The notes beneath the pieces are model-generated. The model was not told the DNA's origin. It saw only the letters and a list, made by a program, of their open reading frames with translations, and ran no database searches. The position numbers were made by a program, and so were the translations under genes. Below are positions 1 to 64,000 of a stretch of 64,000 bases of DNA, piece after piece. The stretch is from Alphaproteobacteria bacterium (GTDB taxonomy: Bacteria > Pseudomonadota > Alphaproteobacteria > RF32 > CAG-239), in contig SUUK01000002.1 in assembly GCA_015062535.1 (NCBI GenBank), forward strand, positions 98,724-162,723. Reading direction: 5' to 3'. The stretch's first letter is position 1. Every line of letters begins with the position of its first letter.

Positions 1-808
1 TGCGCAAAGCTGATTGAGTGCTTGCAAAAGTGGTAATTGTTTGTGTGGTTTTTGGGGTTTCTGAGATAAGCTCTTGGCGAATAGCTTTTAGCCCTTCTTC
101 TATGTTTATTGATTCTGAAGCTGAAGGGGCTTCGTTTTTAGGTGCTTTTACTTGTTTTAAGTAATTTTCTGATGTGAGGAATGATGGGAATTCTTTAACA
201 TCAGGTGTTTTTGCTTCAGCAACTTTGGTTGTTGCTTTGATTTGTGTTGTAGGTTTTTGAGAGGCTTTTTCTTTGGATAGAGATGAGAAGATATCTTCTA
301 AAACATCATAAACCTTGCCTAATGGTCCATATTCTATTGTGCTAAATAGAATGTTGTGTGTGTCATAGGTTTTTAATTTTGCATGGATATCTTGGTAGCG
401 AGATTGAAATTCTAAGATACTTCCTTTTAAAAGTGGGTCTTTTTGTGCTTTTTGGAGCAAATGTTCAGAAAAACCGGTTTGGAAGTTGTTTATTTCTATA
501 AAAGTTTTAGCAATTAACCAGCGCTCGCCGTTTGAGGTGCGAGTTAAAAGGTGTTCCATTTGAGAACTTGAGATAGAATTGCTTCGTTTGATTATTTCTG
601 ATAGAGTTTCGTTGATATCAGAGATAAGAGTTTCTGATTGGGTGAGTATGAAATTGTTGTTAAACTCTTTTTTTTGTTCATTAAGAGATGAGTATATTGC
701 TAAAAGAGTTTCAGAGTTTTTTTTGGTTTGCTCTAAATAGAATAGTAGATATTGGTTATTTAGCTTTGATTGGATATAATTTTTTATAATGCAAAAGATT
801 ACCCACAT
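1..808 (-). CDS. hypothetical protein, 5' part only (ORF runs off window start); hydrophobic N-terminus then Ser/Thr/Lys-rich low-complexity region
   Basis: Manual translation of the minus strand gives an uninterrupted frame from ATG at 808..806 to position 1 (MWVIFCIIKNYIQSKLNNQYLLFYLEQTKKNSETLL...); not in ORF track because no stop inside window. Confidence 0.4.
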   Translation of the reverse strand, partial: MWVIFCIIKNYIQSKLNNQYLLFYLEQTKKNSETLLAIYSSLNEQKKEFNNNFILTQSETLISDINETLSEIIKRSNSISSSQMEHLLTRTSNGERWLIAKTFIEINNFQTGFSEHLLQKAQKDPLLKGSILEFQSRYQDIHAKLKTYDTHNILFSTIEYGPLGKVYDVLEDIFSSLSKEKASQKPTTQIKATTKVAEAKTPDVKEFPSFLTSENYLKQVKAPKNEAPSASESINIEEGLKAIRQELISETPKTTQTITTFASTQSALR

Positions 809-1138
809 AGCAATAATAGGTAATACTATGGTTAAAATATTTTTATAAGCTGTTTCAGGCAAAAATGGTGAAAAGCTAAGATTTTTTAAACAATAAATAA
901 ACCAAGAAGTGCTTGAAAAAGCTATTATAAAAAAAGATATATTTAACAATGTTTTACTCCGGATAGATTTTTTATGTATTGTAGTGCTATATGAGTATTT
1001 TGCAAATAAAAAAATGAGAAACTATAGAGTTTTATACAAGTTTTTCGGGGTTTAAATGTATAGATGTAAAAAAAATGGTGAAATTTTTTTATTTTATGAT
1101 ATAAGGGGGGCAATGTTAATTTTAAAAAGGTATAAAAA

Positions 1139-2113
1139 ATGACTGATTCTACAGCTGTTGTGCTTGATTTTGAAAAAGATATTTTGGAAATAGAAGAAAA
1201 AATTGAGCATTTGAAGCTTTTGGCAAAAGATGAGGATATGGATATCGCTCGTGAAATGCGCCATTTAGAAAGAAAACTTACTCAACATATTAATCGTACA
1301 TATATGAATTTGTCTGCTTGGCAAAAGGCTCAAATTGCAAGACATGCTTTGAGACCTCATTGTTTAGACTACATAAATGCATTAATTGAAGATTTTACAT
1401 TGCTTTCTGGTGATAGACGTTTTGCTGATGATGAAGCTATGGTTTGTGGCCTTGGTAAGATTGGTGGAATGGCTGTTGTGGTTATGGGACAAGAAAAGGG
1501 TAATGACCTTGATAGCCGTATTAAATATAATTTTGGTATGGCAAGACCTGAGGGATATCGCAAAGCTCAAAGAATGATGGATTTGGCTAATAAATTTAAT
1601 CTTCCTATAATTAGCTTTGTTGATACAGCTGGTGCTTATCCTGGTGTTGATGCAGAAGCTAGAGGTCAGGCTGAGGCAATAGCTGCTTCTATTGAAAAAT
1701 GTTTACAGGTTAAAGTTCCATTGGTTTCTTTGATTATTGGCGAAGGTGGTAGTGGTGGAGCTATTGCTATTGCAACTGCAAATAAGGTTTTGATGCTAGA
1801 ACATTCTATTTATTCTGTTATTTCTCCTGAGGGTTGTGCTTCTATTTTATGGCGCTCTCCAGATAAAACAAAAGATGCAACAGAAGCTCTTCGCTTAACA
1901 GCACAAGATTTGAAGGCTTTGGGTATTATTGATGAGATTATCAAAGAGCCTTTGGGTGGAGCTCATCGCAATAGAGAGCAAACCTTTGAGGCGGTTAAAG
2001 AAGCTTTGATACGTAATTTGAATGAGCTTGTAAAAATAAGTCCTGATGATTTAAAAACACAAAGAACTGATAAGTTTTTGAAGATGGGACGAAATATTAC
2101 AGTTGAATTTTAG
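1139..2113 (+). CDS. accA: acetyl-CoA carboxylase carboxyltransferase subunit alpha
   Basis: 324 aa; hallmark AccA blocks FNLPIISFVDTAGAYPGVDAEARGQAEAIA and SLIIGEGGSGGAIAI; ends with TAG. Confidence 0.95.
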   Translation: MTDSTAVVLDFEKDILEIEEKIEHLKLLAKDEDMDIAREMRHLERKLTQHINRTYMNLSAWQKAQIARHALRPHCLDYINALIEDFTLLSGDRRFADDEAMVCGLGKIGGMAVVVMGQEKGNDLDSRIKYNFGMARPEGYRKAQRMMDLANKFNLPIISFVDTAGAYPGVDAEARGQAEAIAASIEKCLQVKVPLVSLIIGEGGSGGAIAIATANKVLMLEHSIYSVISPEGCASILWRSPDKTKDATEALRLTAQDLKALGIIDEIIKEPLGGAHRNREQTFEAVKEALIRNLNELVKISPDDLKTQRTDKFLKMGRNITVEF

Positions 2114-2243
2114 ATATTAAGGGCAGTAAAAACTGCCCTTTAGTTTAGCTTAAAAAAGATAGATTGATGGTTATTTATGAGGTGTATGTTGAGGCATACA
2201 TTTGATTGTTGTTATTAAAATAATTGTTAAATTGGAGGTAAAT

Positions 2244-2402
2244 ATGAAAAATTCTCAATCTAAATTTGCTAATGAAAAGTCTAAATCAACTTCTTCTCAA
2301 TCATCTTCTAATGCAAGTAGTTCTGCTGCTGGTTGTTGTTGCGGTTCAAAGTTGTCTGATGAAATTGACGAAGTTGATTTTATTGAGGTTGATGAGAAAT
2401 AG
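2244..2402 (+). CDS. small Ser-rich acidic peptide (52 aa) with CCCG motif, upstream of hsp20
   Basis: ATG at 2244 preceded by GGAGG at 2234-2238; MKNSQSKFANEKSKSTSSQSSSNASSSAAGCCCGSKLSDEIDEVDFIEVDEK; no recognisable family. Confidence 0.35.
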   Translation: MKNSQSKFANEKSKSTSSQSSSNASSSAAGCCCGSKLSDEIDEVDFIEVDEK

Positions 2403-2419
2403 AGTTTAGGAGAAAATTA

Positions 2420-2887
2420 ATGAGAAATGCGGTGGCTAATAATACTCAAAAAAATCATGACTTATCCGTTTCTCACAATCCAACAGATTTTAGAAGCTTA
2501 ATGAATTATTTTTGGAATTATATTGATAACTCAAATGCTGATATGACTGATTTAGCGCCTAAAATTGAGGTATCTGAAGATAAAGATGCTGTAAATATTA
2601 TGGCAGAAATTCCAGGAATGAATGAAAAAGACATTGATTTGAAAGTTTCATCTGATGGATATTTGAGTATATCTGGTGAGAAAAGAAATGAAACAAAAAC
2701 AAAAGATAAAGATAATTATTTTTCTGAAATCTCGTATGGTATGTTTAAGCGTACCATACAGCTTCCTTGGGATTTGGATTATGATGCAACAACGGCTAAA
2801 TGTGATAATGGTGTGTTGAAAGTATCTATTCCAAAATCTCAAGTGGAAAAACAAAAGTTTAAGAAAATTAGTATTGAAAAATCATAA
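2420..2887 (+). CDS. Hsp20/alpha-crystallin family small heat shock protein
   Basis: 155 aa; alpha-crystallin domain pattern (IEVSEDKDAVNIMAEIPGMNEKDIDLKV...GVLKVSIPK). Confidence 0.88.
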   Translation: MRNAVANNTQKNHDLSVSHNPTDFRSLMNYFWNYIDNSNADMTDLAPKIEVSEDKDAVNIMAEIPGMNEKDIDLKVSSDGYLSISGEKRNETKTKDKDNYFSEISYGMFKRTIQLPWDLDYDATTAKCDNGVLKVSIPKSQVEKQKFKKISIEKS

Positions 2888-2905
2888 TTTTTTGCTTTTG
2901 TTTTT

Positions 2906-2931
2906 GGGGTTGGGTATCCAACCCTTTTTTA
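2906..2931 (+). terminator. Rho-independent terminator after hsp20
   Basis: stem gggttgg/ccaaccc with loop gtat followed by T-run. Confidence 0.6.
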
Positions 2932-3603
2932 TTTTAACTTTGTTGCTACAACTTTTTGATAAATTCCACCAAAGTAGGTTTGCTTTGACCATTTGCAGGT
3001 TTCGGCATTTGGAGTTAACCCTTTTATAGAATTTTTCCATAGAGCTTCGGCGAATGGTTGATATAACCTATTAAAAGCTCTTATGAAATACCATAATGGA
3101 TTAAATGGTGATGGTTTGTGATAATCTATAAATATGATTTTTCCACCAGGTTTTAGGGCTGATATTGATTTTTTTAGAAGTTTTGTGCGAGTAATTGGTG
3201 GAAGTTCATGTAATAACATATAGCAAATAATGGTATCGTATTCGCCTTTTATGGTTTTTGATGCGTCTGCATGTATGAAATTGATTTTTTGTTCTAAGTG
3301 TTTTTCTTGGCAATTTTCTAGTTGATGAGGAAGTATATCAACTATTGAATATGTACCAAAAGTTCCTACGGCATGGTAGGTTTTTTCTATTTGTGAACCA
3401 AGAGTTACGCCGATTTGGAGAATTTTGGAGTGTGGAGTAATTTCTTTTTTTAGTTCTTCAATTAGTGTATTATGATAGCCAAAAGTTAAGAGGTTTTGGA
3501 TTATTGAATTGTCTAATATGTTATAAACAAATGGTTTGAAGTATAACCAAGAATATACGTTTCTTATATATGGTGGGGATTTTCTTTTAGCTGTTTTATT
3601 CAT
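2929..3603 (-). CDS. class I SAM-dependent methyltransferase
   Basis: 224 aa; methyltransferase motif I region ILQIGVTLGSQ and downstream KPGGKIIFIDY typical of UbiE/RquA-like MTases. Confidence 0.7.
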   Translation of the reverse strand: MNKTAKRKSPPYIRNVYSWLYFKPFVYNILDNSIIQNLLTFGYHNTLIEELKKEITPHSKILQIGVTLGSQIEKTYHAVGTFGTYSIVDILPHQLENCQEKHLEQKINFIHADASKTIKGEYDTIICYMLLHELPPITRTKLLKKSISALKPGGKIIFIDYHKPSPFNPLWYFIRAFNRLYQPFAEALWKNSIKGLTPNAETCKWSKQTYFGGIYQKVVATKLK

Positions 3604-3615
3604 AATATCCTCTAA

Positions 3616-4317
3616 TTAGTTATTTTCTTCTTTAATGTATCCACGTTTTGCTGCTTCTATAACGGCAGAAGTTCTATTTTTTACATTTAATAGTTTTAAT
3701 ATGATTGTAATGTGTACTTTAATTGTTCCTTCTGTTAGGTTAAGCTTGTAAGCAATTTGTTTGTTTGATAAACCTTCGGCGATACATTTTACAATATCTA
3801 TTTGACGAGCTGTTAGGCCTTTAGACTCTGGTTTTGGGGTGCTTTGGGTTATTTTTTCTAATGTTTTTAATGGATTAAGGTATTCTTTTTGTTTTTCTTC
3901 TGATACGTCTTGAGTTTTTGAGGAATACAATAATTCATGCGGAATATACATACCTCCGGCAAGAACAAGGTTTATAGCGCTAACAATCAAGTTGTTTGAT
4001 GATGTTTTAGGAATATATCCAGATACACCAATATCTAGGGTTTGTTGCAATAATTCTTTATCAAACACTGCGGAGATGATAATGATTGGGGTGTCTGGTA
4101 GGGTGTCGTGTATTTTGGTGATGGCTGTTAGCCAATTTGCTCCAGGCATTGCAAGGTCTGTAATAACGAGGTCAAAATCTTTTTGTTTTTCAATTATTGA
4201 AAATATCTCAGTATAATTTTGAGCAGTTGTTATTTCTGGGTTTTGTAGGTTTTGCTCTAATGTGAACTCTAAACCTTTTAAGAATAATTCATGATCATCT
4301 GCTATTAATATTTTCAT
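3616..4317 (-). CDS. two-component response regulator, NarL/FixJ (LuxR-type HTH) family
   Basis: REC domain (KILIADDHELF...ITDLAMPG) plus C-terminal LuxR HTH (LTARQIDIVKCIAEGLSNKQIAYKLNLTEGTIKVHI); probable ATG at 4317 preceded by GGAG; track ORF starts further upstream at a GTG. Confidence 0.85.
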   Translation of the reverse strand: MKILIADDHELFLKGLEFTLEQNLQNPEITTAQNYTEIFSIIEKQKDFDLVITDLAMPGANWLTAITKIHDTLPDTPIIIISAVFDKELLQQTLDIGVSGYIPKTSSNNLIVSAINLVLAGGMYIPHELLYSSKTQDVSEEKQKEYLNPLKTLEKITQSTPKPESKGLTARQIDIVKCIAEGLSNKQIAYKLNLTEGTIKVHITIILKLLNVKNRTSAVIEAAKRGYIKEENN

Positions 4318-4318
4318 T

Positions 4319-5050
4319 TTAATTACTCCAATCACCTAATACCATTTGCCAACATGAAAGAGCGGAAAGAGAAGCTGTTTCGGCTCTTAGGATTCTAGGT
4401 CCAAGTGTTGCACCTTTGGCAAATGAGCTATTTCTTAATGTGTTTAATTCTTCTTTTGAAAAACCGCCTTCGGGACCAATAAGTAGGGCTGATTTGGTTG
4501 AAGAAGATGTTTTTAATAATTCATAAAAAGGGAGGCTTTCTAAGGTTTCATCCATAAAGTATAGTGTGCGTTCTTTATCCCAGTTTGTTAAAATTGTTTG
4601 CAATGTTTGAGGGGAAGATATTTCAGGAATATCGGTTCTTCTTGATTGTTCTGATGCTTCGATTGCTTGAGCAAGGTAGCGCTCGGTTTTGATATTGTTT
4701 GTTATAGTGTGTGTGGTTAGGGTTGGAATTATTTTTCTAACTCCAAGTTCGGTTGCTTTTTCTATAACAAAATCTGTATTATCTTTTTTTAATGGGGCAA
4801 AAAGTAACCAAATATCTGGTGATTGTTTATAGGGTTTGGTTTTTTGTTTAACCAGAATTTCGGTGTTTTTTTTGTTTATACTAATTATTTCGCACAAGAA
4901 TTCACCATTTTTGTTATCAAAACAATGTAATGTGTCTTGATTTGAGATTTTTACTACATTTTTTAAATAATGAGTTTGTTGCTCGTTTAAAAATATAGTT
5001 TTATCTATTATTAGTTCTTCTTCTGTGTATAAACGAAAGTTTTTTGCCAT
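4319..5050 (-). CDS. rsmE: 16S rRNA (uracil1498-N3)-methyltransferase
   Basis: 243 aa; RsmE C-terminal signature LLIGPEGGFSKEEL...ATLGPRILRAETA. Confidence 0.85.
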   Translation of the reverse strand: MAKNFRLYTEEELIIDKTIFLNEQQTHYLKNVVKISNQDTLHCFDNKNGEFLCEIISINKKNTEILVKQKTKPYKQSPDIWLLFAPLKKDNTDFVIEKATELGVRKIIPTLTTHTITNNIKTERYLAQAIEASEQSRRTDIPEISSPQTLQTILTNWDKERTLYFMDETLESLPFYELLKTSSSTKSALLIGPEGGFSKEELNTLRNSSFAKGATLGPRILRAETASLSALSCWQMVLGDWSN

Positions 5051-5145
5051 TTTCTTATTCTTCGTGTAAATTGAGTTTATATTTAAGATATTAATGAGAA
5101 TATGTTAAAGAATAAATAAAATTTGTTAATTTATGGACAGGGGGT

Positions 5146-5805
5146 ATGATGATTATTACAATTGATGGTCCTGCAGCGGCTGGTAAAGGCACTCTTTCTC
5201 AAAAGCTGGCAGACAAATATGGTCTTGCTTATTTTGATACAGGGATGGTTTATAGAGCTGTTGGGCTTTGTATGTTGCTAGGTGGTAAAGATTTGAAAGA
5301 TGTAGCAACTGCAGAGCAAGAAGCAGGGGCTCTTACATTTGCAAAAATGATTGAATTATCTAAACATAGTGATTTTCGTTCTGCAAAAGGTGGAGAGGCG
5401 GCATCAATTGTTTCTAGTTACCCAGGTGTTAGAGCTAGACTTTTGGATATGCAAAGAAATTTTTATAAGAATCCAACATTTGCTGATGGGACTCCTGCAA
5501 AAGGTGTTATTTATGATGGTAGAGATACTGGTACTGTTATTTGTCCTAGTGCAGATATTAAGTTTTTTATCACCGCATCTCCTGAAGTTAGAGCTAGAAG
5601 ACGTTATGATGAGTTTGTGGCAAAAGGTATGGAAACTGAGTATGAAACTGTGCTAAAAGATGTAAAGACTCGTGATGAACGTGATGCAAATCGTAAAGAT
5701 GCACCAATGAAACCTGCAGATGATGCAATTATTTTGGATACTTCTGATATGGGAATCGACGAGGTATATGATGAAGCAGTTAGAATTATTGAAGTAAAAA
5801 AATAA
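5146..5805 (+). CDS. cmk: cytidylate kinase
   Basis: IITIDGPAAAGKGTLSQKLADKYGLAYFDTGMVYRAVG P-loop and Cmk-specific blocks. Confidence 0.93.
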   Translation: MMIITIDGPAAAGKGTLSQKLADKYGLAYFDTGMVYRAVGLCMLLGGKDLKDVATAEQEAGALTFAKMIELSKHSDFRSAKGGEAASIVSSYPGVRARLLDMQRNFYKNPTFADGTPAKGVIYDGRDTGTVICPSADIKFFITASPEVRARRRYDEFVAKGMETEYETVLKDVKTRDERDANRKDAPMKPADDAIILDTSDMGIDEVYDEAVRIIEVKK

Positions 5806-5903
5806 AGTATTTTAGCGTTAAATCAATAAGGTAGCAATTGGGCTACCTTTTTTGTTGCAAAAAATAAAATAAGTGATATTGTTTGTTTTACAAAAATATA
5901 TAT

Positions 5904-6515
5904 ATGTCAATTATGAGTAAAATCAACGTTTACGTCGTACGCCATGGTCAGACAGATATGAATGTCGCTCAAAAATGGCAAGGCAGTGGTTCAGACTGTT
6001 TATTAAACGAAACAGGAAAAGCGCAAGCTTCTAATTTAGGTGAAACAATTAAGCATAAATATATTCGCAAGTTTTATTGCTCTCCTTTGCTTAGAGCAGT
6101 ACAAACAGCCAATATTGTTGCTGATAAAAATTTCACTTATGCTCCAATAACAATCTTAAAAGATTTAAGAGAGTGTGATTTTGGTGATTTTGAAGGTAAA
6201 CCTTATGATGAGGTTGAAGAAAAGTATGGTGATGAAATTCATGATTTTTTCTGGCCTACAAAGGAAACTTGGGGAAAAAAATTTCCAAATGGTGAAAGCA
6301 AAAAGGAAGTTTTTGAAAGAGTAATTAAGGCTTTGAACTACATTGTTAGTTGCCATAAATTTGATTTAGCGGATGTTGGTGTCGTATGCCATGCCGGAGT
6401 TATAAATGCCCTTGCGTGTGGTTTGGGTTTAACTGATGTTTGTTATGACAACTGCAGTGTTTTGCATTTGGTTTTTGATTATGACAAATGTGAGTTTGTG
6501 CACGTGAAAGATTAA
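5904..6515 (+). CDS. histidine phosphatase (phosphoglycerate mutase) family protein
   Basis: VYVVRHGQTDMN...G catalytic RHG motif; start chosen at ATG 5904 (track ORF begins at upstream TTG 5883). Confidence 0.8.
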   Translation: MSIMSKINVYVVRHGQTDMNVAQKWQGSGSDCLLNETGKAQASNLGETIKHKYIRKFYCSPLLRAVQTANIVADKNFTYAPITILKDLRECDFGDFEGKPYDEVEEKYGDEIHDFFWPTKETWGKKFPNGESKKEVFERVIKALNYIVSCHKFDLADVGVVCHAGVINALACGLGLTDVCYDNCSVLHLVFDYDKCEFVHVKD

Positions 6516-6581
6516 AAAGTTAGACCGCTCCTAAAAGGGGCGGTTTACTTTTTGTTAAATAATAATTTTTATATTTAGAAT

Positions 6582-7214
6582 ATGAAAAATGAGTTGTTGA
6601 AATATAATGAATGTTTTGTCTTGAATGGTTTTGAGGGACAAATAGAAGAAAAAAGTGTTTTTTTATATATTGAAAAATGCTCGAAGGTATGTTTGAGCGC
6701 TCCGCATAGTGTTAAAAGTTTTGCAAATAAAACGATAAAAAAGAGCGATTTGTTTACAGGTGCTTTGGTTAGTTTTGTTGGTGAAAAGTTTGGTTTTTCT
6801 TATATTGTTAGAAATAAATTTGTAGATTATAAATGCAGAATTGATGATTTTGTGTTAGAAAATAAGTTAGATAATCATTATTTTTTGGATATTCATGGTA
6901 TGAAGAATAATGATGATTTTGATTTGGCTGTGGGGCTTGGTTATGAAGGTATTGAAGATTACAGAGCAGAATTAGAAAAAATTGATGAATTAGCTTTAAA
7001 ATTTGGTATTAGGTATATTGTAAATCACCCTTGTTACATGGGTAAAGCGGGATTTACGGGTAAATTTCAGCAAAAAAGCGGTAAAAAAAGTATAATGCAA
7101 TTAGAATGGAGTAAAGATTTTAGAGATTTTAATAAAAAAATTGAGATAGTGGAAGAAAAAACAATACCTTTTTTGGTAGAATTTGCTAGGTATATTAATG
7201 AATTGGTAAAATAG
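6582..7214 (+). CDS. hypothetical protein, weak resemblance to N-formylglutamate amidohydrolase/zinc-hydrolase fold
   Basis: 210 aa; motifs LSAPHS and LDIHGM reminiscent of FGase family; weak. Confidence 0.35.
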   Translation: MKNELLKYNECFVLNGFEGQIEEKSVFLYIEKCSKVCLSAPHSVKSFANKTIKKSDLFTGALVSFVGEKFGFSYIVRNKFVDYKCRIDDFVLENKLDNHYFLDIHGMKNNDDFDLAVGLGYEGIEDYRAELEKIDELALKFGIRYIVNHPCYMGKAGFTGKFQQKSGKKSIMQLEWSKDFRDFNKKIEIVEEKTIPFLVEFARYINELVK

Positions 7215-7215
7215 G

Positions 7216-7292
7216 TGGTGCACCCGGCGAGGTTCGAACTCGCAACCTTTGGCGTCGGAGGCCAACACTCTATCCAGTTGAGCTACGGGTAC
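7216..7292 (-). tRNA. tRNA-Arg (anticodon CCG)
   Basis: Reverse complement folds as cloverleaf: acceptor GTACCCG/CGGGTGC+A+CCA, anticodon stem TTGGC/GCCAA with loop CTCCGAC, T-arm GGTTCGAAC; close to E. coli argX-type sequence. Confidence 0.85.
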
Positions 7293-7435
7293 GATTTTAT
7301 CGATAAGATGTGTTTTATATTATAAAAATCGTAAAAAATCTAGTTTTTTTTAAAGTTTTTTAGAAGATTTTACTTGACTTATTAGGATTATGTTTGTATG
7401 TATGAGCAAAAGTTTTTTGAGTAAAGGATAAAAAA

Positions 7436-7720
7436 ATGGCTAAGAAATGTGAAATTTCAGGCACTGGTGTTATGAGCGGTAACAATGTTAGCCACGCTAA
7501 CAATAGAACACGCCGTCGCTTTTTGCCTAATCTTCAAGTAGTTTCTCTTTTGAGTGAAGCTTTGGGTAAAGTTTATAAATTGAGAATCTGCACAAAAACT
7601 CTTCGTTCTATTGAACACAAGGGTGGTTTGGATGCTTATTTGATGGCTACTCCTGATAGTAAGTTATCTGAAGAAGCAAAGAAAATTAAAAAAGTTGTTG
7701 CAGGCAAAGTTTCTGCTTAA
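7436..7720 (+). CDS. rpmB: 50S ribosomal protein L28 (long alphaproteobacterial form)
   Basis: MAKKCEISGTGVMSGNNVSHANNRTRRRFLPNLQ; 94 aa as in Rickettsia-type L28. Confidence 0.92.
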   Translation: MAKKCEISGTGVMSGNNVSHANNRTRRRFLPNLQVVSLLSEALGKVYKLRICTKTLRSIEHKGGLDAYLMATPDSKLSEEAKKIKKVVAGKVSA

Positions 7721-7750
7721 TATAAATTTGCTTATAAAGTATGAGTTCTA

Positions 7751-7776
7751 AAGGTCGCTTTGGGCGACCTTTTTTG
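7751..7776 (+). terminator. Rho-independent terminator after rpmB
   Basis: aggtcgc/gcgacct stem followed by TTTTT; a second convergent hairpin (ccgtaaatca/tgatttacgg, about 7789..7812) serves the minus-strand gene. Confidence 0.6.
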
Positions 7777-7820
7777 TATATAAAAACACCGTAAATCAAA
7801 AATGATTTACGGTATTTGTT

Positions 7821-8219
7821 TTAGCCAATGGCGCAGAGGTAGACTTTGTCTTGAAAAATCTTCTCTAAATCTTTGCACTTGTTAAGTAATTGTTGTGTTC
7901 TCATGAGTGCAAGGATGAAAAGTACAATCATTGTAATTGTGTATCCCCAAAAATAACCGCTTGATAGCGGAAAAATGAAGAAAACCCACACAAAAAATGA
8001 AAGAGCAAAGAACATTACTCCGAGTGGAACTGCTTTTAGAAGTAGGTTAAGAACTTTTTGATGTGCTTTAAATGCGTCTGCTTCAACAGTGGATTTTGCG
8101 AAAATTGCAAGTCCGTCGTTAATTTTGCAGAAAACATCAAAACCAGCTTCATGTGGTTGTTTTTTCTTGTCAGCAACGAAACGTGTTGTTGCTTTTTCTT
8201 TTAATAATTGAGATGACAT
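7821..8219 (-). CDS. small membrane protein, paralog family member 1 (soluble N-terminus + 2 TM)
   Basis: 132 aa; N-terminal QLLKEKA... then two hydrophobic helices; paralogous to 8338..8730 and 8862..9254. Confidence 0.55.
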   Translation of the reverse strand: MSSQLLKEKATTRFVADKKKQPHEAGFDVFCKINDGLAIFAKSTVEADAFKAHQKVLNLLLKAVPLGVMFFALSFFVWVFFIFPLSSGYFWGYTITMIVLFILALMRTQQLLNKCKDLEKIFQDKVYLCAIG

Positions 8220-8337
8220 ACTGTGTAAAATTTTTGCATAAGATAATAATTTAGTTGTTTGGTCAGTTTAGAATATTTTATTTAAAATGCAATAGAGAAT
8301 TAAATAAAAAAAACCTACCTCTAGGGTAGGTTTTTCA

Positions 8338-8730
8338 TTAGTCTTTTTGGTAAATTATTACTTTACCTTTGCAGACTGCTTCATTAAGGCGAATGAGTTT
8401 TAGCCCGTGAAGGTAAAACCAAATGCAAAAAACGATAAATACTGCGAGCATGATAAGCAGAAGTATTGACAGCGGTTTGTTAAAAGGACCGCAATTTGCG
8501 TAACTAAAAAATCCTACCAAGATGACACTTAGGTTGATGATAAAAGAATACAACATCATTTTGATGAGTTTCTTTGTTTTGATGTAAGCAGAAATTTCTC
8601 GTTGTTTTTTTGCAAAAAGAACAGTGTTCTTCCATTGAAGAACTTGGGTGTATCCCATTTGGTCATGCGCTTTTCCGTATTCTTTTACAAATTCGGATTT
8701 TGCTTTGTTTAATAATTCGTTAGGTTTCAT
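8338..8730 (-). CDS. small membrane protein, paralog family member 2
   Basis: 130 aa; NELLNKAKSEFVKEYGKAHD...WKNTVLFAKKQ then 2 TM; C-terminal ...KGKVIIYQKD. Confidence 0.55.
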   Translation of the reverse strand: MKPNELLNKAKSEFVKEYGKAHDQMGYTQVLQWKNTVLFAKKQREISAYIKTKKLIKMMLYSFIINLSVILVGFFSYANCGPFNKPLSILLLIMLAVFIVFCIWFYLHGLKLIRLNEAVCKGKVIIYQKD

Positions 8731-8861
8731 AATAGTGTATTTAGATAATAATTTGTTTTATGAGCGGGATTATAGCTAGCAAAACAAATTTTTCAATATA
8801 ATTTTTGTAAAAAAAATCCCTATTTGATGTTTTTGATTGTTCAAATAGGGAAAATAGAGTT

Positions 8862-9254
8862 TTAATCTTTAATTTTAATTAGTGTGATTTGATTGTTTTG
8901 GATTTTATTTAAGCGGTAAAGCTTGTATAAACTCCATAACAAAATCAAGATTGGCGTTGCAATTGATAAACTCATTAGAGTAGTTACGTCGGTGTTGTTT
9001 ACCATTGCTAGCGCATCTGTAATGTACGTACAAGTTCCGGCGACAACAGGCAAGACAACAATAATTCCAAGAAGTGGAATTAAATATTGTAGTATAAGCT
9101 CTTCATAAAAAAAGGCTCGCAGAACTTTTTCGTCTGGCGCATAGACGAAGTGATTATTCCAAATTGCAATTGAAGAACAATTGGCTTCGTCAGGGGTTTT
9201 GCCGAACTGTTGTTTGTACTTTTGGTACGCTTTTTCTAATAATTGTTTATTCAT
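8862..9254 (-). CDS. small membrane protein, paralog family member 3
   Basis: 130 aa; KQLLEKAYQKYKQQFGKTPDE...WNNHFVYAPDE then 2 TM; C-terminal ...NNQITLIKIKD parallels paralog 2. Confidence 0.55.
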   Translation of the reverse strand: MNKQLLEKAYQKYKQQFGKTPDEANCSSIAIWNNHFVYAPDEKVLRAFFYEELILQYLIPLLGIIVVLPVVAGTCTYITDALAMVNNTDVTTLMSLSIATPILILLWSLYKLYRLNKIQNNQITLIKIKD

Positions 9255-9374
9255 AAATATAAATAGTTGAGTTAATAATTTTTTTATCGAGTGGATTTTA
9301 GGAAAATATTAAAAAAAATGCAATATAATTTTTGCTTGATTTTTGTGAGGTATATGTATAATGTTTAGGTGTTT

Positions 9375-9451
9375 CGGGACGTAGTTCAGCCTGGTAGAGC
9401 GCATGCATGGGGTGCATGAAGTCGGAGGTTCGAATCCTCTCGTCCCGACCA
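9375..9451 (+). tRNA. tRNA-Pro (anticodon GGG)
   Basis: CGGGACGTAGTTCAGCCTGGTAGAGCGCATGCATGGGGTGCATGAAGTCGGAGGTTCGAATCCTCTCGTCCCGACCA; near-identical architecture to E. coli proL; anticodon loop ATGGGGT. Confidence 0.9.
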
Positions 9452-9502
9452 AATTTTTGAATGCTTATATATAAATACAGATAAACATAAAGGAATTGGT
9501 CG

Positions 9503-10168
9503 ATGATTATCAAAAATATATTTTGGGATGTTGATGGTGTTTTAGCAAACTTGAATTATGCATATTATAATTTTTTAACAAAACATCCAAAATATGCTCC
9601 TATGTATGGCAATATCACCTGGGAACAATTGCCTGAAGTTTTGCCCATAGTTCCAAAATATGGTGCATTAGAATTAAAGACTCATCCAACACTTGGAACT
9701 GAAATGGATTATGATTTTTGTCATTCTTTTGAGTTTTTTACAAATAGACCTTTGTATCCAAATGTTATTGAAACATTAAAAGAATTTCATCAAAAGGGAT
9801 ATCGTCAGTTTACAATGTCTGCTACTTTTGATGTTGAAACAAAGACTAAGTTTTTGAATAAATTGCTTGCTCCTGTTACTGACTTTTTGACGATTAAATG
9901 TGTGCAACATGGTAAGTTTATGCATGATACAGCAAAAGAAGATATGTTAAAGAGTTGTTTTGAAGAATATGGGCTTAAAGCTGAGGAAACAATTTTGGTT
10001 GATGATAGGATTTATAACCAATATGCAACAATTAATGCAGGGGCTAATCCGATTAGATATCGTTGTGAATTTACATCTGATTTGCCAGAAGAGTTGAAAT
10101 GGATTCCAGAAGTTAGAAGTATGGAAGAATTAAAAGACTGGTTAAACAAAAATACAACAATGGAATAA
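9503..10168 (+). CDS. HAD-superfamily hydrolase (paralog 1)
   Basis: 221 aa; motif I WDVDGVL and motif IV ILVDDR. Confidence 0.65.
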   Translation: MIIKNIFWDVDGVLANLNYAYYNFLTKHPKYAPMYGNITWEQLPEVLPIVPKYGALELKTHPTLGTEMDYDFCHSFEFFTNRPLYPNVIETLKEFHQKGYRQFTMSATFDVETKTKFLNKLLAPVTDFLTIKCVQHGKFMHDTAKEDMLKSCFEEYGLKAEETILVDDRIYNQYATINAGANPIRYRCEFTSDLPEELKWIPEVRSMEELKDWLNKNTTME

Positions 10169-10188
10169 TTGGTTAATAAAATAAAAAA

Positions 10189-10221
10189 GACCTCAAACTA
10201 AAGTGATTGAGGTCTTTTTTT
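10189..10221. terminator. bidirectional Rho-independent terminator between convergent genes
   Basis: gacctcaa...ttgaggtc hairpin flanked by A-run upstream and T-run downstream. Confidence 0.55.
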
Positions 10222-10222
10222 G

Positions 10223-10564
10223 TTACTTTTTGAATAGCGGAATCATTACAGAGATTGCAAATGAAGCAAAAAGTCCGCAAGGGATAGCTATTCCTATGTT
10301 TATACGCTCTTCTGCGAGGTAAGAAAGAATGAACAACATAGCAACAATGTACAACATGATGCTCCCCATGAAGAACATAACTAAATTTTTAGTTTTGCTT
10401 TTTTCTTCAGGAGTGGCTTTGGTGGTGTAGATGTTTGGATGCTTTTTTTCCCACCGTTTGAAATAAAATAGGAAAGTTAGGCACATCAAAATACCAGAAC
10501 ACCCCATTAAGCAAATGATTTGCTTATAATCTTCAAGCATAATAAATAAATTTAAGTTAAACAA
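10223..10564 (-). CDS. hypothetical small integral membrane protein
   Basis: 113 aa, 3 predicted hydrophobic helices; true start may be the internal MLEDYKQ Met. Confidence 0.45.
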   Translation of the reverse strand: MFNLNLFIMLEDYKQIICLMGCSGILMCLTFLFYFKRWEKKHPNIYTTKATPEEKSKTKNLVMFFMGSIMLYIVAMLFILSYLAEERINIGIAIPCGLFASFAISVMIPLFKK

Positions 10565-10682
10565 AATAATTAGTAATTGATGGAAATTTTAGGCATAAAA
10601 TTTTTTTAGTCAATGAATTTTCGTGACTTTATTGGTTTTTTATGTTATAGTTATTAATATTATTTCTTTTGAATATAGGAAT

Positions 10683-11570
10683 ATGGTGATGGAAGATAAA
10701 AAGAAAGCGATGGTTATTTTAGATGTAGATGGAGTGCTAAATAGCTATTCTAATCACCGTTTTTATATGAAATTTATCATGAGAAGTTTAAGGGGGTTAT
10801 CGAAAGTTCATGGTAAGAAAAAATTATTTACAGAAATTGTAAATTTGAAAAAACACGGTGGAGCAAATGGATTATTTGTGTTTGCTAAAAAATATTGTGG
10901 TGATGATGCAAAGTATGATAAATTTTGTTATGATTTGATGAATACTCTTAATTATGATCGTATTTCATACGACCCATCAATGAAGAAAATGATGGAAAGG
11001 CTTAGTAGTTTAGGAAATATTTGTATTAGAAGCGATGGTTTGGATGATATGGCTAGAGCTGTATGGATGAGAGTTATTGAAAATAAACCATCTTCGGAAA
11101 TAAAAACAGAGTTAAGAAGAAGACGAACTGAAGAAAGTGATAGAATTGTTGAATTTTGCGGTAAAAAAGTTTGGTTTAGTGGTATTGAGGATAATGAATT
11201 TAAGCTAAAAAAAGATAAGGAAAGTTGGAAAATATTTTCTAATAAACATAAAGTTGATATAGAAAAATCGGTTTTATTAGATGATAGCAAAAAAAATCTT
11301 AATGTTGCTCAAAGTCTTGGAATGACTACTGTTCATATTAGTGTTTTGGATAGTTTTTTGCAAAAATCAAAGTTTGGTACTGTGTTTGGTTGGAGCTTGA
11401 CTGATGTTTTAGGAGAGAAGTTATCTAAAACATTGGAAAAATATAGTATTTCTTATGGTAAAAAAGTTAATGTAAGTGAGTTGTTTAAAACAATATTTAA
11501 AAAAACAACAAAGACTGATGATAGAGTTCTTGGAGAGAATAAAAAAAGTAATTTTGATAAATCAAGATGA
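10683..11570 (+). CDS. HAD-superfamily hydrolase (paralog 2) with C-terminal Lys-rich extension
   Basis: ILDVDGVLN motif I and VLLDDSKKNLNVAQSLGMTTVHI motif III/IV; ATG 10683 preceded by AGGA; track ORF starts upstream at 10623. Confidence 0.6.
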   Translation: MVMEDKKKAMVILDVDGVLNSYSNHRFYMKFIMRSLRGLSKVHGKKKLFTEIVNLKKHGGANGLFVFAKKYCGDDAKYDKFCYDLMNTLNYDRISYDPSMKKMMERLSSLGNICIRSDGLDDMARAVWMRVIENKPSSEIKTELRRRRTEESDRIVEFCGKKVWFSGIEDNEFKLKKDKESWKIFSNKHKVDIEKSVLLDDSKKNLNVAQSLGMTTVHISVLDSFLQKSKFGTVFGWSLTDVLGEKLSKTLEKYSISYGKKVNVSELFKTIFKKTTKTDDRVLGENKKSNFDKSR

Positions 11571-11662
11571 TAGTGAAAATTTTATAATTTAAAACTTGAT
11601 AAATTTATTTAAGTATGCTAGTTTTACAGGGTTTATTGTATTATTTTTAAATTTTTACGTAT

Positions 11663-12061
11663 ATGAATAAAGAAAAAATTTTGTATCGTGTGTCATCCAT
11701 TTCATGTATTTTGGGTGTTTGTTGTTTTGTGTTTAGCATATTGGCTAGCGAGACTTGGGCTGCTATAGTTTGTTTTGTTTTTATGATTATGTTTGCGGTT
11801 TGTGAAGCATGGGCTGATAATATTAAGGCGGACAGAGGTCCTCTTAGTTATAAGAAAAGAGTGAGTGCTCTTAAGTTTGTAGCTGAGAAAAAAGCCGGTA
11901 CTCCGGAAGAGTTTATTACTGAGCATAGTAAAGAGCTTTATGACTGTTTTTTGAAACATGGGTATATTCACGAATTTGCCGTTGAAGAAGGCAATGAAGC
12001 AAACAGAAAATGGGAAGTAACAAAGGTTGGCATGCGGAAAAAAGTTGAAATTTGTTCTTAA
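11663..12061 (+). CDS. hypothetical membrane protein (2 TM + soluble C-terminal domain)
   Basis: 132 aa; hydrophobic N-terminal 60 aa then charged domain. Confidence 0.45.
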   Translation: MNKEKILYRVSSISCILGVCCFVFSILASETWAAIVCFVFMIMFAVCEAWADNIKADRGPLSYKKRVSALKFVAEKKAGTPEEFITEHSKELYDCFLKHGYIHEFAVEEGNEANRKWEVTKVGMRKKVEICS

Positions 12062-12068
12062 AATTAAA

Positions 12069-12094
12069 GGATGGGTAAAACCATCCTTTTTTTT
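12069..12094 (+). terminator. Rho-independent terminator
   Basis: ggatgg gtaaaa ccatcc followed by T8. Confidence 0.6.
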
Positions 12095-12277
12095 GAAATA
12101 GAATATGGTAAAAGTATTGACTTATGTGACATGGGTTTGGTATTAGTTATATTAATGTGGGGATTTATTTCTCTATATTAAAGCTCTCTAAAAGAGGGCT
12201 TTTTTTGTTTTTAAATTTTAAGTTAAAGAGTTATTACCGAAAGGTTGTAGCTCTTTTTTATATGAAAGGATAAAATT

Positions 12278-13429
12278 ATGACATATAATTTAATGGACTT
12301 GGTTGATGAGAGTAAACTTGCTACAAAAAGAGAAAATAAGAAAAAACTTCATAAACTTTTAGATAAATATGGAAGTGTGGAAGAAATTGAGCGAAGTGGA
12401 GATTTGAGAGATAATTTTGAGCTTGATTTTGCAAGAATTGATGGTGCGTTAGATGAAGTGTTAGAAGAAAGGAAATTAGGGTATAGAGAGCCACAATCTT
12501 CTAGTGATGATGAAATAAAAACAAATGTGAAGAAGTCTAATTCATTGCTTCCGGATGATGAGGATTTTTCTTTGGAGGGATTAAGGCTTTCTGATGAGCA
12601 AAGGAGGACAATTGATAGGCTTGATATGACAAATCAGTTAGCGGTAATTAGGGCGCTTCGAGAACAACAAGGAGTTAAGAAACCAAAGCCTAAGAAGGAA
12701 AATTCAGAAGCATCTAAAAGTGAGCTTGATGTTTTAAGAGAAAAGGTTGATAAGGCAAATCGGGAGATAAAAGTTGCAGATAATGAACATAAAAGAACAA
12801 AGAGTGATGCAGAAGTGGAGAAAGAGGATAATAAGAAAGGATATAAACAAGCTGATGATATACAAAAGCAAAGAATTTTATCACCTAATGAAATTATTAC
12901 TGATTATTTAAATGATAATTTCTATTCAACTCTAGGATATAAAGAGTCGTCAAATGATTACCACAAAAGGCTTAATGATAAACAAGGTGTTGGAGCTGTT
13001 GGAAAATATCAATTTAGAAAACCAGCCTTTCAAGAAACAGGATTTATGGATAAAAATGGTAATTTTACTGGAAAATATGGCGTAAATTCTGTAAGAGATT
13101 TTCTAAATAATCCTGAAGTGCAAGAAAAGGCTGTTCGCGAATTATTGAAAAAAAATTACAATTATATGATTAATTATAAGGTATTACATCTGTTAGGAAA
13201 CACAATTTCGGGAAAAGTTGCAGATTTTCCTATTACTATATCTGGAATGTTAGCAGCTTCTCATAAAGAAGGTGGACCGATGACTGCAAAATATTTAAAA
13301 TCTCTTGAAAAAAACAAAGATGGATTGTATTATCTTCCATATCATAAATATAAAGGTAATACATTAAGGAGTTTTTTGGCAATTGAAACGAGGTTACGTG
13401 AATTTTCAGAGCTTAATACTGACAATTAG
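12278..13429 (+). CDS. hypothetical protein: charged coiled-coil-like N-terminal region + C-terminal lytic transglycosylase (GH23/SLT)-like domain; no signal peptide
   Basis: 383 aa; C-terminal LGYKESSNDY...GAVGKYQF...DFLNNPEVQEKAVRELL...AASHKEGGP parallels SLT motifs ES...GAxGLMQ...dPetNi...AYNaGpg. Confidence 0.5.
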   Translation: MTYNLMDLVDESKLATKRENKKKLHKLLDKYGSVEEIERSGDLRDNFELDFARIDGALDEVLEERKLGYREPQSSSDDEIKTNVKKSNSLLPDDEDFSLEGLRLSDEQRRTIDRLDMTNQLAVIRALREQQGVKKPKPKKENSEASKSELDVLREKVDKANREIKVADNEHKRTKSDAEVEKEDNKKGYKQADDIQKQRILSPNEIITDYLNDNFYSTLGYKESSNDYHKRLNDKQGVGAVGKYQFRKPAFQETGFMDKNGNFTGKYGVNSVRDFLNNPEVQEKAVRELLKKNYNYMINYKVLHLLGNTISGKVADFPITISGMLAASHKEGGPMTAKYLKSLEKNKDGLYYLPYHKYKGNTLRSFLAIETRLREFSELNTDN

Positions 13430-14027
13430 TATTGTTTTGGGTTTATCTTATGGTAAAGCTAATGCTTTACCACAAGATTGGCCCTGTTTTGATTTTGAGT
13501 TAAATAAAGTTGAAGTAATAGCAGATAATAAAGATGAATTTGAATATAAATATAAAGGTGAAACATCTTTATACACAATAGAAATTAATTTAATAGGAAA
13601 CTATCAAGACTTAAATTTATTTGCAAATTGTGGAAGTGCTGGTTGTGGTGGAACTATAAGTGAGAATAAAACCGGTAAATCTGAAAATTTAAGATTTTTT
13701 TGTGAAAACTATAGTGATGATTATTCAAAAGTGAAATGTAGTATTGTAAAAGGTGATGAATTTATTTTTAATCAAATTAACGGAACTTATCAAGCAAATT
13801 ATTGTTTAGATGATAAAACAAAAATTCTAACCTTTGATAAAAATAAGTGTGATAATTGTCATTGTGTGATTTATGGGAAAAATGATACTCAGACACTATT
13901 AAAAATGGGGTGTGATTTTAGGGATAATGTTGCACATTGTTTTAGTTATGCAGGGTATGAAGAGTGGCGTAATTTTGAAAATAATGAGAATGATTTTAAG
14001 AATTGTGTTAAATTGAAGTTTGATTAA
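13398..14027 (+). CDS. secreted cysteine-rich protein (signal peptide; at least 14 Cys), overlapping the end of the upstream gene
   Basis: Probable GTG start at 13398 giving VNFQSLILTISIVLGLSYGKANA signal peptide; mature part rich in Cys (CGSAGCGG, KCDNCHCVIYG, GCDFRDNVAHC); track ORF starts at TTG 13383. Confidence 0.5.
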   Translation: MNFQSLILTISIVLGLSYGKANALPQDWPCFDFELNKVEVIADNKDEFEYKYKGETSLYTIEINLIGNYQDLNLFANCGSAGCGGTISENKTGKSENLRFFCENYSDDYSKVKCSIVKGDEFIFNQINGTYQANYCLDDKTKILTFDKNKCDNCHCVIYGKNDTQTLLKMGCDFRDNVAHCFSYAGYEEWRNFENNENDFKNCVKLKFD

Positions 14028-14488
14028 AACCTAAAACCATCATTTTTTGCATCTAGTATAACTTCTAAAATACGATATATTTCAGAGGTTATACTTTTTT
14101 CTAAAATTAATTTTCCTAAAGATGTATCTTTATCATTGTTTTCTTTACACCATGAAGTTTCATTATTTTGTTGGCAGAAAATTATAATGCGGTAAAGGTT
14201 TTGGTTATCCTTTTCTATATTGTTTATGGTTTTTTTTAGATTTTCTATTTCTGTTTTTTCAATAAATGTTGAAGATATTTGTATAATTTTATTTTTTAAG
14301 CATTGACGGAGTTTTCTCTCGTTTTTTACATCTTCAATATTTGCTTTTACGCTATTTTGTATATTGGTTTTATTAATTGTTTTTTCGCAATTTTCATATA
14401 TAGATTGGGCAGTAAGAGTATTTATTGTTTGAGCATTTGCAATACTAATAGCAAATAAAAAACTGAAAAATATTAAAAACTTTTTCAT
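14024..14488 (-). CDS. hypothetical secreted protein
   Basis: 154 aa; N-terminal signal peptide MKKFLIFFSFLFAISIANAQ; Lys/Asn/Glu-rich. Confidence 0.5.
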   Translation of the reverse strand: MKKFLIFFSFLFAISIANAQTINTLTAQSIYENCEKTINKTNIQNSVKANIEDVKNERKLRQCLKNKIIQISSTFIEKTEIENLKKTINNIEKDNQNLYRIIIFCQQNNETSWCKENNDKDTSLGKLILEKSITSEIYRILEVILDAKNDGFRF

Positions 14489-14619
14489 TAAAGAGCTCCT
14501 TATAGTGATTAGGTTATGATATGAGTTTTAGGGGAAAAGTCAATAAAAGAAATGGTTGGGTAATGAGAGAGGATAAGAGTAAAGCGCCGGATAATCGACG
14601 CTTTTGGAGAATGAAACTT

Positions 14620-14913
14620 TTATATTATTCCATAAATAGCTTCTGATATTGATGGCGGTGGTATGACATTGTTGTTATCGCTTATTTTGGGGCGGATTAG
14701 CTCATTGTAAAAATAAATGATTGAAAAAACTCTTATTGAACTGGTTAAAGTCATTTGTTTGCTTTTAGTTTGGTTTATTAATTCAATTAGGTTGTTTCTT
14801 TTAATGTTTTCTTTTTTGCAGATGATATCAATTGCTTCCCATTCATCTTCTGCTAGGCGCAAACAGGTTTTTTTGTTTTCGATAACTATTATTTTGCTTG
14901 TGAGGGTTACCAA
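14620..14913 (-). CDS. ribbon-helix-helix (RHH_4-like) DNA-binding protein, tandem paralog A
   Basis: 97 aa; LRLAEDEWEAIDIICKKENIKRNNLIELI matches the RHH_4 pattern (RLsxxewxALdxIaxxegxsxnxLixxI). Confidence 0.6.
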   Translation of the reverse strand: MVTLTSKIIVIENKKTCLRLAEDEWEAIDIICKKENIKRNNLIELINQTKSKQMTLTSSIRVFSIIYFYNELIRPKISDNNNVIPPPSISEAIYGII

Positions 14914-14926
14914 TTTTTTATCCTTT

Positions 14927-15220
14927 TTATTTAGTAATTTGATTTATTGCATCATGTATTGGGCTTTTGAATTCGTTATTATTTGATGTTTGTGAGGCAT
15001 ATATGATAGAGTTTTTATAATAAATGATTGTAAACAAACGGATTGATGAAGTAAATCCAAGCTTAGGGTCTTTGTTGGCATCAATTAAATCAAAAAGGTT
15101 TTTGCGATTTATTTTTTCTCTTTGACAGATTGTATCAAGAGCTTTCCACTCGCATGGAGTAAGCTTCATGCTGGTTCTTCGTGATTTTATATCTATAACT
15201 CGACTTGATGAATGTTTCAT
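14927..15220 (-). CDS. ribbon-helix-helix (RHH_4-like) DNA-binding protein, tandem paralog B
   Basis: 97 aa; MKLTPCEWKALDTICQREKINRKNLFDLI; clear paralog of 14620..14913. Confidence 0.6.
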   Translation of the reverse strand: MKHSSSRVIDIKSRRTSMKLTPCEWKALDTICQREKINRKNLFDLIDANKDPKLGFTSSIRLFTIIYYKNSIIYASQTSNNNEFKSPIHDAINQITK

Positions 15221-15436
15221 GTGTGCTCCTGTTTGTTTTTCTATATTATGGTGAATTTGTTTTAAAATGCAACGTGTATTTGTTTTTATTTTGTTTCTTT
15301 GAGGCTTGTTATTGAATTTATTGGCTTTTTTTTGTGTAAAAGTGTGGTGTTTTTGCTATTCTAATGTAATATTTTTTATAAGATATAATAAAAAGGTTGT
15401 ATTTTAAGTAAATTTAGATTATAGAAAACATGAAAG

Positions 15437-15919
15437 GTGGAATATATGACTAGTGATTGTTTTTGGGAATTAAAAAAACTTTATGATGATATACAAAATG
15501 AGTGCTTAAGTGGAGCTATTTTGGATGTTAAACATTTTAGGGTGTATGAGGATGTTTTGAAAATTTGCTATGACTTGTTGGTTGATGCAAAAAGATATGA
15601 GGCCGTTTTTTTTAATAAAAATGAAAAAATGTCTTGTGATAAAGAAAAGATTGGCAACGATTTTAACAAATTTTATGGCTTTTCTAAATATGATGATGAA
15701 TGTGATGATATAGATAGGAAAAGGGCTGTTTTTAGTGAGTGGAAAAGTGGCGAAAATGCATACAAGAATTTGCAAGACTTTTCTTTTGAAGTAAGCAAAA
15801 AGGAAGAATTTAATTTTGATAGATGTTTTAGTTTGTTTAGTGAAGTTTTAGATAACTTAAAAAAACAAGCCTCTATTTTGGATATTAAAGAGGCTGTTTT
15901 AAGTAATATTAAAAAATAA
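15437..15919 (+). CDS. hypothetical protein
   Basis: 160 aa ORF in AT-rich islet, no recognisable motifs. Confidence 0.4.
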   Translation: MEYMTSDCFWELKKLYDDIQNECLSGAILDVKHFRVYEDVLKICYDLLVDAKRYEAVFFNKNEKMSCDKEKIGNDFNKFYGFSKYDDECDDIDRKRAVFSEWKSGENAYKNLQDFSFEVSKKEEFNFDRCFSLFSEVLDNLKKQASILDIKEAVLSNIKK

Positions 15920-15928
15920 CTATCATTG

Positions 15929-16903
15929 TTACAGTGTTGAAATTTTATTTGCGATTTCTTCTGCAGTATTTAGTGGTGTTGGTGGAGTTGAGATAGTTTT
16001 TTCTATATTGTTGGTTAGCTCTGTTGCGTAGCCTTTGTCATATAGTGATTGAACAAAGCGCAAGTGTTTTTTTGTGAGCCAATTTGAGCCAGTAAATATT
16101 CTAAGAGGCTTTTTAGTTGCAGTTGCTTCACAACACATAGAAACGGAATCTCCTGTAACAACTAAATTGTCTGCACAAGCTAGAAAACCTAAATAAGGAT
16201 TATCACCTGTTGCACCCCATAGGTAGCTGTAATTTGGGATATTTTCTAAGTTTTGCATTATGATTTTTTCTGCTTCAAGACCAGTTCTTCTTGAAGTGGT
16301 GATTAGAAGAGAACCACCTTCGGTTTCTTTTAATTTTTTTACTGATTTTGCTAAATTAAGAGCATTTTCAAGAGAAAATTGGTGTTTTTTGATTGAGCCA
16401 CCGATAATTAAAGCTGTTATTGGGTGGGGAAGGTTAGAAAAGGTTTCTTGCCAAGTTTTTTGAGCTTGTTCTAGTTTTTCATCAGTAATAAAGTGTGGAG
16501 CGCCTGTTGTGTAGTGTATGTTTGGTGATTTTGTTTTATACATATCATGCTCTGGTACAAAAACCATATCAAACTCTTTTAAGCCAGTTTTGCCAATATG
16601 GATTAGTTGAACTAACTTGGTTTTAGGGCTGTGTTTTTTGATAAATCTAGCAATTGGCGCTGTTCTTCTAGTTGAAGATAAAACTATATCTGGATATGGA
16701 GCGGTGATGCTTTGTTTGGTTGCATCTGTTGTTCCAAGTAAGGTTTTTTGACGGATAAAGTTGGGTAGAGCTGCCCATTTTGTGTATTCAATTTGTTTTT
16801 CAATAATATCGAATTTTGTTTTATCTAAATAGTGAGCAATACCTTCAGCTTGATGACGGCTTCCAATACGATTGTCTAGTAATATCCAAATAGTTTTCTT
16901 CAT
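15929..16903 (-). CDS. ELM1/DUF1022-family protein (GT-B-fold, putative glycosyltransferase-like)
   Basis: 324 aa; C-terminal GDNPYLGFLACADNLVVTGDSVSMCCEATATKKPL resembles the conserved block of the Mito_fiss_Elm1 family found in alphaproteobacteria. Confidence 0.45.
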   Translation of the reverse strand: MKKTIWILLDNRIGSRHQAEGIAHYLDKTKFDIIEKQIEYTKWAALPNFIRQKTLLGTTDATKQSITAPYPDIVLSSTRRTAPIARFIKKHSPKTKLVQLIHIGKTGLKEFDMVFVPEHDMYKTKSPNIHYTTGAPHFITDEKLEQAQKTWQETFSNLPHPITALIIGGSIKKHQFSLENALNLAKSVKKLKETEGGSLLITTSRRTGLEAEKIIMQNLENIPNYSYLWGATGDNPYLGFLACADNLVVTGDSVSMCCEATATKKPLRIFTGSNWLTKKHLRFVQSLYDKGYATELTNNIEKTISTPPTPLNTAEEIANKISTL

Positions 16904-17003
16904 GTAGTTAAACTTTTTATCAATAATGTGTGGGTTTTTAGTATTTTATTAAGTTATATATGATAAGGACTAATATATGCAAGTATAAATTTGTTTTTAT
17001 AGA

Positions 17004-17318
17004 GTGTTAAAAATGAAAAAGATTTTATGTTTAGGGTTAATGATTGCTTTTATGCCTTTTGGGAGTGCAAATGCTCAAATGGCTGCGCTTAATAAGGCTA
17101 AGTATATTGCAACTCTTAAAGTTGTTTGTGATCATAAGATGAATGACGAAGATATTGTGTCTGATCTTGATAGACTTAGAGAACATGAAAAATTTAGAAA
17201 AAGTTTAGCAAAAATGGTAGGTAAATTAGACAACTCAAAACCAAATGAGGCAAAAAACCAAAGAATTATGCGTATTTTGGAAAGAGCTGGTAGAGAAATA
17301 TATAACGAATTAAAGTAG
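17004..17318 (+). CDS. hypothetical secreted protein
   Basis: 104 aa; signal peptide MKKILCLGLMIAFMPFGSANA. Confidence 0.45.
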   Translation: MLKMKKILCLGLMIAFMPFGSANAQMAALNKAKYIATLKVVCDHKMNDEDIVSDLDRLREHEKFRKSLAKMVGKLDNSKPNEAKNQRIMRILERAGREIYNELK

Positions 17319-17329
17319 TGGGGGTTGCT

Positions 17330-17719
17330 ATGTATCGTTTTTTAATGTTTGCAATGATTTTTATGTTAAATGCTTGTGCAACTGAATATGTGTTTGTTGA
17401 TGACACAGAAGTGGTTGAAGTTAGTGATAATTCAAATGAGCAGTATTATGTTGAAAGTGTTCAAAGTGATGAAGGCGCAGAATTTAGTATTGCTGAAGAG
17501 GGTAGATTGATTACTGCAAATGATGTTTTTGTTGTTGGTGAGGGAAATGATTTTGTTACTTATCAATATAAAAATGTTCGTGTAGATGAAATTTCTCCAC
17601 TTGCTACAATGTATTGTGCAGATGTTGCTTTTGGCGGTTCTCCATATTTAAGAGAAGTTAGTCTTTATCATAATGGTTTTATGAGAGCAACTTTTGATTG
17701 CGTTAGTCTTGCAATCTAA
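17330..17719 (+). CDS. hypothetical lipoprotein
   Basis: ATG 17330 preceded by GGGGG; [16 protein letters not shown] with lipobox L-N-A-C; acidic mature protein. Confidence 0.5.
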
Positions 17720-17760
17720 AATATAATTCCCTATATTGTATAAAAAATAAGGGAATAAAC

Positions 17761-18648
17761 ATGGTAAAAAATTTATATGATATTTTAGGTGTTAGTAAAT
17801 CTGCTAGTCAAACTGAGATAAAATCTCAGTATCGTAAACTTGCGAGAAAATATCACCCAGATTTAAATAAAGATAATAAAGAAGCGGCAGAAAAATTTAA
17901 GGAAATTTCTGCAGCATATGATATTTTGGGTGATAAGGATAAAAAACAAAAATATGATAACAATGAAATAGATGCTGATGGCAAACCTACTGGTTTTGGA
18001 GCTGGTGGTTTTGGTGGGCAATATCAGTCTTATGGAGGGGGAGGTTTTAATCCTCAAGGTTTTGACTTTTCTTCTATATTTGGTGAAGATGTTTTTGGTG
18101 GCTTTGGCGGTGGAAATGGTTATGCTAGACGAGCTCAAAAGGGGCAAGATGTATCTTATCAATTAGATGTTGATTTTTTAGATGTTGCTGTTGGCGCTGA
18201 AAAAAGTATTGTATTAAATGGTAAGCAAATAAATGTAAAAATTCCGGCTGGGACTAGTTCTGGACAAGTTCTTAGATTAAAAGGACAGGGTGGTAAAGGA
18301 TATAATAATGGTGCTAATGGTGATGCGCTTATTAGTATTAATGTTAAATCTCATCCTTATTTTAGAAGAGAGGGTATAAATATTTTAATTGATTTGCCTA
18401 TATCTATGAAAGAAGCAGTGCTTGGTGCTAAGGTTGTTGTGCCAACGATTAATGGAAAAGTTAATGTTAGCATACCGGCGTATTCTTCTAGTGGTGAAAA
18501 ACTTAGACTTAAAGGTAAAGGTATCAAAACAAAATCAGGTGTAGGTGATGAAATAATTAATCTTGTTATTATGGCTCCTAAAAATAAAGATAAAGAGTTG
18601 GAAGCTGTTTTGGAAAAGAGTAATGAGAATATTTTAAGGACGTATTGA
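17761..18648 (+). CDS. cbpA: DnaJ-class co-chaperone lacking zinc finger (CbpA-like curved-DNA-binding protein)
   Basis: J-domain [33 protein letters not shown] with HPD; Gly/Phe-rich linker; no CxxCxGxG repeats; two C-terminal DnaJ substrate domains. Confidence 0.8.
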
Positions 18649-19217
18649 TGAACTTTGAAGTTTTAGAAAATTTTGAATGGTATAACGAGCCAGAGAATGT
18701 ACGTTTTGAAGCAAATGACATGGTTGTTTATGCAAAAGAGGGGACGGATTTTTGGCAAAGCATTCAACGTGGATTTAAAAAAGATAATGGTCATTTTTTC
18801 TTTTGTAGAAAAGTTGAGGATTTTCAGTTTGTTTTGAAGTGGACAATTGAGGATTTGGTTAAATTTTCTCAATGCGGGATAATGCTTAGAATTGATGAAA
18901 GAAATTGGTTTAAGGCATCTATTGAGAAAGAAACGAGTAATGAGTTTATTATTACATCATCTTTAACAAATGGAGGGCATTCTGATTGGTCTAAAACAGA
19001 TGTTAGCTCATATAATGGAGAAATTTGGTTTAAGATTGTTAAAGTTGGTGATGAGTATGAAATTTTTTATTCTGTTGATGGAATAAATTTTGTTAAATTT
19101 AAGATGTTTTATATGTTTAGTTTTGAAGATGTAAAAGTTGGCGCTTATATCTCTAGTTTGGAAGAGGAAAACTTTTCGGCGATACTTTCTGATATTTATT
19201 TTGAAGATGTTTTTTAA
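18645..19217 (+). CDS. DUF1349-like (concanavalin-like) protein, translationally coupled to cbpA
   Basis: Start overlaps cbpA stop (ATGA); [21 protein letters not shown]... resembles N-terminus of DUF1349 family. Confidence 0.5.
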
Positions 19218-19267
19218 TTTTACATACTAAATTTTATAAAAAAAATGCTCCTTGTTGCAAAAGAATA

Positions 19268-19296
19268 TTGACTTTTTAAAGGATTTTGCTTATTAT
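19268..19296 (+). promoter_or_regulatory. near-consensus sigma70-type promoter upstream of acrR-acrAB operon
   Basis: TTGACT(19268-19273)-N17-TATTAT(19291-19296), about 36 nt upstream of TetR start. Confidence 0.4.
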
Positions 19297-19331
19297 ACGT
19301 TCTAGTATGTATTTTAAATAACGAGGGATTA

Positions 19332-19943
19332 ATGGCTAGAAAATGTAAAGAAGATGCTGAAAAAACAAGACAAGCTGTTATAGAATCTGCTTTGGATGTG
19401 TTTTCTGAAAAAGGATATGCTAAGGCAACATTTGACGAGATTGCTGCACGTGCTGGATTTACAAAAGGTGCGGTTTATTGGTATTTTAGAAATAAGGCAG
19501 ACCTAGTTTCGGCTTTAATTGTTGAATATATGGAACGAAAAAGGCATGAGCTTGCTAAAAATATTCCAGAAGGTGATACTTTAGAAGATTTATTAGATTA
19601 TTTTACTCTTTGGGCAAGAGTGTTGCGTGATGATGAAAGATTTTCTAAATTTAATCGTTTTGTTATTTGTCAGATGGAATGGTCAGAGGCTGTTGTTAGT
19701 CGTGTACAAAAGAATTTAGCTACACAGACAGATTGGCATTTAGAAAAAATTAATCAAGTTTTGGTAAAATGTCAGGAACGTGGCGAACTAAAAAAAGACC
19801 TTGATTTATCTATGGTTTCGGATATTGTTCGCTCTACTTATATGGGAATCGTATTTTCATCTTTGAATAGATTTACAAGAGGGGAAATTGAAGAGAAAGT
19901 ACGAATAGGTTTAGGTTTTTTATTTGAAGGGTTAAAGAAATAG
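19332..19943 (+). CDS. acrR: TetR/AcrR family transcriptional repressor
   Basis: N-terminal TetR HTH TRQAVIESALDVFSEKGYAKATFDEIAARAGFTKGAVYWYFRNK; directly upstream of RND pump genes. Confidence 0.88.
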   Translation: MARKCKEDAEKTRQAVIESALDVFSEKGYAKATFDEIAARAGFTKGAVYWYFRNKADLVSALIVEYMERKRHELAKNIPEGDTLEDLLDYFTLWARVLRDDERFSKFNRFVICQMEWSEAVVSRVQKNLATQTDWHLEKINQVLVKCQERGELKKDLDLSMVSDIVRSTYMGIVFSSLNRFTRGEIEEKVRIGLGFLFEGLKK

Positions 19944-19955
19944 AAAGGTTTTGAA

Positions 19956-21119
19956 ATGAAAGTTGTTGAAAACATAACGAGCACAAAAAAAGGTAAATGG
20001 TATCTCTTTTCTGGTGTATTTGCTTTGATAGCAGTGGTGGCAGGTTGTCAATTTTATGGAAAGAAGGACGTACAAGGCGGCCTTCCTCCTGTTAATGTGA
20101 CAGTTGTAAAAGCTCAAGAAGAGGTAATTAATAATTCTAAAACTTATGTTGCTCTTGTTGAAGCAATTAATAGTGTTGATGTTGTTGCAAAGGTTAGTGG
20201 TAGCTTAGATAAAGTTAATTTTAAAGAAGGTGGCTTTGTTAAAAAAGATGATGCTTTGTTTGTGATTGATAAAGATACTTATCAAGCAAAGTATGATTTG
20301 GCAAAAGCACAATTAGAAAGCGCAAAAGCTAATCTTACAAAAACAGAAAGAGATTTCAAAAGACAAAAACAATTGAGTGCTAAAAATATTGCATCTCAAG
20401 CAACATTTGATAGCGCTGAAAGTGCTTATTTGCAAGCAAAGGCTGCTGTTGCTCAAAATGAAGCAAATCTTAAGTTGGCTAAAAACGATTTAGATAACAC
20501 AGAAGTTAAAGCATATATTGATGGCGTTATTGGTAAAACTAATGTTACAGTTGGTAACTATATTAATGCATCTAATATAAATGCACCTTTGGCTAGAGTT
20601 GTACAAGTAAATCCTATTCGTATTGCTTTTTCTTTAACAGATAAAGAATATTTGGCAATGAAAGCTCAAGGTAAACAAGATTTAAGTGATTTTGTTATCA
20701 ATATTGAGCTTGCTAATGGTGAAATCTTTAGTGAAAAGTTAGATACTGTTTTTGCAAGTAATGAGGTAAAAACAGGCACTGCTAGTGTTGGTGTATATGC
20801 AGATATTAAGAATGATAAAGGTTTATTAAAACCAGGTGCTTATGTAAAGATGTTTATTACTTCAGCAAAACCTCGTAAAGATATTGTTGTTCCAGAAGAA
20901 TCTATTGTGCAAGTTGAAGAAGACGCATATGTTTATGTTGTTGTAGCTCAAGCAGATAAAAGTCTTAAAGCTTTTCTAAGAAAAGTAAAACTAGGTGAAG
21001 CTTTTAGTGGTAAACAAGTTGTTTTAGAAGGTTTGAAAGATGGCGAAGAAATTTTATTAGGCGGTTTGGCTAATAGAATGTTAAGAGATGGCGCTACAGT
21101 TAATGTTGTTGCTCAATAA
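19956..21119 (+). CDS. acrA: RND efflux periplasmic adaptor subunit (AcrA/MexA family lipoprotein)
   Basis: 387 aa; lipoprotein signal (VAGC), coiled-coil hairpin region and beta-barrel domain typical of HlyD/MFP family. Confidence 0.9.
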   Translation: MKVVENITSTKKGKWYLFSGVFALIAVVAGCQFYGKKDVQGGLPPVNVTVVKAQEEVINNSKTYVALVEAINSVDVVAKVSGSLDKVNFKEGGFVKKDDALFVIDKDTYQAKYDLAKAQLESAKANLTKTERDFKRQKQLSAKNIASQATFDSAESAYLQAKAAVAQNEANLKLAKNDLDNTEVKAYIDGVIGKTNVTVGNYINASNINAPLARVVQVNPIRIAFSLTDKEYLAMKAQGKQDLSDFVINIELANGEIFSEKLDTVFASNEVKTGTASVGVYADIKNDKGLLKPGAYVKMFITSAKPRKDIVVPEESIVQVEEDAYVYVVVAQADKSLKAFLRKVKLGEAFSGKQVVLEGLKDGEEILLGGLANRMLRDGATVNVVAQ

Positions 21120-21134
21120 TTAAGGGGATTATTA

Positions 21135-24100
21135 ATGTTTTCTAAGTTTTTTATTGAAAGACCTAGATTTGCGATAGTTATTGCTATTGTGATGAGTTTG
21201 GCCGGATTAATTGCAATTTTCACACTTCCTGTTGCGATGTATCCAGAAATTACCCCTCCACAAGTTACAGTATTTGCGGACTATACTGGTGCTAGTGCCG
21301 AAACGGTTGCCAATACTGTTGCTATTCCGATAGAAAAAGAAATTAATGGTGTTGATAACATGATGTATATGAACTCATCTTCATATAACTCTGGTCGTTA
21401 TCAACTTGATATTAGTTTTGAAATTGGTACTGACCCTGACCTTGCACAAGTAAAAGTACAGAACAGAGTGCAAAAAGCCATTAACTCTCTTCCTGATGAA
21501 GTGCAAGCAAGGGGTGTTAATGTGGTTCGCCGTTCTTCTGAAATTTTGGGCTTTTTACAGGCTATTTCACCAAATGGTACACATGATAGAAACTTCTTAA
21601 ATAACTATGTGACAAACAATATTAAGAATAACTTAGGTCGTCAATATGGTGTTGGTGATGCTAATGTTATGGGTTCTGACTTGAGTATGAGAGTGTGGCT
21701 TGATGCTGATAAAATGGCTGCGCTAAATCTCCCTATTAGTGCGGTTAGAAATGCCATAAGCTCTCAAAACTACCAGCCATCATTGGGTTCTGTTGGTTCA
21801 GAGCCTAATGATGGTACTAGTAAAATAGTATTTTCTTTGGAAACTAAAGGTCGTCTAAATGAGGCTAAAGACTTTGAAAATATTATTGTTAGAACCGAAG
21901 AAGAAGGTGGTTTAGTTAGATTAAAAGATATTGCAACAGTTGAAGTTGGTCCTGAGAACTACTTGTTACAATCTGATGTTGATGGACAGCCAAACGTTGC
22001 AATTATGGTAAATAAACTTTCTGGTGCGAATGCTTTAAAAGCAATGGATGCGGTAAAAAAAGAGCTTAAAAGATTGGAAAAATATTTTCCTGAAGATTTT
22101 GAGGTTAGAATCTTTTTTGATGCGACAGACTTTATTAAAGTATCTATTGAAGAAGTGGTATTTACCCTTGTTTTGACATTTATTTTGGTGGTTTTGGTTT
22201 GTTATGTCTTTTTACAAGACTGGAGAGCAACCCTTATTCCATCTATTGCGATACCTGTGTCAATTTTAGCAACATTTGCGGTGATGTTAGCGCTTGGTTA
22301 TAACTTAAACATTTTAACATTGTTTGGTTTAATTTTGGCGATTGGTTTGGTTGTGGATGATGCGATTATTGTGGTTGAGCGTGTGCTTTATCTAATGGAG
22401 CATGAACACTTAAACCAAAAAGAAGCTGCAAAGAAAGCTATGGAACAGGTGTCTTCTGCGATTGTGGCGGCAACATTGGTGTTACTTGCTATCTTTGTGC
22501 CTATTGCTTTTATGGGTGGTGTGACTGGTAGAATTTATCAACAATTTGCGATTGCTATTTCTTTTGCGGTGCTTTTCTCTGGTGTTAATGCTTTGACTTT
22601 AAGTCCTGCATTGTGTGCTACAATTCTTCGTCCTATTGAGCAAAAGACATCTGGCTGGTTATTTAGATTTGAGCAATTTGTTACTTCATCTAGAAATAAG
22701 TATGTGAAGTTTGTGGCTTTTATTGGTAGAAAAATGGTGGTTATTGTATTTATTGCTCTTGCTTTGATTGCGCTTAACCTCTTTTCTGTTTCTAGCATTA
22801 AATCATCATTCTTGCCAGATGAAGACCAAGGTGTGATTATGGCTAATATTCAACTTCCTGAGGGTAGTGCAGGTAAGAGAACATTGGATGTTATTGATAA
22901 AACTCGTGATATCATTAAAGCTGAAAAAGGTGTTCGTTCTGTTATGAACTTGAGAGGATTTAGTATTTTAGCAGGACAAGGTGAAAATGTTGGTTTTAAC
23001 GTTATCGCATTAAAACCTTGGGAAGAACGTTCTGATATTATAGATTTTTCTACTAATATTAGAAATAGAATTACAGCAGAAATGGCAAAGATTACTGATG
23101 CTAATATTATGTTGTTTGAAATGCCCGCTATTCCTGGACTCGGTAGTAACAACAGTATGGACTTGAGATTACAGTCTATTGAAAGTACTGATATGAACGA
23201 GTTACAAAGGAATTTGAATGCATTTTTGGTTGAACTTAATAAACTTCCAGAAGTAAAGATGGCTTATTCTACATTTACATCTCAAACTCCTCATGCTTAT
23301 TTGGATATTAATAGAGAAAAAGCTGAGCTTATGGGTGTTAGTATTGGTAGTATTTATTCTACACTTCAAACATATTTAGGTTCTATGTATGTTAATGACG
23401 TAAATATTGGTACACAAGCTAACAAAGTTATGGTTCAGGCAGATTGGAAATATCGTAAAAATCTTCAAAGCATTAAGGATTTGTACGTTCAAAGTGCTAG
23501 TGGTGAGATGGTACCATTGGGTAGCTTGATTGAAATTAAGAGAGTTACTCTTCCTCGTGCGGTAGATAGATATAACCAATATCCTGCAGCAACTATTAAT
23601 ATTGTGGCAGCAGATGATTCAAGTTCTGGTGAAGCAATGGAAGCTGTTGAAAAAATGGCAGATGAAAAATTATCAAATAAATATGCATATGAATGGTCTG
23701 GTATGAGCTTGCAAGAAAGACGTAATCAAGGACAAATCAGTATATTAATTATGCTTGCGATTTTGTTTGCTTATTTATTCTTGGTTGCTCAGTATGAAAG
23801 CTGGAGTATTCCTATGTCTGTTATTTTATCAACTTTAACAGCTATGTTTGGTGCATTTGTTGGTATGTGGATTGAGGGATTACCTTTGAGTATATATGCG
23901 CAATTAGGATTGGTATTGCTTGTTGGTTTGTCTGCTAAGAATGCTATTTTGATTGTGGAATTCTCAAAAGAAGAACATGGACATGGCGCAAGTGTGTTAG
24001 ATGCAGCAGTTACAGGGCTTAAAGAACGTTTTAGAGCAGTGTTGATGACAGCCTTAACATTCGTTTTGGGTGTGGCTCCAATGGTTTGGGCAACAGGTGC

Positions 24101-24239
24101 TTGTTCTGGTTCTAGAATTGCGGTTGGTGTACCTGTATTTTATGGTATGCTTGTGGGTACACTTGTTGGTTTAATTGTTATTCCTCTATTGTATATCATG
24201 GTACAAACCATGGTTGATAAGGTTTATAAATCAAAATAA
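21135..24239 (+). CDS. acrB: RND multidrug efflux permease (AcrB/MexB family)
   Basis: 1034 aa, 12 TM with two large periplasmic loops; conserved N-terminal MFSKFFIERPRFAIVIAIVMSLAG. Confidence 0.95.
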   Translation: MFSKFFIERPRFAIVIAIVMSLAGLIAIFTLPVAMYPEITPPQVTVFADYTGASAETVANTVAIPIEKEINGVDNMMYMNSSSYNSGRYQLDISFEIGTDPDLAQVKVQNRVQKAINSLPDEVQARGVNVVRRSSEILGFLQAISPNGTHDRNFLNNYVTNNIKNNLGRQYGVGDANVMGSDLSMRVWLDADKMAALNLPISAVRNAISSQNYQPSLGSVGSEPNDGTSKIVFSLETKGRLNEAKDFENIIVRTEEEGGLVRLKDIATVEVGPENYLLQSDVDGQPNVAIMVNKLSGANALKAMDAVKKELKRLEKYFPEDFEVRIFFDATDFIKVSIEEVVFTLVLTFILVVLVCYVFLQDWRATLIPSIAIPVSILATFAVMLALGYNLNILTLFGLILAIGLVVDDAIIVVERVLYLMEHEHLNQKEAAKKAMEQVSSAIVAATLVLLAIFVPIAFMGGVTGRIYQQFAIAISFAVLFSGVNALTLSPALCATILRPIEQKTSGWLFRFEQFVTSSRNKYVKFVAFIGRKMVVIVFIALALIALNLFSVSSIKSSFLPDEDQGVIMANIQLPEGSAGKRTLDVIDKTRDIIKAEKGVRSVMNLRGFSILAGQGENVGFNVIALKPWEERSDIIDFSTNIRNRITAEMAKITDANIMLFEMPAIPGLGSNNSMDLRLQSIESTDMNELQRNLNAFLVELNKLPEVKMAYSTFTSQTPHAYLDINREKAELMGVSIGSIYSTLQTYLGSMYVNDVNIGTQANKVMVQADWKYRKNLQSIKDLYVQSASGEMVPLGSLIEIKRVTLPRAVDRYNQYPAATINIVAADDSSSGEAMEAVEKMADEKLSNKYAYEWSGMSLQERRNQGQISILIMLAILFAYLFLVAQYESWSIPMSVILSTLTAMFGAFVGMWIEGLPLSIYAQLGLVLLVGLSAKNAILIVEFSKEEHGHGASVLDAAVTGLKERFRAVLMTALTFVLGVAPMVWATGACSGSRIAVGVPVFYGMLVGTLVGLIVIPLLYIMVQTMVDKVYKSK

Positions 24240-24260
24240 GATAACCTAATTAATTTTGGT

Positions 24261-24291
24261 ACGGCAGTTTGAATAGAACTGCCGTATTTTA
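24261..24291 (+). terminator. Rho-independent terminator after acrB
   Basis: acggcagtt...aactgccgt hairpin plus T-run. Confidence 0.6.
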
Positions 24292-24423
24292 GTATGGGTT
24301 AAATTGAAGAAATAATCGTGAATTCTTATTTGGGTAGGGTCGCGATATTTTTATGTTTAATAATTTTAAGAAAAGAGTAATCCGGAGCATCTAAAGGAGT
24401 GCATCTCTTAAAATAAACCGGTA

Positions 24424-24807
24424 GTGATTATGAAGCGTATTATTATGTTGTTAATGTGCTTTGGTATGTTGTTTTCTTTTAATGTATTGAAAGCACAAAA
24501 TGTGGAGGAAAGTATTCGCATGTTAAATGATAGTACAGTGTTGTATGAAAAAAAGAGCACTGATATTATTGTTGATGTGAATACCAAAAAGAAAAACCAG
24601 AATTATAAGCTTAAAATTCCGAAGATTGTTGACTTTAATGTCAAAAATTTATCTAGAGAAGACGAAGTGTTTTTTTGGATAAAGGTTGTTTCGGTAAAGA
24701 AGGCTTGTAAGGGTGCAGAACTATTGAAGGATAGTTTGTTTGATGGCAAAAACATTGTTGTTCGCTTAGAGCAGTATAATGTTATGCCAAAGGACTCTAT
24801 TAAGTGA
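24424..24807 (+). CDS. hypothetical secreted protein
   Basis: 127 aa; signal peptide MKRIIMLLMCFGMLFSFNVLKAQ; followed by hairpin terminator about 24817..24846. Confidence 0.45.
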   Translation: MIMKRIIMLLMCFGMLFSFNVLKAQNVEESIRMLNDSTVLYEKKSTDIIVDVNTKKKNQNYKLKIPKIVDFNVKNLSREDEVFFWIKVVSVKKACKGAELLKDSLFDGKNIVVRLEQYNVMPKDSIK

Positions 24808-24924
24808 AATTTATAACCGCATTTGTAAAACGAATGCGGTTTTTTGTGTGTATTATAAAATAGGTGTAGAATTTGCTTGCATATTAAATTGTTTTGATTT
24901 ATTTAAGAGATGTTTTAGGTTAAA

Positions 24925-25000
24925 GGTCCCATCGTCTAGAGGCCTAGGACGCGGCCCTCTCAAGGCTGCAACACGGGTTCGAATCCCGTTGGGATCACCA
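24925..25000 (+). tRNA. tRNA-Glu (anticodon CUC)
   Basis: GGTCCCATCGTCTAGAGGCCTAGGACGCGGCCCTCTCAAGGCTGCAACACGGGTTCGAATCCCGTTGGGATCACCA; aligns with E. coli tRNA-Glu; anticodon loop CTCTCAA. Confidence 0.85.
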
Positions 25001-25012
25001 ATACAAACAGCG
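24995..25012 (+). repeat. 18-nt direct repeat copy 1 (ATCACCAATACAAACAGC; tRNA-Glu 3' end + 12 nt)
   Basis: Exact match to copy at 25784..25801. Confidence 0.6.
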
Positions 25013-25036
25013 CTCATTTTAGAGCGCTGTTTTGCT
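25005..25036 (+). terminator. Rho-independent terminator after tRNA-Glu
   Basis: aacagcgctc...gagcgctgtt hairpin then TTTTG. Confidence 0.5.
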
Positions 25037-25198
25037 ATATAAACCAAGCCTTTCAGCAGTTTCGAGTGTTAGTTTTTCAAAAATAGCTGTTTGGGAAAAT
25101 TTTACGAACTCGTTATGGCAATTTTCTTTGTTTTCAATCTATTAAAAATATTGCGTTTATTAAATCTTTGTATTACTTTACTTTTATAGGGTAGTAAG

Positions 25199-25771
25199 AT
25201 GCTTTTAGTTTTTTTACATGGGAAAGGTGCTGACAGCACAGCATATAGCGCACAAATGAAAAGATTGGCTGATAATTTGTCTGCCGATTATATCTCTTTT
25301 AATGCGCCATTTAAGCATCCCACAAAAGCTGGCAAATTTGTATGGTTTGATAAAATTGAGCAAAATAATCGTAAAGATGCAGTTAAGGAAGAATATTTAT
25401 TTTCTCTGAGATATATTAAAGAAAAACTATTGCAATTAAAATGTCCTTTATCTGATATTATTCTTATTGGTCATTCACAAGGTGGGGGAATGGCTGTATC
25501 TGTCGGTATAGAATTAAATTTGAAAAGCATTTTCAGTATTTGTGGTGATTTGCCGTATAATTTGGAATATTACAATAAATCTCAAACACCTATTTATTGG
25601 CTTGAAGGGCAAAATGATACTTATATAAATCAAGAGCGGAAAAAGTCTTATCAAATTTTGCAAAAAATAGCGGTGGATTTGCATTTTAAGGTAGTTGAAA
25701 ACTGCAGTCATACCGAGATAGATGAGGCTTTTTTAGAAATAGAAAAAGTTATATGTAATATCAGCTCGTAA
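25199..25771 (+). CDS. alpha/beta-hydrolase, phospholipase/carboxylesterase family
   Basis: 190 aa; MLLVFLHGKGAD... and nucleophile elbow GHSQGG; catalytic His near C-terminus. Confidence 0.72.
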   Translation: MLLVFLHGKGADSTAYSAQMKRLADNLSADYISFNAPFKHPTKAGKFVWFDKIEQNNRKDAVKEEYLFSLRYIKEKLLQLKCPLSDIILIGHSQGGGMAVSVGIELNLKSIFSICGDLPYNLEYYNKSQTPIYWLEGQNDTYINQERKKSYQILQKIAVDLHFKVVENCSHTEIDEAFLEIEKVICNISS

Positions 25772-25783
25772 ACCGTGAGTTAA

Positions 25784-25801
25784 GCATCACCAATACAAAC
25801 A
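25784..25801 (+). repeat. 18-nt direct repeat copy 2 (ATCACCAATACAAACAGC)
   Basis: Exact match to 24995..25012; followed by terminator hairpin aacagcaggc...gcctgctgtt (25798..25831). Confidence 0.6.
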
Positions 25802-26070
25802 GCAGGCTGAAAAATGCCTGCTGTTTTTTATTATTGAGGAGAGGTATAAGTGTTACTCTTGGAGAGAGGAAGGGGATCCTTTGACCTTGCTTACGTTCGG
25901 AAGGATGACGCTGTGTCGTGTGGTAGAAAAATATTTTTATAAATATATTAAAAATGTAAAAAATATTTTAATTCAACTATTGATTTTATTATATGAAACA
26001 TCCTATATTATACTTGGACGTGGACTGGAACTAAATAATTTGTTTTAATTTTTTATTTAGGAGAAAGTAA

Positions 26071-26460
26071 ATGCCTAGGTACGGAGATAAAACCCAAAAG
26101 GAACTTGATAATTATATAAAAGATTATAAGTTACCAGTTGGACGTGTAAGAACAGGTTTGGTTGCGCCAATTAAGGATTTGAGTCGTAATTATTTTACAA
26201 TGAAAGAAAAACAATTGGATCCAAGCGATCATTTTTTTCATTGTAAGGCTAATTATGAAGCTGCTTCAAGAGGAGCTTATGGAGAAGCAGTGGCTGAAAA
26301 ATTTGGTTATATAAAAGAGCGTTTTGATATGCTAGTCAAAGGTGATAGCAGGGGAGCTTCTGAAGCTGATTTAAGAGCAAATGCAAGAGGTCGTGCAGGT
26401 GCAAAAGCAGGAAAGTCTCTACGAGAAACATGTCCGACGCATCATACAAAATATAAATAA
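26071..26460 (+). CDS. serum amyloid A (SAA) domain protein, bacterial homolog
   Basis: 129 aa; SDHFFHCKANYEAASRGAYGEAVAE ... SEADLRANARGRAGAK ... TKYK aligns with vertebrate SAA [25 protein letters not shown] ... SLADQAANEWGRSGKD ... EKY. Confidence 0.7.
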   Translation: MPRYGDKTQKELDNYIKDYKLPVGRVRTGLVAPIKDLSRNYFTMKEKQLDPSDHFFHCKANYEAASRGAYGEAVAEKFGYIKERFDMLVKGDSRGASEADLRANARGRAGAKAGKSLRETCPTHHTKYK

Positions 26461-26472
26461 ATCGGAGGTATA

Positions 26473-26868
26473 ATGAGCAAACAAGTATTTTCTATTTCTA
26501 GAGTGGTTACTATTTTTATAACAACGATTATATTTTTATTTTTATCTCTTTTTATGGTAATCGATTTTGTTATTGTGTTTCCGATGAACAAATATATTTT
26601 GTTTATCTATGGTATAGACATGATTGTTTGCTTATTTTCTTTGTTAGGAACGATGTTTGTAAAATTTCGTAAAATTTGCTATGTTGTGTTTGTTGTAAGT
26701 TTTGCTATTTACTTAGCAATGTACCATTTTAATATGGCAATTATTGATGAGCATGGTGCAGACAGATGTTTAGATGCCGGAAAAGGTGTTTGGGACTATA
26801 AGGAACATCGTTGTAGGACGACAGATTGTTGGCGCTGGAGTTGGGAAAAAGGCTGTGAAAAAGAATAA
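26473..26868 (+). CDS. hypothetical membrane protein with Cys/Trp-rich C-terminal tail, coupled to SAA-like gene
   Basis: 131 aa; 3-4 hydrophobic helices then DEHGADRCLDAGKGVWDYKEHRCRTTDCWRWSWEKGCEKE; 12-nt gap from upstream gene. Confidence 0.45.
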   Translation: MSKQVFSISRVVTIFITTIIFLFLSLFMVIDFVIVFPMNKYILFIYGIDMIVCLFSLLGTMFVKFRKICYVVFVVSFAIYLAMYHFNMAIIDEHGADRCLDAGKGVWDYKEHRCRTTDCWRWSWEKGCEKE

Positions 26869-27067
26869 TTTTTGCTATTTATGGCTTTATTTGTGTTGAT
26901 GTATTTATAAAAGTTTTGCTTAAAGCAGAAGAAAATCTGAATTTTGTTAAAAGTTACCATATTTCTTCTCTTTTGGCTTAATATAAAATATATTTATTGA
27001 GTTAGAGAACTATTAGTGTATGTAGAATAAATAACGAAACAAGGTGCTCTATTGAGCACCTTGTTTG

Positions 27068-27427
27068 TCATTTGCGGGGGGAAACAAAACTTTTTAGAAT
27101 TATTTCTCCGTTACTTTTTTTTGTGTAGCTAACAACGTCACCTTCTTTTATGGCACATGCGAAAGATGTTTCAATAGAGTCCGTTTCTTTGAAAATATCG
27201 CCATTTTCAAATATGAGAACTGTTCCACTCTGATTACAATAACCGCCTGTGTTTATAAGATATCGACCAGTTCGAATAACTTTTGATGTTATGGTGGTGT
27301 CATTTTTGGGGTGTGTAGCGCCATAACAAGGAGAGTCTTCAGCTACGCATATGTAACTGCTAAGTGACATAGACATAATAGCCAGGCAAACAGCAATAGC
27401 TGTTTTGTAAAAGATTGTTTTTTTCAT
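27068..27427 (-). CDS. hypothetical secreted protein
   Basis: 119 aa; signal peptide MKKTIFYKTAIAVCLAIMSMSLSS; terminator hairpin aggtgctc/gagcacct at about 27040..27064. Confidence 0.45.
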   Translation of the reverse strand: MKKTIFYKTAIAVCLAIMSMSLSSYICVAEDSPCYGATHPKNDTTITSKVIRTGRYLINTGGYCNQSGTVLIFENGDIFKETDSIETSFACAIKEGDVVSYTKKSNGEIILKSFVSPRK

Positions 27428-27602
27428 ACTTTTGGTGGTTTAGAATAATTGACAATGTAGTTTTTTGTTTGTGTCTATCATAGCGTATTTTTTTGTCTAT
27501 TACAAGTATTTTTTTTATAAAAATGATTTTAAAAATTCTATGGTTTACTTTATTGTATAATGGTTATATTGTGAGGATATATTTTAATAAGAGGAGAAAT
27601 TT

Positions 27603-28406
27603 ATGCCTACAATACATTTAATGGTTGGTTTTATTGGGTTTGGTAAAACAACAATTGCCAAAGAAATTGAAAGTAAGTTTTCGGCTATTCGTTTTACTCA
27701 TGATGATATTATGCTTGAGAGATATGGGCGTAATCCTGATGATTTTCAGACAAAGTTTAATATAGTTGATGATTATATTAGAAATGAAGCCCAAAAATAT
27801 ATTAAGATGGGGAAAGATGTTATTTTAGATTATGGCTTTTGGTCTCATGATAAGCGTGATGAATATTATAAGTGGGCAAAAGGACTTACTAAAGATGTGG
27901 TTTTTCATGTTGTTTTATGTGATATTAAGGAGGCAAAACGAAGGGTTTTAAGTCGCACAGAAAATGATGATAAAGCTCTTTTGATTGATGAGGGTATTTT
28001 TGATGCTTTGTTAAAACAATATGAACCATGGTATTTTATGGATGATTATCCTGTTGTTTTTCATAATGTAGAGAATAATAAATATATTGGTCAAATTGTT
28101 AAGGTTAAGATTGATAGACCAAAGGGGAGTAAACACCCTAAGTATGGGTTTGAGTATTTGGTTAATTATGGTTATGTACCATATACTAAATCTCAAGATG
28201 GTGAAGAATTAGATGCTTATGTTTTGGGGTTTGATGAGCCTTTAGATGAGTTTGAAGGGCGCTGTATTGGTGTTATTAGACGAATTGATGATAATGATGA
28301 TAAGTTAATAGTTGTTCATGAAGCAATAGATTTAGCTGATGAGCAAATTGAAGAAGAGATAGAATTTCAGGAAAAATGGTTTAAGCATATTTTGTTGAGA
28401 GAGTAG
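27603..28406 (+). CDS. fusion protein: N-terminal P-loop kinase (AAA_33/zeta-toxin-like NTP-binding) + C-terminal inorganic pyrophosphatase-like domain
   Basis: GFIGFGKTT Walker A; C-terminal KVKIDRPKGSKHPKYGFEY...NYGYVPYT...DGEELDAYVLG...IGVIRRIDDNDDKLIVV parallels PPase blocks EIPKGSRNKYE...NYGFIP.T...DGDPLDVLV...IGVLKM.DE.GEDDKIIAV. Confidence 0.55.
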   Translation: MPTIHLMVGFIGFGKTTIAKEIESKFSAIRFTHDDIMLERYGRNPDDFQTKFNIVDDYIRNEAQKYIKMGKDVILDYGFWSHDKRDEYYKWAKGLTKDVVFHVVLCDIKEAKRRVLSRTENDDKALLIDEGIFDALLKQYEPWYFMDDYPVVFHNVENNKYIGQIVKVKIDRPKGSKHPKYGFEYLVNYGYVPYTKSQDGEELDAYVLGFDEPLDEFEGRCIGVIRRIDDNDDKLIVVHEAIDLADEQIEEEIEFQEKWFKHILLRE

Positions 28407-28479
28407 GTTATTAGATAAAATATATATTTGTGATATATTTTTTAAAGTTTTTTGTAACAAAATTCTCTTTCTATTGTTA

Positions 28480-28666
28480 GAGAGAGGTCGGCATCATGTT
28501 TGTATCCCGTTAAAAGAGGTTTTAACTGAGGAGGATACAGTCCCGACCGAAAAGGGGCGCATGGTGCTATATGTTAGGTCTGTTCTAGATTGGTGGGTTT
28601 AACCTCTTTACCATCAACTTAGTATGGACCATAGTATGACGGAGGCTTTTGGCCTCCTTTTTTTTG
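28480..28666 (+). ncRNA. candidate structured small RNA ending in intrinsic terminator (identity unknown)
   Basis: 340-nt ORF-free gap upstream of kdsB; long-range pairing aggtcgg...ccgacc, GC content above local background, terminal ggaggc TTTTG gcctcc hairpin + T8 at 28641..28666. Confidence 0.3.
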
Positions 28667-28744
28667 TTTAATATTAAAAAAATCTTTTCTTTTACATAAA
28701 ATTGTGTTATATGGAAGGCATTGTAACAAAAGAAAGGATTTGAT

Positions 28745-29518
28745 ATGTCAAAAATCATTACAATGATTCCAGTTAGAATGGCTTCTACCCGTTTGCCAAA
28801 TAAACCTTTGTTAGATATTAATGGCAAAACACTTATTCAACGTGTTTATGAAAATGTAAAAGCTTGTGTGCCAGGTGATATTGTGATTGCGGCTGGTGAC
28901 CAAGTTATTGTTGATGAAGCAAAAAAGTTTGGTGCAAAAGCTATTTTGACTGACCCTAGTTTGCCAAGTGGTACTGACCGTATTTCAGCAGCGCTTAAAG
29001 AACTTGACCCTGATGGTTCTAAGTATGATATTGTAGTTAATTTTCAGGGTGATGGCTTGAATGTTGATCCTAAGATTAATCTTTCTTTGATTGATATGAT
29101 TGAACGCACAAATTGTGATATTGCAACTTGTGGTATGATTTTTAAGAATGAAAAAGATGTTTTAGACCCTAGTATGGTAAAAATTTGTATGGGTTTAAGA
29201 GATGGTGAGAGAGAAGGTCGTTGCTTGTATTTTACAAGAGCTCCAGCTCCTTATATTCGTAATCCTGAAAAATGTGATAATAAAGATTTTTATCACCATA
29301 TTGGTATTTATGTATTTAAGGCATCTTCTTTGCAAAAGATGGTTTCTCTTCCTGTTGGTGTGTTAGAACAAAGAGAATCTTTGGAACAACTTAGAGCTCT
29401 TGAAAATGGTATGACAATTAGAGCTTTGGTAGTTGATAATATGAAACTGGTTGATGAAGCTCCTGCAGATATTAATACTCCAGAAGAGTATGAAGAAGCA
29501 CTAAAGTGGATTAAATAA
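28745..29518 (+). CDS. kdsB: 3-deoxy-manno-octulosonate cytidylyltransferase (CMP-KDO synthetase)
   Basis: IITMIPVRMASTRLPNKPLLDINGKTLIQRV N-terminal signature of KdsB. Confidence 0.9.
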   Translation: MSKIITMIPVRMASTRLPNKPLLDINGKTLIQRVYENVKACVPGDIVIAAGDQVIVDEAKKFGAKAILTDPSLPSGTDRISAALKELDPDGSKYDIVVNFQGDGLNVDPKINLSLIDMIERTNCDIATCGMIFKNEKDVLDPSMVKICMGLRDGEREGRCLYFTRAPAPYIRNPEKCDNKDFYHHIGIYVFKASSLQKMVSLPVGVLEQRESLEQLRALENGMTIRALVVDNMKLVDEAPADINTPEEYEEALKWIK

Positions 29519-29537
29519 GTTTATAAAATAAAAAAAA

Positions 29538-29567
29538 GCCCCGCAAAATGCGGGGTTTTTTAGTGTC
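29538..29567. terminator. bidirectional Rho-independent terminator
   Basis: A-run, gccccgca aaa tgcggggt, T-run; between convergent kdsB and 29579..30187. Confidence 0.6.
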
Positions 29568-29578
29568 TAATAAAGATT

Positions 29579-30187
29579 TTAGACTGTTAGAACAACTTTT
29601 TTGCGGTTGAAACGTTTAGCGTTTCGTTGGTAGGTTTTGTAGACTATATCTACATCTTGGAAGTTTGCAAAACCTATCCAATGCCAGCTGTTGTGAATTT
29701 TGCCAATTTTACCACCATACTTTTGGCGAAGGATTGTGCAAGCCTTGAAGCTACCAATGTAGGCTATTCTTCCATTTTGGGTGCAACCGTATCTGATATC
29801 TCTTGTGATTGTTTCTGCAAAGTTTAGTACCGCATCTTCAAGGTCATCAAGAGGGACACTGATAACGAGGTTTTTCTTTGGATTGGCAACGATTTTGGTG
29901 ATGTCTGTTGAGAGAGCATAACCTATCCAGTACCAAACATTGCTTATTGCACCGATTTGACCATCAAAAGTATTTTTTAGGTTTTTGCATTGTTTGTAGG
30001 TGCCAATGTATGCAGATGGGGTGTTGCGACCGGTCACAATTATTGTGCCGAAAGCGATAGAGTTGCTTATCATTGCGACAACTTCTTCTATATCGTCAAC
30101 CTCTGATTTTTGGTCAATGTTTTTAAACCACTTTAAGTAGGCGTTGTCTAATTGTTGCAAAAGTTGATCTTTTCTTTTTTGTTCCAT
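29579..30187 (-). CDS. hypothetical protein with internal tandem duplication
   Basis: 202 aa; repeats SAYIGTYKQCKNLKNTFDGQIGAISNVWYWIGYA and IAYIGSFKACTILRQKYGGKIGKIHNSWHWIGFA. Confidence 0.45.
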   Translation of the reverse strand: MEQKRKDQLLQQLDNAYLKWFKNIDQKSEVDDIEEVVAMISNSIAFGTIIVTGRNTPSAYIGTYKQCKNLKNTFDGQIGAISNVWYWIGYALSTDITKIVANPKKNLVISVPLDDLEDAVLNFAETITRDIRYGCTQNGRIAYIGSFKACTILRQKYGGKIGKIHNSWHWIGFANFQDVDIVYKTYQRNAKRFNRKKVVLTV

Positions 30188-30304
30188 AAGAATAGTTTTT
30201 TGGTTAACATAATTATATTTATTTTAAGAGATTTTCTGGCATAAAACTTGGTTTTTGTCAATAAAAAAAGCTCCCTCAATGTGGGGGAGCTAAATTTGAT
30301 GATT

Positions 30305-30958
30305 TTAGTTCTTAAACAAAGTTGCGACAATGTACTTTGATGCGTTTGTTGCCTCAATAGAACCATCGACTGTGATGTTCTTTTGTGAGGCTTCTTTTAC
30401 ATCTTCCCATATTGGGGCAGTGTTTTTCTCGTACTCCTCAAGACGCTTTTCTATTACAGCATCGTCTTTTCTGATGAGTGATTTGCCGCCACATTTTGGG
30501 CATTTGCCATCGTCAACACTGTGTGTTGCTTTGCAACTTTCACAAACACGCCTCTTTTGAACTCTTTTGAGTATCAGCTCGGTTGGTGTGTCTCGTTTGA
30601 TTGAGACAAGCTCTATGCTATTTTTGGAAGCAATAGAGATAATGTTTTCAAGCTGAGAAGGTGTGCGGGGATAACCGTCAACAAATAAGATTTGTTCTTC
30701 TCCGTTTAAGGCTTTTTCTACGAGTGCATCGACGATATCGTCAGACACAAGCTTACCGGAGGTGATTATTTGTGAAATTTGTTGACCGAGGGGAGAGTTT
30801 GATGCAACTTCTGCACGAAGTAGGTCACCGGTGGAGATGTAGCCAATTTGTGAGTCTGAAACGATGTTTTGGCTGATAATCTCTTGTTTGATGCAGTCTC
30901 CCAAAAATCCTTTGCCACTACCTGGAGCACCAAAGAGGATAATTAAAGTTTTGTTCAT
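30305..30958 (-). CDS. adk: adenylate kinase (long form with zinc-binding lid)
   Basis: LIILFGAPGSGKG P-loop; lid CESCKATHSVDDGKCPKCGG; terminator hairpin gctccc...gggagc at about 30262..30291. Confidence 0.92.
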   Translation of the reverse strand: MNKTLIILFGAPGSGKGFLGDCIKQEIISQNIVSDSQIGYISTGDLLRAEVASNSPLGQQISQIITSGKLVSDDIVDALVEKALNGEEQILFVDGYPRTPSQLENIISIASKNSIELVSIKRDTPTELILKRVQKRRVCESCKATHSVDDGKCPKCGGKSLIRKDDAVIEKRLEEYEKNTAPIWEDVKEASQKNITVDGSIEATNASKYIVATLFKN

Positions 30959-31092
30959 ATAATAATTGATTAAAAATAGTTTAGCGATTTGAATATAAAG
31001 AACTTTTTGGGTTTGTCAATAATGAGTTTTAGTAGAATATAAAAAAAGCTCCGTAATTTACGGAGCTTTTTTGTGTGAAAGTTGCTAGGTGA

Positions 31093-31530
31093 TTATAAAT
31101 CTTTTACCATACGAACAAAGGATATGCCTTTTTCTTCAAATAAGTCGCTATCTTGTTTGAAACCAAGTTTTTCGTAAAAACCAACAACAGATAGCATTGC
31201 ATGCATAACAAGTCTTTCATAACCAATTTCTCTTGCAATATTTTCAGTATGTTCAATTAGCTTTCTACCAATACCTTCTCCTTGGTGAATGGTGTCTACG
31301 GCAACTTGCATAACTCTTATTTCTTCATGATCGATTGGAACTAAGATTAAGCCACCAATGAGTTCGTCAGTTGAGTTTTCTATACAACCAACGTGTAAAA
31401 ATGAGGCTTCCTCTTCTCTATAAGAATCAAGGAATTTAAGACCAAGAGGCTGTAAAAGAATTTTGTAGCGCAACTCTAGTAGTTCTTTATATCTTGAAGA
31501 ACCAAATTCTATATCAATAAATCTAATCAT
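31093..31530 (-). CDS. GNAT family N-acetyltransferase
   Basis: 145 aa; acetyl-CoA binding motif A QVAVDTIHQGEGIGRKLIE; bidirectional terminator agctccgtaa/ttacggagct at about 31041..31072. Confidence 0.8.
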   Translation of the reverse strand: MIRFIDIEFGSSRYKELLELRYKILLQPLGLKFLDSYREEEASFLHVGCIENSTDELIGGLILVPIDHEEIRVMQVAVDTIHQGEGIGRKLIEHTENIAREIGYERLVMHAMLSVVGFYEKLGFKQDSDLFEEKGISFVRMVKDL

Positions 31531-31682
31531 GAGAGCCTCCGCTTATATCCAAATAATTTTATTTATCTATTAAAGCATAAAATGAGATGATATGCAATAA
31601 GAAAATACAAAATCTGTTGCGTTATTCTAAAATATAGGTTATTAGAGGCATATGTTTATGAAAAATATAAGGAAAAAGATAC

Positions 31683-33485
31683 ATGTATGATTTGGAAAAA
31701 ATCAGAAATTTTGCAATAGTTGCTCATATTGACCATGGTAAATCTACAATAGCAGATAGAATTATTGAAACTTGTGGTGGCTTAGAGCGTCGAGAAATGA
31801 CAGAGCAAGTGCTTGATTCTATGGATATTGAAAAAGAGCGTGGTATTACTATTAAAGCGCAAACAGTAAGGCTTAAATATAAAGCAAAAGATGGTAATGA
31901 ATATTTGCTTAATCTTATTGATACTCCAGGGCACGTTGACTTTTCGTATGAAGTTTCTAGGTCTTTGGCGGCTTGTGAAGGGTCTGTTTTGGTGGTAGAT
32001 GCAACTCAAGGGGTTGAGGCGCAAACTCTTGCTAATGTGTATTTGGCAATAGATAATAATCATGAAATTGTGCCAGCATTAAATAAGGTTGATTTGCCTT
32101 CAGCAGATGTTGAAAAAGTTAAGAGCCAAATTGAAGATGTTATTGGTATTGATGCTAGCGAGGCAGTTGAAACATCTGGTAAGACTGGTTTTGGTATTGA
32201 TGAGTTGTTGGAAGCTATTGTTCAAAAATTGCCAGCGCCTGTTGGTGATGAAAATGCACCCTTGAAAGCTCTTTTGATTGATAGTTGGTATGATGCTTAT
32301 TTGGGTGTGATTATTTTAGTTAGAGTTAAAGATGGTGTTTTAAAGAAAAAGCAAACAATTCGTATGATGAGTAATAATGCGACTTATTTGATTGATAAGA
32401 TTGGTGTGTTTACTCCAAAAATGCAAGATGTTGAAGAATTGAGAGCTGGTGAAGTTGGTTTTATTACGGCATCTATTAAGAGTGTGGGGGATTGTAGTGT
32501 TGGTGACACCATTACAGATAATAAACGTCCTTGTGAAAAGGCTTTGGCTGGGTTTAAACCGTCTGTCCCTGTGGTATTTTGCTCTATCTTTCCGGTAGAT
32601 AGTAGTCAATATGAGGCGCTTAAAGATGCTCTTGCAAAGTTGAAGCTTAATGATGCTAGTATTGAATATCAAAATGAAAATTCGGCAGCGCTTGGGCTTG
32701 GGTTTAGATGTGGCTTTTTGGGGCTTTTGCATATGGAGATTATCCAAGAGAGAATCGGACGTGAATTTGACTTGGATATTATTACAACTGCTCCGTCTGT
32801 GGCATATAAAATTAACCTTACAAAAGGTGAAACGATTATGCTTCATAACCCTGCGGATATGCCAGATTTGTCTACGGTTTCTAATATTGAAGAGCCAATG
32901 GTTAGGGCGACAATTATGGTGCCAGATAACTATTTGGGAGCGGTGCTTAAACTTTGTACAGAAAGACGTGGTGTACAACAAGAGTTGACCTATGTTGGTA
33001 GTAGGGCTATGGTTGTGTATCAGATACCGCTTAATGAGATTGTTTTTGATTTTTATGATAGATTGAAGTCTATTACTAGTGGTTATGCTAGTTTTGACTA
33101 TGAGCTTACAGATTATCAAGTGTCTGATTTGGTGAAAGTGCAGATTTTGATTAATGAAGAGCCGGTTGATGCGCTTGCATTTATGTGTCATAGAAGTGAG
33201 GCAGAGTCTAGAGGTCGTCAAATTTGTGAGAGATTAAAAGACCTTATTCCAAGGCATTTGTTTAAGATACCTATTCAGGCGGCGATTGGTGGTAGGGTTG
33301 TTGCGAGAGAAACAATTTCTGCAATGCGAAAAGATGTTACTGCAAAATGTTATGGTGGTGACGTTACGAGAAAAAGAAAGCTTCTTGATAAGCAGAAGAA
33401 AGGTAAACAACGTATGCGCCAGTTTGGTAAGGTTGAAGTGCCTCAATCTGCATTTATTGAAGCGCTTAGAATCGGTGATGATTAG
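31683..33485 (+). CDS. lepA: translation elongation factor 4
   Basis: 600 aa; [21 protein letters not shown]1, DTPGHVDF G3, conserved LepA C-terminal domain; TAG stop. Confidence 0.95.
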
Positions 33486-33504
33486 TCTTAAAAGAGTTAA
33501 AAAG

Positions 33505-33531
33505 AAAGCCTCCAAAACGGAGGCTTTTTTG
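33505..33531 (+). terminator. Rho-independent terminator after lepA
   Basis: gcctcc aaaac ggaggc + T6. Confidence 0.6.
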
Positions 33532-33657
33532 TTAAAAAATAAAATATAGATTAAAAGGTGGATAAGTTCTTGAATTTAAAATATAACTTGCAAAACGAAT
33601 AAATGTGTATTATGAGGTATGTATATATTTTTTAGGAACTGATTTTATGGGGTTTGT

Positions 33658-34491
33658 GTGAGCAATAAGTCTATAGGATTGTATGTTTGTTGGCATAACA
33701 AATGTCCTAGTTTTGATAATGAATTATTGTATGCAGTGAATGATGGGATAATTGAGGGTGATAATATATCTTCAAAGGGATTGCATTATGGTGAATTAAA
33801 AGTCACTTATTGGATTTGGAAGAATGCAAAGGAAGATATTGTTGGACTGTTTCATTATCGTCGATTTTTGAATTTATTAAATAATGAAGCTATGTGCAAT
33901 AAGGTTAGTAAAGATTTTGCTTCTAGATATGGTTTTACTAGGGGTAGAATTATTGAATTAATGGGTAAATATGATGTAATTTTGCCATATAAAAATCCTC
34001 GCATTGTGAAAGAAAAGCATCCAAGTGTTTATGACTATTATGCAATGGAGCATTTTAAAGATGATTTAGATATTACTCTTGAGATATTACAAGAAAAATA
34101 TCCTCAAATGTATGATACAGCTATTGAAATGTTAAAAAATAGCAAACAAGGGTATGTTGCGAATCTAATTATTGCTAAAAAAGAAATTTTTGATAGATAT
34201 GCTAGTTGGTTGTTTGATATTTTGTTTGAAGTTGAAAAACGTATTCATGATAAAGTTATTTTAAGAGATAAATATCAACAAAGAGTTTATGGTTTTATTA
34301 GCGAACGTTTAATGGCGGTATTTTTTGAATATTTGGCAAAAAATGAAGATATAAATATTTTGGAAGCTCCTATGTTGTTTTTAGAAGAAGACAAATGGAA
34401 GTTTTTTAAATATTATTTAAAGAAGATAAATAGAAAAATTTTAACTTTAATCGGTTTTGGTAGAAAGGAATGGAATTTATATGTCAAATAA
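33658..34491 (+). CDS. DUF4422-family putative glycosyl (galactofuranosyl) transferase
   Basis: 277 aa; YGELKVTYWIWKN...VGLFHYRRF matches DUF4422 signature (YgElTglYwiWKN...vGlcHYRR) common in capsule/EPS loci with glf. Confidence 0.6.
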   Translation: MSNKSIGLYVCWHNKCPSFDNELLYAVNDGIIEGDNISSKGLHYGELKVTYWIWKNAKEDIVGLFHYRRFLNLLNNEAMCNKVSKDFASRYGFTRGRIIELMGKYDVILPYKNPRIVKEKHPSVYDYYAMEHFKDDLDITLEILQEKYPQMYDTAIEMLKNSKQGYVANLIIAKKEIFDRYASWLFDILFEVEKRIHDKVILRDKYQQRVYGFISERLMAVFFEYLAKNEDINILEAPMLFLEEDKWKFFKYYLKKINRKILTLIGFGRKEWNLYVK

Positions 34492-35623
34492 AGTAAATTT
34501 TATTGTTGGGGCTGGTTTTAGTGGTGCAACAATGGCTCGTAAAATTGCAGAAGAACTTAATGAAAAAGTTATTGTGATTGACCAAAAGGAGCATATTGGT
34601 GGTAATTCATTTGATTATAGAGATGATAATGGGATTATGATTCACAAATATGGTTCTCATATTTTTCATACAAATTTAGAAAATGTGTGGAAGTTTGTTA
34701 GTCGTTTTACCAAATTTAATACTTATATGCATAAAGTGATTGCTGTTATCGACGGTATTGAAACAACTATTCCATTTAATTTTCGCACTTTGTATGATGT
34801 ATTTCCAGAAACTTTAGCTAGACGTTTAGAAGAGAAATTGTTAGCAAACTTTGAATATAATAAAAAGATACCAATTTTAGAGTTTCAAAAACAAGATGAT
34901 GAAGATTTGAGGTTCTTAGCTAATTATGTATATGAAAAAGTATTTTTGCATTACACAACCAAACAATGGGGTGTAAGTCCTAATGAAGTAGATGGAGCTG
35001 TTACGGCAAGAGTTCCTGTATATATCAGTTGTGACGAAAGATATTTTCAAGATAAATATCAAGGTATACCAATAAATGGATATACAGAGGTTATCAAAGA
35101 GATGTTAAATCATCCAAATATTGAAGTTAGATTAAATACTCGCTTTGAAGATGTAAAAGAAAGTTATGATAGATTGTTTTATACAGGTCCGATAGATGAA
35201 TATTTTGGATATAAGTTTGGTGAACTTCCTTATAGAAGTGTAAACTTTAAGTTTGAAGAATATGATATGCCATATTATCAAAGTAATGCATGTGTTAACT
35301 ATCCATGCAATTATGATTTCACAAGAATTCATGAGTATAAGTATTATTTGAATGACTACTCTGAAAAGACGGTGATTGCGAAAGAGTATTCTGAATTTTT
35401 TGAACGTGGCAAAAATGAAAGATATTATCCAATACCAAATGATGAAAGTGCGAAATTGTATGCAAAATACAAAGAAGAAGCAGGTAGGCTTCCTAATGTA
35501 TATTTCTTAGGTCGTTTGGGTGATTATAAATATTATGACATGGATAAAGCAATTAATCGTGCTTTAGAATTGTTTGAAGAAGTTAAGAACGGGGCAAACT
35601 ACATACAAAGTGTTGTAGCGTAA
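34481..35623 (+). CDS. glf: UDP-galactopyranose mutase
   Basis: NFIVGAGFSGATMARKIAEEL FAD-binding fingerprint and GGNSFDYRDDNGIMIHKYGSHIFHT; ATG 34481 with AGGAA RBS (track ORF starts at 34457). Confidence 0.92.
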   Translation: MSNKVNFIVGAGFSGATMARKIAEELNEKVIVIDQKEHIGGNSFDYRDDNGIMIHKYGSHIFHTNLENVWKFVSRFTKFNTYMHKVIAVIDGIETTIPFNFRTLYDVFPETLARRLEEKLLANFEYNKKIPILEFQKQDDEDLRFLANYVYEKVFLHYTTKQWGVSPNEVDGAVTARVPVYISCDERYFQDKYQGIPINGYTEVIKEMLNHPNIEVRLNTRFEDVKESYDRLFYTGPIDEYFGYKFGELPYRSVNFKFEEYDMPYYQSNACVNYPCNYDFTRIHEYKYYLNDYSEKTVIAKEYSEFFERGKNERYYPIPNDESAKLYAKYKEEAGRLPNVYFLGRLGDYKYYDMDKAINRALELFEEVKNGANYIQSVVA

Positions 35624-35668
35624 GGATATTGGTGAATTTTATTAAAATTAAAGAAAAGGACTTGGACT

Positions 35669-37609
35669 ATGAATAAGATTTTACAACCTAAAGTATCAAT
35701 TGTTGTACCAATTTATGGTGTAGAAAAATATTTACATCAATGCGTTGATAGTATTTTGGCACAAACACTTAAGGATATTGAGATTATTTTAGTAGATAAT
35801 GGGTCAAAGGATAAATGCCCTGAAATTGTAGATGAATATGCTAAAAAAGATAGCAGAATTGTGGCAATACATAAGCCCAATGGTGGTTATGGATCAGCTA
35901 TAAATAAAGGTTTGGATATTGCAAAAGGGGAATATGTTGGGATTGTAGAGTCTGATGACTATATTGATTCTGATATGTATGAAAAATTGTACAATAGAGC
36001 AATTAATACTAAAGCTGATATGGTTAAAGGAAATTTTGATTATGTAAGTGATAAAACTGGTGCTCGTCGTAAAGAAACAATATTAATGCAACTATTTGAA
36101 GAGCAGAAGGGGGTATTCACACTTGCAGATTGCCCTAAAATGATTTATATTTTCGCATCTATTTGGAGTGCAATCTACAAAAAAGATTGGTTAAATAAAC
36201 ATCGGATTAGAGTTGTAGAAGACATAAAACCTTATGAAGATATTCCCTTTTTTACAGAAACCATTTCTAAGGCTGACAAGATAGTATTTGAGCCAGGAGC
36301 GAAATATAATTATAGAATAGATGTTGAAGGAAGTTCTACTAGTACTCTTAAACCAACAATTGTTCACTATTTGTTACAAAAGGGTCGTGTTAGAGAAATA
36401 TTAGCAAAAAATAACATGTATAATGAGGAAATAAAAGAGTACTACTGGAAAAGTGTGTTTGTCGGTTCAAAAGTGTGGTTTTTGAAGAAAAATAACAGAT
36501 ATAAACGAAAATTTTATAAAGAGATGAAGCTCTTGTTCAATAAAGCAACTAAAGATGAAATTACTTTTAAATATTTTACACCTTCAGAGAAGAGAGAATT
36601 CAATAGAATATGTAAAGCTTCGTGTTTTGCCTATATTTTACATCGTAAGGTTAAGCGATTTGGGAAAAATATATATTCAACTAAAAAAACGGCATCTCAC
36701 CGTATTATAAAAGTTTTAGGGATTAAAATTAATATAAAGAATAAAAATAAAAATAAAAAAGATGTTAATTTAGCAGAAATAAAAGAAAAATTAGAGCATA
36801 TTGAAAATTTAATTAGAATTCAAATTAATCCACAAAATTTGCCTAAGGCAAATGGATATATGCGTATTCAACAGACAGCCTCTTTAGCTTTGTTAAATAA
36901 ATTAAAGTTGTTTTTGGAAAAAAATAAATATAGCTATTGGTTAGATTTTGGAACATTATTAGGTGGAGCTAGACATTCAGGTTTTATTCCTTGGGATGAT
37001 GACATAGATATTTCTATGCCAAGAAAAGATTTTGAAAATTTGAAGAAAAATATATCTGATTTTGCATATGGTGATTTTAGTTATAGTATCGGAGATATTA
37101 TTCGTGTTTTTTATAAAAACACTTCAGCTCAAGTAGATATTTTTCCTTATGATACAGGAAATCAAGTTGAAATACCTCAACATTCGGAATATAAAAAAAT
37201 TGTTGAAAAATTAGCAAGTTTGTATAAATGCATTCCGTTTAATTGGTCTAATGTAAGAGTATCTACTATTCCTGAAGATTTTAAAGAAAATTTAGAAAAT
37301 ATATATGTTAATGAAATATTAGAAAATAAGCCAATTGCGGAAAAAGGGTATATGTTTTTAGCTTTTCATTGTTTTGCGTTTAAAAGAGTTTTGTATAGAT
37401 ATGATGATATATTTCCTTTAGGAAAAATAAAATTTGAAGGAGAAGAATATCCTTGCCCTAACAAACTTGATAAATATTTATCGTTATATTGGGGAAATTA
37501 TATGGAGTTACCCAATAATTGTGTTAGCAGACACCCTAATATGATAAGAGCTATGCAGAATTATGAAAATATTATAGATATGTATAATTTGATTGACAGT
37601 GATAAATAA
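35669..37609 (+). CDS. bifunctional GT2 glycosyltransferase / LicD-family phosphotransferase
   Basis: N-terminal VSIVVPIYGVEKYLHQCVDSILAQTLKDIEIILVDNGSKD...VESDD (GT-A DxD); C-terminal WLDFGTLLGGARHSGFIPWDDDIDISMPRKDF (LicD motif). Confidence 0.78.
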   Translation: MNKILQPKVSIVVPIYGVEKYLHQCVDSILAQTLKDIEIILVDNGSKDKCPEIVDEYAKKDSRIVAIHKPNGGYGSAINKGLDIAKGEYVGIVESDDYIDSDMYEKLYNRAINTKADMVKGNFDYVSDKTGARRKETILMQLFEEQKGVFTLADCPKMIYIFASIWSAIYKKDWLNKHRIRVVEDIKPYEDIPFFTETISKADKIVFEPGAKYNYRIDVEGSSTSTLKPTIVHYLLQKGRVREILAKNNMYNEEIKEYYWKSVFVGSKVWFLKKNNRYKRKFYKEMKLLFNKATKDEITFKYFTPSEKREFNRICKASCFAYILHRKVKRFGKNIYSTKKTASHRIIKVLGIKINIKNKNKNKKDVNLAEIKEKLEHIENLIRIQINPQNLPKANGYMRIQQTASLALLNKLKLFLEKNKYSYWLDFGTLLGGARHSGFIPWDDDIDISMPRKDFENLKKNISDFAYGDFSYSIGDIIRVFYKNTSAQVDIFPYDTGNQVEIPQHSEYKKIVEKLASLYKCIPFNWSNVRVSTIPEDFKENLENIYVNEILENKPIAEKGYMFLAFHCFAFKRVLYRYDDIFPLGKIKFEGEEYPCPNKLDKYLSLYWGNYMELPNNCVSRHPNMIRAMQNYENIIDMYNLIDSDK

Positions 37610-37622
37610 TATAGGATTTGTT

Positions 37623-38993
37623 ATGAAAAAAGTGATTACATATGGAACATTTGATTTATTACATCAAGGGCATGTGAATATTTTAAAAAGAGCAAAAGAA
37701 CAGGGCGATTATTTAATTGTTGGAGTTACTAGTGAAAATTATGATGAACAACGTGGCAAATTAAATGTAATGCAGTCTTTGTTTGAACGTATAGAAAATG
37801 TAAAAAAAACAGGTTTGGCTGATCAAATTGTTGTTGAAGAATATATGGGCCAGAAAATCCAAGATATTCAAAAATATGGAGTTGATAAATTTGTTATTGG
37901 CTCTGACTGGCTGGGTAAATTTGATTATTTAAATGAATATTGTGAAGTAATTTATTTAGATAGAACAGTTGGCATTTCTTCAACTGATTTAAGGAATAGT
38001 AAAAATAATATTCTTAGATTGGGGGTTGTAGGAAATGGTCGTATTGCTAAACGATTTGTAAAAGAAGCTAGATTTGTTAGTGGTTTAGAAATAGAATATG
38101 TATTTGGGCGTAATGAGAATAGACTATCCGAATTTTGTAAAGATTATAGTTTAGTTGGATATGATACGGATTATGATGTGTTTTTGGAAAAAGTTGACGC
38201 TGTGTATATAGCTTTACCTCATACACTTCATTATGTATTTGCTAAAGAAGCTTTACTTAAAGGAAAGCATGTATTATGTGAAAAGCCTATAACACTTTCA
38301 CTAGATGAAGCAAAAGAATTATATACTATAGCTAAAGAAAATAATTTAATAATTCAAGAAGCAATTAAGACTGTTTATGCTCCTTGTTTTGCTCGTTTAT
38401 TATCTATGGTAAAAAGCGGTGTTATTGGAAAAATTAAAGATGTTGAGGCTACTTTTACAAAATTAATAAATGACAAAACTCTTCGTGAATATGATTTATT
38501 ATCAGGAGGAGGAAGTTTAACAGAATTAGGTAGCTATCCTCTTTGTTTGATAACCAAAGTATTGGGGACAAGTCCTAAAAAAGTTATATATACAGATTTT
38601 AAAGATAAAGAAACAGGTGTTGATTTAATGAATAAAACAACTTTAATTTATTCAAATGCAATAGCTACGTCAACAGTTGGAATAGGAGTTAAAAAGGAAG
38701 GAAATTGTATTATTTCTGGTACTGAAGGATATATATATATACCAGCACCATGGTGGAAAACTGAATATTTTGAAGTTCGTTTTGAAAATCAATCTAAAAA
38801 TAAAAAGGTCTATGTCGAATTTACTGATGATGGTTTGAGATATGAGATTGCAGACTTTCTTAAGGCTGTAAATACCAAAAAAGAGACTTATAAACTTACT
38901 TTTGATGAAAGTCTATTTATTAGTAGTGTTATAGATGCTTATAAGAATAATGGAGAATTTTCTTTTGAAAAAGAATATATTTGCTTGGAATAA
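37623..38993 (+). CDS. bifunctional cytidylyltransferase (TagD/glycerol-3-phosphate cytidylyltransferase-like) / Gfo-Idh-MocA family oxidoreductase (CDP-alditol synthesis)
   Basis: N-terminal VITYGTFDLLHQGHVNILKRAKEQGDYLIVGVTSE (HxGH cytidylyltransferase); C-terminal LRLGVVGNGRIAKRFVKEA Rossmann + EKP motif of Gfo/Idh/MocA. Confidence 0.72.
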   Translation: MKKVITYGTFDLLHQGHVNILKRAKEQGDYLIVGVTSENYDEQRGKLNVMQSLFERIENVKKTGLADQIVVEEYMGQKIQDIQKYGVDKFVIGSDWLGKFDYLNEYCEVIYLDRTVGISSTDLRNSKNNILRLGVVGNGRIAKRFVKEARFVSGLEIEYVFGRNENRLSEFCKDYSLVGYDTDYDVFLEKVDAVYIALPHTLHYVFAKEALLKGKHVLCEKPITLSLDEAKELYTIAKENNLIIQEAIKTVYAPCFARLLSMVKSGVIGKIKDVEATFTKLINDKTLREYDLLSGGGSLTELGSYPLCLITKVLGTSPKKVIYTDFKDKETGVDLMNKTTLIYSNAIATSTVGIGVKKEGNCIISGTEGYIYIPAPWWKTEYFEVRFENQSKNKKVYVEFTDDGLRYEIADFLKAVNTKKETYKLTFDESLFISSVIDAYKNNGEFSFEKEYICLE

Positions 38994-39010
38994 TTTTTTA
39001 TGAAATTGTT

Positions 39011-39961
39011 TTATCGGTTTAGAAAAGTAAATAGTTTAATTTTGTTTTTTAGTGAAAGGCCTTTGTAGGTTATTAAATTTTGGGTTTTTAGTTGTCTTAT
39101 AAGGTCTTTTGTTTGATTAATTAACTCGGTGTCTTTTGAGCGGAGAGCCGAGTTCATCATCATTTTTATTGTTCGTGATATTCTTGTTTGTTTTACCTTT
39201 TGCCACTTTTTAGGCGCTTTTTCTTGATAATAGTTGTAAACAGCATTTATTCCTTTGACATAATCACAAGCTTTTTGATAGTTGAAACTACTGCGCATTA
39301 TTGATGAACCTGAAATACGGTATCCATATAAACGTGATTTTAGCCAAACAAAACCATTTGCACGTTCAAAAACTTGGCAGTTATATACCCAATCTTCATA
39401 ATATATGTGTGGTACAAACTCTATGTCTGATATGACGCTTCTTTTGTATAGTTTGTTCCAGACATTAAAATGGATAAAATTGTTTTTGTGTAATAGTACT
39501 TTTAGTGCATCTTTGTAAATGATAGGGTGGGCAGTGGTGTTTTTGAATTTATCGTTTTTTATGGTCATCTTTTCAAAATTACAGCCAATAATATCAAAGC
39601 CTAGCCCTGTTTGACTATATAAACATTCTAAAAAATTAGTTGCATAAAAATCATCACTATCTATAAAAGCAATGTACTTTCCGGTTGATTTTTTTATACC
39701 ATTATTGCGAGCGCATGAAAGACCTTGGTTTTCTTGGTCTATTATTGTTATACGGGGGTCTTTGGAGGCGTATTCTTCTAATATTTCTAAAGAGTTGTCT
39801 GTTGAACCATCATTAATGCAAATTAATTCCCAGTTGGTGAAAGTTTGATTGATAACACTTTCTATGCTTTGCCTTAAATACAAAGAAGTATTGTATACTG
39901 GCATTATTACCGATATTTCGGGAGTGGTGGTTTTGTTAGTCATGATAGTCCATTGTTTCAA
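39011..39961 (-). CDS. family 2 glycosyltransferase
   Basis: ISVIMPVYNTSLYLRQSIESVINQTFTNWELICINDGSTDNS...FIDSDDF. Confidence 0.85.
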   Translation of the reverse strand: MKQWTIMTNKTTTPEISVIMPVYNTSLYLRQSIESVINQTFTNWELICINDGSTDNSLEILEEYASKDPRITIIDQENQGLSCARNNGIKKSTGKYIAFIDSDDFYATNFLECLYSQTGLGFDIIGCNFEKMTIKNDKFKNTTAHPIIYKDALKVLLHKNNFIHFNVWNKLYKRSVISDIEFVPHIYYEDWVYNCQVFERANGFVWLKSRLYGYRISGSSIMRSSFNYQKACDYVKGINAVYNYYQEKAPKKWQKVKQTRISRTIKMMMNSALRSKDTELINQTKDLIRQLKTQNLITYKGLSLKNKIKLFTFLNR

Positions 39962-40205
39962 TTAAACGTTCGATTAAATGAAACATATAATTTTAAAATA
40001 GGTATGTAAACCTTATTTATTTTTTTGGGGGAATTTGGTGGATAAGTAATTTTTTATGAGGATTTGGTAAGGTTGTAACAAAAGAATATATACTTTTGGC
40101 TATATTCTAGAACCTTTGTTTATATTCAGTTCTATATCTTTTAGGATTATATAGTGGTCATTAGTTGTGTTTTTAATCGGACGTTTAGATAAAACGGTGG
40201 GATTG

Positions 40206-41237
40206 ATGAAGCAAGAATTACGGACTAATGAAATTTCTGTAATTATGCCTATTTATAAAACTAAAGTTGAGCATTTGCGCTTGGCAATTCAAAGCGTTTT
40301 GGCTCAAAGTTTTAGTGATTTTGAGTTTATTATACTAAATGATAGCCCTCAGGATAAACGTTTGAAGGAGATTGTAGATAGCTTTGCAGATAATCGTATT
40401 AAATATTTTGAAAATGAGGTTAATCTTGGAATTGCAAAAAGCTATAATAAGTTGCTTGATTTGGCTAAAGGTAAATATATTGCGCTTATGAATCATGATG
40501 ATGAAATGAAAAAAGAGCGCCTTAAAAAACAATATGAATTTTTGGAAAAAAATAGTGATGTAGGGCTTGTTGGAACTGCTTATAAAAAGTTTGGTGAGGT
40601 AAATAGGTTTAAAAATATATTGTGCCCGAAAAGTCATGATGAGATTTTGGCGATGTTTTTATTTAAATCTCCAGTTCATCATCCTACTATCATGATGCGA
40701 GGTGATATTATCAAAAAATATAATATTCGTTATAACGAAGAGTTTATTAGTCTAAATGACAGACAGCTGTGTTGGGAGTTTAGTAAATATTCTAGGGTAT
40801 CGAATCTAGATGAGGTGTTGTATAAATATCGGTTTCATCCGGATATGACCTCTAAAAAGATGAAGATGGATATTAGAAAAGAAAGAGCGAAGTTTCATAA
40901 GCTTTGGTTTGAGTATAATGATATAAACTTGAGTGATGATGAAGTTGATGTCTTTGATAATTATGTGACTTTTGGTAGAGCAAAAATTAAGGATAAGAGT
41001 GTTATTAAAAAATCTGTTGCAGTGCTTGATAAGTTGGTTGAGATAAACGAATCTAAAAACTTATTAAATAATGTTGCTTTTAGGAAAGTTTGTGCAGGGT
41101 ATGCTAGGAAACGTTGTTTGAATGCGATTTTTTGCGGATTATTGAATATTAAAGATATTATCAATTCTACAAAACTTCCGATGAAGAAAAAAGGGCAGAT
41201 GCTGTTTTTTAATACTGTTTTTGGGTGGAGAAAGTAG
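40206..41237 (+). CDS. family 2 glycosyltransferase
   Basis: ISVIMPIYKTKVEHLRLAIQSVLAQSFSDFEFIILNDSPQD; ATG 40206 (track ORF from 40167). Confidence 0.8.
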   Translation: MKQELRTNEISVIMPIYKTKVEHLRLAIQSVLAQSFSDFEFIILNDSPQDKRLKEIVDSFADNRIKYFENEVNLGIAKSYNKLLDLAKGKYIALMNHDDEMKKERLKKQYEFLEKNSDVGLVGTAYKKFGEVNRFKNILCPKSHDEILAMFLFKSPVHHPTIMMRGDIIKKYNIRYNEEFISLNDRQLCWEFSKYSRVSNLDEVLYKYRFHPDMTSKKMKMDIRKERAKFHKLWFEYNDINLSDDEVDVFDNYVTFGRAKIKDKSVIKKSVAVLDKLVEINESKNLLNNVAFRKVCAGYARKRCLNAIFCGLLNIKDIINSTKLPMKKKGQMLFFNTVFGWRK

Positions 41238-41241
41238 AGTT

Positions 41242-42090
41242 ATGAAAAAGCTAGCTGTACATCTTCATTTGTATTATCTTGAGCAATTAGATGAGATTTT
41301 AGAAAAGCTTTGTAATCTTGAAGAAATCGACTTTGACTTGTTTGTAACGATGTCTAAAGTTGATGAGGAAGTTAAGCGTAAAATACTAAATAAATTTTCG
41401 AATGCGAAAGTTTTTGTGGTGGCGAATCGGGGGTATGATATTGGGCCGTTTATTTGGTTTTTGCATCAGATTAATCTAGATGACTATGAGTATGTTTTGA
41501 AGTTGCATACGAAGGGTAAAAAAAGTAGCAACTATACATTTATTAAAAATAGAAGACTAGATAACGCTCTTTGGGGTAAAATTATGTGGGATAGTATGCT
41601 CAAATCAAAAGAGCGGGTTAGGAAAAATATACAAATATTAGATAGCAATGAAAATATTGGAATGGTTGGCTCGACGTATTGTTTTAGCAATGAAGAAAGG
41701 CACTATTTGCATTTGATGAATGATATAAATATTGCTATGGAGAAAATGGGGTTTCAGAAAATAAGTGGTTTAAGCTTTATTGCTGGGTGTATGTTTATGT
41801 GTAGGGCTAAAGTGTTAAAGCCATTGCTTATATATTCGCTTAATGATTTTGATGAAACTAATGGTAAGGTAAAAGATGAGACTCTAGCTCATGTGGTGGA
41901 GAGGTTGTTTGGGGCTATAGTTTTGGCGTTAGGGTATGATATTTTTCAAGTAAAGAATAGAGAATATTTTTGGGATTTTTTTAAGATTGCATTTAAGCGT
42001 GCGCTTATTCAAAAAAAGGTAACTAAATCAGGAAAAACAATTGTTAAGGTATGCAAAATACCGGTGTATATTAAAGATATGGAGGTATAA
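41242..42090 (+). CDS. RgpF-like (rhamnan synthesis protein F family) glycosyltransferase
   Basis: LAVHLHLYYLEQLDEI... N-terminal HLYY signature of RgpF family; overlaps upstream GT2. Confidence 0.55.
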   Translation: MKKLAVHLHLYYLEQLDEILEKLCNLEEIDFDLFVTMSKVDEEVKRKILNKFSNAKVFVVANRGYDIGPFIWFLHQINLDDYEYVLKLHTKGKKSSNYTFIKNRRLDNALWGKIMWDSMLKSKERVRKNIQILDSNENIGMVGSTYCFSNEERHYLHLMNDINIAMEKMGFQKISGLSFIAGCMFMCRAKVLKPLLIYSLNDFDETNGKVKDETLAHVVERLFGAIVLALGYDIFQVKNREYFWDFFKIAFKRALIQKKVTKSGKTIVKVCKIPVYIKDMEV

Positions 42091-42092
42091 AT

Positions 42093-43583
42093 ATGAAACT
42101 AGGGGCTTTGAAAGTACTTAGATTTTTTCATTTAATAGATAAATGTGAATATAATGTAAAACGTCAGATTGAAGTTATAAAAAGAACTCCGCTGTTTGAT
42201 GAAAAGTGGTATTTGGAAACAAATCCTGATGTGAAAAATATGAAAGGCGGAGCGATTAAGCACTATGTGGTTAATGGGTGGAAAGAAGGTAGGAATCCAA
42301 ATAAAGAGTTTGATGGTGAGATGTATCTTAAAAACTTTCCTCAATTAAAAGAAATGAATGTTTGTCCGTTGTTTCATTTTATTAAAAATAATAAGAAAAA
42401 AAGTTTTGAAATGTCTGAGTTTGCGGCTCATTTGTTTGATGTATGTGAAAGAAAAGATAAATTTGTTAAAAAAGATGAGACAGGAATTAATGAAAAAGAT
42501 TTAACTAAATTAATTGCTTTTTATTTGCCTCAATTTCATTTGTTTGAAGAAAATGAAAAATGGCATGGAAAAGGTTTTACTGAATGGACTAATGTAACTA
42601 AAGCTCTACCTCATTATGTGGGGCATTATCAACCACAATTGCCAATTGATGTTGGATTTTATGATTTAGCAAATGTTGAAGTTATGAGAAGACAGGTTGA
42701 ACTTGCAAAGTTATATGGAATTCATGGATTTTGTTTTCATTATTATTGGTTTTCTGGTAAAAAATTAATGGAAAAACCTCTATATAATTGGCTTAAAAAT
42801 AAGGATATAAATTTTCCGTTTTGTCTTTGTTGGGCTAATGAAAATTGGTCTAAGTTGTGGGATGGCGGTGATAGAGAAGTTTTGATGAAACAAGAATTAA
42901 AAAATGGAGATGATGAGAAATTTGCAAAAGACATTATCTGCTTTTTTAAGGATGATAGATATATAAGGGTAAATGGTGCGCCGTTGCTTATCGTTTATAG
43001 AGCAAGTTTGTTTAGTAATGAAAGGTTTTGCAAATTTATAGATAAGTTAAAAAGTGTTTGTAAAGAAAATGGAATTGATGATGTTTATGTTTGTTTAACA
43101 AATTCTTTTTCGTTTAATGAGAATCCTAAAAAATGGAACGCTAATGCAATTGTTGAGTTTCCTCCGCATATGGTTATTGCTCCACTTGTTAGAAAAAAGG
43201 TTATGTTTAGTACAAGTTGTTTAAATGTGTATGATTTTGGGCATTATATAAGAGAAGGAAAGCATCTTTATAAGACAAAGTTTACTTTATTTAAGACGGT
43301 GTTTCCAGGGTGGGATAATACTGCAAGAAAGGGTTTTAGTGGTGGTTCGGTTTTTGAAGGTTGTACTCCTCAGATTTATCAAAAATGGTTGGAAGACTGT
43401 ATTAGGTATACACAAAAGGAGCATAGTGATTTTGAACAATTTGTATTTATTAATGCTTGGAATGAATGGGCTGAAGGAGCTCATTTGGAACCTGATAGAT
43501 ATTATGGGTATGCATATTTAGATGCAACTAAAAAAGCTCTTTATAATACTCAGAAAGTAAATCTTGAGAAAGAGGCTTCTTAA
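42093..43583 (+). CDS. WbsX-family glycosyltransferase/glycoside-hydrolase-like protein
   Basis: 496 aa; IAFYLPQFHLFEENEKWHGKGFTEWTNV matches Glyco_tran_WbsX signature; extra about 140-aa N-terminal region. Confidence 0.68.
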   Translation: MKLGALKVLRFFHLIDKCEYNVKRQIEVIKRTPLFDEKWYLETNPDVKNMKGGAIKHYVVNGWKEGRNPNKEFDGEMYLKNFPQLKEMNVCPLFHFIKNNKKKSFEMSEFAAHLFDVCERKDKFVKKDETGINEKDLTKLIAFYLPQFHLFEENEKWHGKGFTEWTNVTKALPHYVGHYQPQLPIDVGFYDLANVEVMRRQVELAKLYGIHGFCFHYYWFSGKKLMEKPLYNWLKNKDINFPFCLCWANENWSKLWDGGDREVLMKQELKNGDDEKFAKDIICFFKDDRYIRVNGAPLLIVYRASLFSNERFCKFIDKLKSVCKENGIDDVYVCLTNSFSFNENPKKWNANAIVEFPPHMVIAPLVRKKVMFSTSCLNVYDFGHYIREGKHLYKTKFTLFKTVFPGWDNTARKGFSGGSVFEGCTPQIYQKWLEDCIRYTQKEHSDFEQFVFINAWNEWAEGAHLEPDRYYGYAYLDATKKALYNTQKVNLEKEAS

Positions 43584-43588
43584 GCAAA

Positions 43589-44362
43589 TTATTTTACTTC
43601 AAAGCGGAGGAGGGAGTTTGCTTTTTTAAGTGATGCATCTAGGCTTAAGTTTGGAGGAAGCCTATTGTTTCGGTATAAAGAACGTAGTTCGGCTCCATAT
43701 AGAGAATAGAGCTGTTGGAATAATGGTTTTGATGTATCTATTTGTTCGATTGTGTTTAATAAATAATGAATATCTGCATTCAATAGTTGTTCGGTTGTGT
43801 TTAACATTGGCTTTGTTTTGGGTGTTTCAATTTCTTCTGGAGTTTCTTCAACCACAATGTGTTCTGCAGTTAATACTGGAATATTTTCTTCTAATTCATA
43901 AGCCTCAGATGCGTTTGATGGAGTTGCTATTTCTGTTGGTGGTGTTTGGGTAATGGTTACTATTTCAGGTTCTAAAATGTCTTTTGGATGAGGCTTAGGT
44001 AAATATTTTTGGGGCTTATTTTGGGGTTTAGAAGCGTCTTTATGAGTAGATGCTTCTATAACTGATTTTTTTAATTTTCGACGCTCTACAGGTAATGATA
44101 TTTTGCGACGCAAATTATTTTTATATTGGGTTGATGGTGATAAATCTTCTTTGTTGGTGTCATTAGAAACAGTGTTGTTTTTTATATCATTATTTTTTTT
44201 AGGGTATCTTGCTTGGAGTTTTATATCATTTATGGTTGTGTTTTCTTGAAATGCTCCAGTTGGTACAAAGAAAGCATATTGGAGCTCTATATCTTTTGCA
44301 TATAGGGATTTATGTATAAAAAAACTAGACAATATACTTAAAAGAATATACATATATTTCAT
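43589..44362 (-). CDS. hypothetical secreted Pro/Thr-rich protein
   Basis: 257 aa; signal peptide MKYMYILLSILSSFFIHKSLYA; low-complexity PKP/TP-rich middle. Confidence 0.45.
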   Translation of the reverse strand: MKYMYILLSILSSFFIHKSLYAKDIELQYAFFVPTGAFQENTTINDIKLQARYPKKNNDIKNNTVSNDTNKEDLSPSTQYKNNLRRKISLPVERRKLKKSVIEASTHKDASKPQNKPQKYLPKPHPKDILEPEIVTITQTPPTEIATPSNASEAYELEENIPVLTAEHIVVEETPEEIETPKTKPMLNTTEQLLNADIHYLLNTIEQIDTSKPLFQQLYSLYGAELRSLYRNNRLPPNLSLDASLKKANSLLRFEVK

Positions 44363-44405
44363 GAAAAGACTCCAATGGGTTTTATTTTATATATAGGTAT
44401 TATAG

Positions 44406-45158
44406 ATGAAAAAAGTTTTTTTTGCATTAATTTTTGGTATGTTTTTTTGCAATCTAGGTATTGCTAATGAGAATCTTAAACAATATGAAGAAGAGTGTTT
44501 AAGTATTATTGATAAACCTAAAATTAAACTAACATCTTCATATGGAAAACTTAAATATGATTTTGAAAAAGATAGTAAGAGTTTAAGAGAAGAAACAGAG
44601 TTGCAATATAAAAAACAAGGTTTAGAGATGCCCAAAGAATTGGAGACTATGGGGCTTACAAAAATAAATGATTCTTTTGAGTTTAATATGGAAGTTGGAC
44701 AGGTTGGTGTTAGTCAAGGATATAAGTGCTTGTATCCCGAATCTATTGATGTGTTTATGGGGTATTATTTGCCTAGAATTTATATTGCTAAAGATGCTCC
44801 TGAAGGCAGTTGTGTGTATAATATTGCTCTTCGTCATGAGCAAACTCATATGCGAATCTATATTGAGGCATTAGATTTCTTTTTACCTAAGTTAAAAAAT
44901 AGAATGGAGAGGTCTATTGAAGAAAAAGGTGTGAGAATCGTTGCTCCTAATGAAGATGCTCAAACAGTTGCATCTATATATAATGAGGAATATACAAAGT
45001 ATCTTAAAGATTATGTTGATCATTGGAGAAAGCAGGTTATAAATGAACAACTGAAAATGGATTCTATTAAGCAATACATTACAGAATCTAGATTATGTAA
45101 GGAGCTTGAAGAAGAGGCTGAAAGAAAAAAAGAAAATGAAGATGAATTTGATTTTTAA
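44406..45158 (+). CDS. hypothetical secreted protein with HExxH-like motif (putative metallopeptidase-like)
   Basis: 250 aa; signal peptide; LRHEQTHMRIY (H-E-Q-T-H); terminator gtcggca...tgccgac at about 45181..45208. Confidence 0.4.
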   Translation: MKKVFFALIFGMFFCNLGIANENLKQYEEECLSIIDKPKIKLTSSYGKLKYDFEKDSKSLREETELQYKKQGLEMPKELETMGLTKINDSFEFNMEVGQVGVSQGYKCLYPESIDVFMGYYLPRIYIAKDAPEGSCVYNIALRHEQTHMRIYIEALDFFLPKLKNRMERSIEEKGVRIVAPNEDAQTVASIYNEEYTKYLKDYVDHWRKQVINEQLKMDSIKQYITESRLCKELEEEAERKKENEDEFDF

Positions 45159-45226
45159 TAAGAGAATCTAAAAAAAAGAAAAGTCGGCAAGAAAATGCCG
45201 ACTTTTTGTTAATAGAATCTAGGCGT

Positions 45227-45961
45227 TTAGCAGTTGTAATCTTTTTTTAAGCCTTTGATTGTTTCTTCTATGCCTTTGTAGGCTTTATCTATAAATTCCA
45301 TACCTTTTGCAGAGTTGTTGCGGTAGTAGACTCTAATGGTTGTCATACCTAATTGCTTTGCAAATTCTAGATTAGAGTAGCTATCATCAACAAAGATACA
45401 ATCTGTTGGTTTTTTATTTATTTTTTCGCATAGTTTTTGATATACCTCAGAACTTTCATTTTTCTTATATACATCAAAGTCTTCTACAGAATAGAATCTA
45501 CCTTTAAAGAACTCGTATAGTCCTAAATGTTTTAAGATTTTTTCGCAAATATCACGTGATGATGTTGAGAAAATATATTGAGTACATTGTAAGGTTTGGA
45601 GTTTTTCAAGGAGTCCATTATATGGTGTTATCATAGGGATATATTCTGTTTTATATTTATGATATGCAACATATAAATCTTTGTGTGATAATTTATAGAA
45701 TCTAGCAAAATGCTCTAAACCGTCACGATATGTAGAGTAAGACTCCTTTACTAAATCTGTTGCTGTTTGAAAATCAAGTGGTAAATTAAATTCATTTATT
45801 GCAGCAAGTGCTGTTGCTTCGTTAAGTTTGTTTTTATATTCGTCTGTTTCAAAATATAATGTATTATCTAAATCCCAAATAATGGTTTTTTCCACTTTTA
45901 TATCTCCGTAAATGTTAAATCTTCTAGAAAATATAGTACATCTAAAAGATTTTGAGGTCAA
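45227..45961 (-). CDS. HAD-superfamily hydrolase (paralog 3; pyrimidine-5'-nucleotidase-like)
   Basis: IIWDLDNTLY motif I; IFVDDSYSNLEFAKQLGMTTIRV motif IV. Confidence 0.62.
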   Translation of the reverse strand: MTSKSFRCTIFSRRFNIYGDIKVEKTIIWDLDNTLYFETDEYKNKLNEATALAAINEFNLPLDFQTATDLVKESYSTYRDGLEHFARFYKLSHKDLYVAYHKYKTEYIPMITPYNGLLEKLQTLQCTQYIFSTSSRDICEKILKHLGLYEFFKGRFYSVEDFDVYKKNESSEVYQKLCEKINKKPTDCIFVDDSYSNLEFAKQLGMTTIRVYYRNNSAKGMEFIDKAYKGIEETIKGLKKDYNC

Positions 45962-46184
45962 TATTAATATTTTTTATAAGATAAAACAAAAAAGTTTAAA
46001 AACTTGTTAGTAACATATTTAAATATATTGGAGGGGTGGTTGTGGACGTTTTAAAAAAAAAAAATCGTTTTATTATTAGTGGGTTATGAAAAAGTTTAAA
46101 AAAAGTGGGTGCAAAAGCTTGTAATTTAAAGCGTTTTTTTTCATTATGAAAACAGTTTCGGAAATGAACTGATGGAGATGCTTC

Positions 46185-46236
46185 CACAATATATAGTATG
46201 TGTTTACCATTTTTTAACACAATATATAGTAGAGTG
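46185..46236 (+). promoter_or_regulatory. two tandem NrdR-box-like operators upstream of nrdD
   Basis: CACAATATATAGTATGTG (46185-46202) and ACACAATATATAGTAGAGTG (46217-46236), about 32 bp centre-to-centre; resemble NrdR box consensus acaCwAtATaTwGtgt. Confidence 0.45.
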
Positions 46237-46294
46237 CGTTTCGAAGACGAAAAATTTAAGTTACAAAAATTTTATGAGAAGGGAAGAGTAAAAA

Positions 46295-48355
46295 ATGGCA
46301 AATAATGAGTTGCAAATGCCGACGGCAAAAAAATACAAAATGCCGTTTAAAAGTATAACAAAAAGAGATGGGACGTTGGCTGATTTTGATGGTGACAAAA
46401 TTTATAATGCCATTTTAAGAGCTGGTGAAAATACTTTAGAGTTTGGTTCAGATGATGCATGGTTGCTCTGTGCTCAAGTAATGAAGATTTTATCTCATAA
46501 ATTTGATGAATCATTACCATCTGTTGAAGATATTCAAGATATTGTAGAAGAAGTTTTGATTTCTAATAACTATTTCAAAACAGCTAAAGCATATATTTTG
46601 TATCGTGATAAAAGAAATAGAATGAGAGGCGATGGCAAAACTGTTGTTGACGTTGAGAGTTCTATTAATGAATATCTTGAAAATCTTGACTGGAGAATTA
46701 AAGAAAACGCTAACCAAGGTTATTCTAATGGTGGTTTAATCTTAAACGTTTCTGGTAAAGTTACAGCTAACTATTGGCTTTCTCACGTATATCCTCATGA
46801 AGTAGGTGAAGCTCATAGAAATGGTGATATTCATATTCACGATTTGAGCATGCTTGCAGCTTATTGTGCTGGTTGGTCTTTGAAAAACTTGCTTAGAGAA
46901 GGTTTTAATGGCGTTCCAGGAAAGGTTGAAGCTGGTGCTCCTAAACACTTGAGTTCTGCTGTTGGTCAAATGGTTAACTTTATGGGTACTCTTCAAAACG
47001 AATGGGCTGGTGCTCAAGCATTTTCTTCTGTTGATACTTATCTTGCTCCATATGTTAGAAAAGATAAATTAACATACAATCAAGTTGAACAATGTATGCA
47101 AGAACTTATCTACAACTTGAATGTTCCTTCTCGTTGGGGTTCTCAAACACCATTTACAAACTTTACTTTTGACTGGGTTTGCCCAGAAGATTTGAGAGAT
47201 CAAAAACCATATATTGGTGGTGTTGAACAAGATTTCACATATGGTGATTTGGGTGAAGAAATGGCAATGATTAACAAAGCATACATCAATGTTATGATGC
47301 GTGGTGACGTTATGGGTAGACCATTTACATTCCCAATTCCTACATATAACATGACTTGGGATTTTCCTTGGGAAAATGAAAATACAGAATTGTTGTTTGA
47401 AATGACTGCAAAATATGGTTTGCCTTATTTCCAAAACTTCCTCAATTCTTCTTTGAAACCAGGTCATATTCGTTCTATGTGTTGCCGTTTGCAACTTGAC
47501 TTGAGAGAATTGCTTGCTCGTGGTAATGGCTTGTTCGGTAGTGCTGAGCAAACAGGTAGTGTTGGTGTGGTAACAATTAACTGCGCAAGACTTGGTTATA
47601 TTTATAAAGGTAATGAACAAGCATTGTTCCAACGCACAGAAGAATTAATGAATATCGCAAGAACATCTCTTGAGATTAAGAGAAAAGTTATTCAACGTTT
47701 AATCGATAATGGTTTGTTCCCATTCACAAAGAGATATTTGGGAACTTTGAGAAATCACTTCTCTACTATCGGTGTTAACGGTATGAATGAAATGATTAGA
47801 AACTTTACTGATGGTAAGCATGATATCACAGATGCTTTCGGACAAGAATTTGCTGAAAAGTATTTAGATTTTGTTCGTGAAAAATTAGTAAAGATTCAAG
47901 AAGAAACAGGTCATATGTATAATTTGGAAGCAACACCTGCTGAAGGTGCAGCAACTAGATTTGCAAGAGAAGATAAAAAGCGTTTTGTTGGTATTATCCA
48001 AGCAGGTACTCCTGATGCGCCATTCTATACAAACTCTTCTCAATTGCCTGTAGGATATACAGATGATCCATTTGAGGCTCTAGATTTGCAAGCTAAATTG
48101 CAATCTAAATATACAGGTGGAACAGTGCTTCACTTGTTTATGAACCAAAGAATTTCATCTGCAAAAGTTTGTCGTGATTTTGTGAAGAAAGTTTTAGCAA
48201 ACTACAGACTTCCATATATTACGATTACACCAACATTCTCTGTGTGTCCAAAACATGGATATATTGCTGGTGAGCACGAATTCTGTCCAATTTGCGATAA
48301 AGAAAAGAAGGCAGAGAAACTAAAAAAGCTTGCAAATATGCAAAAAGTAGTGTAG
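46295..48355 (+). CDS. nrdD: anaerobic ribonucleoside-triphosphate reductase (class III RNR), lacking the C-terminal glycyl-radical domain
   Basis: 686 aa; N-terminal ATP-cone, conserved core (GSVGVVTINCARLGY), Zn ribbon CPKHGYIAGEHEFCPIC, then stops at TAG 48353-48355 before the glycyl radical motif. Confidence 0.9.
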   Translation: MANNELQMPTAKKYKMPFKSITKRDGTLADFDGDKIYNAILRAGENTLEFGSDDAWLLCAQVMKILSHKFDESLPSVEDIQDIVEEVLISNNYFKTAKAYILYRDKRNRMRGDGKTVVDVESSINEYLENLDWRIKENANQGYSNGGLILNVSGKVTANYWLSHVYPHEVGEAHRNGDIHIHDLSMLAAYCAGWSLKNLLREGFNGVPGKVEAGAPKHLSSAVGQMVNFMGTLQNEWAGAQAFSSVDTYLAPYVRKDKLTYNQVEQCMQELIYNLNVPSRWGSQTPFTNFTFDWVCPEDLRDQKPYIGGVEQDFTYGDLGEEMAMINKAYINVMMRGDVMGRPFTFPIPTYNMTWDFPWENENTELLFEMTAKYGLPYFQNFLNSSLKPGHIRSMCCRLQLDLRELLARGNGLFGSAEQTGSVGVVTINCARLGYIYKGNEQALFQRTEELMNIARTSLEIKRKVIQRLIDNGLFPFTKRYLGTLRNHFSTIGVNGMNEMIRNFTDGKHDITDAFGQEFAEKYLDFVREKLVKIQEETGHMYNLEATPAEGAATRFAREDKKRFVGIIQAGTPDAPFYTNSSQLPVGYTDDPFEALDLQAKLQSKYTGGTVLHLFMNQRISSAKVCRDFVKKVLANYRLPYITITPTFSVCPKHGYIAGEHEFCPICDKEKKAEKLKKLANMQKVV

Positions 48356-48382
48356 AATATTAAGTTAGTGAAAGGGAGAAAC

Positions 48383-48610
48383 ATGAGTAATATTATTAAC
48401 ATAGAAGACGTAATCTTGGACAATTCTGAAAGACAACGTTGCGAGATTTATAGCAGAGTTATGGGCTATATTCGTCCTACTACTGAATACAACGTTGGTA
48501 AATTAGGTGAGTTCAAATCTAGATTATGTTTTTGCGAAGACAAAGCCGTTGAAGGTTGTGAAGTTCGTGAATGCGTTTGCAACGAAACATTGGCTATGGC
48601 TGCAGAATAA
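48383..48610 (+). CDS. NrdD glycyl-radical domain encoded as separate small ORF (in frame with nrdD, after one TAG)
   Basis: ATG 48383 with AAAGGGAG RBS; CEIYSRVMGYIRPTTEYNVGKLGEFKSR = class III RNR glycyl radical signature (RVxGY...N.GK..E...R); same frame as nrdD (48368-46295 divisible by 3). Confidence 0.6.
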   Translation: MSNIINIEDVILDNSERQRCEIYSRVMGYIRPTTEYNVGKLGEFKSRLCFCEDKAVEGCEVRECVCNETLAMAAE

Positions 48611-48651
48611 TAGTAGCGAAGCTTTAGTTTTAAGCTTTAGGTGAGTGGATT

Positions 48652-49353
48652 ATGAATCCTATTAGAATCGGCGGTATTGAGAAATTCAGTATCGTCGATT
48701 TTCCAAATAAAATGGCTGCTGTTGTCTTTATGCAGGGATGTCCATGGTGTTGTCCGTTTTGCCACAATGTGCAATTGCAAGATGTAAGTGGTGAAACTAA
48801 TATTGTTTGGCAAAAATTTATTGATTTTTTAGGAACCAGAAAAGGTGTGCTTGATGCTGTGGTTTTTTCTGGTGGTGAACCTTTGGTGCAAAAAGGTTTA
48901 ATTGATGCTATTAAAGAAGTAAAAGCTTTGGGCTATGAAATAGGACTTCATACAGGTGGGTATAGACCTGAATTTTTTAGAGAAGTAGTTGAGCTTGTAG
49001 ATTGGGTTGGATTTGATATCAAAGCACCTCTAGAAGAAAATAGATATAAGGTTGTTACTGGTGGCATTGCTGATGTAGAAAAAGTAAAAGAAAGCCTTAA
49101 TATTTTAATAGAATCCGGAAAAAGTTTTGAATGCAGGACAACTTGTGACCCGAGATTTTTAAGTATTGATGATTTGTATGAAATTGCGGATACATTAAAG
49201 GGACTTGGTGTTAAAGAATATTATTTGCAAAAATATCGAAAAGTAGAAAGTGATATTGATGCAAGTGAAATAAAAAGCTTAGCTTTGGTTGAAAATGAAC
49301 AATTGAATGAGTATTTGAAAAATTGTTTTGATGTATTTGATGTAAGAAAATAA
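48652..49353 (+). CDS. nrdG: anaerobic ribonucleotide reductase activating protein (radical SAM)
   Basis: 233 aa; FMQGCPWCCPFCHN radical-SAM cluster-binding motif; operonic with nrdD; terminator cacccact/agtgggtg at about 49399..49427. Confidence 0.88.
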   Translation: MNPIRIGGIEKFSIVDFPNKMAAVVFMQGCPWCCPFCHNVQLQDVSGETNIVWQKFIDFLGTRKGVLDAVVFSGGEPLVQKGLIDAIKEVKALGYEIGLHTGGYRPEFFREVVELVDWVGFDIKAPLEENRYKVVTGGIADVEKVKESLNILIESGKSFECRTTCDPRFLSIDDLYEIADTLKGLGVKEYYLQKYRKVESDIDASEIKSLALVENEQLNEYLKNCFDVFDVRK

Positions 49354-49512
49354 GTCTAGCTTGTTTTTAGGTGCAAAAAAATTTTTGTTGATAAAGAAAA
49401 CACCCACTTAAGAGTGGGTGTTTTTTGTAAAATTTTATTTATTTTGCAAACTTGACAATGACAAGAAAGAGGGGTAGAGTTTTTTTGTTTTGATAAAAGG
49501 GGAATAAATTAG

Positions 49513-50574
49513 ATGAAAAATGTGATTTTGACAGGTGATAGACCAACAGGTAAACTACATCTTGGACATTATGTTGGCTCTCTTAAAAGAAGAGTTATTT
49601 TGCAAAATAGTGGTGAGTTTGATGATATATATATCATGGTGGCAGATGCTCAAGCTTTAACTGATAATGCAGATGATGTTAATAAAGTTAGAAATAATAT
49701 ATCTGAAGTAGCTCTTGATTATTTGGCTTGTGGTTTGGACCCTAAAAAATCTGTTATTTTTATACAGTCACAAATTCCAGAACTTTGTGAACTTTCTTTT
49801 TATTATATGAATTTGGTTACTGTTTCTAGATTACAAAGAAATCCAACAGTTAAGAATGAAATTCAATTAAGAGGATTTAAACAAAGTATCCCAACGGGAT
49901 TTTTTACATACCCAATTAGTCAGGCGGCAGATATTACTGCATTTAAGGCAAATGTGGTGCCAGTTGGTGAAGACCAATTGCCAATGATTGAGCAAACAAG
50001 AGAAATTGTACGTTCTTTTAATACAATATATAAAGAAGTATTAGTTGAACCTGAAGCTGTGCTTCCTGAAAATGAGTTATGCGCAAGGCTTCCAGGTCTT
50101 GATGGGGCGGCAAAAATGAGCAAATCTCTTGGTAACTGCATTTATTTATCTGATAGTGAAAAAGATATTAAGAAAAAAGTTCAAAGTATGTTTACTGACC
50201 CACTTCATTTAAGAGTTGAAGACCCTGGACATTTAGAGGGTAATGCTGTGTTTACATATTTAGATGCTTTTTCTCAAGATAAGCATTTTGAAGAATTTTT
50301 ACCAGCATATAAAAATCTTGATGAATTAAAAGCGCATTATTGTCGTGGTGGTCTTGGTGATGGTACTGTTAAGAAGTTTTTGAACGAGATTATGCAAGCT
50401 GAACTTCGTCCAATTAGAGAAAAAAGAGAAGAATTTCAAAAAGATTTGGGTGAAGTGTTTAATATGCTTCAAAAAGGTAGTGAAAAAGCAAGAGAAGTTG
50501 CAGCACAAACTCTTGATGAAGTTAAAACAGCTATGGGTATTAATTACTTTAAGGACAATAAGCTTACAAAATAG
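49513..50574 (+). CDS. trpS: tryptophan--tRNA ligase
   Basis: [20 protein letters not shown] (HIGH) and KMSKS (KMSKSLGN) class I motifs; 353 aa. Confidence 0.95.
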
Positions 50575-50591
50575 TTTTGAGGAGATTAGTT

Positions 50592-50936
50592 ATGGCGGAT
50601 AATATGGATGGTGAGATTAGTTTTTCTCCGGTTTTGATTATGGAATTTATTCGCCAAACTACGGTTGCTAGATTTTTAAATAGCGAAACTCTTGATATTT
50701 GCGTTAAGTTTAAGATTGCAAAAAAATATTATGATGAGATGAAGGCTTATCATCAACAAGTGCAATTTATTAGACTCTATGATGAATATGACGAAAATAG
50801 CGAGATATTGAGTGTGAAAACTGATGAAGTTTTGCTTAATCGTTTTAGAGAGCAAAAGTCTTTGGTCGAAATTGCTAACAAGTATGAAAATATGTATAAA
50901 GACCGTTATAAAAAATATATAGAAGTGGTGGAATAA
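50592..50936 (+). CDS. hypothetical protein
   Basis: about 114 aa from ATG 50592 (MADNMDGE...); no recognisable motif. Confidence 0.4.
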   Translation: MADNMDGEISFSPVLIMEFIRQTTVARFLNSETLDICVKFKIAKKYYDEMKAYHQQVQFIRLYDEYDENSEILSVKTDEVLLNRFREQKSLVEIANKYENMYKDRYKKYIEVVE

Positions 50937-51787
50937 TGATAGAAAAATTTGAGTTTTTAGGAGAAGATGAAGGAGTTAGCCTTCTTGTATTTGGCTCTGT
51001 ACATGGTAATGAAGTTGCAGGTAAATTTGCCTTAGAACAATTGATAAGTGAAATTAATGACGGAAAAATTGTTATAAAAAAGGGAAAGCTTGTAGTTGTT
51101 CCTGTTTGTAATAAAGAAGCTAGCATAAAAGATGTTCGCCAAATTGATGAAAACTTAAATAGAGTTATGAAAGAATGGGAGAATCCTAATACATATGAAA
51201 AGAAACTTGCAAATGAGCTTGTGGGATTGATTAAAGATTGTGATGTTTTGCTTGATTTGCATTCTACACATTGTAAGGGAGATGAGCCTTTTGTTTTTTG
51301 TGATTATCCAAAAGAAAATAACTTAAAACTTATTGACGTTATTGATGTTAAGTATGTGCTAGAGGGGTGGCCTGATATTTATGCAGGACAATCTGAAATT
51401 GAAGATTTTTCAACTGAAAGAGCTTGTTTTGAGTATGGAAAAAGTGGCACAACTTTGGAATGCGGTTACCATAAAGAGGTTGGAGCTCAAAATGTTGCAT
51501 ATGATGCAGTGGTTAATGCACTAAAAGTTTTTGGTTTAATTGATGGTCAAAAGCCTCAAAGCATATCTAAAACACATATTTTGATGAAGAATTTTGTGAT
51601 TAAAAAGAAAGAAGGCAAATTATTAAAAGAATACAAGCACCTTGATAGAGTTTATAAAGATGAAGTAATTGCAAGATATGATGATGGACAAATCTTGGTT
51701 GCAGAAAATGATGGATATATTCTGCTACCCAATCTTAAATGTGAGATTGGGGCAGAATGGTATTACTTTGGTGTGAAAAAACTATAA
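50936..51787 (+). CDS. succinylglutamate desuccinylase/aspartoacylase (AstE/AspA) family zinc hydrolase
   Basis: LLVFGSVHGNEVAG (HxxE zinc site) and LLDLHSTH second His block. Confidence 0.7.
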   Translation: MIEKFEFLGEDEGVSLLVFGSVHGNEVAGKFALEQLISEINDGKIVIKKGKLVVVPVCNKEASIKDVRQIDENLNRVMKEWENPNTYEKKLANELVGLIKDCDVLLDLHSTHCKGDEPFVFCDYPKENNLKLIDVIDVKYVLEGWPDIYAGQSEIEDFSTERACFEYGKSGTTLECGYHKEVGAQNVAYDAVVNALKVFGLIDGQKPQSISKTHILMKNFVIKKKEGKLLKEYKHLDRVYKDEVIARYDDGQILVAENDGYILLPNLKCEIGAEWYYFGVKKL

Positions 51788-52573
51788 AGTACCGGTTTTA
51801 GATAATCTTTCTAATTTTTTATATTCAAGAGGATTAAAGAGCATTGATTTTGTTTTTTCATTTGGTTCTTTTTGCCAGATGAGAGATTTTGTTTCTTTGT
51901 TTAAGCTAATACCCTTATAGCCGGTTTTTATGAGATGTTGCATTTTCATAAATAAACTTGGAATTTTTTTATGAATATTATCGCCTAGAAGCATGCTATA
52001 TGTTGTAGAGTTTTCTTGAATAAACTTAGTGTATGGTGTTTGTTTTTTATTTATTTCTTTTTCTAGGTAGATAACTTTTACACCATCTGTTGGATCTTGG
52101 TCAACTTTAGTTATTTGCATACCATGATGAAGAGCATTTATCCAACTTGCAGGGTTGTCTATAGCAATTTGGATTATAGAATGAGTTCTTTTGCTATCTA
52201 TCTCATTTTTTTCGATATATTCTAGCATTTTTTTCATAAGGCTAGAGCCTCTATATTCTGGGTCAACAAGGATTGCCTCAAAAATAACGAGTTCTTCATT
52301 TGGGGTGCTTGATTTAAATTCTGGCATATCTCTTTGTTCATTATTTTCTGGTAAACAATAAACGATTTGAGCAATTAATAAATCTTCATCAAAAACACCT
52401 AACATGTGTGATGTTTTACCATTTAGTGATTTCATATAATCACGTTCGGTTCTGTGCAATATAAAATGTTGTTCATCTGGGTTTAGGCCTGCAATAATTC
52501 TATCTTGCAAGCTCATAACATCTTTTAAATTACTTCCATTAAGTTTTTTTACTGTTAAATGTTTTTTATTCAT
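51782..52573 (-). CDS. hypothetical protein with GNAT acetyltransferase-like N-terminal domain
   Basis: 263 aa; FEAILVDPEYRGSSLMKKMLEYI resembles GNAT motif A. Confidence 0.45.
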   Translation of the reverse strand: MNKKHLTVKKLNGSNLKDVMSLQDRIIAGLNPDEQHFILHRTERDYMKSLNGKTSHMLGVFDEDLLIAQIVYCLPENNEQRDMPEFKSSTPNEELVIFEAILVDPEYRGSSLMKKMLEYIEKNEIDSKRTHSIIQIAIDNPASWINALHHGMQITKVDQDPTDGVKVIYLEKEINKKQTPYTKFIQENSTTYSMLLGDNIHKKIPSLFMKMQHLIKTGYKGISLNKETKSLIWQKEPNEKTKSMLFNPLEYKKLERLSKTGTL

Positions 52574-52843
52574 ATTTCTCTCTTTTAAGTTATTTTAGGT
52601 TATAAAAAAAGATTTGAGTTGAGCTCAAACCTTGCGACTGCTTATCAATAGGGTAGATGATAAGTCATCGTCGCATGTAAAGTCTTCTTAAGCGAAGAGA
52701 AATATGTTTAATAAATATTGTCATAGTATCTCTAAATTTGTTAACTGGACGTATTTGTAGCTTATTTAAGGTTTTTTGTCAATAATTTTTTTGGAATATA
52801 TTTAAAAAAGTAAAAGGTAGCTATAAAATAGCTACCTTTTGTG

Positions 52844-53974
52844 TTAGACATTAAGGTTTCGGATTTCTTCCTTGATGTTTTTGCGGGCTTGTTTTTCAAA
52901 CAGATCATAGAAGAAGTCTGTTTGGAAAATTCTATCTCGCTTTAAAATCTTTTGGAAGAACTCAAGACGACCTTTCGCAAATTCGCTGTCTGAAAGGTGA
53001 GAATACTCACGCCTGATGTTTTGGCAGTAAGTGTTCCATGTTTTAGGGTTAAATGTTCCCAAAATGCTTAAGTCCAAATCTGCGATAAGGGCTTTGTCGT
53101 CAGTTAGGTCATCATTGTTGTGAGTTGTTGCCATAATTAACTCTTCTAGGTATTGGCTAGATTTATAATAGCGTTTACCTATCCAGCTAATTACGGACTT
53201 AATCGACCGGGCTTCGTTGTCATTTCGGGTTACATTATACACATAGTCATGTCCGAAGATGGATATCTCAAACTCTGCTGAAGATGAGGTTTTTGTCTGT
53301 GTTTGGTATATATCAAGCATGTTGAACATATAACCAAGGTGTGACATGTTGTGGTATGGTCTGATTTTGTAAGCTTGTGTCAGTTCTCTCCAATTCATGT
53401 AGGCGGTGCTTTGGCTACTATCGAAGAATAGTTTGGTAAAGCGAGGTTCAAGAAAAATGCACATGAGCTCGTTGTGAACATTTTCTGGAACAAGGCTTGC
53501 TGCTGCAATATATTCACCAAGGTAGCAAAGGTCTTTTACGAGTGTAGAGGAAATTGACGCAAGATTGTCATCAGTGATTGTAATGAATATGGTTTCAAGA
53601 TTGAAACCTCTTATGCTAGCAAGATTTTGGTTGGTTTTTGCCATAATCTTTTCTTGCTTTAAGTCATTACTGTTTTGACGGATGCCACGGATGAGTGTTG
53701 TTACGTTGTGTTTTTTCGCAAAATCAACAGTAAGCCCTTTGTTGATGGCTACTTCGATTTTGTGCTTCAACGGATGGTTTTTGAACGCATCTTCAATCAT
53801 TTCCTTTCTTGTTTCGGCAGAAAAAAGAGATTTTTTCTGATTGTTTTGGCTAACGCATATGATAAGTTTATCTAGCGTTACATCATCTCCATATTTATGG
53901 GAGAGAGCTTGATTAATGACACTGATGTGCCCTAACGTAATCGGATCAAATGATCCGCAGAACATTGCATTCAT
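52844..53974 (-). CDS. coaD: phosphopantetheine adenylyltransferase fused to a C-terminal HD-domain-like phosphohydrolase region
   Basis: N-terminal 175 aa align with CoaD (CGSFDPITLGHISVI; TTLIRGIRQNSNDLKQE; LVPENVHNELM vs E. coli FLPENVHQALM); extra about 200 aa with YHNMSH...FGHDYVY...D motifs; terminator ggtagctat/atagctacc at about 52816..52841. Confidence 0.72.
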   Translation of the reverse strand: MNAMFCGSFDPITLGHISVINQALSHKYGDDVTLDKLIICVSQNNQKKSLFSAETRKEMIEDAFKNHPLKHKIEVAINKGLTVDFAKKHNVTTLIRGIRQNSNDLKQEKIMAKTNQNLASIRGFNLETIFITITDDNLASISSTLVKDLCYLGEYIAAASLVPENVHNELMCIFLEPRFTKLFFDSSQSTAYMNWRELTQAYKIRPYHNMSHLGYMFNMLDIYQTQTKTSSSAEFEISIFGHDYVYNVTRNDNEARSIKSVISWIGKRYYKSSQYLEELIMATTHNNDDLTDDKALIADLDLSILGTFNPKTWNTYCQNIRREYSHLSDSEFAKGRLEFFQKILKRDRIFQTDFFYDLFEKQARKNIKEEIRNLNV

Positions 53975-54125
53975 AATTAAACATAAATATTTTTGTTAAT
54001 AATAATTACTTAGTGATGTGGAATATAGGTAAAAAGATGTTTTTTGTCAAGAAATAAATAAAAGAGGCAAAGTTTGCTTTACCTCTTTTGGCTTATGCTA
54101 CATATCTTATTAGTATAAAGTCTTC

Positions 54126-54455
54126 TCAATTTGTTTGATCTATTTCTATTAAAAAGCCACCTGTTTGATTATTGGGGTATGAAGTGTTTTCATTTGGTGC
54201 TTGCTCAGGGAGTTTGTGCATTCCTCTATGAAATTTTTTATTATGGTGATTTTTTAATTGATGATGTTTGTTGTAAAAAGTATCTGAATATCTACATCTG
54301 CCACAATTTCCAACCATGATTCCTGCCATGAATGTTAAAATTAAAATAACTAAAATCATAAATATTTTTTTGCACTGGCAACACTCATAATCACAATGAA
54401 TATTGTCTTTATTGTTTTCGTTATAAACCATTTTTTTTCTCCAAAATATGTACAT
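54126..54455 (-). CDS. small single-pass membrane protein, Cys-cluster N-terminus and His-rich C-terminus
   Basis: HCDYECCQC cluster, one TM (IFMILVILILTFMAGIMV), HHNKKFHRGMHKLPEQ tail. Confidence 0.35.
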   Translation of the reverse strand: MYIFWRKKMVYNENNKDNIHCDYECCQCKKIFMILVILILTFMAGIMVGNCGRCRYSDTFYNKHHQLKNHHNKKFHRGMHKLPEQAPNENTSYPNNQTGGFLIEIDQTN

Positions 54456-54579
54456 TAATGAACACCTCCTTTATAAAAGGGTGAGTTTTATATAATCTCT
54501 TTGGTTTGTTTTCCAATAGAGGGAAAATTTTATTTGAAAAAATAAATATTATTTTTAGAATAAAAAAAGAGGTTGAAAA

Positions 54580-55263
54580 ATGCTAGGTAGAATTTTTGAT
54601 TTTTTGTTAGAATTGATTAAGTGGCCTATGGCTATTTTGGCTGTTGTGGCATTGCCTTCTTTAATTAATGCGTTTGATTATTTTAGTATGGCAAATATGA
54701 GATTTTTTGCATTTTTGGGTGGGGCATTTGTGTATTTGGCTCTAAAAATCGTAGCATCTGCTAGAACAAATGTCTCTATGCAAATTTTGGCTCATGAATT
54801 TACGCATATATTTTTTGCCTTGATTACATTTCATAAGGTTGTACATATCCATCTTAATATGGATGAAAGCGGTGGCGCAATGGGATTTAAAGGGAAAGGT
54901 AATTGGCTGATTGTGGTTTCGCCTTATTTCTTTCCGTTGTGTTTGTTCTTTTTGATATTGGGAGTTACGTTTTTTTCTGAAAGTATGCCTGAAGGGTATT
55001 GGCTTAATGGGATATTAGGGTACTTTTTTGCATATCACGTTGCTAGTATGGTTGTGCAGATACATGGTGACCAACCTGATTTTAAAGAAGCTGGATTTTT
55101 GTTTTGTTTGTTATTTTTGCCTGCTGCTAATATATTTTCTTGTTCAATGATTTTGGCTTTTAATAATGGTGGATTTTTACATATGCAAAAGTATGTAGAA
55201 ATTATTTATAAACTACTATTAAAAGATATTTCTTTTTGTTTTGATTATATTACCAACTTATAG
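54580..55263 (+). CDS. integral membrane protein with intramembrane HExxH (M50/site-2-protease-like)
   Basis: 227 aa, 5-6 TM; ILAHEFTHIFFAL motif within hydrophobic segment. Confidence 0.4.
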   Translation: MLGRIFDFLLELIKWPMAILAVVALPSLINAFDYFSMANMRFFAFLGGAFVYLALKIVASARTNVSMQILAHEFTHIFFALITFHKVVHIHLNMDESGGAMGFKGKGNWLIVVSPYFFPLCLFFLILGVTFFSESMPEGYWLNGILGYFFAYHVASMVVQIHGDQPDFKEAGFLFCLLFLPAANIFSCSMILAFNNGGFLHMQKYVEIIYKLLLKDISFCFDYITNL

Positions 55264-56137
55264 AACATTCTTTTGATGAAGATTTGATTGTTACATCAAC
55301 ACCTAATGGTAAGATGTGTCTTGATGGGATATGACCATGCTGAAAATCTGTAATCACTGGAATTGTGAGGTCTTTTACAAAGTCTTTTATACAATCTTCA
55401 ATAGTTCCATCTTCTTTGTCAATTATAATGCAATCAGTAAATTTGCCAAAAACAATTCCTTTTAGTTTATTAAAGTTTTTTTGTTGTTTTAGTTGGTTTA
55501 GCATTAAATCTACTTTGTAGGTTTTTTCGTCGGTATCTTCTAGCAAAAGGATTTTATCTTTTAGGTCTGGAAAATATGGAGTGCCACATAGATATAGAAG
55601 TGTGCTTAAACATCCTCCAATCATTGTACCAGAAGCTGTACCTTTGATGAATGATGTTCCCGATTTTATGAAATGTGTATCATCAAATAGCGCAGATTTA
55701 AGTGATTTTGATACAAGAGAATCTATTTTGTTATTTTTTAAATCATATAGTGGTAAAAAACCTGTAAGTGATGGGTTTTTTGTTTTAGCTATAAGAGCAT
55801 TCTGTAATGCAGTAGAATCGCTTAGGCCTATAATGGGTTTAGGGTTGTTTTTTATTTGTTTATAATCAAGAAAATCAAGAGTTCTTGTTGAGCCGGCGGC
55901 TCCTCTGATGCAAAATAGGGCTTTTATTTCTTTGGCTTTAAACATATCGTTGATTGAAGATGCTCTTTTTTGGTCAGTTCCTGCCATGTAGCGGTATTCT
56001 TCGTTTAGGTTTGGGGCTAAAACTACGTCTAAACCTAATTTTTTGAAATAATCTAGAGCAAAAGTTAGGTCTTTGTTTTGCTGGCTTGCTGATGGAGCTA
56101 TAAAGCCTACTTTGTCACCTTTTTTTAGTATTGCCAT
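55250..56137 (-). CDS. ldcA: LD-carboxypeptidase (peptidase S66)
   Basis: 295 aa; N-terminal KKGDKVGFIAPSA and overall S66 layout; adjacent to mpl. Confidence 0.8.
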   Translation of the reverse strand: MAILKKGDKVGFIAPSASQQNKDLTFALDYFKKLGLDVVLAPNLNEEYRYMAGTDQKRASSINDMFKAKEIKALFCIRGAAGSTRTLDFLDYKQIKNNPKPIIGLSDSTALQNALIAKTKNPSLTGFLPLYDLKNNKIDSLVSKSLKSALFDDTHFIKSGTSFIKGTASGTMIGGCLSTLLYLCGTPYFPDLKDKILLLEDTDEKTYKVDLMLNQLKQQKNFNKLKGIVFGKFTDCIIIDKEDGTIEDCIKDFVKDLTIPVITDFQHGHIPSRHILPLGVDVTIKSSSKECSISW

Positions 56138-57501
56138 TATAATTTCTCCAATATTTCATATCCCATATCGGTTATAGTGTTATCTCTTGCGCCCATTAAA
56201 ACTATTCTATCGTTTGGTTTGGCATTTTTTAAGATATATTCTTTTATTTCATCTCGTTTTTCAAAAAATAGCGCATTTGCATTAAGTGTTTTAGCATAGT
56301 CTACGAGGTCTTTTGATGAGATGTCTCTTTTTACTGTTCCTCCGGCAAAGAATATTTCTGGAATTAGCAATATGTCGTCTTTTAGCATATGGTTTGCAAA
56401 GCTTTCCATAATTTGTTTGCCCATCATACGCATTGGTGAGAAACCATGTGGCTGGAACATTATGATTAAACGACCTTCGTAATTTCTAAGTGCAGACATT
56501 GACGCAGATACTTTATCTGGATTGTGCGCAAAATCATCAATTACGGTAATGGCTTTTGTTTGACCAAGTATTTCTAGACGGCGTTTTGTGCCTAAAAATG
56601 TTTCTAAAATTTTGCATGAAGTATCTGGATTAATTCCAAGAAGAGAACAACAAGCAACTGCACACATAGCATTTGCTACATTAAATTTACCAATAAGGTT
56701 TAATTTGTATTGGGTTGAATTATGTGTGTAAAGCGTGCCATTTGGTATAGCTTTTATGTTTGATGCATAAAAATCTGCAGAAGAATCTTTGATGCTAAAT
56801 GAGACAATGTTTTTGTTTGATGATGCTAAAACTGATGAGTTTTCGCAATCTTTGTTGTATACTGCACCAAATTTTGCTTTTTTAGCGAAGTCTTTGAATA
56901 AGGCTTGCAATTCTTTAATTGATTTGTGGTCTAAGGTAATATTATTTATAACAGAGATATAAGGAGTATATTTTTCTATTGAGCCGTCGCTTTCATCTGC
57001 TTCGATAATGCAGTAATCTCCATTGTTTAAGATAACATTTGGAATGCCTTTAGTGTTTTCATAGTTTTTTAGAAGAGCACCATTTATAACAAGTGGGTTT
57101 TTAGATGCTTTATCTAAAATGTATCCAATCATGGCGGTTAGGGTTGATTTGCCACTTGTTCCACCTACTGCAATATTGTATGGGTATGAAGAAAAAATTT
57201 CTTCTAATAAGTCTGAGCGGTGCTTTATAGGAATGTTTAATTCTTTGGCTCTTTTTATATCTGGAATCGTATCTTCTACGGCGGTTGATGCATATAGTAC
57301 AGATGTATTTTCATCAAGCATTGAGCCATCTTGAGGATAGATTTTTATGCCGATATCAGTTAGTTTTTTTCTAATTTTTTCTTCTTTGTTTTGGTCAAAA
57401 CTTCTGTCAGAGCCTACAATATCGTTATTTTTATATTTCAATACTTGTGCTAGAGCACTCATACCACTACCTGCGATTGCGCAAAAACCTATTTTAGCCA
57501 T
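56137..57501 (-). CDS. mpl: UDP-N-acetylmuramate:L-alanyl-gamma-D-glutamyl-meso-DAP ligase (murein peptide ligase; MurC-family)
   Basis: MAKIGFCAIAGSGMSALAQVL N-terminal Rossmann, central GTSGKSTLTAM P-loop; start set at MAKIG Met (57501); operonic with ldcA. Confidence 0.68.
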   Translation of the reverse strand: MAKIGFCAIAGSGMSALAQVLKYKNNDIVGSDRSFDQNKEEKIRKKLTDIGIKIYPQDGSMLDENTSVLYASTAVEDTIPDIKRAKELNIPIKHRSDLLEEIFSSYPYNIAVGGTSGKSTLTAMIGYILDKASKNPLVINGALLKNYENTKGIPNVILNNGDYCIIEADESDGSIEKYTPYISVINNITLDHKSIKELQALFKDFAKKAKFGAVYNKDCENSSVLASSNKNIVSFSIKDSSADFYASNIKAIPNGTLYTHNSTQYKLNLIGKFNVANAMCAVACCSLLGINPDTSCKILETFLGTKRRLEILGQTKAITVIDDFAHNPDKVSASMSALRNYEGRLIIMFQPHGFSPMRMMGKQIMESFANHMLKDDILLIPEIFFAGGTVKRDISSKDLVDYAKTLNANALFFEKRDEIKEYILKNAKPNDRIVLMGARDNTITDMGYEILEKL

Positions 57502-57631
57502 TATGTTACCCTTGATGTTGTTCTTGTTTGGTAAAATATAGTATAAAATAGTTAAATTTTTTATAAAAAAACTTGAACACTGTTCAATATTGTTATAGAT
57601 TGTAAAAAAATACACAACGTTAGGTGATGAT

Positions 57632-58225
57632 ATGGCTAAAACAAAAGAAGAAATTAGAGTAGATTTAATTGTTAAAGCTCGTGAAATCTTGAAAGATAAA
57701 GGATTTGATTTTTTAACTGCTAGAAAGTTGTCTGAGTATTCTGGATATTCTGTTGGTACTATCTATAACCAATTTAAAAGTATGGATAATTTGGTTATGT
57801 GGGAGAACTGTTTGACTTTGGATGAGCTTAATGAATATTTGAAAAAAGCAGAGATGAGCTCAGATGCATATGTGAATTTAAATAGATTGGTTGAAAAATT
57901 TGTAGATTTTGTTTTAGAAAACAAGAATTTGTGGTTTACGCTTTATAATTTTCACTTCAAGGATATTATGGATGATTATGCGGTGTTTTATTTAAGACGA
58001 ATCGTAAAAATCATCCAAGTACTTGAGAATAATTTGTGTAAATTGTTTGTGAAAGTTCCAGGTGGTGAGCGCAAAGTTTCAACAGAAGTGTTGTTTATTA
58101 CTTTGTTTGCTCTTAGCTCTCTTTTGACAACAGAAAAAGAGTTTGTAAGACTTAATAAAAAGTATGTTGTAAAAGTGATGTTTAATACGTATTTAGCAGG
58201 AATTTCTATGCTTGCTAAGGGTTAG
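57632..58225 (+). CDS. TetR family transcriptional regulator
   Basis: N-terminal HTH ILKDKGFDFLTARKLSEYSGYSVGTIYNQFKSMDNL. Confidence 0.8.
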   Translation: MAKTKEEIRVDLIVKAREILKDKGFDFLTARKLSEYSGYSVGTIYNQFKSMDNLVMWENCLTLDELNEYLKKAEMSSDAYVNLNRLVEKFVDFVLENKNLWFTLYNFHFKDIMDDYAVFYLRRIVKIIQVLENNLCKLFVKVPGGERKVSTEVLFITLFALSSLLTTEKEFVRLNKKYVVKVMFNTYLAGISMLAKG

Positions 58226-59561
58226 GAATATTTTGTTCTAGGTGGGTTATGATTTGGGATGTGATTTCTTTTGCATCTCCTAATAGCATTAAGGTTTTTG
58301 CATCATAAAATAAGGGATTATCTAGGTTTGCATAACCTGGAGATAATGAGCGTTTTACAAAAAGAAGATGTTTTGCTTGTTCAACTTCAAGTATTGGCAT
58401 TTGGTAGATTGTTGAATCTTCTTTGGTTTTTGCAAGTGGGTTTGTTATGTCGTTTGCGCCTATTATGTAGACAACATCTGTTGTTTTGAATTCTTGATTA
58501 ATGTCTTTTAGTTCAAAGATATCGTCTGGATTGGCATTTGCTTCTGCTAAAAGTACGTTCATATGCCCTGGCATTCTTCCGGCAACGGGATGGATGGCAT
58601 ATTTTACGATAATATGGTATTTATCTTTTAATATTTCTGCAAGTGTTACTAGTTCATGCTCAGCATTTGATGATGCCATCCCATAACCGGGGACTATGAT
58701 GATTTTTTTAGCATTTTCCATTAAAAAAGCGGCATCTAAGGCGTTTCCTTGATTAAAATGTTTGTTTGATGAGTTAGATTTTTCTTTAGAATCGGATGGG
58801 GGTAAAAAAAAGATTTTAAGAAAACTTCGGTTCATTGATTTGGTCATAATGTATGTTAAAATTATCCCACTTGCTCCAATAATTGTTCCGGTGATGACAA
58901 GAATAGGAACATTTATACTAAATCCAACAAGTACAGTTGCCCAACCTGAAAGAGAATTTAATATTGAGATGATTATTGGCATATCTGCTCCGCCAATTGG
59001 AGATATGAAAAAGAATCCAAATAAAATTGAGGTGATTGATATAAAAGCTATGAAGGAGGGGAGAGTTTTGTTTGGGTAAAAATAGCTTAAGACAAGTAGA
59101 GTAAATAAAATTAGATTTATTAATTTTATTTTTGTAGCACTTTTGAAGTGATTTGAATTGTTTAATTTAAGATATGCTGAGATGGAACCTGAAAAGGTTA
59201 TGAAACTTAAGGTTAAAAGAAATGTGATTAATGTTTGATTGGTGGGGTTTAAGTTTATTTCTGTTAAGCCAATGAGTGATGCTGAAAGACCTCCAAATCC
59301 ATTGAGTAAGGCGATTATTTGAGGGAGGTTTTGGAGTTTTATTTTTTGAGAAATCGTAATACTAATTATTGCACCTAAAAGAATTATTGATGATGAAATT
59401 ATTAGAATATGTTTAGGTAATGATATTAGATTTGTGATTATGATTGTAAGCATTCCAATGAATGCAAGTAGGTTTCCTTTATATGCAACCTTGGGAGTAG
59501 AGAGCATATGAATTGCTATGATAAATAAAATATAAGTAAAAATGGATAAATAACTAGTCAT
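58215..59561 (-). CDS. pntB: NAD(P) transhydrogenase subunit beta
   Basis: 448 aa; membrane N-terminal half + dIII NADP(H)-binding domain (GYGMA...VIGANDIVNP-like blocks: PGYGMASSNAEHEL, YIIGANDITNP). Confidence 0.95.
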   Translation of the reverse strand: MTSYLSIFTYILFIIAIHMLSTPKVAYKGNLLAFIGMLTIIITNLISLPKHILIISSSIILLGAIISITISQKIKLQNLPQIIALLNGFGGLSASLIGLTEINLNPTNQTLITFLLTLSFITFSGSISAYLKLNNSNHFKSATKIKLINLILFTLLVLSYFYPNKTLPSFIAFISITSILFGFFFISPIGGADMPIIISILNSLSGWATVLVGFSINVPILVITGTIIGASGIILTYIMTKSMNRSFLKIFFLPPSDSKEKSNSSNKHFNQGNALDAAFLMENAKKIIIVPGYGMASSNAEHELVTLAEILKDKYHIIVKYAIHPVAGRMPGHMNVLLAEANANPDDIFELKDINQEFKTTDVVYIIGANDITNPLAKTKEDSTIYQMPILEVEQAKHLLFVKRSLSPGYANLDNPLFYDAKTLMLLGDAKEITSQIITHLEQNIPNP

Positions 59562-59826
59562 CTTTTTTCCTCGGTTTGAACATATTTAGCATACGTTTGG
59601 TTATGAAGAATCCACCAAAAATATTTAGAGATGCAAAAAATATTGAGAAGTATATCCATAAAGGAGAGATAAAAGAGGGTAGGTTATGTAGTATTTGTAG
59701 AGCTCCTAGTATGACAATACCTGAGATTGCATTAGTTAGGCTCATTAGAGGAGAGTGAAGTGTTGGAGTTACATGCCAAATGGCAAAATAACCAATAAAG
59801 ATTGATAGTATAAAAATGTTTATCAT
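59554..59826 (-). CDS. pntAB: NAD(P) transhydrogenase subunit alpha part 2 (membrane dII-alpha)
   Basis: 90 aa, 3 TM; TPTLHSPLMSLTNAISGIVILGAL conserved PntA C-terminal block. Confidence 0.88.
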   Translation of the reverse strand: MINIFILSIFIGYFAIWHVTPTLHSPLMSLTNAISGIVILGALQILHNLPSFISPLWIYFSIFFASLNIFGGFFITKRMLNMFKPRKKDD

Positions 59827-60800
59827 GATTTTTTTATCCTTTTTATGGTGTGTGTCATGGGAGATAGAATAGGATGGTTGAGGTCTATAATTTTTGGGTT
59901 AGATGTTATTAGCTCTATTAGATTTAGCATATTGTTTGCCCAAAGTATTGAAGCACTTTTAGGATGTAAGCGCTCTATTTTTGTGTTTCTATAAAATTTT
60001 AGATTACTAGAAGGTGGTATGCTGATGTTATTAGAAGAAGTGTCTACAATGATGGTATCTTCGTTAATATATGAAGAAACTTTTTGAGAAATTATATTGG
60101 GGGAGTTATTGTTATTTATAGCGCCGATTATGATGTTTTTGTCTTTTATTAGTTCTTGTAGTTCTTCTTGATTAGATGGTGTTTTAAGGGTGGCGCCAAC
60201 AGATTTTGCTAAATCAAAGTTTTCTTTGTTTATATCTAAAATTGTAACATCACAGCCATTTCTTTTTAGGACGTTAGAGGCTTGCAGACCGGTGATGCTT
60301 GCGCCAAGTATTAGGGCTTTGGCTGGTTTTAGAGTGGTTGAAGAGGTCATTAATAGAGGGGCAATAGTGGGTAATTTGCTTAAGGAATATATAGCGGAAG
60401 CATATCCTTTTATTGTGTCTTGTGAACTTAAAATATCTATACTTTGTGCAACAGATGTGCGAGGGACTTTTTCTAAACGAATAAACGTGATATTTAATGG
60501 TTTAGATTTAAAATTTGTAAAATTTGCAACTAAAATTTGTTTGTTGGTGAGTAAAGATAGGTATTTTGATGAAGGGGGAGAAATTTGCAATAAGAGGTCT
60601 GCTTTTTGATATATTTCGGCCGGTGGCATAAAAATAGCACCATTTTGCTCAAAAGTTTTGTTTTTGAAAAAAGATTTTACGCCTATGTCTTTTTCAATTA
60701 ACAAGGTGTGTCCTAATGATGTTAATTTTTGAACAACATCAGGTGTTAGGGGAGTTCTTGTTTCATTTGTATCATTTTCTAATATTGAGCCTATTATCAT
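59823..60800 (-). CDS. pntAA: NAD(P) transhydrogenase subunit alpha part 1 (soluble dI, NAD(H)-binding)
   Basis: 325 aa; alanine-dehydrogenase-like fold, ETRTPLTPDVVQKL, Rossmann ILGASITGLQA. Confidence 0.9.
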   Translation of the reverse strand: MIIGSILENDTNETRTPLTPDVVQKLTSLGHTLLIEKDIGVKSFFKNKTFEQNGAIFMPPAEIYQKADLLLQISPPSSKYLSLLTNKQILVANFTNFKSKPLNITFIRLEKVPRTSVAQSIDILSSQDTIKGYASAIYSLSKLPTIAPLLMTSSTTLKPAKALILGASITGLQASNVLKRNGCDVTILDINKENFDLAKSVGATLKTPSNQEELQELIKDKNIIIGAINNNNSPNIISQKVSSYINEDTIIVDTSSNNISIPPSSNLKFYRNTKIERLHPKSASILWANNMLNLIELITSNPKIIDLNHPILSPMTHTIKRIKKS

Positions 60801-60919
60801 AAAAAAACTTTTTGTTAATGTTTTATGTTGTATGGTCTAGACTGATATATGCAACAATGGAAAGATATCAATGGACAAAAATTAAAATATAATAAATAAT
60901 TTTACTAAAAGGGTTTGTT

Positions 60920-62434
60920 ATGCAAAAGAAATATAGAGATAAATGTTTGTGGTTTTTGAATTTTGGACTATTTTTTATTGGATTGTTTTTTTGTGTTTTA
61001 TTGTCTTATGTTAGAATCATTTTTGGTAAAATTGAAATAGAGCAATTGTTTGAGATATTTTTTAATAATATATTTAGAAGTTTTAGTTTTAAGATTGTTT
61101 ATGGATATATGTTTGTATCTATTGTAATTCCTTTGATTTTAACGTGTTTGTTATTTTATTTTTTTATACAATATAATAAAAAAAGTAATAAGAAACTTTT
61201 TTTATTAGGATGTTTTTTGTATGTGTTTGGAGTTATTGGCATCGGTGTTTTAGTTTCTTGGTATGCGGGTTTGGTTGCTAATTTAGATTTGTTTTATTTG
61301 TATTTAATTGGAGCTATATTGTATATTTGTATAGTTGGTAGAGATTTTAGCGCCTTTTCTGTTTTTTTATATGGAGTAGTTTTTATTATAGGGGTGTTTA
61401 TCTTTGTTTTAGATGAATGGAAATTTAGTAGTTATGATGATGAATTTTGTAAAAAAGTGGAGTTTGTAGATACAAAAGATATAAAGATTGATGAAAAGAG
61501 GAATATAATAGTTGTTTTTGCGGAAAGTTTTAGGTTGCGGGATAGTATTGTTAAAGTAAAAGGTGAAATATTTAAAATAGCAGATGAAGATGGTATTAAA
61601 TTTTCTAATTTTATAGAAGGTAGAGAAGCTCAAAATACATATGATGCTCTATTTTCTTTGTTAAATGGAATAGGGAAAAATGAGAAGTATGGATGTATTA
61701 AGCATATATCTAAAAATAATTTTATAGATATTTTTCAGAATCTAGCTTTGAAAGAAAGCTATATTGATTATTCTAAAGTGGGTATTGGAAATATTTTAGC
61801 AAATAATGGGTATAAAAATATATTTGTTAAAGGAGGAAATATAGATTTTTTTAATACGAGAGAACTTTTGTTATCTCAATCTTTTAAATGGGAAGATATT
61901 TATGATGAAAGTAGTTTTATCGAATGGTTAGAATATAAAAAAACATTGAAAGTAGATTGGTTTGGTCCTAAAGATGAAGATGTGTTTTTAAAATTTAAGC
62001 AAAAGATTGTGGAAGTAGATAATGAACAGCCTTTTTTTGCAGTAATGTTTACAGCAGATTGGCATTTAGATGATATACCAGGGTTAAAGAATCCTTTTTT
62101 TGATAATGATGTTGATCTTTTAAAATCTACAATAAATAATTTTAATGATTTTATTACATGGTTTAAAAAACAAGATTTTTATGAAAAAACAACGCTTGTG
62201 ATTTTGGCAGATCATAAAAAAATGGGTGTAATTAATAATGGTAAAAATGAAAAATTGTATAATGCTTTTTTTAATTTGCCTGAGGAATTGAAAAAAAATG
62301 CCAATCTTAATAGAAAGTTTTATCAAATAGATATGGCGCCTAGTATATTAGAAATTGCTGGTGCAAAACTTAATAATAAAAAATATGGTTTGGGTATTTC
62401 TATTTTTGATAATAATAGAGAAGGAACAAAATAA
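60920..62434 (+). CDS. membrane-anchored sulfatase-family (alkaline-phosphatase superfamily) transferase, LtaS/OpgB/EptA-like
   Basis: 504 aa; 5 N-terminal TM helices + periplasmic catalytic domain; C-terminal DMAPSILEIAG typical of LtaS/MdoB family. Confidence 0.65.
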   Translation: MQKKYRDKCLWFLNFGLFFIGLFFCVLLSYVRIIFGKIEIEQLFEIFFNNIFRSFSFKIVYGYMFVSIVIPLILTCLLFYFFIQYNKKSNKKLFLLGCFLYVFGVIGIGVLVSWYAGLVANLDLFYLYLIGAILYICIVGRDFSAFSVFLYGVVFIIGVFIFVLDEWKFSSYDDEFCKKVEFVDTKDIKIDEKRNIIVVFAESFRLRDSIVKVKGEIFKIADEDGIKFSNFIEGREAQNTYDALFSLLNGIGKNEKYGCIKHISKNNFIDIFQNLALKESYIDYSKVGIGNILANNGYKNIFVKGGNIDFFNTRELLLSQSFKWEDIYDESSFIEWLEYKKTLKVDWFGPKDEDVFLKFKQKIVEVDNEQPFFAVMFTADWHLDDIPGLKNPFFDNDVDLLKSTINNFNDFITWFKKQDFYEKTTLVILADHKKMGVINNGKNEKLYNAFFNLPEELKKNANLNRKFYQIDMAPSILEIAGAKLNNKKYGLGISIFDNNREGTK

Positions 62435-62967
62435 TGGCAGAATATGTAAAAATGTTTGTTTCTTTTTTTAAGATAGGGCTTTTTACCTTTGGTGGAGGGT
62501 ATGCAATGCTTCCTATGTTTAGAAAAGAACTTATAGAAAAAAATAATTACATAACAGAAGATGAACTAATGGATTATTATTCTATTGGGCAATGTACTCC
62601 GGGGATTATAGCTGTAAATGTTGCAACTTTTACGGGATATAAGGTGCGTAAAACGTTGGGAGGAATCGTTGCAACAAGTGCTATTGTGTTGCCATCACTT
62701 ATTGTAATTATGTCGATTGCAGGGATATTAGATATGGTTACAAATAATAGTATTGTTGAGCATGCTTTTAATGGCATTAGAATTGGTGTTACAGTATTAT
62801 TGTTTAATGAGCTTATAGGAATCGCACGAAAAAATATAAAAAATAAATTTCAAATAGGATTGCTTGTTATGGCTATTTGTTTGCTATTTTTAGGAGCTTC
62901 ATCAATTATGGCTGTTTTATTTGCAGGAATTATTGGCGGGGTTAGATTTTGGAGAATGGAAAAATGA
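62434..62967 (+). CDS. chrA: chromate transporter family protein (short ChrA, half 1)
   Basis: FFKIGLFTFGGGYAMLPMF...SIGQCTPGIIAVNVATFTGY ChrA signature. Confidence 0.8.
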   Translation: MAEYVKMFVSFFKIGLFTFGGGYAMLPMFRKELIEKNNYITEDELMDYYSIGQCTPGIIAVNVATFTGYKVRKTLGGIVATSAIVLPSLIVIMSIAGILDMVTNNSIVEHAFNGIRIGVTVLLFNELIGIARKNIKNKFQIGLLVMAICLLFLGASSIMAVLFAGIIGGVRFWRMEK

Positions 62968-63482
62968 TATTATTGTTATTGTTTTATGAGTTTTTCAAAA
63001 TTGGGCTTTTTGCCATTGGCGGTGGAGCAGTTACAATACCATTTTTATTTGATTTAACTGAAAAATATGACTGGTTTAGTAAAGAACAGTTGATTGATAT
63101 GATTGCTGTTTCTCAATCAACACCTGGTCCTATTGGGGTTAATATGGCAACTTTTGCCGGGTTTCAAACGGCTGGAATTGGTGGAGGAATTATAGCAACA
63201 ATTGGTCTTGTTTTGCCATCTTTGGTGATTGTTATTTTGATTTCTAAAATTTTAAGAAAATATATGAATAGTCCGCTTTTAAGTGAAATTATGTTGGCAA
63301 TACGTCCTGTTGTTATTGCGCTGATATTGTTTGCAAGTTTTGAACTTTTTGTTTTGAGTATAACAAGTTGGTATAGGGCGGGATTTGCGGTTTTACTTTT
63401 TGTTATGGTTTGGTTTTATAAAAGAAGCCCGATTTTTTATATTTTGCTTTCGGGTGTTTTAGGGGTTGTTTTAAAATTATAA
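62949..63482 (+). CDS. chrA: chromate transporter family protein (short ChrA, half 2)
   Basis: FFKIGLFAIGGGAVTIPFL...VSQSTPGPIGVNMATFAGF; overlaps half 1. Confidence 0.8.
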   Translation: MENGKMILLLLFYEFFKIGLFAIGGGAVTIPFLFDLTEKYDWFSKEQLIDMIAVSQSTPGPIGVNMATFAGFQTAGIGGGIIATIGLVLPSLVIVILISKILRKYMNSPLLSEIMLAIRPVVIALILFASFELFVLSITSWYRAGFAVLLFVMVWFYKRSPIFYILLSGVLGVVLKL

Positions 63483-63600
63483 TTTTATAACACTAAATGC
63501 TTGCTATTTAAAATTTTTTGATATAAAAAAGGGTAAATTTTAGAGCTTTATTTTGCCTTTAATGTTAGATTAGAGGCTTTTTTTGAGGAATAAATTAAAA

Positions 63601-64000
63601 TGAGTATTAGAAATATTGCCATTATTGCTCACGTTGACCATGGTAAAACAACATTGGTTGATGGATTACTTCGCCAAAGTGGTACTTTTAGAGATAATCA
63701 AAAAGTTGAAACTTGTGTAATGGATAGCAACGATTTGGAGCGTGAAAGAGGTATTACAATTTTATCTAAGTGTACTGCGGTTGATTGGGAAAATACACAT
63801 ATCAATATTGTAGATACTCCAGGACACGCAGACTTTGGTGGTGAAGTTGAACGAATTTTATCTATGGTTGATGGTGTAGTTTTATTGGTGGACTCTTCTG
63901 AAGGTCCTATGCCTCAAACAAAATTTGTGTTAGGTAAAGCTCTAAAAATAGGTTTGAAACCTATTGTGGTTATTAATAAAGCAGATAAACAAGATGCTAG
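63601..64000 (+). CDS. typA: translational GTPase TypA/BipA (5' part, continues beyond window)
   Basis: [30 protein letters not shown]...[16 protein letters not shown]; TypA N-terminus. Confidence 0.9.

Follow-up and report, generated by a model that had tools for sequence, protein, structure and literature searches.

The window analysed here is a 64-kb stretch of DNA from an uncultured low-GC MAG, a gut or rumen Gram-negative with the NCBI name Alphaproteobacteria. Between positions 33658 and 43583 it holds eight intact glycan genes (Table 1), which agree with gene calls made independently on an identical contig from a metagenome. Pfam and NCBIfam profile searches of all eight ORFs upheld every domain assigned in the preliminary description, including the LicD and cytidylyltransferase domains on which that description had made its reading depend; neither moved to another family. 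E-values of such size in eight neighbouring genes are far beyond chance. The plus-strand genes are spaced by -11 to 45 nt. Specifically, the DUF4422 gene overlaps glf by 11 nt, and TagD::Gfo starts 13 nt past the end of GT2::LicD. The sole minus-strand gene, a GT2 whose inversion the preliminary description does not mention, is convergent with the TagD::Gfo gene (17-nt gap) and divergent from the next GT2 (223-nt spacer). At 27-33%, GC is uniformly low throughout the block compared with the flanks (~33-35%), and the whole block is kept in 23 of 23 contigs with identical LepA. The kdsB and RND permease genes score above their NCBIfam cutoffs, in agreement with the diderm context proposed earlier. 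Membrane segments were predicted in none of the eight locus proteins. The whole window also shows no gene for a flippase, polymerase, ligase, initiating transferase or ABC/Kps exporter, so that the earlier remark on missing flippase, polymerase and export genes applies to all 64 kb.

Table 1. Genes of the glycan locus, parts of its two fusions, and two flanking genes
Feature	Position	Strand	Evidence
RND permease	21135..24239		TIGR00915 1092 bits (cutoff 940)
kdsB	28745..29518		NF003952 217.6 bits (cutoff 193)
GT111 (DUF4422) glycosyltransferase, predicted galactofuranosyltransferase	33658..34491	+	PF14393 E 2e-52
Glf, UDP-galactopyranose mutase	34481..35623	+	TIGR00031 415.9 bits (cutoff 303.75), PF03275 E 6.5e-72
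GT2::LicD two-domain transferase	35669..37609	+	GT2 E 1e-37, LicD E 3e-25
GT2::LicD, GT2 scaffold	~35696..36718		
GT2::LicD, in-frame AAAATA repeat	36725..36759		
GT2::LicD, LicD domain	~36917..37492		
GCT/TagD cytidylyltransferase::Gfo/Idh/MocA, predicted CDP-polyol synthase	37623..38993	+	Pfam/NCBIfam matches
TagD::Gfo, cytidylyltransferase	37623..38006		CTP_transf_like E 2e-18
TagD::Gfo, Gfo/Idh/MocA oxidoreductase	38007..38993		GFO_IDH_MocA N- and C-terminal E 3e-23, 5e-10
GT2 glycosyltransferase	39011..39943	-	PF00535 E 4e-38
GT2 glycosyltransferase (alternative start 40206)	40167..41237	+	PF00535 E 3e-27
RgpF-family protein, C-terminal half of model only	41242..42090	+	PF05045 E 3e-28
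WbsX-family protein	42093..43583	+	PF14307 E 1e-120

Residues 32-245 of the DUF4422 protein align to the N-terminal GT111 domain of Klebsiella pneumoniae WbbM (PDB 6u4b, E 1e-23), which is the only characterised member and a UDP-Galf transferase (PMC12269835). Glf exceeds its equivalog cutoff and has the N-terminal FAD-binding motif GAGFSG. The gene order DUF4422/GT111-glf-GT2 is the same as in Kingella kingae pamABC, a locus likewise without an exporter, whose product is attached to LPS (PMC12269835). Unlike its Kingella counterpart, the GT2 of the window has a LicD domain. Because of this domain, and because its scaffold also occurs in loci lacking glf (L015), GT2::LicD is probably not a PamC-type galactan synthase.

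The two domains of GT2::LicD span residues 10-173 (GT2) and 417-608 (LicD), the in-frame repeat encoding a Lys/Asn-rich linker, and the motifs DNGS43, ESDD94, GTLLG428 and WDDDID442 are present. The LicD domain matches FKRP (6kaj), and the GT2 part matches the N-terminus of TagF from the wall teichoic acid system of Staphylococcus epidermidis. In 22 of the best 120 relatives, this GT2 scaffold (47-53% identity over ~345 residues) is joined to a TagF-type domain, and in 10 to LicD. The GT2::LicD architecture is rare, and here the earlier judgement that both fusions are unusual stands. The closest relatives of the locus (L002 and L003, TagD::Gfo 77-78% identical) have a split GT2+TagF or a 743-aa GT2::TagF in place of GT2::LicD. 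Such sister proteins match S. epidermidis TagF end to end, as seen for P0150. These alignments show the domain relationship, and GT2::LicD is best read as a version of S. epidermidis-type GT2::TagF with LicD swapped for TagF. The phosphotransferases themselves differ, LicD having a nucleotidyltransferase fold and TagF a GT-B-like one, and the organism of the window is diderm.

The N-terminal domain of TagD::Gfo matches the TagD/TarD structures 1coz (E 2e-33) and 2b7l (E 6e-33). The fusion has the motifs HQGH14, K46, RTVGISST114, GNGR137, CEKP219 and GSYP303, none of which varies across an alignment of 18 sequences, and the Gfo domain is catalytically intact as judged from its residues. The AlphaFold model (pLDDT 82.8) has KijD10, DHDH and GnnA as its nearest solved folds. 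The cytidylyltransferase domain is homologous to S. epidermidis TagD and 36-53% identical to stand-alone TagD genes, but its score of 108.3 misses the cutoff of the NCBIfam TagD equivalog (165.4). Compared with 28 stand-alone TagD sequences, it has K44R and a one-residue insertion, and has lost W74 and the RYVDEVI dimer motif; N73Y, E75G and D93S are further changes in the head-group region. Because of this divergence, its substrate may differ from sn-glycerol-3-P. All 8000 scored candidates for the fusion have E<1e-5, and the best 120 of these 8000, which are 61-77% identical, all have its three-domain architecture. Among the source names are Alphaproteobacteria, Elusimicrobia and Bacteroides, and the fusion also turned up in genome scans of Akkermansia, Micropruina and Ruminococcus albus. 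Contrary to the earlier judgement, this fusion is not rare but widespread.

Coupling of a reductase with a cytidylyltransferase to make a CDP-alditol is found in Bcs1 of Haemophilus influenzae b, where the two are fused, and in TarI/TarJ of Staphylococcus aureus, and the logic is as in the window. However, the cytidylyltransferase of the window is PF01467 GCT-type rather than IspD-type, its reductase is Gfo/Idh/MocA rather than SDR or MDR, and its likely product has three carbons instead of being ribitol. Hence, the Bcs1-type chemistry suggested at first is an analogue, and the fusion is not a member of that type.

We also inspected the neighbours of the fusion gene. By blastp alone, a LicD or TagF-like ORF lies within 5 kb in 16 of the 22 loci with sufficient flanking sequence, and Pfam adds one more case (L021). 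The L015 cassette consists of GT2::TagF and TagD::Gfo alone; in L102, GT2::LicD is next to an overlapping TagD::Gfo as in the window; in L101, TagD::Gfo is followed by LicD. TagD::Gfo is thus a cassette partner of CDP-polyol phosphotransferases, a relationship that is new here, and CDP-alditol function, as named in the preliminary description, is the best reading. The only donors that TagF-type enzymes are known to use are CDP-glycerol and CDP-ribitol, which argues for a CDP-polyol as the shared donor. The interchange of LicD and TagF-type domains likewise argues for a polyol-phosphate donor and not choline. In Haemophilus lic1 (licABCD), too, a LicD-family transferase uses a head group activated with CDP on a glycolipid made in the cytoplasm, the lipooligosaccharide, and no dedicated exporter is involved; the window differs in lacking a LicA kinase, a LicB transporter and a cytidylyltransferase of the LicC type (PF12804/PF00483).

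A second correlation, likewise new here, concerns the EKP lysine of the Gfo domain. Of 12 fusions without it, 10 lie next to an aminotransferase gene, the enzymes belonging to two unrelated families, and one has an SDR gene, whereas lysine-keeping fusions of the window type have an aminotransferase in 0 of 15 (Fisher p 8e-6, for sequences that are not phylogenetically independent). The cytidylyltransferase domain is nearly the same in both groups. Together with the true GCT structures and stand-alone TagD genes that the TagD domain resembles, and with a glycerophosphodiesterase fusion of the same Gfo subfamily (see below), these patterns speak for three-carbon chemistry and for Gfo as a reductase.

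As for the other genes, the plus-strand GT2 was called with 356 aa or 343 aa depending on its start. The match of the RgpF-family protein spans positions 269-503 of the 503 in the PF05045 model, and no rhamnose (rml) genes were found in the window. The WbsX protein matches PF14307 over residues 140-478 and has an extra N-terminal region of ~140 residues. Neither protein has an NCBIfam match or a relative among solved structures. The gene mix had been called typical of Gram-positive teichoic-acid/rhamnan or Haemophilus Bcs1-type capsule chemistry, but it is not specific to Gram-positives: LicD-family, GCT and TagF-like enzymes also build Gram-negative capsules, where LicD with CDP-glycerol chemistry is already known (PMC11666461). 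Actinobacillus pleuropneumoniae serotypes 3/7 have the GCT CpsB, the LicD-family Gro3P oligomerase CpsC, the TagF-like CpsA and the GT+TagF polymerase CpsD (PMC11666461, PMC8262930). As proposed for the window, a GCT-family enzyme supplies CDP-polyol to phosphotransferases, there both LicD-family and TagF-type, and a glycosyltransferase domain works with these to make glycosyl-polyol-phosphate chains (PMC11666461, PMC8262930). The window differs in that an oxidoreductase is fused to the cytidylyltransferase and LicD is fused to GT2 instead of standing alone; it has Galf genes and lacks TagF and TPR domains as well as KpsMT/CS/DE and poly-Kdo linker genes.

On balance we favour a reading in which soluble enzymes at the cytoplasmic face of the inner membrane build a Galf-containing glycan substituted or interrupted by polyol-phosphate, with TagD::Gfo as the CDP-glycerol donor synthase and GT2::LicD as its user. 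Glf, whose assignment its equivalog-level match shows, would make UDP-Galf, and the GT111 enzyme, by homology, would transfer Galf. TagD::Gfo would be self-contained: its intact, probably NADPH-using Gfo domain would reduce a carbonyl phosphate from glycolysis, with DHAP or glyceraldehyde-3-P as the likeliest substrate, and its GCT domain would join the product to CTP, yielding CDP-glycerol of either stereochemistry or, less likely, another CDP-alditol. In GT2::LicD, transfer of the polyol-phosphate would fall to the LicD half and addition of a hexose to the GT2 half, the two perhaps alternating as in teichoic-acid-like polymerases. Since LicD enzymes usually carry out single transfers, the polymerase role is speculative. 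The two other GT2 enzymes and the RgpF- and WbsX-family proteins would complete the structure. As the locus encodes no membrane protein, assembly would have to take place on a lipid acceptor and export would depend on machinery from elsewhere, which could be MsbA (glycan on lipid A-core) or a Wzx/ABC system (on undecaprenyl phosphate); that the locus is such a dependent module is plausible.

One argument against this reading is that ordinary glycerol-3-P ought to require no separate pathway where GpsA is present. The fusion might instead make a larger CDP-alditol (CDP-ribitol from ribulose-5-P, CDP-pentitol or CDP-hexitol), as a third independently evolved CDP-alditol synthase beside Bcs1 and TarIJ. 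The fused reductase is exactly Bcs1 logic, the head-group region is remodelled and the score is sub-cutoff, the LicD relative FKRP transfers ribitol-P, and so do TagF-type relatives such as TarL. Moreover, a plain TagD+LicD pair lies beside the fusion in L102 and L031, which argues that the two cytidylyltransferases make different products. We nevertheless consider a larger alditol unlikely. A glycerophosphodiesterase is another, newly observed fusion partner of the Gfo subfamily (35-51% identity; L035), the closest GT2::LicD (54% identity, L017) has a plain 131-aa TagD as partner, and LicD domains partnered with the fusion or with plain TagD interleave by identity. The remodelled positions are common to the aminotransferase-linked clade and are therefore markers of the clade rather than of one substrate, and some of what differs is the RYVDEVI motif of the dimer interface. 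In another reading, the cytidylyltransferase half would make ordinary CDP-sn-glycerol-3-P from the cellular pool, with Gfo as a scaffold or catalysing an unrelated reaction. The loss of the dimer motif fits a Gfo domain taking over oligomerisation. The plain TagD serving the closest GT2::LicD relative agrees with this, as does the sister clade, whose Gfo is kept without catalytic residues and thus has a structural role there. In the window-type clade, however, where columns are on average 71% identical, the Rossmann glycines, the EKP lysine and Tyr305 never vary, indicating selection on catalysis, and aminotransferase/SDR companions occur only beside Gfo domains without the catalytic lysine, which ties the Gfo reaction to donor supply. 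A Gfo that is a scaffold or serves another reaction is hence improbable for the window.

The route is close to an even call between direct extension of lipid A-core to a lipooligosaccharide flipped by MsbA, and an undecaprenyl-linked O-antigen or capsule with the genes for its initiation and export elsewhere. Haemophilus lic1 is one precedent for direct extension. Kingella pamABC is another (PMC12269835), and the eight soluble proteins and the absence of an initiating transferase, Wzx, Wzy, Wzm/Wzt, Kps and WaaL from the 64 kb agree with it. Among homologous cassettes, that of L102 adjoins a GT9 heptosyltransferase-family gene, that of L030 adjoins genes for a lipid A acyltransferase and a Kdo/WaaP-kinase, and that of L101 adjoins Wzy_C plus GT8. 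On the other hand, Wzx/Wzy loci of L021, L027 and R. albus (L106) contain this module. A set of seven transferase-like proteins, RgpF and WbsX types among them, is more typical of polymer loci, and kdsB is 4 kb upstream, with housekeeping genes in between. It may be that the eight genes contribute to more than one product. A mosaic of independent Galf, polyol-P and RgpF/WbsX modules decorating different glycans would account for the inverted gene and its spacer, for the TagD::Gfo-phosphotransferase pair standing alone in L015, and for the rarity of glf and DUF4422 in loci that have the fusion (1-2 of 22). Tight plus-strand spacing, conservation of the block in every contig with identical LepA and its uniformly low GC make such a mosaic rather doubtful. 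The locus is mostly ordinary, but it contains a widespread, unstudied two-domain enzyme, TagD::Gfo.

As a surface-glycan cluster, the locus as a whole is ordinary, and the preliminary description of it is real and mostly well read. What is new is its donor-synthase cassette, which is abundant and uncharacterised, within a pathway type that is known. The locus consists of eight intact ORFs at the coordinates originally assigned, and their borders match those called independently for an identical metagenome contig of 309 kb (JGI 3300024270). All the domains named at that stage were recovered in profile searches, i.e., DUF4422, Glf, GT2::LicD, the cytidylyltransferase–oxidoreductase fusion TagD::Gfo, two GT2 proteins, RgpF, and WbsX. 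Two details had been missing: one of the two GT2 genes lies on the minus strand, and the match of the RgpF-family protein is confined to the model's C-terminal half. The plus-strand genes are closely packed with gaps of -11 to 45 nt, and a 223-nt spacer separates the inverted GT2 gene from the following gene. A promoter and terminator scan found fewer promoter-like sites than in shuffled controls. The same block is present in 23 of the 23 contigs read that carry an identical LepA. Hence, this population carries the locus as a fixed feature, and the reading as a strain-variable island is rejected.

Features of the window and of related loci
Feature	Position	Strand	Remark
Glycan locus	window 33658-43583		eight genes
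GT2::LicD	window 35669-37609	+	646 aa; gene directly before TagD::Gfo
AAAATA array	window 36725-36759		5.7 copies, in frame
TagD::Gfo	window 37623-38993	+	456 aa
Inverted GT2	window 39011-39943	-
Signal-peptide-like protein	window 43589-44362	-	hydrophobic N-terminus; directly after locus, divergent from next
Signal-peptide-like protein	window 44406-45158	+	hydrophobic N-terminus
HAD gene	window 45227-45895
SAA-matching protein	window 26071-26460	+	129 aa
Kinase-like::pyrophosphatase	window 27603-28406	+	267 aa
Extended CoaD	window 52844-53974	-
Sulfatase-family protein	window 60920-62434	+	504 aa
Lysine-less fusions preceded by aminotransferase	L004:14607-15974		also L024, L027, L030, L031, L032, L023, L028, L029, L106
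L106 fusion	NC_014824.1 345735-347009		Ruminococcus albus 7 plasmid
L106 aminotransferase	L106:10893-11966
Gfo::GDPD protein	L035:11666-13462		599 aa
Phosphonate genes	L030:11362-15612

The GC content of the locus is 29.8%, compared with about 33-35% in the flanks. Across the whole window (1-64000, 32% GC) the GC skew is positive, ranging from +0.10 to +0.48 in 2-kb windows, and such a strong positive skew is striking in a genome labelled Alphaproteobacteria. The flanks are housekeeping, with lepA upstream and two secreted proteins, a HAD hydrolase, nrdD/nrdG, and trpS downstream. The two secreted proteins match no family, and homologues were not found beside related cassettes. The kdsB gene and an RND pump in the window confirm a diderm host, as had been proposed. 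Three further proteins in the window were noted. One matches SAA (serum amyloid A) in precomputed Pfam annotation, an odd hit for a bacterium, and has no NCBIfam match; another unites AAA_33 (kinase-like) and inorganic pyrophosphatase domains in a single chain; the third is CoaD (pantetheine-phosphate adenylyltransferase, TIGR01510 124 bits) with about 200 extra C-terminal residues.

Glf reaches the equivalog level (TIGR00031, 415.9 bits vs cutoff 303.75) and has the FAD-binding GAGFSG (GxGxxG) motif at its N-terminus. The DUF4422 protein (PF14393, 178.5 bits) can be aligned with the WbbM GT111 domain (PDB 6u4b, E 1e-23). By homology of its DUF4422 domain to the WbbM N-terminal domain it belongs to GT111, and UDP-Galf is its predicted donor. 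The WbbM GT111 domain is the sole characterised member of the family and is a Galf transferase (PMC12269835). Kingella pamABC has the same families in the same order, GT111-glf-GT2, and the Kingella locus likewise has no exporter (PMC12269835). In a galactan module of the pamABC type, the GT2 serves as a Galf polymerase. Neither solved nor curated relatives were found for the RgpF- and WbsX-family proteins, and no rhamnose genes are present; these two family names are therefore not to be taken literally.

None of the eight locus proteins has a predicted membrane segment. The Pfam annotation of the whole 64-kb window contains no initiating phosphoglycosyltransferase, Wzx, Wzy, Wzm/Wzt, Kps, or WaaL, so the original remark that flippase, polymerase, and export genes are missing extends to all 64 kb, and the window does not hold a Wzx/Wzy- or ABC-transporter-dependent O-antigen or capsule locus. 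Nor does it hold a group 2 capsule locus, which is marked by a PF04464 (TagF-like) polymerase together with KpsMT, KpsCS, and KpsDE: both PF04464 and Kps genes are absent from the 64 kb, although PF04464 is present in sister loci. Initiation and export genes may be located elsewhere in the genome. The settings of the relatives are LPS-core-like in some cases and Wzx/Wzy in others. A protein 17 kb from the locus has several membrane segments at its N-terminus and a domain of the Sulfatase family, the arrangement seen in phosphoethanolamine or phosphoglycerol transferases of the EptA/LtaS/OpgB type; NCBIfam gives no match for this protein.

The LicD domain of GT2::LicD scores 90.2 bits against PF04991 (cutoff 22.6), carries an acidic WDDDID motif at residue 442, and matches FKRP with an E of 7.6e-7. 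Both gathering score and DxD-type motif place it in the LicD phosphotransferase family. The linker joining its GT2 and LicD domains is rich in Lys/Asn and encoded by an AAAATA array, the sole repeat found. A change in copy number would alter the linker length and keep the reading frame. Phase variation is rejected, as the array is in frame and there is no homopolymer of at least 9 A/T or at least 6 G/C. The two-domain protein is rare, in line with the first impression of an unusual fusion: of the best 120 relatives, just 10 combine both domains, and among the top 150 of a full scan of 1.84 billion representatives only two proteins are complete and co-linear, with one more being partial.

The opposite holds for TagD::Gfo, which had also been considered unusual. 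All 8000 scored candidates have E<1e-5, and the best 120 relatives, 61-77% identical, share its set of three Pfam domains without exception. Source names include Alphaproteobacteria, Elusimicrobia, and Bacteroides; scans of genomes and plasmids extend the list to MAGs of rumen Alphaproteobacteria (77-78% identity), Akkermansia, Micropruina along with other Actinomycetes, and the cultured Ruminococcus albus 7. The fusion is abundant in gut and rumen metagenomes and spans at least five phyla by source names and genome scans.

The fusion gene recurs beside those of CDP-polyol phosphotransferases. By blastp alone, a LicD or TagF-like ORF lies within 5 kb of the fusion in 16 of the 22 fusion genes with enough flank; Pfam adds one more locus, L021. 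Specifically, the related locus L015 has only a 744-aa GT2::TagF and TagD::Gfo flanked by housekeeping genes, and L103, syntenic with L015, retains the fusion among other glycan genes at the same site. In L102, GT2::LicD overlaps TagD::Gfo as in the window and a GT9 (heptosyltransferase-family) gene follows; L101 contains GT2 genes, TagD::Gfo, LicD, GT8, and Wzy_C; and in L011, GT2, LicD, and TagD are three separate neighbours in the same order. Over about 345 residues, the GT2 half of the window's GT2::LicD shares 47-53% identity with that of 745-aa GT2::TagF proteins, which can be aligned along their full length with S. epidermidis TagF. This GT2 scaffold is also present in L015, with no glf within its 10-kb flanks. 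The two closest relatives of the window fusion neighbour a GT2::TagF (L003) or its split version (L002). From the GT2 homology and these two neighbourhoods, it follows that LicD took the place of a TagF-type domain on one scaffold beside one donor synthase. Since TagF-type enzymes use, to our knowledge, only CDP-glycerol or CDP-ribitol, this swap favours a CDP-polyol as donor over choline or ethanolamine.

The cytidylyltransferase half has the catalytic features of TagD, i.e., HQGH14 (HxGH), K46, and RTVGISST114, all invariant across the fusions, and matches TagD/TarD structures with E values of 2e-33 to 6e-33. It scores 108.3 bits against the TagD/GCT equivalog TIGR01518, below the cutoff of 165.4. 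Compared with 28 stand-alone TagD proteins, it has K44R, a one-residue insertion after K46, a non-conserved W74, and TGLADQI instead of RYVDEVI. RYVDEVI is the dimer-interface motif of GCT (PMC8262930), and part of the difference is therefore probably a matter of new quaternary structure. As proof of a new substrate the differences are weakened, being common to both fusion clades and partly at the dimer-interface motif.

The Gfo half contains GNGR137 (Rossmann), CEKP219 (EKP lysine), and GSYP303 (Tyr305), as expected of Gfo/Idh/MocA enzymes. These are invariant in the window-type clade, where mean column identity is 71%. The nearest solved folds are KijD10, dihydrodiol dehydrogenase (DHDH), and GnnA, with TM-scores of 0.83-0.89 to KijD10, DHDH, and close structural-genomics relatives; the fold search returned generic Gfo neighbours only and no two-domain precedent. 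Gly-Arg, not an acidic residue, follows the second strand, from which we infer a possible NADP(H) preference. In 12 more distant fusions the EKP lysine is missing, in most cases together with the Tyr and the Rossmann glycines. An aminotransferase lies immediately upstream in 10 of these 12 (class V in eight, class I/II in two) and an SDR gene downstream in one; an intact aminotransferase neighbour is found in none of the 15 lysine-keeping fusions with known neighbours (Fisher p 8e-6, with sequences treated as unrelated despite their kinship). The cytidylyltransferase domains of the two groups have only three conservative differences. This pattern suggests that the lysine-less clade makes a CDP-amino-alcohol donor. 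Within a Wzx/Wzy cluster of R. albus, the genes run LicD, aminotransferase, fusion, LicD, GNAT, LicD. The R. albus aminotransferase matches PDB 3f0h, deposited merely as 'Aminotransferase', with an E of 9e-188; from this very close relatedness, a structure exists for this aminotransferase type. In L035, a Gfo domain of the same subfamily is joined to a glycerophosphodiester phosphodiesterase (GDPD); it is 35-51% identical to the fusion Gfo domains, and generic family members reach 32% or less.

The simplest model covering the lysine/aminotransferase, cytidylyltransferase, and L035 facts is reduce-or-transaminate. A carbonyl phosphate, with DHAP or glyceraldehyde-3-P as obvious precursors, would be reduced by an active Gfo domain, or transaminated by the aminotransferase beside a Gfo domain without catalytic residues; the product would then be cytidylylated, and the head group would pass to LicD or TagF. 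In Campylobacter, serinol phosphate arises by transamination of DHAP. Papers have confirmed serinol phosphate in Campylobacter capsule pathways. Under the reduce-or-transaminate model, the window enzyme would therefore be a self-contained CDP-glycerol synthase. Two points sit uneasily with that product: a cell with GpsA should have no need of such a synthase, and L102 has a plain TagD+LicD pair beside the fusion pair. Another stereoisomer (sn-1) or a larger alditol is possibly the product instead; by other routes, most bacteria are not known to produce sn-1 glycerol phosphate. However, identity does not separate the LicD domains that accompany the fusion from those that accompany plain TagD, the two sets being interleaved, and the closest GT2::LicD relative has a plain TagD partner, both of which speak against a non-standard product.

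Other donors were rejected. CDP-2-glycerol, as in pneumococcal Gtp1-3, is at most a lead: a kinase or phosphotransferase partner is missing here, and the HAD gene after the locus resembles pyrimidine 5'-nucleotidase (below cutoff) and has no homologue near relatives. Against phosphocholine stand the absence of licA, licB, and licC and the TagF-type swap, which argues for a polyol-phosphate donor. CDP-inositol is discarded, as inositol-phosphate synthase occurs in none of the annotated neighbourhoods. PF01467 enzymes are able to cytidylylate phosphonates (PMC6697681), but for HEP/AEP no PEP mutase or phosphonopyruvate decarboxylase is in the Pfam lists of the window and of the annotated window-type loci L015, L101, L102, and L103. 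L030 does have a PEP mutase, but with its own cytidylyltransferase. There, PEP mutase::PF01467 cytidylyltransferase, TPP decarboxylase, and class-V aminotransferase constitute a 2-aminoethylphosphonate pathway and adjoin LicD, TagF-like, lipid A acyltransferase, and Kdo/WaaP-kinase genes.

Known systems resemble the locus in part. Bcs1/TarIJ combine an IspD-type cytidylyltransferase with an SDR/MDR ribulose-5-P reductase, whereas Pfam gives only PF01467 and PF01408/PF22725 for the fusion, unrelated domains; because the families differ, the likeness is functional analogy only. From lic1, which has LicA choline kinase, LicB permease, and a LicC-type cytidylyltransferase, LicD alone is present, and the cytidylyltransferase is of GCT type instead. 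The gene mix had been taken as typical of Gram-positive teichoic-acid/rhamnan or Haemophilus Bcs1-type capsule chemistry. Such chemistry is not specifically Gram-positive, because Gram-negative pathogens assemble teichoic-acid-like capsules with LicD, GCT, and TagF-type enzymes, among them a glycerol-phosphate oligomerase of the LicD family (PMC11666461).

Taken jointly, we regard it as possible, though rather doubtful, that window-type TagD::Gfo proteins are self-sufficient CDP-polyol synthases and the lysine-less sister clade CDP-amino-alcohol makers, both feeding interchangeable LicD/TagF enzymes. The former would be a large uncharacterised class drawing its polyol phosphate from a glycolytic carbonyl, possibly as sn-1 glycerol phosphate or another alditol. 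The sister clade would have recruited aminotransferases twice, from unrelated families, for a product such as CDP-serinol, and both clades would serve gut and rumen bacteria of several phyla. The literature searched, with most subscription journals outside its coverage, holds no description of a TagD::Gfo fusion, the aminotransferase-linked clade, or CDP-serinol.

Polyol-phosphate and zwitterionic phosphodiester decorations shape surface recognition by hosts, phages, and antibodies, and the enzymes installing them also serve vaccine-antigen production. If CDP-glycerol is all that the fusion makes, this is a surface-glycan cluster of an ordinary kind. If the CDP donor is non-standard, it could carry the opposite enantiomer of glycerol phosphate or a different alditol, and an amino-alcohol in the aminotransferase-linked clade, which is testable in the cultured carrier Ruminococcus albus 7. 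Such a donor would be a new activated building block and would account for the recurrent cassette in many glycan loci.

What the first reader, a model, noticed from the sequence alone, without database searches (positions are those of the whole stretch)
46295..48610. nrdD interrupted by a single in-frame TAG: glycyl-radical domain on a separate 75-aa ORF
The 686-aa NrdD ORF ends at TAG 48353-48355, right after the Zn-ribbon (CPKHG...CPIC). In canonical class III RNRs the glycyl-radical motif follows the ribbon on the same polypeptide. Here that motif (SRVMGYIRPTTEYNVGKLGEFKSR) lies 9 codons downstream in the same frame. It sits on its own ORF with a good RBS (AAAGGGAG-N5-ATG at 48383). TAG is a normal stop in this genome, as accA and lepA both end with TAG at conserved C-termini, so codon reassignment is unlikely. 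The possibilities are a recent nonsense mutation (pseudogene), a sequencing error, or programmed readthrough. The fourth is a genuine two-piece class III RNR with a detachable radical-harbouring subunit, comparable to the standalone radical domain GrcA that rescues PflB. nrdG downstream is intact and NrdR boxes are present upstream, which argues that the locus is functional.
Basis: partly seen in the sequence, partly recalled or inferred. Interest (0 to 1): 0.7.

Follow-up and report, generated by a model that had tools for sequence, protein, structure and literature searches.

The report
Two-gene anaerobic ribonucleotide reductase, detached radical subunit
The "interrupted" nrdD is not a broken gene: this bacterium, like many others, makes its anaerobic ribonucleotide reductase from a 686-aa catalytic protein and a separate, conserved 75-aa protein carrying the glycyl-radical site, a layout I found annotated in genomes but described in no paper I could search.

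Summary
nrdD (46295-48355, 686 aa) stops at TAG just after its Zn ribbon. A 75-aa ORF (48383-48610) carries the glycyl-radical motif, and nrdG follows.

The in-frame TAG is a coincidence. All 80 related genomes fetched, from several phyla, have the same order: large nrdD, small ORF, nrdG. The small ORF sits in all three relative frames (30/24/26). All three stop codons occur, and the gap ranges from -4 to 302 nt. The small ORF is under strong purifying selection (dN/dS 0.08).

The small protein belongs to a large standalone family: 1,140 clusters at 50% identity and at least 7,997 at 90%. Members occur in Cupriavidus necator H16 pHG1, Paracoccus, Ralstonia and Bradyrhizobium. RefSeq annotates them as a 59-66-aa "nrdD" CDS.

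This excludes a pseudogene and an assembly error, and makes readthrough or recoding unnecessary and very unlikely. The locus is a genuine two-polypeptide class III RNR.

Temperate-phage contigs, and at least one plasmid, carry the small gene alone. That suggests it works in trans as an exchangeable radical module.

I found no description of this arrangement in the searchable literature. Biochemical proof is lacking.

The parts
46184..46199 (+). NrdR-box-like 16-mer 1 (CCACAATATATAGTAT)
   Evidence: Two close copies lie 33 bp apart, upstream of nrdD. The resemblance to the NrdR-box consensus acaCwAtATaTwGtgt is recalled from Rodionov & Gelfand 2005. No binding test was done.
46217..46232 (+). 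NrdR-box-like 16-mer 2 (ACACAATATATAGTAG), overlapping the -10 hexamer of a promoter-like site at 46203-46230
   Evidence: This is a consensus match only.
46295..48355 (+). nrdD large (catalytic) subunit, 686 aa. It has an ATP-cone (aa 20-108, nt 46352-46618), an NRDD barrel, the double-Cys finger loop SMCCR (aa 394-398, nt 47474-47488), a Zn ribbon (aa 651-667, nt 48245-48295) and a 19-aa Lys-rich tail. It has no glycyl-radical motif.
   Evidence: NF006126, 1107 bits, profile 3-652/684; PF13597 594 bits, PF03477 82 bits.
48356..48382 (+). 27-nt spacer between the two ORFs, containing the Shine-Dalgarno AAAGGGAG (48371-48378) 4 nt before the ATG
   Evidence: The AAAGGGAG-ATG arrangement recurs in close relatives. 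No terminator-like site lies between the genes.
48383..48610 (+). Small glycyl-radical subunit, 75 aa. The conserved core is ERQxCE[IV][YW][ST]RVMGYxRPxxxxNxGKxxE[FY]xxRxxF. The radical glycine is Gly28 (48464-48466). The Cys-rich tail CFCEDKAVEGCEVRECVC spans aa 49-66 (48527-48580).
48652..49353 (+). nrdG, the radical-SAM activase (NrdG2 type), 233 aa
   Evidence: TIGR02495, 198 bits, cut-off 131; Radical_SAM, Fer4_12. It follows the small ORF in 79 of 80 related loci by the script's order test; the exception is an ORF-boundary overlap.

Best explanation
The locus encodes a class III (anaerobic) ribonucleotide reductase built from two polypeptides, transcribed with the activase as one nrdD-large / small-ORF / nrdG operon.

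- The 686-aa large subunit supplies the ATP-cone, the catalytic barrel with the Cys-Cys finger loop, and the Zn ribbon.
- The 75-aa small subunit supplies what is, in canonical NrdD, the C-terminal glycyl-radical loop.

Inferred mechanism:
1. NrdG uses S-adenosylmethionine to abstract a hydrogen from Gly28 of the small subunit.
2. The small subunit, largely unstructured on its own, docks on the large subunit next to the Zn ribbon. Its Gly loop reaches into the barrel.
3. The radical passes to a finger-loop cysteine, and nucleotide reduction then proceeds as in fused enzymes.

What is shown: the two-gene architecture, its age, its conservation, purifying selection on the small ORF, and its occurrence alone on phages and at least one plasmid.

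What is inferred: activation of the small subunit by NrdG, its docking, and the likely benefit. That benefit would be that oxygen damage, which cleaves glycyl-radical proteins at the glycine, destroys only a cheap replaceable peptide rather than the 78-kDa enzyme, and that the radical loop is easy for the activase to reach.
For: 1. The break lies exactly at the linker between the Zn ribbon and the Gly loop. Profile coordinates abut. An in-silico splice of the two ORFs aligns contiguously with fused T. maritima NrdD residues 551-632...CPVCGKAKVDEYMRIVGY....
2. All 80 related loci from species-representative genomes contain a large ORF, a small ORF and nrdG. They come from gut Alphaproteobacteria, Omnitrophota, Coriobacteriia, Parasutterella, Burkholderiales and Methylophaga, at 67-98% identity on the large subunit. 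The script scored 79 in the order large, small, nrdG; the exception is an ORF-boundary overlap.
3. The relative frame is 0/+1/+2 in 30/24/26 loci. The large ORF ends in TAA, TAG or TGA in 48/29/3 loci. The gap ranges from -4 to 302 nt.
4. The small ORF has a median dN/dS of 0.08 in 31 close relatives and 0.16 across 79.
5. Twelve residues, including the RV-GY motif, are invariant across 36 diverse homologues.
6. The family is large. A full HMMER scan gives 1,140 clusters at 50% identity with E<=1e-3, and 149 of the best 150 hits are 48-124 aa. A profile search gives at least 7,997 clusters at 90% identity, and the best 120 are 61-102 aa.
7. The same layout is annotated in cultured denitrifiers. 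C. necator H16 pHG1 has a 676-aa "ribonucleoside triphosphate reductase", a 66-aa "nrdD" and the activase. Its large subunit is 67% identical to the window's. Bradyrhizobium and Paracoccus show it too.
8. The pHG1 nrdDG locus is reported essential for anaerobic, denitrifying growth (Siedow 1999, as cited in PMC2864759). A split locus is therefore functional in vivo.
9. There is a good SD, no terminator between the genes, and NrdR-like boxes on the promoter.
10. The small protein alone is predicted mostly unstructured (pLDDT 67, pTM 0.23, one helix at aa 36-46). That fits a segment that folds on a partner.
11. A trans-acting role fits the mobile copies. 60 of 72 phage-contig loci with +-10 kb flanks carry the small gene without a large nrdD. 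An orphan copy also sits on Allochromatium plasmid pAt1.
Against: - There is no biochemical or structural evidence that the two proteins associate, or that Gly28 carries the radical.
- The nearest fused relatives were not sampled, so when and how often the split arose is unknown.
- The Siedow 1999 paper could not be read. Whether its deletions or complementation touched the small ORF is unknown.
- The benefit of splitting (a replaceable fuse, or easier activase access) is conjecture.
- In this particular genome the two ORFs are in frame across a single TAG, so a trace of readthrough product cannot be excluded.
Confidence: 0.8

Rival explanations
1. A recent nonsense mutation: nrdD is a pseudogene, or a freshly truncated gene, in this genome.
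For: There is a single in-frame TAG with only 9 codons between the pieces.
Against: The same break occurs in 80 of 80 related species. They use different stop codons, frames and spacer lengths. The small ORF has its own SD and a dN/dS of 0.08. Compared with fused T. maritima NrdD, both pieces carry extra residues at the junction: a 19-aa tail and a 14-aa head.
Confidence: 0.01
2. A sequencing or assembly error created the stop codon.
For: None beyond the fact that the window probably comes from a metagenome assembly.
Against: The 75-aa protein sequence is seen identically on 31 contigs. Its 90% cluster has 30 members from independent projects. Independent assemblies L001 and L002 (97-98% identical) have the same TAG and spacer.
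Confidence: 0.01
3. Programmed stop-codon readthrough or codon reassignment yields a fused, canonical NrdD. The small ORF would not be translated separately.
For: The ORFs are in frame in this genome, and TAG is the leakiest stop (background knowledge).
Against: TAG ends 13 of 48 long ORFs here, including accA and lepA at conserved C-termini. In 50 of 80 relatives the small ORF is out of frame, often beyond several stops, and TAA and TGA are also used. A conserved SD-ATG precedes the small ORF. Orphan small genes exist on phages and plasmids.
Confidence: 0.03
4. A gene split by a mobile intervening element (group I intron, intein or homing endonuclease), as in T4 nrdD and jumbo-phage nrdD, and repaired by RNA or protein splicing.
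For: nrdD is a known target. It is fragmented in 95 of 104 Jug-phage genomes (PMC12880540). The T4 nrdD intron is background knowledge.
Against: The spacer is 27 nt here and as short as -4 nt in relatives, too short for an intron. The junction residues (19 aa and 14 aa) are far too short for split-intein halves. Pfam finds nothing but NRDD.
Confidence: 0.01
5. The small protein is only an accessory: a GrcA-like spare part, a regulator, or a decoy substrate of NrdG. The large subunit would obtain its radical some other way.
For: Orphan copies on phages and plasmids show the small protein can be supplied independently. GrcA sets a precedent for a standalone radical domain (PMC8683613, listed).
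Against: The large subunit ends right after the Zn ribbon and has no RVxGY-type motif. Without the small protein it therefore has no radical-storage site. The small ORF is invariably wedged between nrdD and nrdG in cellular genomes. It is not a PF01228/GrcA homologue.
Confidence: 0.06

Closest known systems
Canonical single-chain class III RNR NrdD with NrdG (E. coli, phage T4, T. maritima, N. bacilliformis, P. copri)
   Same: It shares the ATP-cone, the NRDD barrel, the finger-loop cysteines (MCCR double-Cys type, as in the T. maritima and N. bacilliformis lineage; PMC9669993), a Zn ribbon of the Cys/His/Cys/Cys type (the T. maritima motif, PMC4493059), the RVxGY glycyl loop, an adjacent radical-SAM activase and NrdR-type operator boxes.
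   Different: The glycyl-radical loop is a separate gene product of 57-82 aa in the genomic loci sampled, 75 aa here. Both pieces carry extra junction residues. A Cys eight residues before the radical Gly is nearly invariant in the split family (404 of 408) but is Val in T. maritima.
GrcA/YfiD, the 'spare-part' glycyl-radical protein of pyruvate formate-lyase
   Same: It is a small standalone protein bearing a glycyl-radical loop. It is activated by the cognate activase and works in trans on a large barrel protein. It also fits a rationale based on oxygen damage.
   Different: It belongs to a different family (PF01228, not matched). GrcA replaces the damaged domain of a PflB that normally has its own. 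Here the large subunit never has one, so the small protein is obligate and co-operonic rather than a back-up.
Split class II RNR NrdJa/NrdJb of Pseudomonas aeruginosa (Crona et al. 2015, cited in PMC9669993)
   Same: It is an RNR catalytic chain encoded by two adjacent genes that must assemble.
   Different: It belongs to a different class, uses a B12 cofactor, and is split elsewhere. No radical-storage element is separated.
nrdD genes fragmented by group I introns, inteins or homing endonucleases (phage T4 nrdD/sunY; Jug jumbo phages, PMC12880540)
   Same: nrdD appears as several ORFs.
   Different: Those are interrupted by mobile elements and restored by splicing. Here there is no intervening element, and the pieces are stable, separately initiated genes conserved across phyla. 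The Jug-phage paper notes no splicing evidence between a 230-aa and a 91-aa fragment. This might be the same kind of split; I did not test it.

Membership tests
Class III RNR catalytic subunit NrdD (Pfam PF13597 / NCBIfam NF006126) | Full-length match to the NRDD barrel profile above the curated cut-off | tested here: met
   PF13597 scores 594 bits against a cut-off of 26.2. NF006126 scores 1107 bits against a cut-off of 548.
Class III RNR catalytic subunit NrdD | Finger-loop cysteine(s) that carry the thiyl radical | tested here: met
   SMCCR at aa 394-398. This is the MCCR double-cysteine motif described in PMC9669993.
Class III RNR catalytic subunit NrdD | Zn ribbon between the last barrel strand and the Gly loop | tested here: met
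   CPKHGYIAGEHEFCPIC aligns with the T. maritima Zn motif (motif from PMC4493059). Metal binding itself was not tested.
Class III RNR catalytic subunit NrdD | C-terminal glycyl-radical motif (RVxGY) on the same polypeptide | tested here: not met
   The large ORF stops at profile position 652 of 684. The motif lies on the separate 75-aa ORF, covering profile 649-681.
Class III RNR system | Cognate radical-SAM activase NrdG encoded alongside | tested here: met
   TIGR02495 NrdG2 scores 198 bits against a cut-off of 131, at 48652-49353.
Class III RNR system | Glycyl radical formed and NTP reduced under anoxia | not testable with these tools
   This needs EPR and an activity assay. The only indirect support is genetic essentiality of the homologous pHG1 locus, taken from a secondary citation.
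Standalone NrdD-type glycyl-radical small protein family (unnamed) | A 50-125-aa protein with the core ERQxCE[VI][WY][ST]RVMGYxRPxxxxNxGKxxE[FY]xxRxxF | tested here: met
   The window ORF has every invariant residue of the 36-sequence alignment. It retrieves the family at E values down to 2e-33.
Standalone NrdD-type glycyl-radical small protein family (unnamed) | In cellular genomes, encoded between a GRD-less nrdD and nrdG | tested here: met
   79 of 80 loci are scored in this order, and the exception is an ORF-boundary overlap. The window has the same order.
GrcA/YfiD autonomous glycyl radical cofactor (Pfam PF01228 Gly_radical) | Match to the PF01228 profile | tested here: not met
   The Pfam scan at E<=0.01 returns only PF13597, at 25.4 bits.
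GrcA/YfiD autonomous glycyl radical cofactor | The partner enzyme has its own radical domain, which the small protein replaces after damage | tested here: not met
   The large subunit has no glycyl-radical motif.
Intron- or intein-split nrdD | An intervening self-splicing element between the fragments | tested here: not met
   The spacer is 27 nt, and there are no intein or HEG domains.

The most novel reading that the evidence does not exclude
The small protein is a consumable, exchangeable "radical cartridge". It is charged by NrdG, plugged into a radical-less NrdD barrel, destroyed by oxygen in place of the enzyme, and then replaced. Because it works in trans, temperate phages and plasmids carry orphan copies to take over or boost the host's anaerobic dNTP supply. 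If so, a glycyl radical would be carried on a freely exchangeable subunit as the normal mode of a core enzyme. This would also define a new class of phage auxiliary gene. A further untested idea concerns the C-terminal Cys pairs found in about 40% of family members. They may shuttle reducing equivalents to the double-Cys active site, as the C-terminal tails of class I and II RNRs do.
Probability: 0.35. Interest if true: 0.85.

Novelty: new variant of a known kind. Interest (0 to 1): 0.68.

Why it matters
Glycyl-radical enzymes, class III RNR included, are described as single chains whose C-terminal domain stores the radical. GrcA is the only recognised standalone radical domain, and it is a repair part.

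Here the radical site is obligately on its own 6-9-kDa gene product, in a large and phylogenetically broad family. The family includes tractable model denitrifiers: C. necator H16, P. denitrificans and R. solanacearum.

This has several consequences.
- Open questions become directly testable with two separable proteins: how the activase reaches the buried glycine, how the radical domain moves in and out of the barrel, and how cells cope with oxygen damage.
- Annotation is affected. The large ORF looks "truncated" and the small one is often called hypothetical or missed, so pipelines and RNR phylogenies may mis-score these genes. The C. metallidurans CH34 genome paper lists Rmet_5137 and Rmet_5139 and skips the gene between them.
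- Orphan copies on temperate phages point to a previously unnoticed auxiliary gene that targets host dNTP synthesis.

Tried and rejected
- **Complex modelling.** I submitted the readthrough/concatenated sequence to structure prediction.
- **AlphaFold2 of the small protein alone.** With a 36-sequence alignment it gave a low-confidence, mostly coil model (pLDDT 67, pTM 0.23). This shows only that the protein is unlikely to fold alone. I did not run a fold search on it.
- **PDB sequence search with the small ORF alone.** It found nothing meaningful. Only the in-silico spliced junction aligned to T. maritima NrdD.
- **First regex classification.** It labelled L053 and L072 as lacking the Gly motif. 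phmmer on all ORFs then found their small ORFs.
- **A spurious hit.** The 891-aa hit P0145, with 13 matched stretches, is an unrelated tandem-repeat protein.
- **Literature.** I used all ten full-text searches. I also made targeted reads of RNR and GRE reviews and phylogeny papers. None describes a class III RNR with a separately encoded radical domain.
- **Papers not held.** Two key papers were unavailable: Siedow 1999 (PMC93980) and Wei 2014 (PMC4246965).
- **Nearest fused relatives.** I did not find them. The capped searches returned only split members, so the origin of the split, and how many times it arose, remains open.
- **Codon reassignment, intron or intein, and GrcA membership.** I considered and rejected each one (see the rival explanations and the membership test).
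Full report
**1. The observation**

The window holds a 686-aa ORF (46295-48355) that ends at TAG 48353-48355. After 27 nt in the same frame comes a 75-aa ORF (ATG 48383, TAA 48608-48610). A 233-aa ORF follows at 48652-49353.

- The large ORF is a class III RNR catalytic subunit. NF006126 scores 1107 bits, and Pfam finds NRDD (594 bits) plus an ATP-cone.
- It matches the NrdD profiles only up to the Zn ribbon: NF006126 positions 3-652 of 684, and PF13597 positions 1-535 of 562.
- The small ORF matches the remainder: positions 649-681 and 531-561. It contains the glycyl-radical motif SRVMGY, with Gly28 at 48464-48466.
- The third ORF is an NrdG2-type activase. TIGR02495 scores 198 bits against a cut-off of 131.
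- AAAGGGAG lies 4 nt, not 5, before the small ORF's ATG.
- Two NrdR-box-like 16-mers sit at 46184-46199 and 46217-46232, over a promoter-like site.
- No terminator-like site separates the three genes.
- TAG is a normal stop here. It ends 13 of 48 long ORFs, including accA and lepA at full profile length.

**2. Is it damage, an error, or recoding?**

I fetched 80 loci encoding relatives of the large subunit from species-representative genomes. They are 67-98% identical to the window. They come from gut and rumen Alphaproteobacteria MAGs (the window's own group; L001 and L002 are 97-98% identical), Omnitrophota, Coriobacteriia/Atopobiaceae, Parasutterella muris, a Burkholderiales MAG and Methylophaga.

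- phmmer on all ORFs finds a large ORF, a small ORF and nrdG in all 80 loci. The script scored 79 in that order; the one exception is an ORF-boundary overlap artefact.
- The small ORF lies in relative frame 0, +1 or +2 in 30, 24 and 26 loci.
- The large ORF ends with TAA, TAG or TGA in 48, 29 and 3 loci.
- The gap ranges from -4 to 302 nt.
- Median pairwise dN/dS of the small ORF is 0.08 among 31 close relatives, at a median dS of 1.17. Across 79 sequences it is 0.16.
- The exact 75-aa sequence occurs on 31 contigs from independent projects. In GenBank it is MBE6462784.1, "hypothetical protein".

These results exclude a recent nonsense mutation and an assembly error. They also make stop-codon readthrough or reassignment unnecessary and very unlikely. 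The shared frame in this genome is a coincidence. The 27-nt spacer, and the absence of any intein or endonuclease domain, exclude an intron or intein split.

**3. Where the break falls**

I joined the large ORF up to CPICD to the small ORF from residue 14 in silico. This spliced sequence aligns without interruption to fused T. maritima NrdD residues 551-632...CEDGHAFYG--ERCPVCGKA---KVDEYMRIVGYLVPVSAFN.... The break therefore lies in the short linker between the Zn ribbon and the glycyl loop.

Relative to the fused enzyme, each piece has gained junction residues. The large subunit has a 19-aa Lys-rich tail, and the small subunit has a roughly 14-aa acidic head. This is not what a simple point mutation would produce.

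**4. How big is the family?**

- A full HMMER scan of 1.84 billion representatives with the 75-aa protein gives 1,140 clusters (50% identity) at E<=1e-3. Of the best 150 hits, 149 are proteins of 48-124 aa. The single long hit, P0145, is an unrelated repeat protein.
The best 120 are all 61-102 aa.
- Invariant residues are R17, R25, V26, G28, Y29, R31, P32, N37, G39, K40, E43 and R47. Cys20 is nearly invariant: 404 of 408 sampled sequences.
- No Pfam, NCBIfam or PHROG family is dedicated to this protein.

**5. Cultured model organisms have it**

tblastn against PLSDB finds the small protein in 161 plasmid or chromid records. Ralstonia accounts for 132, Bradyrhizobium 7, Cupriavidus 5 and Paracoccus 4, along with Cereibacter, Allochromatium, Azospira and others.

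- On C. necator H16 megaplasmid pHG1, RefSeq annotates three consecutive genes:
  - a 676-aa "ribonucleoside triphosphate reductase" that ends ...CPRCDEEILARKRDQLAA. It is 67% identical to the window's large subunit.
  - a 66-aa CDS with gene symbol nrdD, containing ERQPCEVWTRVMGYHRP.
  - the activase.
- Bradyrhizobium ottawaense and P. denitrificans show the same layout.
- The C. metallidurans CH34 genome paper lists NrdDG as Rmet_5137 and Rmet_5139, silently skipping the gene between them. It also cites Siedow et al. 1999 for the pHG1 nrdDG genes being essential for denitrifying growth (PMC2864759).

A split locus is therefore functional in vivo. Whether the small gene was recognised in that work I could not check, because the paper is not held.

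**6. Mobile orphan copies**

A scan of IMG/VR with the family profile gives 509 confirmed hits. The best 80 are all standalone small ORFs.

- With +-4 kb flanks, 57 of the 70 loci that have at least 2.6 kb upstream lack any large nrdD.
- With +-10 kb flanks, 60 of 72 loci lack a large nrdD, and 71 of 72 lack an NrdG2-type activase.
- Recurrent neighbours are endolysins, a reverse transcriptase, a tyrosine integrase and a Holliday-junction resolvase. These are temperate-phage contexts, with the small gene near the lysis and integration end.
- Allochromatium tepidum plasmid pAt1 also carries an orphan 61-aa copy.

In cellular genomes the gene is always wedged between nrdD and nrdG. Orphan copies on mobile elements therefore argue that the protein acts in trans on a host-encoded large subunit.

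**7. Proposed mechanism**

Shown: the architecture, its conservation, selection on the small ORF, operon structure and the mobile copies.

Inferred from established class III RNR and glycyl-radical-enzyme chemistry:
1. NrdG generates a 5'-deoxyadenosyl radical from SAM and abstracts the pro-S hydrogen of Gly28 on the small subunit.
2. The small subunit is predicted to be largely unstructured alone (pLDDT 67, pTM 0.23, one helix at aa 36-46). It docks beside the Zn ribbon and inserts its Gly loop into the barrel, opposite the SMCCR finger loop.
3. The thiyl radical then initiates NTP reduction.

In fused enzymes the radical domain must swing out of the barrel to reach the activase. A detached domain makes this trivial.

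Oxygen cleaves glycyl-radical proteins at the glycine. In a split enzyme only an 8-kDa peptide is lost. This rationale fits the hosts, which are denitrifiers and gut or host-associated bacteria exposed to fluctuating oxygen, but it is conjecture.

The double-Cys (MCCR) finger loop places the enzyme in the lineage that includes the thioredoxin-using N. bacilliformis and T. maritima enzymes (PMC9669993). About 40% of sampled small proteins (162 of 408) carry a C-x0-2-C motif in their variable C-terminal tail. In the window's clade the tail is CFCEDKAVEGCEVRECVC. A redox-shuttle or metal-binding role is possible but untested.

**8. Comparison with what is known**

The enzyme works like a canonical NrdD-NrdG system. 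It meets every testable NrdD criterion except one: the radical motif is not on the same chain.

- It resembles GrcA/YfiD in concept, but it is not a family member (no PF01228 match), and it is obligate rather than a spare.
- It parallels the split class II NrdJa/NrdJb only in being a two-gene RNR.
- It differs from intron-, intein- or endonuclease-fragmented phage nrdD genes (PMC12880540).

**9. Novelty and verdict**

All ten full-text searches, plus targeted reading of RNR and GRE reviews, the RNRdb paper and recent RNR phylogenies, turned up no description of a class III RNR with a separately encoded glycyl-radical subunit. The genes are nonetheless present, and sometimes named "nrdD", in RefSeq.

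I cannot exclude a mention in subscription journals or in RNRdb notes. I rate the finding as a new variant of a known kind. It is real, ancient and widespread, and it appears to have been overlooked rather than studied. The window itself is one ordinary member of that family.

Confidence is about 0.95 that this is a genuine two-gene enzyme. It is about 0.8 for the mechanism as stated. Interest is 0.68.

Noticed in passing
L081-L232 (IMG/VR contigs); e.g. L083 3989-4204, L087 3989-4189: Temperate-phage contigs carry the small glycyl-radical gene alone. 60 of 72 loci with +-10 kb flanks have no large nrdD, and 71 of 72 have no NrdG2-type activase. Neighbours are endolysin, reverse transcriptase, integrase and a Holliday-junction resolvase. 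This looks like an unrecognised auxiliary or moron gene.
   Followed up: partly
L235 2460-2645 (Allochromatium tepidum plasmid pAt1, NZ_AP024564.1): An orphan 61-aa copy annotated 'nrdD' has no adjacent large nrdD or nrdG. It sits between a zinc-finger-containing protein and a DUF4942 protein, near a ProQ/FinO gene.
   Followed up: no
window 48527-48580 (small ORF aa 49-66) and 48596-48607: A clade-specific Cys-rich tail, CFCEDKAVEGCEVRECVC, is conserved among close relatives. A C-terminal ...AAE ending is shared by 178 of 408 sampled family members, including phage copies. The function of both is unknown.
   Followed up: partly
window 48440-48442 (Cys20 of the small ORF): A Cys eight residues before the radical Gly is nearly invariant in the split family (404 of 408), but it aligns with Val in fused T. 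maritima NrdD. It might help tether the small subunit, for example at the Zn site. This is unexplained.
   Followed up: partly
L185 7359-9812, L197 6970-9975, L213 7386-9953: Some phage-contig large nrdD ORFs are 818-1002 aa stop-to-stop, against about 686 aa here. This suggests insertions, perhaps inteins or extra domains, in addition to the detached radical subunit.
   Followed up: no
window 48368-48385; L003-L006, L010 etc.: In several relatives an upstream ATG gives an 'MKGR(K/N/D)M...' extension, and gene callers report 80-82 aa. The AAAGGGAG inside that extension is the conserved Shine-Dalgarno, so the shorter start (ATG 48383 here) is the likelier one. In the window the upstream alternative is a GTG at 48368.
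   Followed up: yes
L233 3444-3644 vs 3628-4347 (pHG1); many of L001-L080: The small ORF's end often abuts or overlaps the nrdG start. On pHG1 the overlap is 17 nt, and in many gut Alphaproteobacteria the gap between ORF boundaries is 0-4 nt. This suggests translational coupling of the small subunit and the activase.
   Followed up: no
window 45227-45961 (- strand): The divergently transcribed neighbour of nrdD is a HAD-family hydrolase. Its best match is pyrimidine 5'-nucleotidase (TIGR01993, 74 bits, below the cut-off of 143). This is a possible link to nucleotide metabolism.
   Followed up: no
window 42093-43583, 44406-45158, 60920-62434: Three sizeable ORFs (496, 250 and 504 aa) have no NCBIfam match at E<=1e-5.
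   Followed up: no
PMC12880540 (Jug jumbo phages), Fig. 2D legend: In these phages nrdD is split into four fragments. No splicing evidence was seen between the 230-aa and 91-aa fragments. That last break could be a true detached radical subunit rather than an intron.
   Followed up: no

What the first reader, a model, noticed from the sequence alone, without database searches (positions are those of the whole stretch)
52844..53974. CoaD (PPAT) with about 200-aa C-terminal HD-like extension
The first 175 aa are a full phosphopantetheine adenylyltransferase, including the C-terminal LVPENVHNELM block. The ORF then continues for about 200 aa containing YHNMSH, FGHDYVY and downstream Asp residues, which suggest an HD-type metal-dependent phosphohydrolase. 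A PPAT::HD fusion would couple CoA synthesis to a hydrolytic step such as a dephospho-CoA or acyl carrier phosphodiesterase, or it may have a regulatory role.
Basis: partly seen in the sequence, partly recalled or inferred. Interest (0 to 1): 0.55.

Follow-up and report, generated by a model that had tools for sequence, protein, structure and literature searches.

The report
CoaD fused to uncharacterised HD hydrolase
This gene joins the coenzyme A-building enzyme CoaD to a metal-dependent hydrolase of unknown function, and the same pairing recurs independently in other microbes, which gives the first functional clue for a very large unstudied enzyme family.

Summary
A single 376-aa ORF lies at 52844-53974 on the minus strand. 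Residues 1-172 are a complete phosphopantetheine adenylyltransferase: TIGR01510 scores 124 bits against a cut-off of 103, the catalytic motifs are intact, and the fold matches solved PPATs.

Residues about 176-376 hit no Pfam or NCBIfam model. They are homologous to a very large family of roughly 208-aa stand-alone proteins labelled only "predicted metal-dependent HD superfamily phosphohydrolase", with at least 19,000 clusters at 50% identity. The H...HD...D residues are conserved. The model is all-helical (pLDDT 93), and its nearest solved folds are cyclic-nucleotide phosphodiesterases, with which it shares the YH-x3-H...HD layout.

It is not a frameshift artefact. The identical protein occurs on 23 or more contigs, and about 50 fusion clusters exist, mostly in uncultured gut Alphaproteobacteria.

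The same HD family is also found as HD-CoaD, as CoaD-CoaE-HD triple fusions (41 clusters; Spirochaetales and DPANN archaea), and as a separate gene overlapping coaDE by 4 bp (three contigs). HD-domain identities indicate several independent fusions.

The substrate is unknown. My best guess is a diphosphatase acting on dephospho-CoA/CoA-type dinucleotides for proofreading or 4'-phosphopantetheine recycling, as NadD-YqeK does for NAD. It is not a member of the AcpH or YqeK families.

The parts
52844..53974 (-). Complete coaD::HD fusion ORF (376 aa plus stop codon)
   Evidence: ORF list. Full-length homologues at 39-97% identity. AF2 full-length model with pLDDT 93.7, pTM 0.91 and no disordered linker.
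53459..53974 (-). CoaD / phosphopantetheine adenylyltransferase domain (aa 1-172)
   Evidence: TIGR01510 scores 124 bits against a cut-off of 103.3, covering aa 3-170. PF01467 E=8.6e-16. Foldseek matches PPAT crystal structures with TMt 0.85-0.92, rmsd about 2 A and 25-35% identity. G7 S8 F9 P11 T13 G15 H16 and S142 are invariant; K47, R96, R99 and S143 are conserved in at least 90% of 31 fusions.
53927..53938 (-). T-x-G-H nucleotidyltransferase signature (TLGH, aa 13-16)
   Evidence: T13, G15 and H16 are invariant in alignment A2.
52847..53449 (-). HD-superfamily hydrolase domain (aa 176-376) of the 'predicted metal-dependent HD superfamily phosphohydrolase' family, which has no Pfam model
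   Evidence: No Pfam, NCBIfam or PDB sequence hit. Homologous to stand-alone proteins of about 208 aa. The family holds 19,186 clusters at 50% identity. AF2 model with pLDDT 92.7, all-alpha. Foldseek best matches are PDE10/5/9.
53339..53356 (-). YHNMSH (aa 207-212): first metal/acid motif, laid out as YH-x3-H like class I phosphodiesterases
   Evidence: H208 and H212 are invariant in the fusions, and the matching H33/H37 are nearly invariant in the family. The PDE4D sequence 'YHNNIH...IHDVDH' was verified against 5k32_A.
53237..53257 (-). FGHDYVY (aa 240-246): the HD dyad H242-D243
   Evidence: H67/D68 are invariant in A1. In A2, H242 is invariant and D243 is conserved in at least 90%.
53057..53080 (-). 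DLDLSILG (aa 299-306): the distal Asp motif of the HD domain
   Evidence: D126-L-S-I-L-G is invariant in A1. D299, D301 and L302 are invariant in A2.
54022..54050 (-). Promoter-like site upstream of the gene (TTGACA-17-TATATT, 11 of 12 matches)
   Evidence: Consensus scan. This is a pattern match only.
52812..52840 (-). Terminator-like hairpin followed by a T-run, 4 nt after the stop codon
   Evidence: Consensus scan: 13-bp stem; 4 sites found against 0.7 expected.

Best explanation
The gene encodes one rigid two-domain enzyme. The N-terminal domain is an active phosphopantetheine adenylyltransferase (4'-phosphopantetheine + ATP -> dephospho-CoA + PPi). This rests on homology, conserved catalytic residues and fold. 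The C-terminal domain is a catalytically competent, phosphodiesterase-like HD metal hydrolase from a very large uncharacterised family. Homology, conserved metal ligands and fold are shown; activity is inferred. This HD family has been joined to the last two CoA-synthesis enzymes repeatedly and independently, so its substrate is most likely a CoA-pathway nucleotide. My committed guess is inferred by analogy and not shown. I propose that the domain cleaves the pyrophosphate bond of dephospho-CoA/CoA-type dinucleotides, yielding 4'-phosphopantetheine plus a nucleotide. The substrates could be analogues mis-made from the wrong NTP, damaged CoA, or surplus CoA. CoaD (and CoaE) could then rebuild CoA from the released 4'-phosphopantetheine. 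That would be a proofreading or recycling loop comparable to NadD-YqeK in NAD synthesis, and it would be especially valuable to reduced-genome organisms that cannot make 4'-phosphopantetheine themselves. The confidence of 0.4 refers to this substrate-level mechanism. The domain-level statement (bifunctional CoaD plus HD hydrolase linked to CoA metabolism) I hold at about 0.9.
For: CoaD domain.

HD domain: family homology, invariant H/HD/D residues plus four invariant Arg, and a high-confidence all-alpha model whose best solved matches are PDE catalytic domains. The YH-x3-H...HD layout is shared with PDE4D.

Rigid coupling: full-length pTM 0.91 with no low-confidence linker.

Recurrent association with CoA enzymes:
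- 50 CoaD-HD clusters, 41 CoaD-CoaE-HD clusters and 1 HD-CoaD in the census (sequences).
- The HD-CoaD gene is followed directly by coaE.
- A stand-alone HD gene overlaps the 3' end of a coaD-coaE fusion gene by 4 bp on three unrelated contigs.

Independent origins: the HD domains of P0048, P0053, P0110, P0255, P0332 and P0047 lie outside the two main fusion clades, and their nearest relatives are stand-alone HDs at 40-50% identity.

Precedent: the HD-domain protein YqeK fused to NadD hydrolyses NaAD analogues mis-made by that adenylyltransferase (PMC9426524). From general knowledge, NadD and CoaD belong to the same HxGH nucleotidyltransferase superfamily.

Triple fusions and operons occur in genomes labelled Woese-, Aenigm- and other DPANN archaea. 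From general knowledge, archaea lack acyl carrier protein. This favours a nucleotide or CoA substrate over holo-ACP.
Against: No activity has been measured for any member of the family, and nothing in the sequence identifies the substrate.

Stand-alone members, which are the great majority, show no clustering with coaD or coaE. There were 0 such neighbours in 22 loci within 6 kb, and three other neighbourhoods were uninformative. The family may therefore have a broader nucleotide substrate.

In the gut alphaproteobacterial loci no other CoA gene lies within 6 kb.

Hydrolysing the product of the fused enzyme looks futile unless the domain is selective for wrong or damaged species.

The PDE-like general-acid His would fit a true phosphodiester substrate equally well.

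The fold matches to PDEs are modest (E about 6e-3, TMq 0.55-0.65, 11-16% identity).

I could not inspect model coordinates, so active-site geometry and the relative placement of the two active sites were not examined.
Confidence: 0.4

Rival explanations
1. The HD domain is a ribose 2'/3'-phosphate esterase or 2',3'-cyclic phosphodiesterase acting on CoA. It would remove the 3'-phosphate (CoA -> dephospho-CoA, for homeostasis), or repair iso-CoA (the 2'-phosphate isomer) or 2',3'-cyclic forms to dephospho-CoA, which CoaE then re-phosphorylates correctly.
For: In triple fusions and operons the HD sits directly after CoaE. The domain has a PDE-like fold and a YH-x3-H general-acid layout. HD domains with 2',3'-phosphoesterase activity exist, for example HD-Pnk as described in PMC6097658.
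Against: The constant fusion partner is CoaD, not CoaE: 50 CoaD-HD and 1 HD-CoaD clusters have no CoaE in the same protein, and no CoaE-HD fusion lacking CoaD was seen in the census. None of the longer family members I inspected carries a kinase domain.
Confidence: 0.17
2. The HD domain is a functional analogue of AcpH. It would be a phosphodiesterase that strips 4'-phosphopantetheine from holo-acyl carrier proteins and hands it to the fused CoaD for re-use.
For: The product of that reaction is exactly CoaD's substrate. From general knowledge, E. coli AcpH is itself a non-canonical HD-family enzyme. The PDE-like active-site layout suits a true phosphodiester. The window organism is a bacterium and should have ACP.
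Against: No similarity to AcpH: there is no PF04336 hit at E<=1, and hhalign of the family profile against E. coli AcpH gives probability 0.2%. The same HD family is fused or operon-linked to CoaD-CoaE in DPANN archaea, which by general knowledge lack ACP and type II fatty-acid synthesis.
Confidence: 0.1
3. The HD domain is a general nucleotide-pool or signalling hydrolase (Ap4A, NTP/dNTP, pAp, alarmones). Its fusion to CoaD would then reflect only loose co-regulation or removal of an adenylyltransferase side product.
For: Most family members are stand-alone and show no CoA gene context. Other fusion partners exist: ankyrin repeats, DUF7079 and an unknown 240-aa N-terminal domain. YqeK is also an Ap4A hydrolase (PMC9426524).
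Against: Several independent fusions and three overlapping-gene operons, all with the same two consecutive CoA enzymes, are hard to explain without a pathway link.
Confidence: 0.15
4. The HD domain is a phosphomonoesterase for 4'-phosphopantetheine or its oxidised or damaged forms. This would be damage pre-emption like the DUF89 phosphatase domain of PANK4, preventing CoaD from making defective CoA.
For: There is precedent for a phosphatase domain fused to a CoA-pathway enzyme (Huang et al. 2016, listed as reference 31 of PMC9426524; the details come from my general knowledge). The domain shares a substrate pool with CoaD.
Against: There is no sequence or fold relation to DUF89. The four invariant Arg and the PDE-like site suggest a larger, multiply phosphorylated nucleotide ligand. 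This argument is weak.
Confidence: 0.07
5. The C-terminal domain is non-catalytic: a CoA- or nucleotide-binding regulatory or oligomerisation module.
For: PPAT is known to be feedback-regulated by CoA (general knowledge). A few fusion relatives have altered motifs: P0041 has HG instead of HD, and L032 has TWRH in the CoaD motif.
Against: The metal ligands H208, H212, H242, D299 and D301 are invariant in 31 diverse fusions and D243 is nearly so. The matching residues are invariant or nearly so in stand-alone members.
Confidence: 0.05
6. Artefact: two adjacent genes (coaD and an HD gene) merged by a sequencing or assembly frameshift.
For: Separate but overlapping coaDE and HD genes do exist in other lineages.
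Against: The identical 376-aa product was found on 23 or more contigs from different samples. About 50 clusters and about 30 species-level genomes carry the same continuous ORF. The model shows continuous helices across the junction with high confidence.
Confidence: 0.01

Closest known systems
NadD-YqeK fusion (nicotinate-mononucleotide adenylyltransferase + HD-domain diphosphatase; Mycoplasma and other Firmicutes)
   Same: Both have an HxGH-type adenylyltransferase of cofactor synthesis fused N-terminally to an HD-superfamily hydrolase. Both pairs also occur as neighbouring genes in other lineages. The YqeK domain was shown to hydrolyse dinucleotide products and analogues of its partner (PMC9426524).
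   Different: The transferase differs (CoaD rather than NadD). The HD family also differs: there is no TIGR00488/YqeK hit and no Pfam HD hit, and the nearest folds are PDEs, not YqeK structures. No biochemistry exists for the CoaD-linked family.
Stand-alone 'predicted metal-dependent HD superfamily phosphohydrolase' family (JGI/COG name; sometimes mislabelled 'N-methyl-D-aspartate receptor NMDAR2C subunit'; probably InterPro IPR009218)
   Same: The C-terminal domain is a full-length member. It is 27-37% identical to them across about 200 aa and shares the same invariant residues.
   Different: Here the domain is covalently joined to CoaD. The gut-alphaproteobacterial fusion forms its own clade of HD domains.
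Bacterial CoaD (PPAT) as a stand-alone hexameric enzyme of about 160 aa
   Same: The N-terminal 172 aa match the equivalog model, the catalytic motifs and the fold.
   Different: It carries a 200-aa C-terminal domain packed against it with no flexible linker. Whether the usual hexamer can still form is unknown.
Class I cyclic-nucleotide phosphodiesterase catalytic domain (PDE4/5/9/10)
   Same: These are the best solved structural matches. They share the YH-x3-H ... HD ... D arrangement of general-acid and metal-binding residues.
   Different: Identity is only 11-16% and TMq 0.55-0.65. The PDE domains are about 120 aa larger. There is no Pfam PDEase_I hit. Nothing indicates a cyclic-nucleotide substrate.
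AcpH (acyl carrier protein phosphodiesterase, PF04336)
   Same: It is an HD-related hydrolase (general knowledge) whose product, 4'-phosphopantetheine, is CoaD's substrate.
   Different: There is no detectable sequence relationship.

Membership tests
CoaD / phosphopantetheine adenylyltransferase (TIGR01510, PF01467) | Scores above the curated equivalog cut-off over the whole domain | tested here: met
   124 bits against a cut-off of 103.3, aa 3-170 on model positions 2-151 of 155. PF01467 scores 58.8 bits against 21.
CoaD / phosphopantetheine adenylyltransferase (TIGR01510, PF01467) | Catalytic and substrate-binding motifs: (T/H)xGH, the conserved Lys after strand 2, RGxR, and ISS(S/T) | tested here: met
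   GSFDPITLGH 7-16, K46/K47, LIRGIR 94-99 and ISSTLVK 141-147 are present and invariant or at least 90% conserved in 31 fusions. Mapping onto E. coli H18/K42/R88/R91/S129 is from my own knowledge.
CoaD / phosphopantetheine adenylyltransferase (TIGR01510, PF01467) | PPAT fold | tested here: met
   Foldseek top 50 hits are all PPAT crystal structures, with TMt 0.79-0.92 and rmsd 1.6-2.5 A.
CoaD / phosphopantetheine adenylyltransferase (TIGR01510, PF01467) | PPAT enzymatic activity, or complementation of a coaD mutant | not testable with these tools
   Needs an experiment.
HD superfamily of metal-dependent phosphohydrolases (PF01966 clan) | Conserved H ... HD ... D metal-binding residues | tested here: met
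   In the fusions H208, H212, H242, D299 and D301 are invariant and D243 is at least 90% conserved. In the stand-alone family H67, D68 and D126 are invariant and H33/H37 nearly so.
HD superfamily of metal-dependent phosphohydrolases (PF01966 clan) | Match to the Pfam HD profile | tested here: not met
   No hit at E<=1 for this protein. The relative P0110 gives a sub-threshold hit of 19.5 bits against a cut-off of 22, E=1.2e-3. The family profile hits the HD protein BH2835 (3dto) only at E=0.25, but the alignment places its H and HD residues against those of the family profile.
HD superfamily of metal-dependent phosphohydrolases (PF01966 clan) | All-alpha HD/PDEase fold | tested here: met
'Predicted metal-dependent HD superfamily phosphohydrolase' family (stand-alone proteins of about 208 aa) | End-to-end homology with the named stand-alone members and the family-specific invariant residues (R-x-YH-x3-H, HD-x2-Y, NE-x2-S, T-x-H, DLSILG, R-x-EY, AR-x-N) | tested here: met
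   E-values range from 6e-27 to 3e-9 for stand-alone proteins covering the C-terminal half. The alignment shows 21 invariant columns. The profile finds 19,186 clusters. Source names appear. Identity with InterPro IPR009218 / COG4339 is my recollection plus PMC11898892; it was not tested.
AcpH, acyl carrier protein phosphodiesterase (PF04336) | Sequence or profile similarity to AcpH | tested here: not met
   No Pfam hit at E<=1. hhalign of A1 against E. coli AcpH gives probability 0.2%.
YqeK (COG1713 / TIGR00488) HD diphosphatase | Match to the YqeK model | tested here: not met
   No NCBIfam hit at E<=1 for the C-terminal 198 aa. The resemblance is architectural only.
Class I cyclic-nucleotide phosphodiesterase (PF00233) | Match to the PDEase_I profile, or a full PDE catalytic domain | tested here: not met
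   No Pfam hit. The domain is about 200 aa, whereas the matched PDE chains are 277-336 residues long. Only the motif layout and the core fold are shared.
HD domain of HD-Pnk (2',3'-phosphoesterase; Runella slithyformis) | Sequence similarity to the HD-Pnk N-terminal domain, or fusion to a P-loop polynucleotide kinase | not tested
   The sequence and paper were not obtainable. None of the longer family members examined has a kinase domain.

The most novel reading that the evidence does not exclude
The whole 'predicted HD superfamily phosphohydrolase' family, at least 19,000 clusters at 50% identity across bacteria, CPR, DPANN archaea and some eukaryotes, is a missing enzyme of CoA maintenance. 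It would be a hydrolase that proofreads, repairs or recycles CoA-type dinucleotides and returns 4'-phosphopantetheine to CoaD/CoaE. The CoaD-HD, HD-CoaD and CoaD-CoaE-HD fusions and the coaDE|HD operons would be the Rosetta stone that reveals it.
Probability: 0.4. Interest if true: 0.72.

Novelty: new variant of a known kind. Interest (0 to 1): 0.55.

Why it matters
CoA turnover and repair in prokaryotes is poorly mapped. AcpH and Nudix CoA diphosphatases cover only some lineages. Here a very large hydrolase family, with no Pfam model and no meaningful name, is tied by several independent gene fusions and overlapping-gene operons to the last two steps of CoA synthesis.

That yields a concrete hypothesis that can be tested cheaply, and a short substrate list for a family present in tens of thousands of genomes. 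It also extends the idea of an adenylyltransferase paired with an HD proofreading hydrolase from NAD to CoA.

The link is most prominent in reduced-genome organisms (gut Alphaproteobacteria MAGs, DPANN archaea). These probably depend on salvaged 4'-phosphopantetheine, so the enzyme could matter for how such symbionts keep their CoA pool functional.

Tried and rejected
- Pfam, NCBIfam and PDB sequence searches with the C-terminal 198 aa returned nothing. The profile search against PDB sequences returned only BH2835 at E=0.25.
- The AcpH hypothesis was tested by profile comparison and rejected as a family assignment.
- I looked for functional hints in the gene neighbourhoods of stand-alone members. 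Leptospira and two metagenomic contigs were uninformative. Twenty-two genome loci had no coaD or coaE within 6 kb.
- I looked for coaE or a second coaD in the window and within 6 kb of 30 fusion loci. None was found. Synteny there reflects only vertical inheritance (12 of 30 loci).
- The contexts of two triple fusions were uninformative.
- Literature searches for COG4339, PPAT plus HD fusion, coaD plus HD domain, and dephospho-CoA plus HD domain found no description of this fusion or family function. The HD-Pnk paper could not be opened.
- Model coordinates are not exposed to scripts. Active-site geometry and the distance between the two active sites could not be measured.
- The frameshift/two-gene artefact was considered and rejected.
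Full report
**Observation**

The window carries a continuous 376-codon ORF at 52844..53974 on the minus strand.

The gene appears to be its own transcription unit. The upstream gene ends in a terminator-like hairpin (54089-54060). A TTGACA-17-TATATT promoter-like site follows (54050-54022). A 13-bp hairpin with a T-run sits 4 nt after the stop codon (52840-52812). These are pattern matches only.

The window is 32% G+C and the gene is 38.5%.

**N-terminal domain**

Residues 3-170 match the CoaD equivalog model TIGR01510 at 124 bits, against a cut-off of 103.3, and PF01467. In an alignment of 31 diverse fusion proteins, G7, S8, F9, P11, T13, G15, H16 and S142 are invariant; K47, R96, R99 and S143 are conserved in at least 90%.

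A full-length AlphaFold model (pLDDT 93.7, pTM 0.91) superposes on PPAT crystal structures from Thermotoga, Mycobacterium, E. coli and Pseudomonas, among others, with TMt 0.85-0.92. This is a complete and presumably active PPAT. No second coaD and no coaE lie in the window.

**C-terminal domain**

The last 198 aa hit nothing in Pfam, NCBIfam or PDB sequences. A database search nevertheless shows that they are homologous end to end with stand-alone proteins of about 208 aa. Sources call these "predicted metal-dependent HD superfamily phosphohydrolase", "HD domain-containing protein", or, spuriously, "N-methyl-D-aspartate receptor NMDAR2C subunit".

A profile of 17 members finds 19,186 clusters at 50% identity (7,120 at E<=1e-30), nearly all 200-215 aa. 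So this is a very large family with no functional name.

The invariant columns include the classic HD signature. In full-length numbering these are H208/H212, H242-D243 and D299. The family also has its own markers: R205, Y207, N253-E254, S257, T283-x-H285, DLSILG, R321-x-E323-Y324, R336 and R364-x-N366.

The domain model (pLDDT 92.7) has nine helices. Its best solved structural matches are the catalytic domains of PDE10, PDE5, PDE9 and PDE8, with probability 1.00, E about 6e-3 and TMq 0.54-0.65. These belong to the HD superfamily.

The YH-x3-H ... HD layout equals the metal and general-acid motif of class I PDEs. I verified the PDE4D sequence YHNNIH...IHDVDH against 5k32_A.

Weaker links point the same way. 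The family profile aligns its H and HD motifs with the HD protein BH2835 (3dto, E=0.25). A relative, P0110, gives a sub-threshold Pfam HD hit (19.5 bits).

This is, however, a distinct family without a Pfam model, and no close structure has been solved.

**Is the fusion real, and how widespread is it?**

The identical protein was called on 23 or more contigs. Full-length relatives form about 48 clusters at 39-97% identity. About 30 species-level genomes carry it, almost all of them uncultured Alphaproteobacteria from animal and human guts. The model shows continuous, confident helices across the domain junction and a pTM of 0.91, which indicates a rigid two-domain body rather than beads on a string. 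A frameshift artefact is excluded.

This HD family is joined to CoA enzymes in several other ways.

- P0047 has the reverse order, HD-CoaD, and is followed immediately by coaE.
- P0048, P0053 and P0110 are CoaD-HD fusions with different CoaD and HD lineages.
- P0061 is a CoaD-CoaE-HD triple fusion. A search with it found at least 41 such clusters (568-611 aa, 41-82% identity). They come from genomes labelled Spirochaetales, Clostridiales, and Woese-, Aenigm- and other archaea. The search also found 79 CoaD-CoaE two-domain clusters.
- On three unrelated contigs the coaD-coaE gene is followed, with a 4-bp overlap, by a stand-alone HD gene. For L063, hhalign gives probability 100% and E 1.9e-48. 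L064 and L065 show the same arrangement, and L065 lies beside archaeal MCM and Cbf5-like genes.

A neighbour-joining tree and pairwise identities of 268 HD domains place the gut-alphaproteobacterial fusions in one clade of 47, sister to a Leptospira stand-alone protein. Thirty-nine triple fusions fall in another clade. P0047, P0048, P0053, P0110, P0255, P0332 and the operon HD fall elsewhere, nearest to stand-alone HDs at 40-51% identity. The tree is crude, but it indicates several independent fusion events. That is the classical signature of a pathway-level functional link.

**Limits of that link**

Stand-alone members, the great majority, show no coaD or coaE nearby: 0 of 22 loci within 6 kb, and three other neighbourhoods were uninformative. 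Other fusion partners also exist: ankyrin repeats, DUF7079 and an unknown 240-aa N-terminal domain. In the gut Alphaproteobacteria no other CoA gene lies within 6 kb. The neighbourhood conserved in 12 of 30 genomes reflects shared ancestry. It comprises a Mur-ligase/LdcA-like pair, an M50B-like protein and a weak GNAT-like protein.

**Mechanism**

Three things are shown: an intact PPAT domain, an HD-superfamily domain with all metal ligands conserved and a PDE-like layout, and recurrent covalent or translationally coupled association with CoaD and CoaE. The following is inferred: the HD domain acts on a CoA-pathway nucleotide.

I commit to a diphosphatase role. The domain would cleave the pyrophosphate of dephospho-CoA/CoA-type dinucleotides (mis-made, damaged or surplus) to give 4'-phosphopantetheine plus a nucleotide, so that CoaD and CoaE can rebuild correct CoA.

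Three arguments support this. The first is the NadD-YqeK precedent, where an HD domain fused to the homologous adenylyltransferase hydrolyses NaAD analogues made from wrong NTPs (PMC9426524). The second is that CoaD is the constant partner. The third is the prevalence in reduced-genome organisms, for which 4'-phosphopantetheine is likely a scarce salvaged commodity. I put about 0.4 on this.

The rivals are:
- a 2'/3'-phosphate or cyclic-phosphate esterase on CoA, covering CoA 3'-dephosphorylation or iso-CoA repair, favoured by the position after CoaE (0.17);
- a general nucleotide hydrolase (0.15);
- an AcpH-like phosphopantetheine-releasing phosphodiesterase (0.10);
- a 4'-phosphopantetheine phosphatase like the PANK4 domain (0.07);
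- a non-catalytic module (0.05).

The AcpH idea is attractive on chemistry. It fails as a family assignment: there is no PF04336 hit, and hhalign gives probability 0.2% against E. coli AcpH. It also fits poorly with the archaeal fusions, because archaea generally lack ACP (general knowledge).

**Comparison with what is known**

Architecturally the closest known system is NadD-YqeK. This protein is not a YqeK family member. In sequence, the C-terminal domain belongs to the unnamed stand-alone HD family. In fold, its nearest solved relatives are class I PDEs, of which it is not a member.

I found no paper describing a CoaD-HD fusion or a function for this family. One paper notes in passing that an InterPro "HD phosphohydrolase" (IPR009218) protein is labelled phosphopantetheine adenylyltransferase in PANTHER (PMC11898892). 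That suggests databases have absorbed the fusion without interpreting it. NCBI names the fusion simply "pantetheine-phosphate adenylyltransferase".

**Verdict**

The feature is a real, conserved bifunctional gene. It is a new variant of the "cofactor adenylyltransferase plus HD hydrolase" theme. Its main value is as a Rosetta-stone clue to the function of a very large uncharacterised HD family. Interest is moderate (0.55): the genomic link is solid, the substrate is unknown, and it can be tested directly.

Noticed in passing
L063:6001-7772; L064:2874-4612; L065:2529-4252: In three unrelated metagenomic or MAG contigs a bacterial-type coaD-coaE fusion gene is followed by a stand-alone HD-family gene that overlaps it by 4 bp. 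L065 is archaeal by its neighbours (MCM with intein, Cbf5-like). Seventy-nine CoaD-CoaE two-domain clusters, many labelled DPANN archaea, turned up in the same search.
   Followed up: partly
window 37593-38993 (+): A 466-aa ORF combines an N-terminal cytidylyltransferase-like domain (PF01467, E 1.9e-18) with a GFO/IDH/MocA oxidoreductase. This is another nucleotidyltransferase fusion in the same window, and its function was not examined.
   Followed up: no
window 51782-52573 (-): A 263-aa ORF lies directly downstream on the same strand, separated by terminator-like hairpins. It has only weak sub-threshold GNAT acetyltransferase hits (E 0.005-0.03). It sits next to the fusion in 12 of 30 related genomes. 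A GNAT would use acetyl-CoA, but no functional link was shown.
   Followed up: partly
window 46295-49353 (+): Anaerobic ribonucleotide reductase NrdD (ATP-cone + NRDD) and its activase NrdG (TIGR02495, 198 bits) are present. This is consistent with an anaerobic gut lifestyle for this alphaproteobacterium.
   Followed up: no
window 55250-57615 (-): An LdcA-like muramoyltetrapeptide carboxypeptidase (Peptidase_S66) lies next to a MurC/Mpl-like ligase that scores below the murC equivalog cut-off (294.6 against 335). This looks like a peptidoglycan-recycling pair.
   Followed up: no
P0054, P0062, P0065-P0076, P0224 (proteins of about 440 aa): A recurrent architecture has the HD family domain preceded by a conserved N-terminal region of about 240 aa with no Pfam match. 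Other partners are ankyrin repeats (P0184) and DUF7079 (P0122).
   Followed up: no
P0041, P0016 (alignment A2); L032:5929-7200: A few fusion relatives have altered catalytic motifs. P0041 has HG instead of HD. P0016 has MWAH in place of RGIR and an altered ISS motif in the CoaD part. The 'Muribaculaceae'-binned L032 protein has TWRH instead of TxGH. One domain may be decaying in some lineages.
   Followed up: no
L049:5998-6629: In Winogradskyella eckloniae the stand-alone HD gene is split into two overlapping ORFs (5998-6330 and 6312-6629), each matching half of the profile. This is a probable frameshift or pseudogene.
   Followed up: no
window 52844-53974 versus the whole window: The fusion gene is 38.5% G+C and the window as a whole is 32%. 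I did not examine whether this is just the usual difference between coding and non-coding sequence.
   Followed up: no
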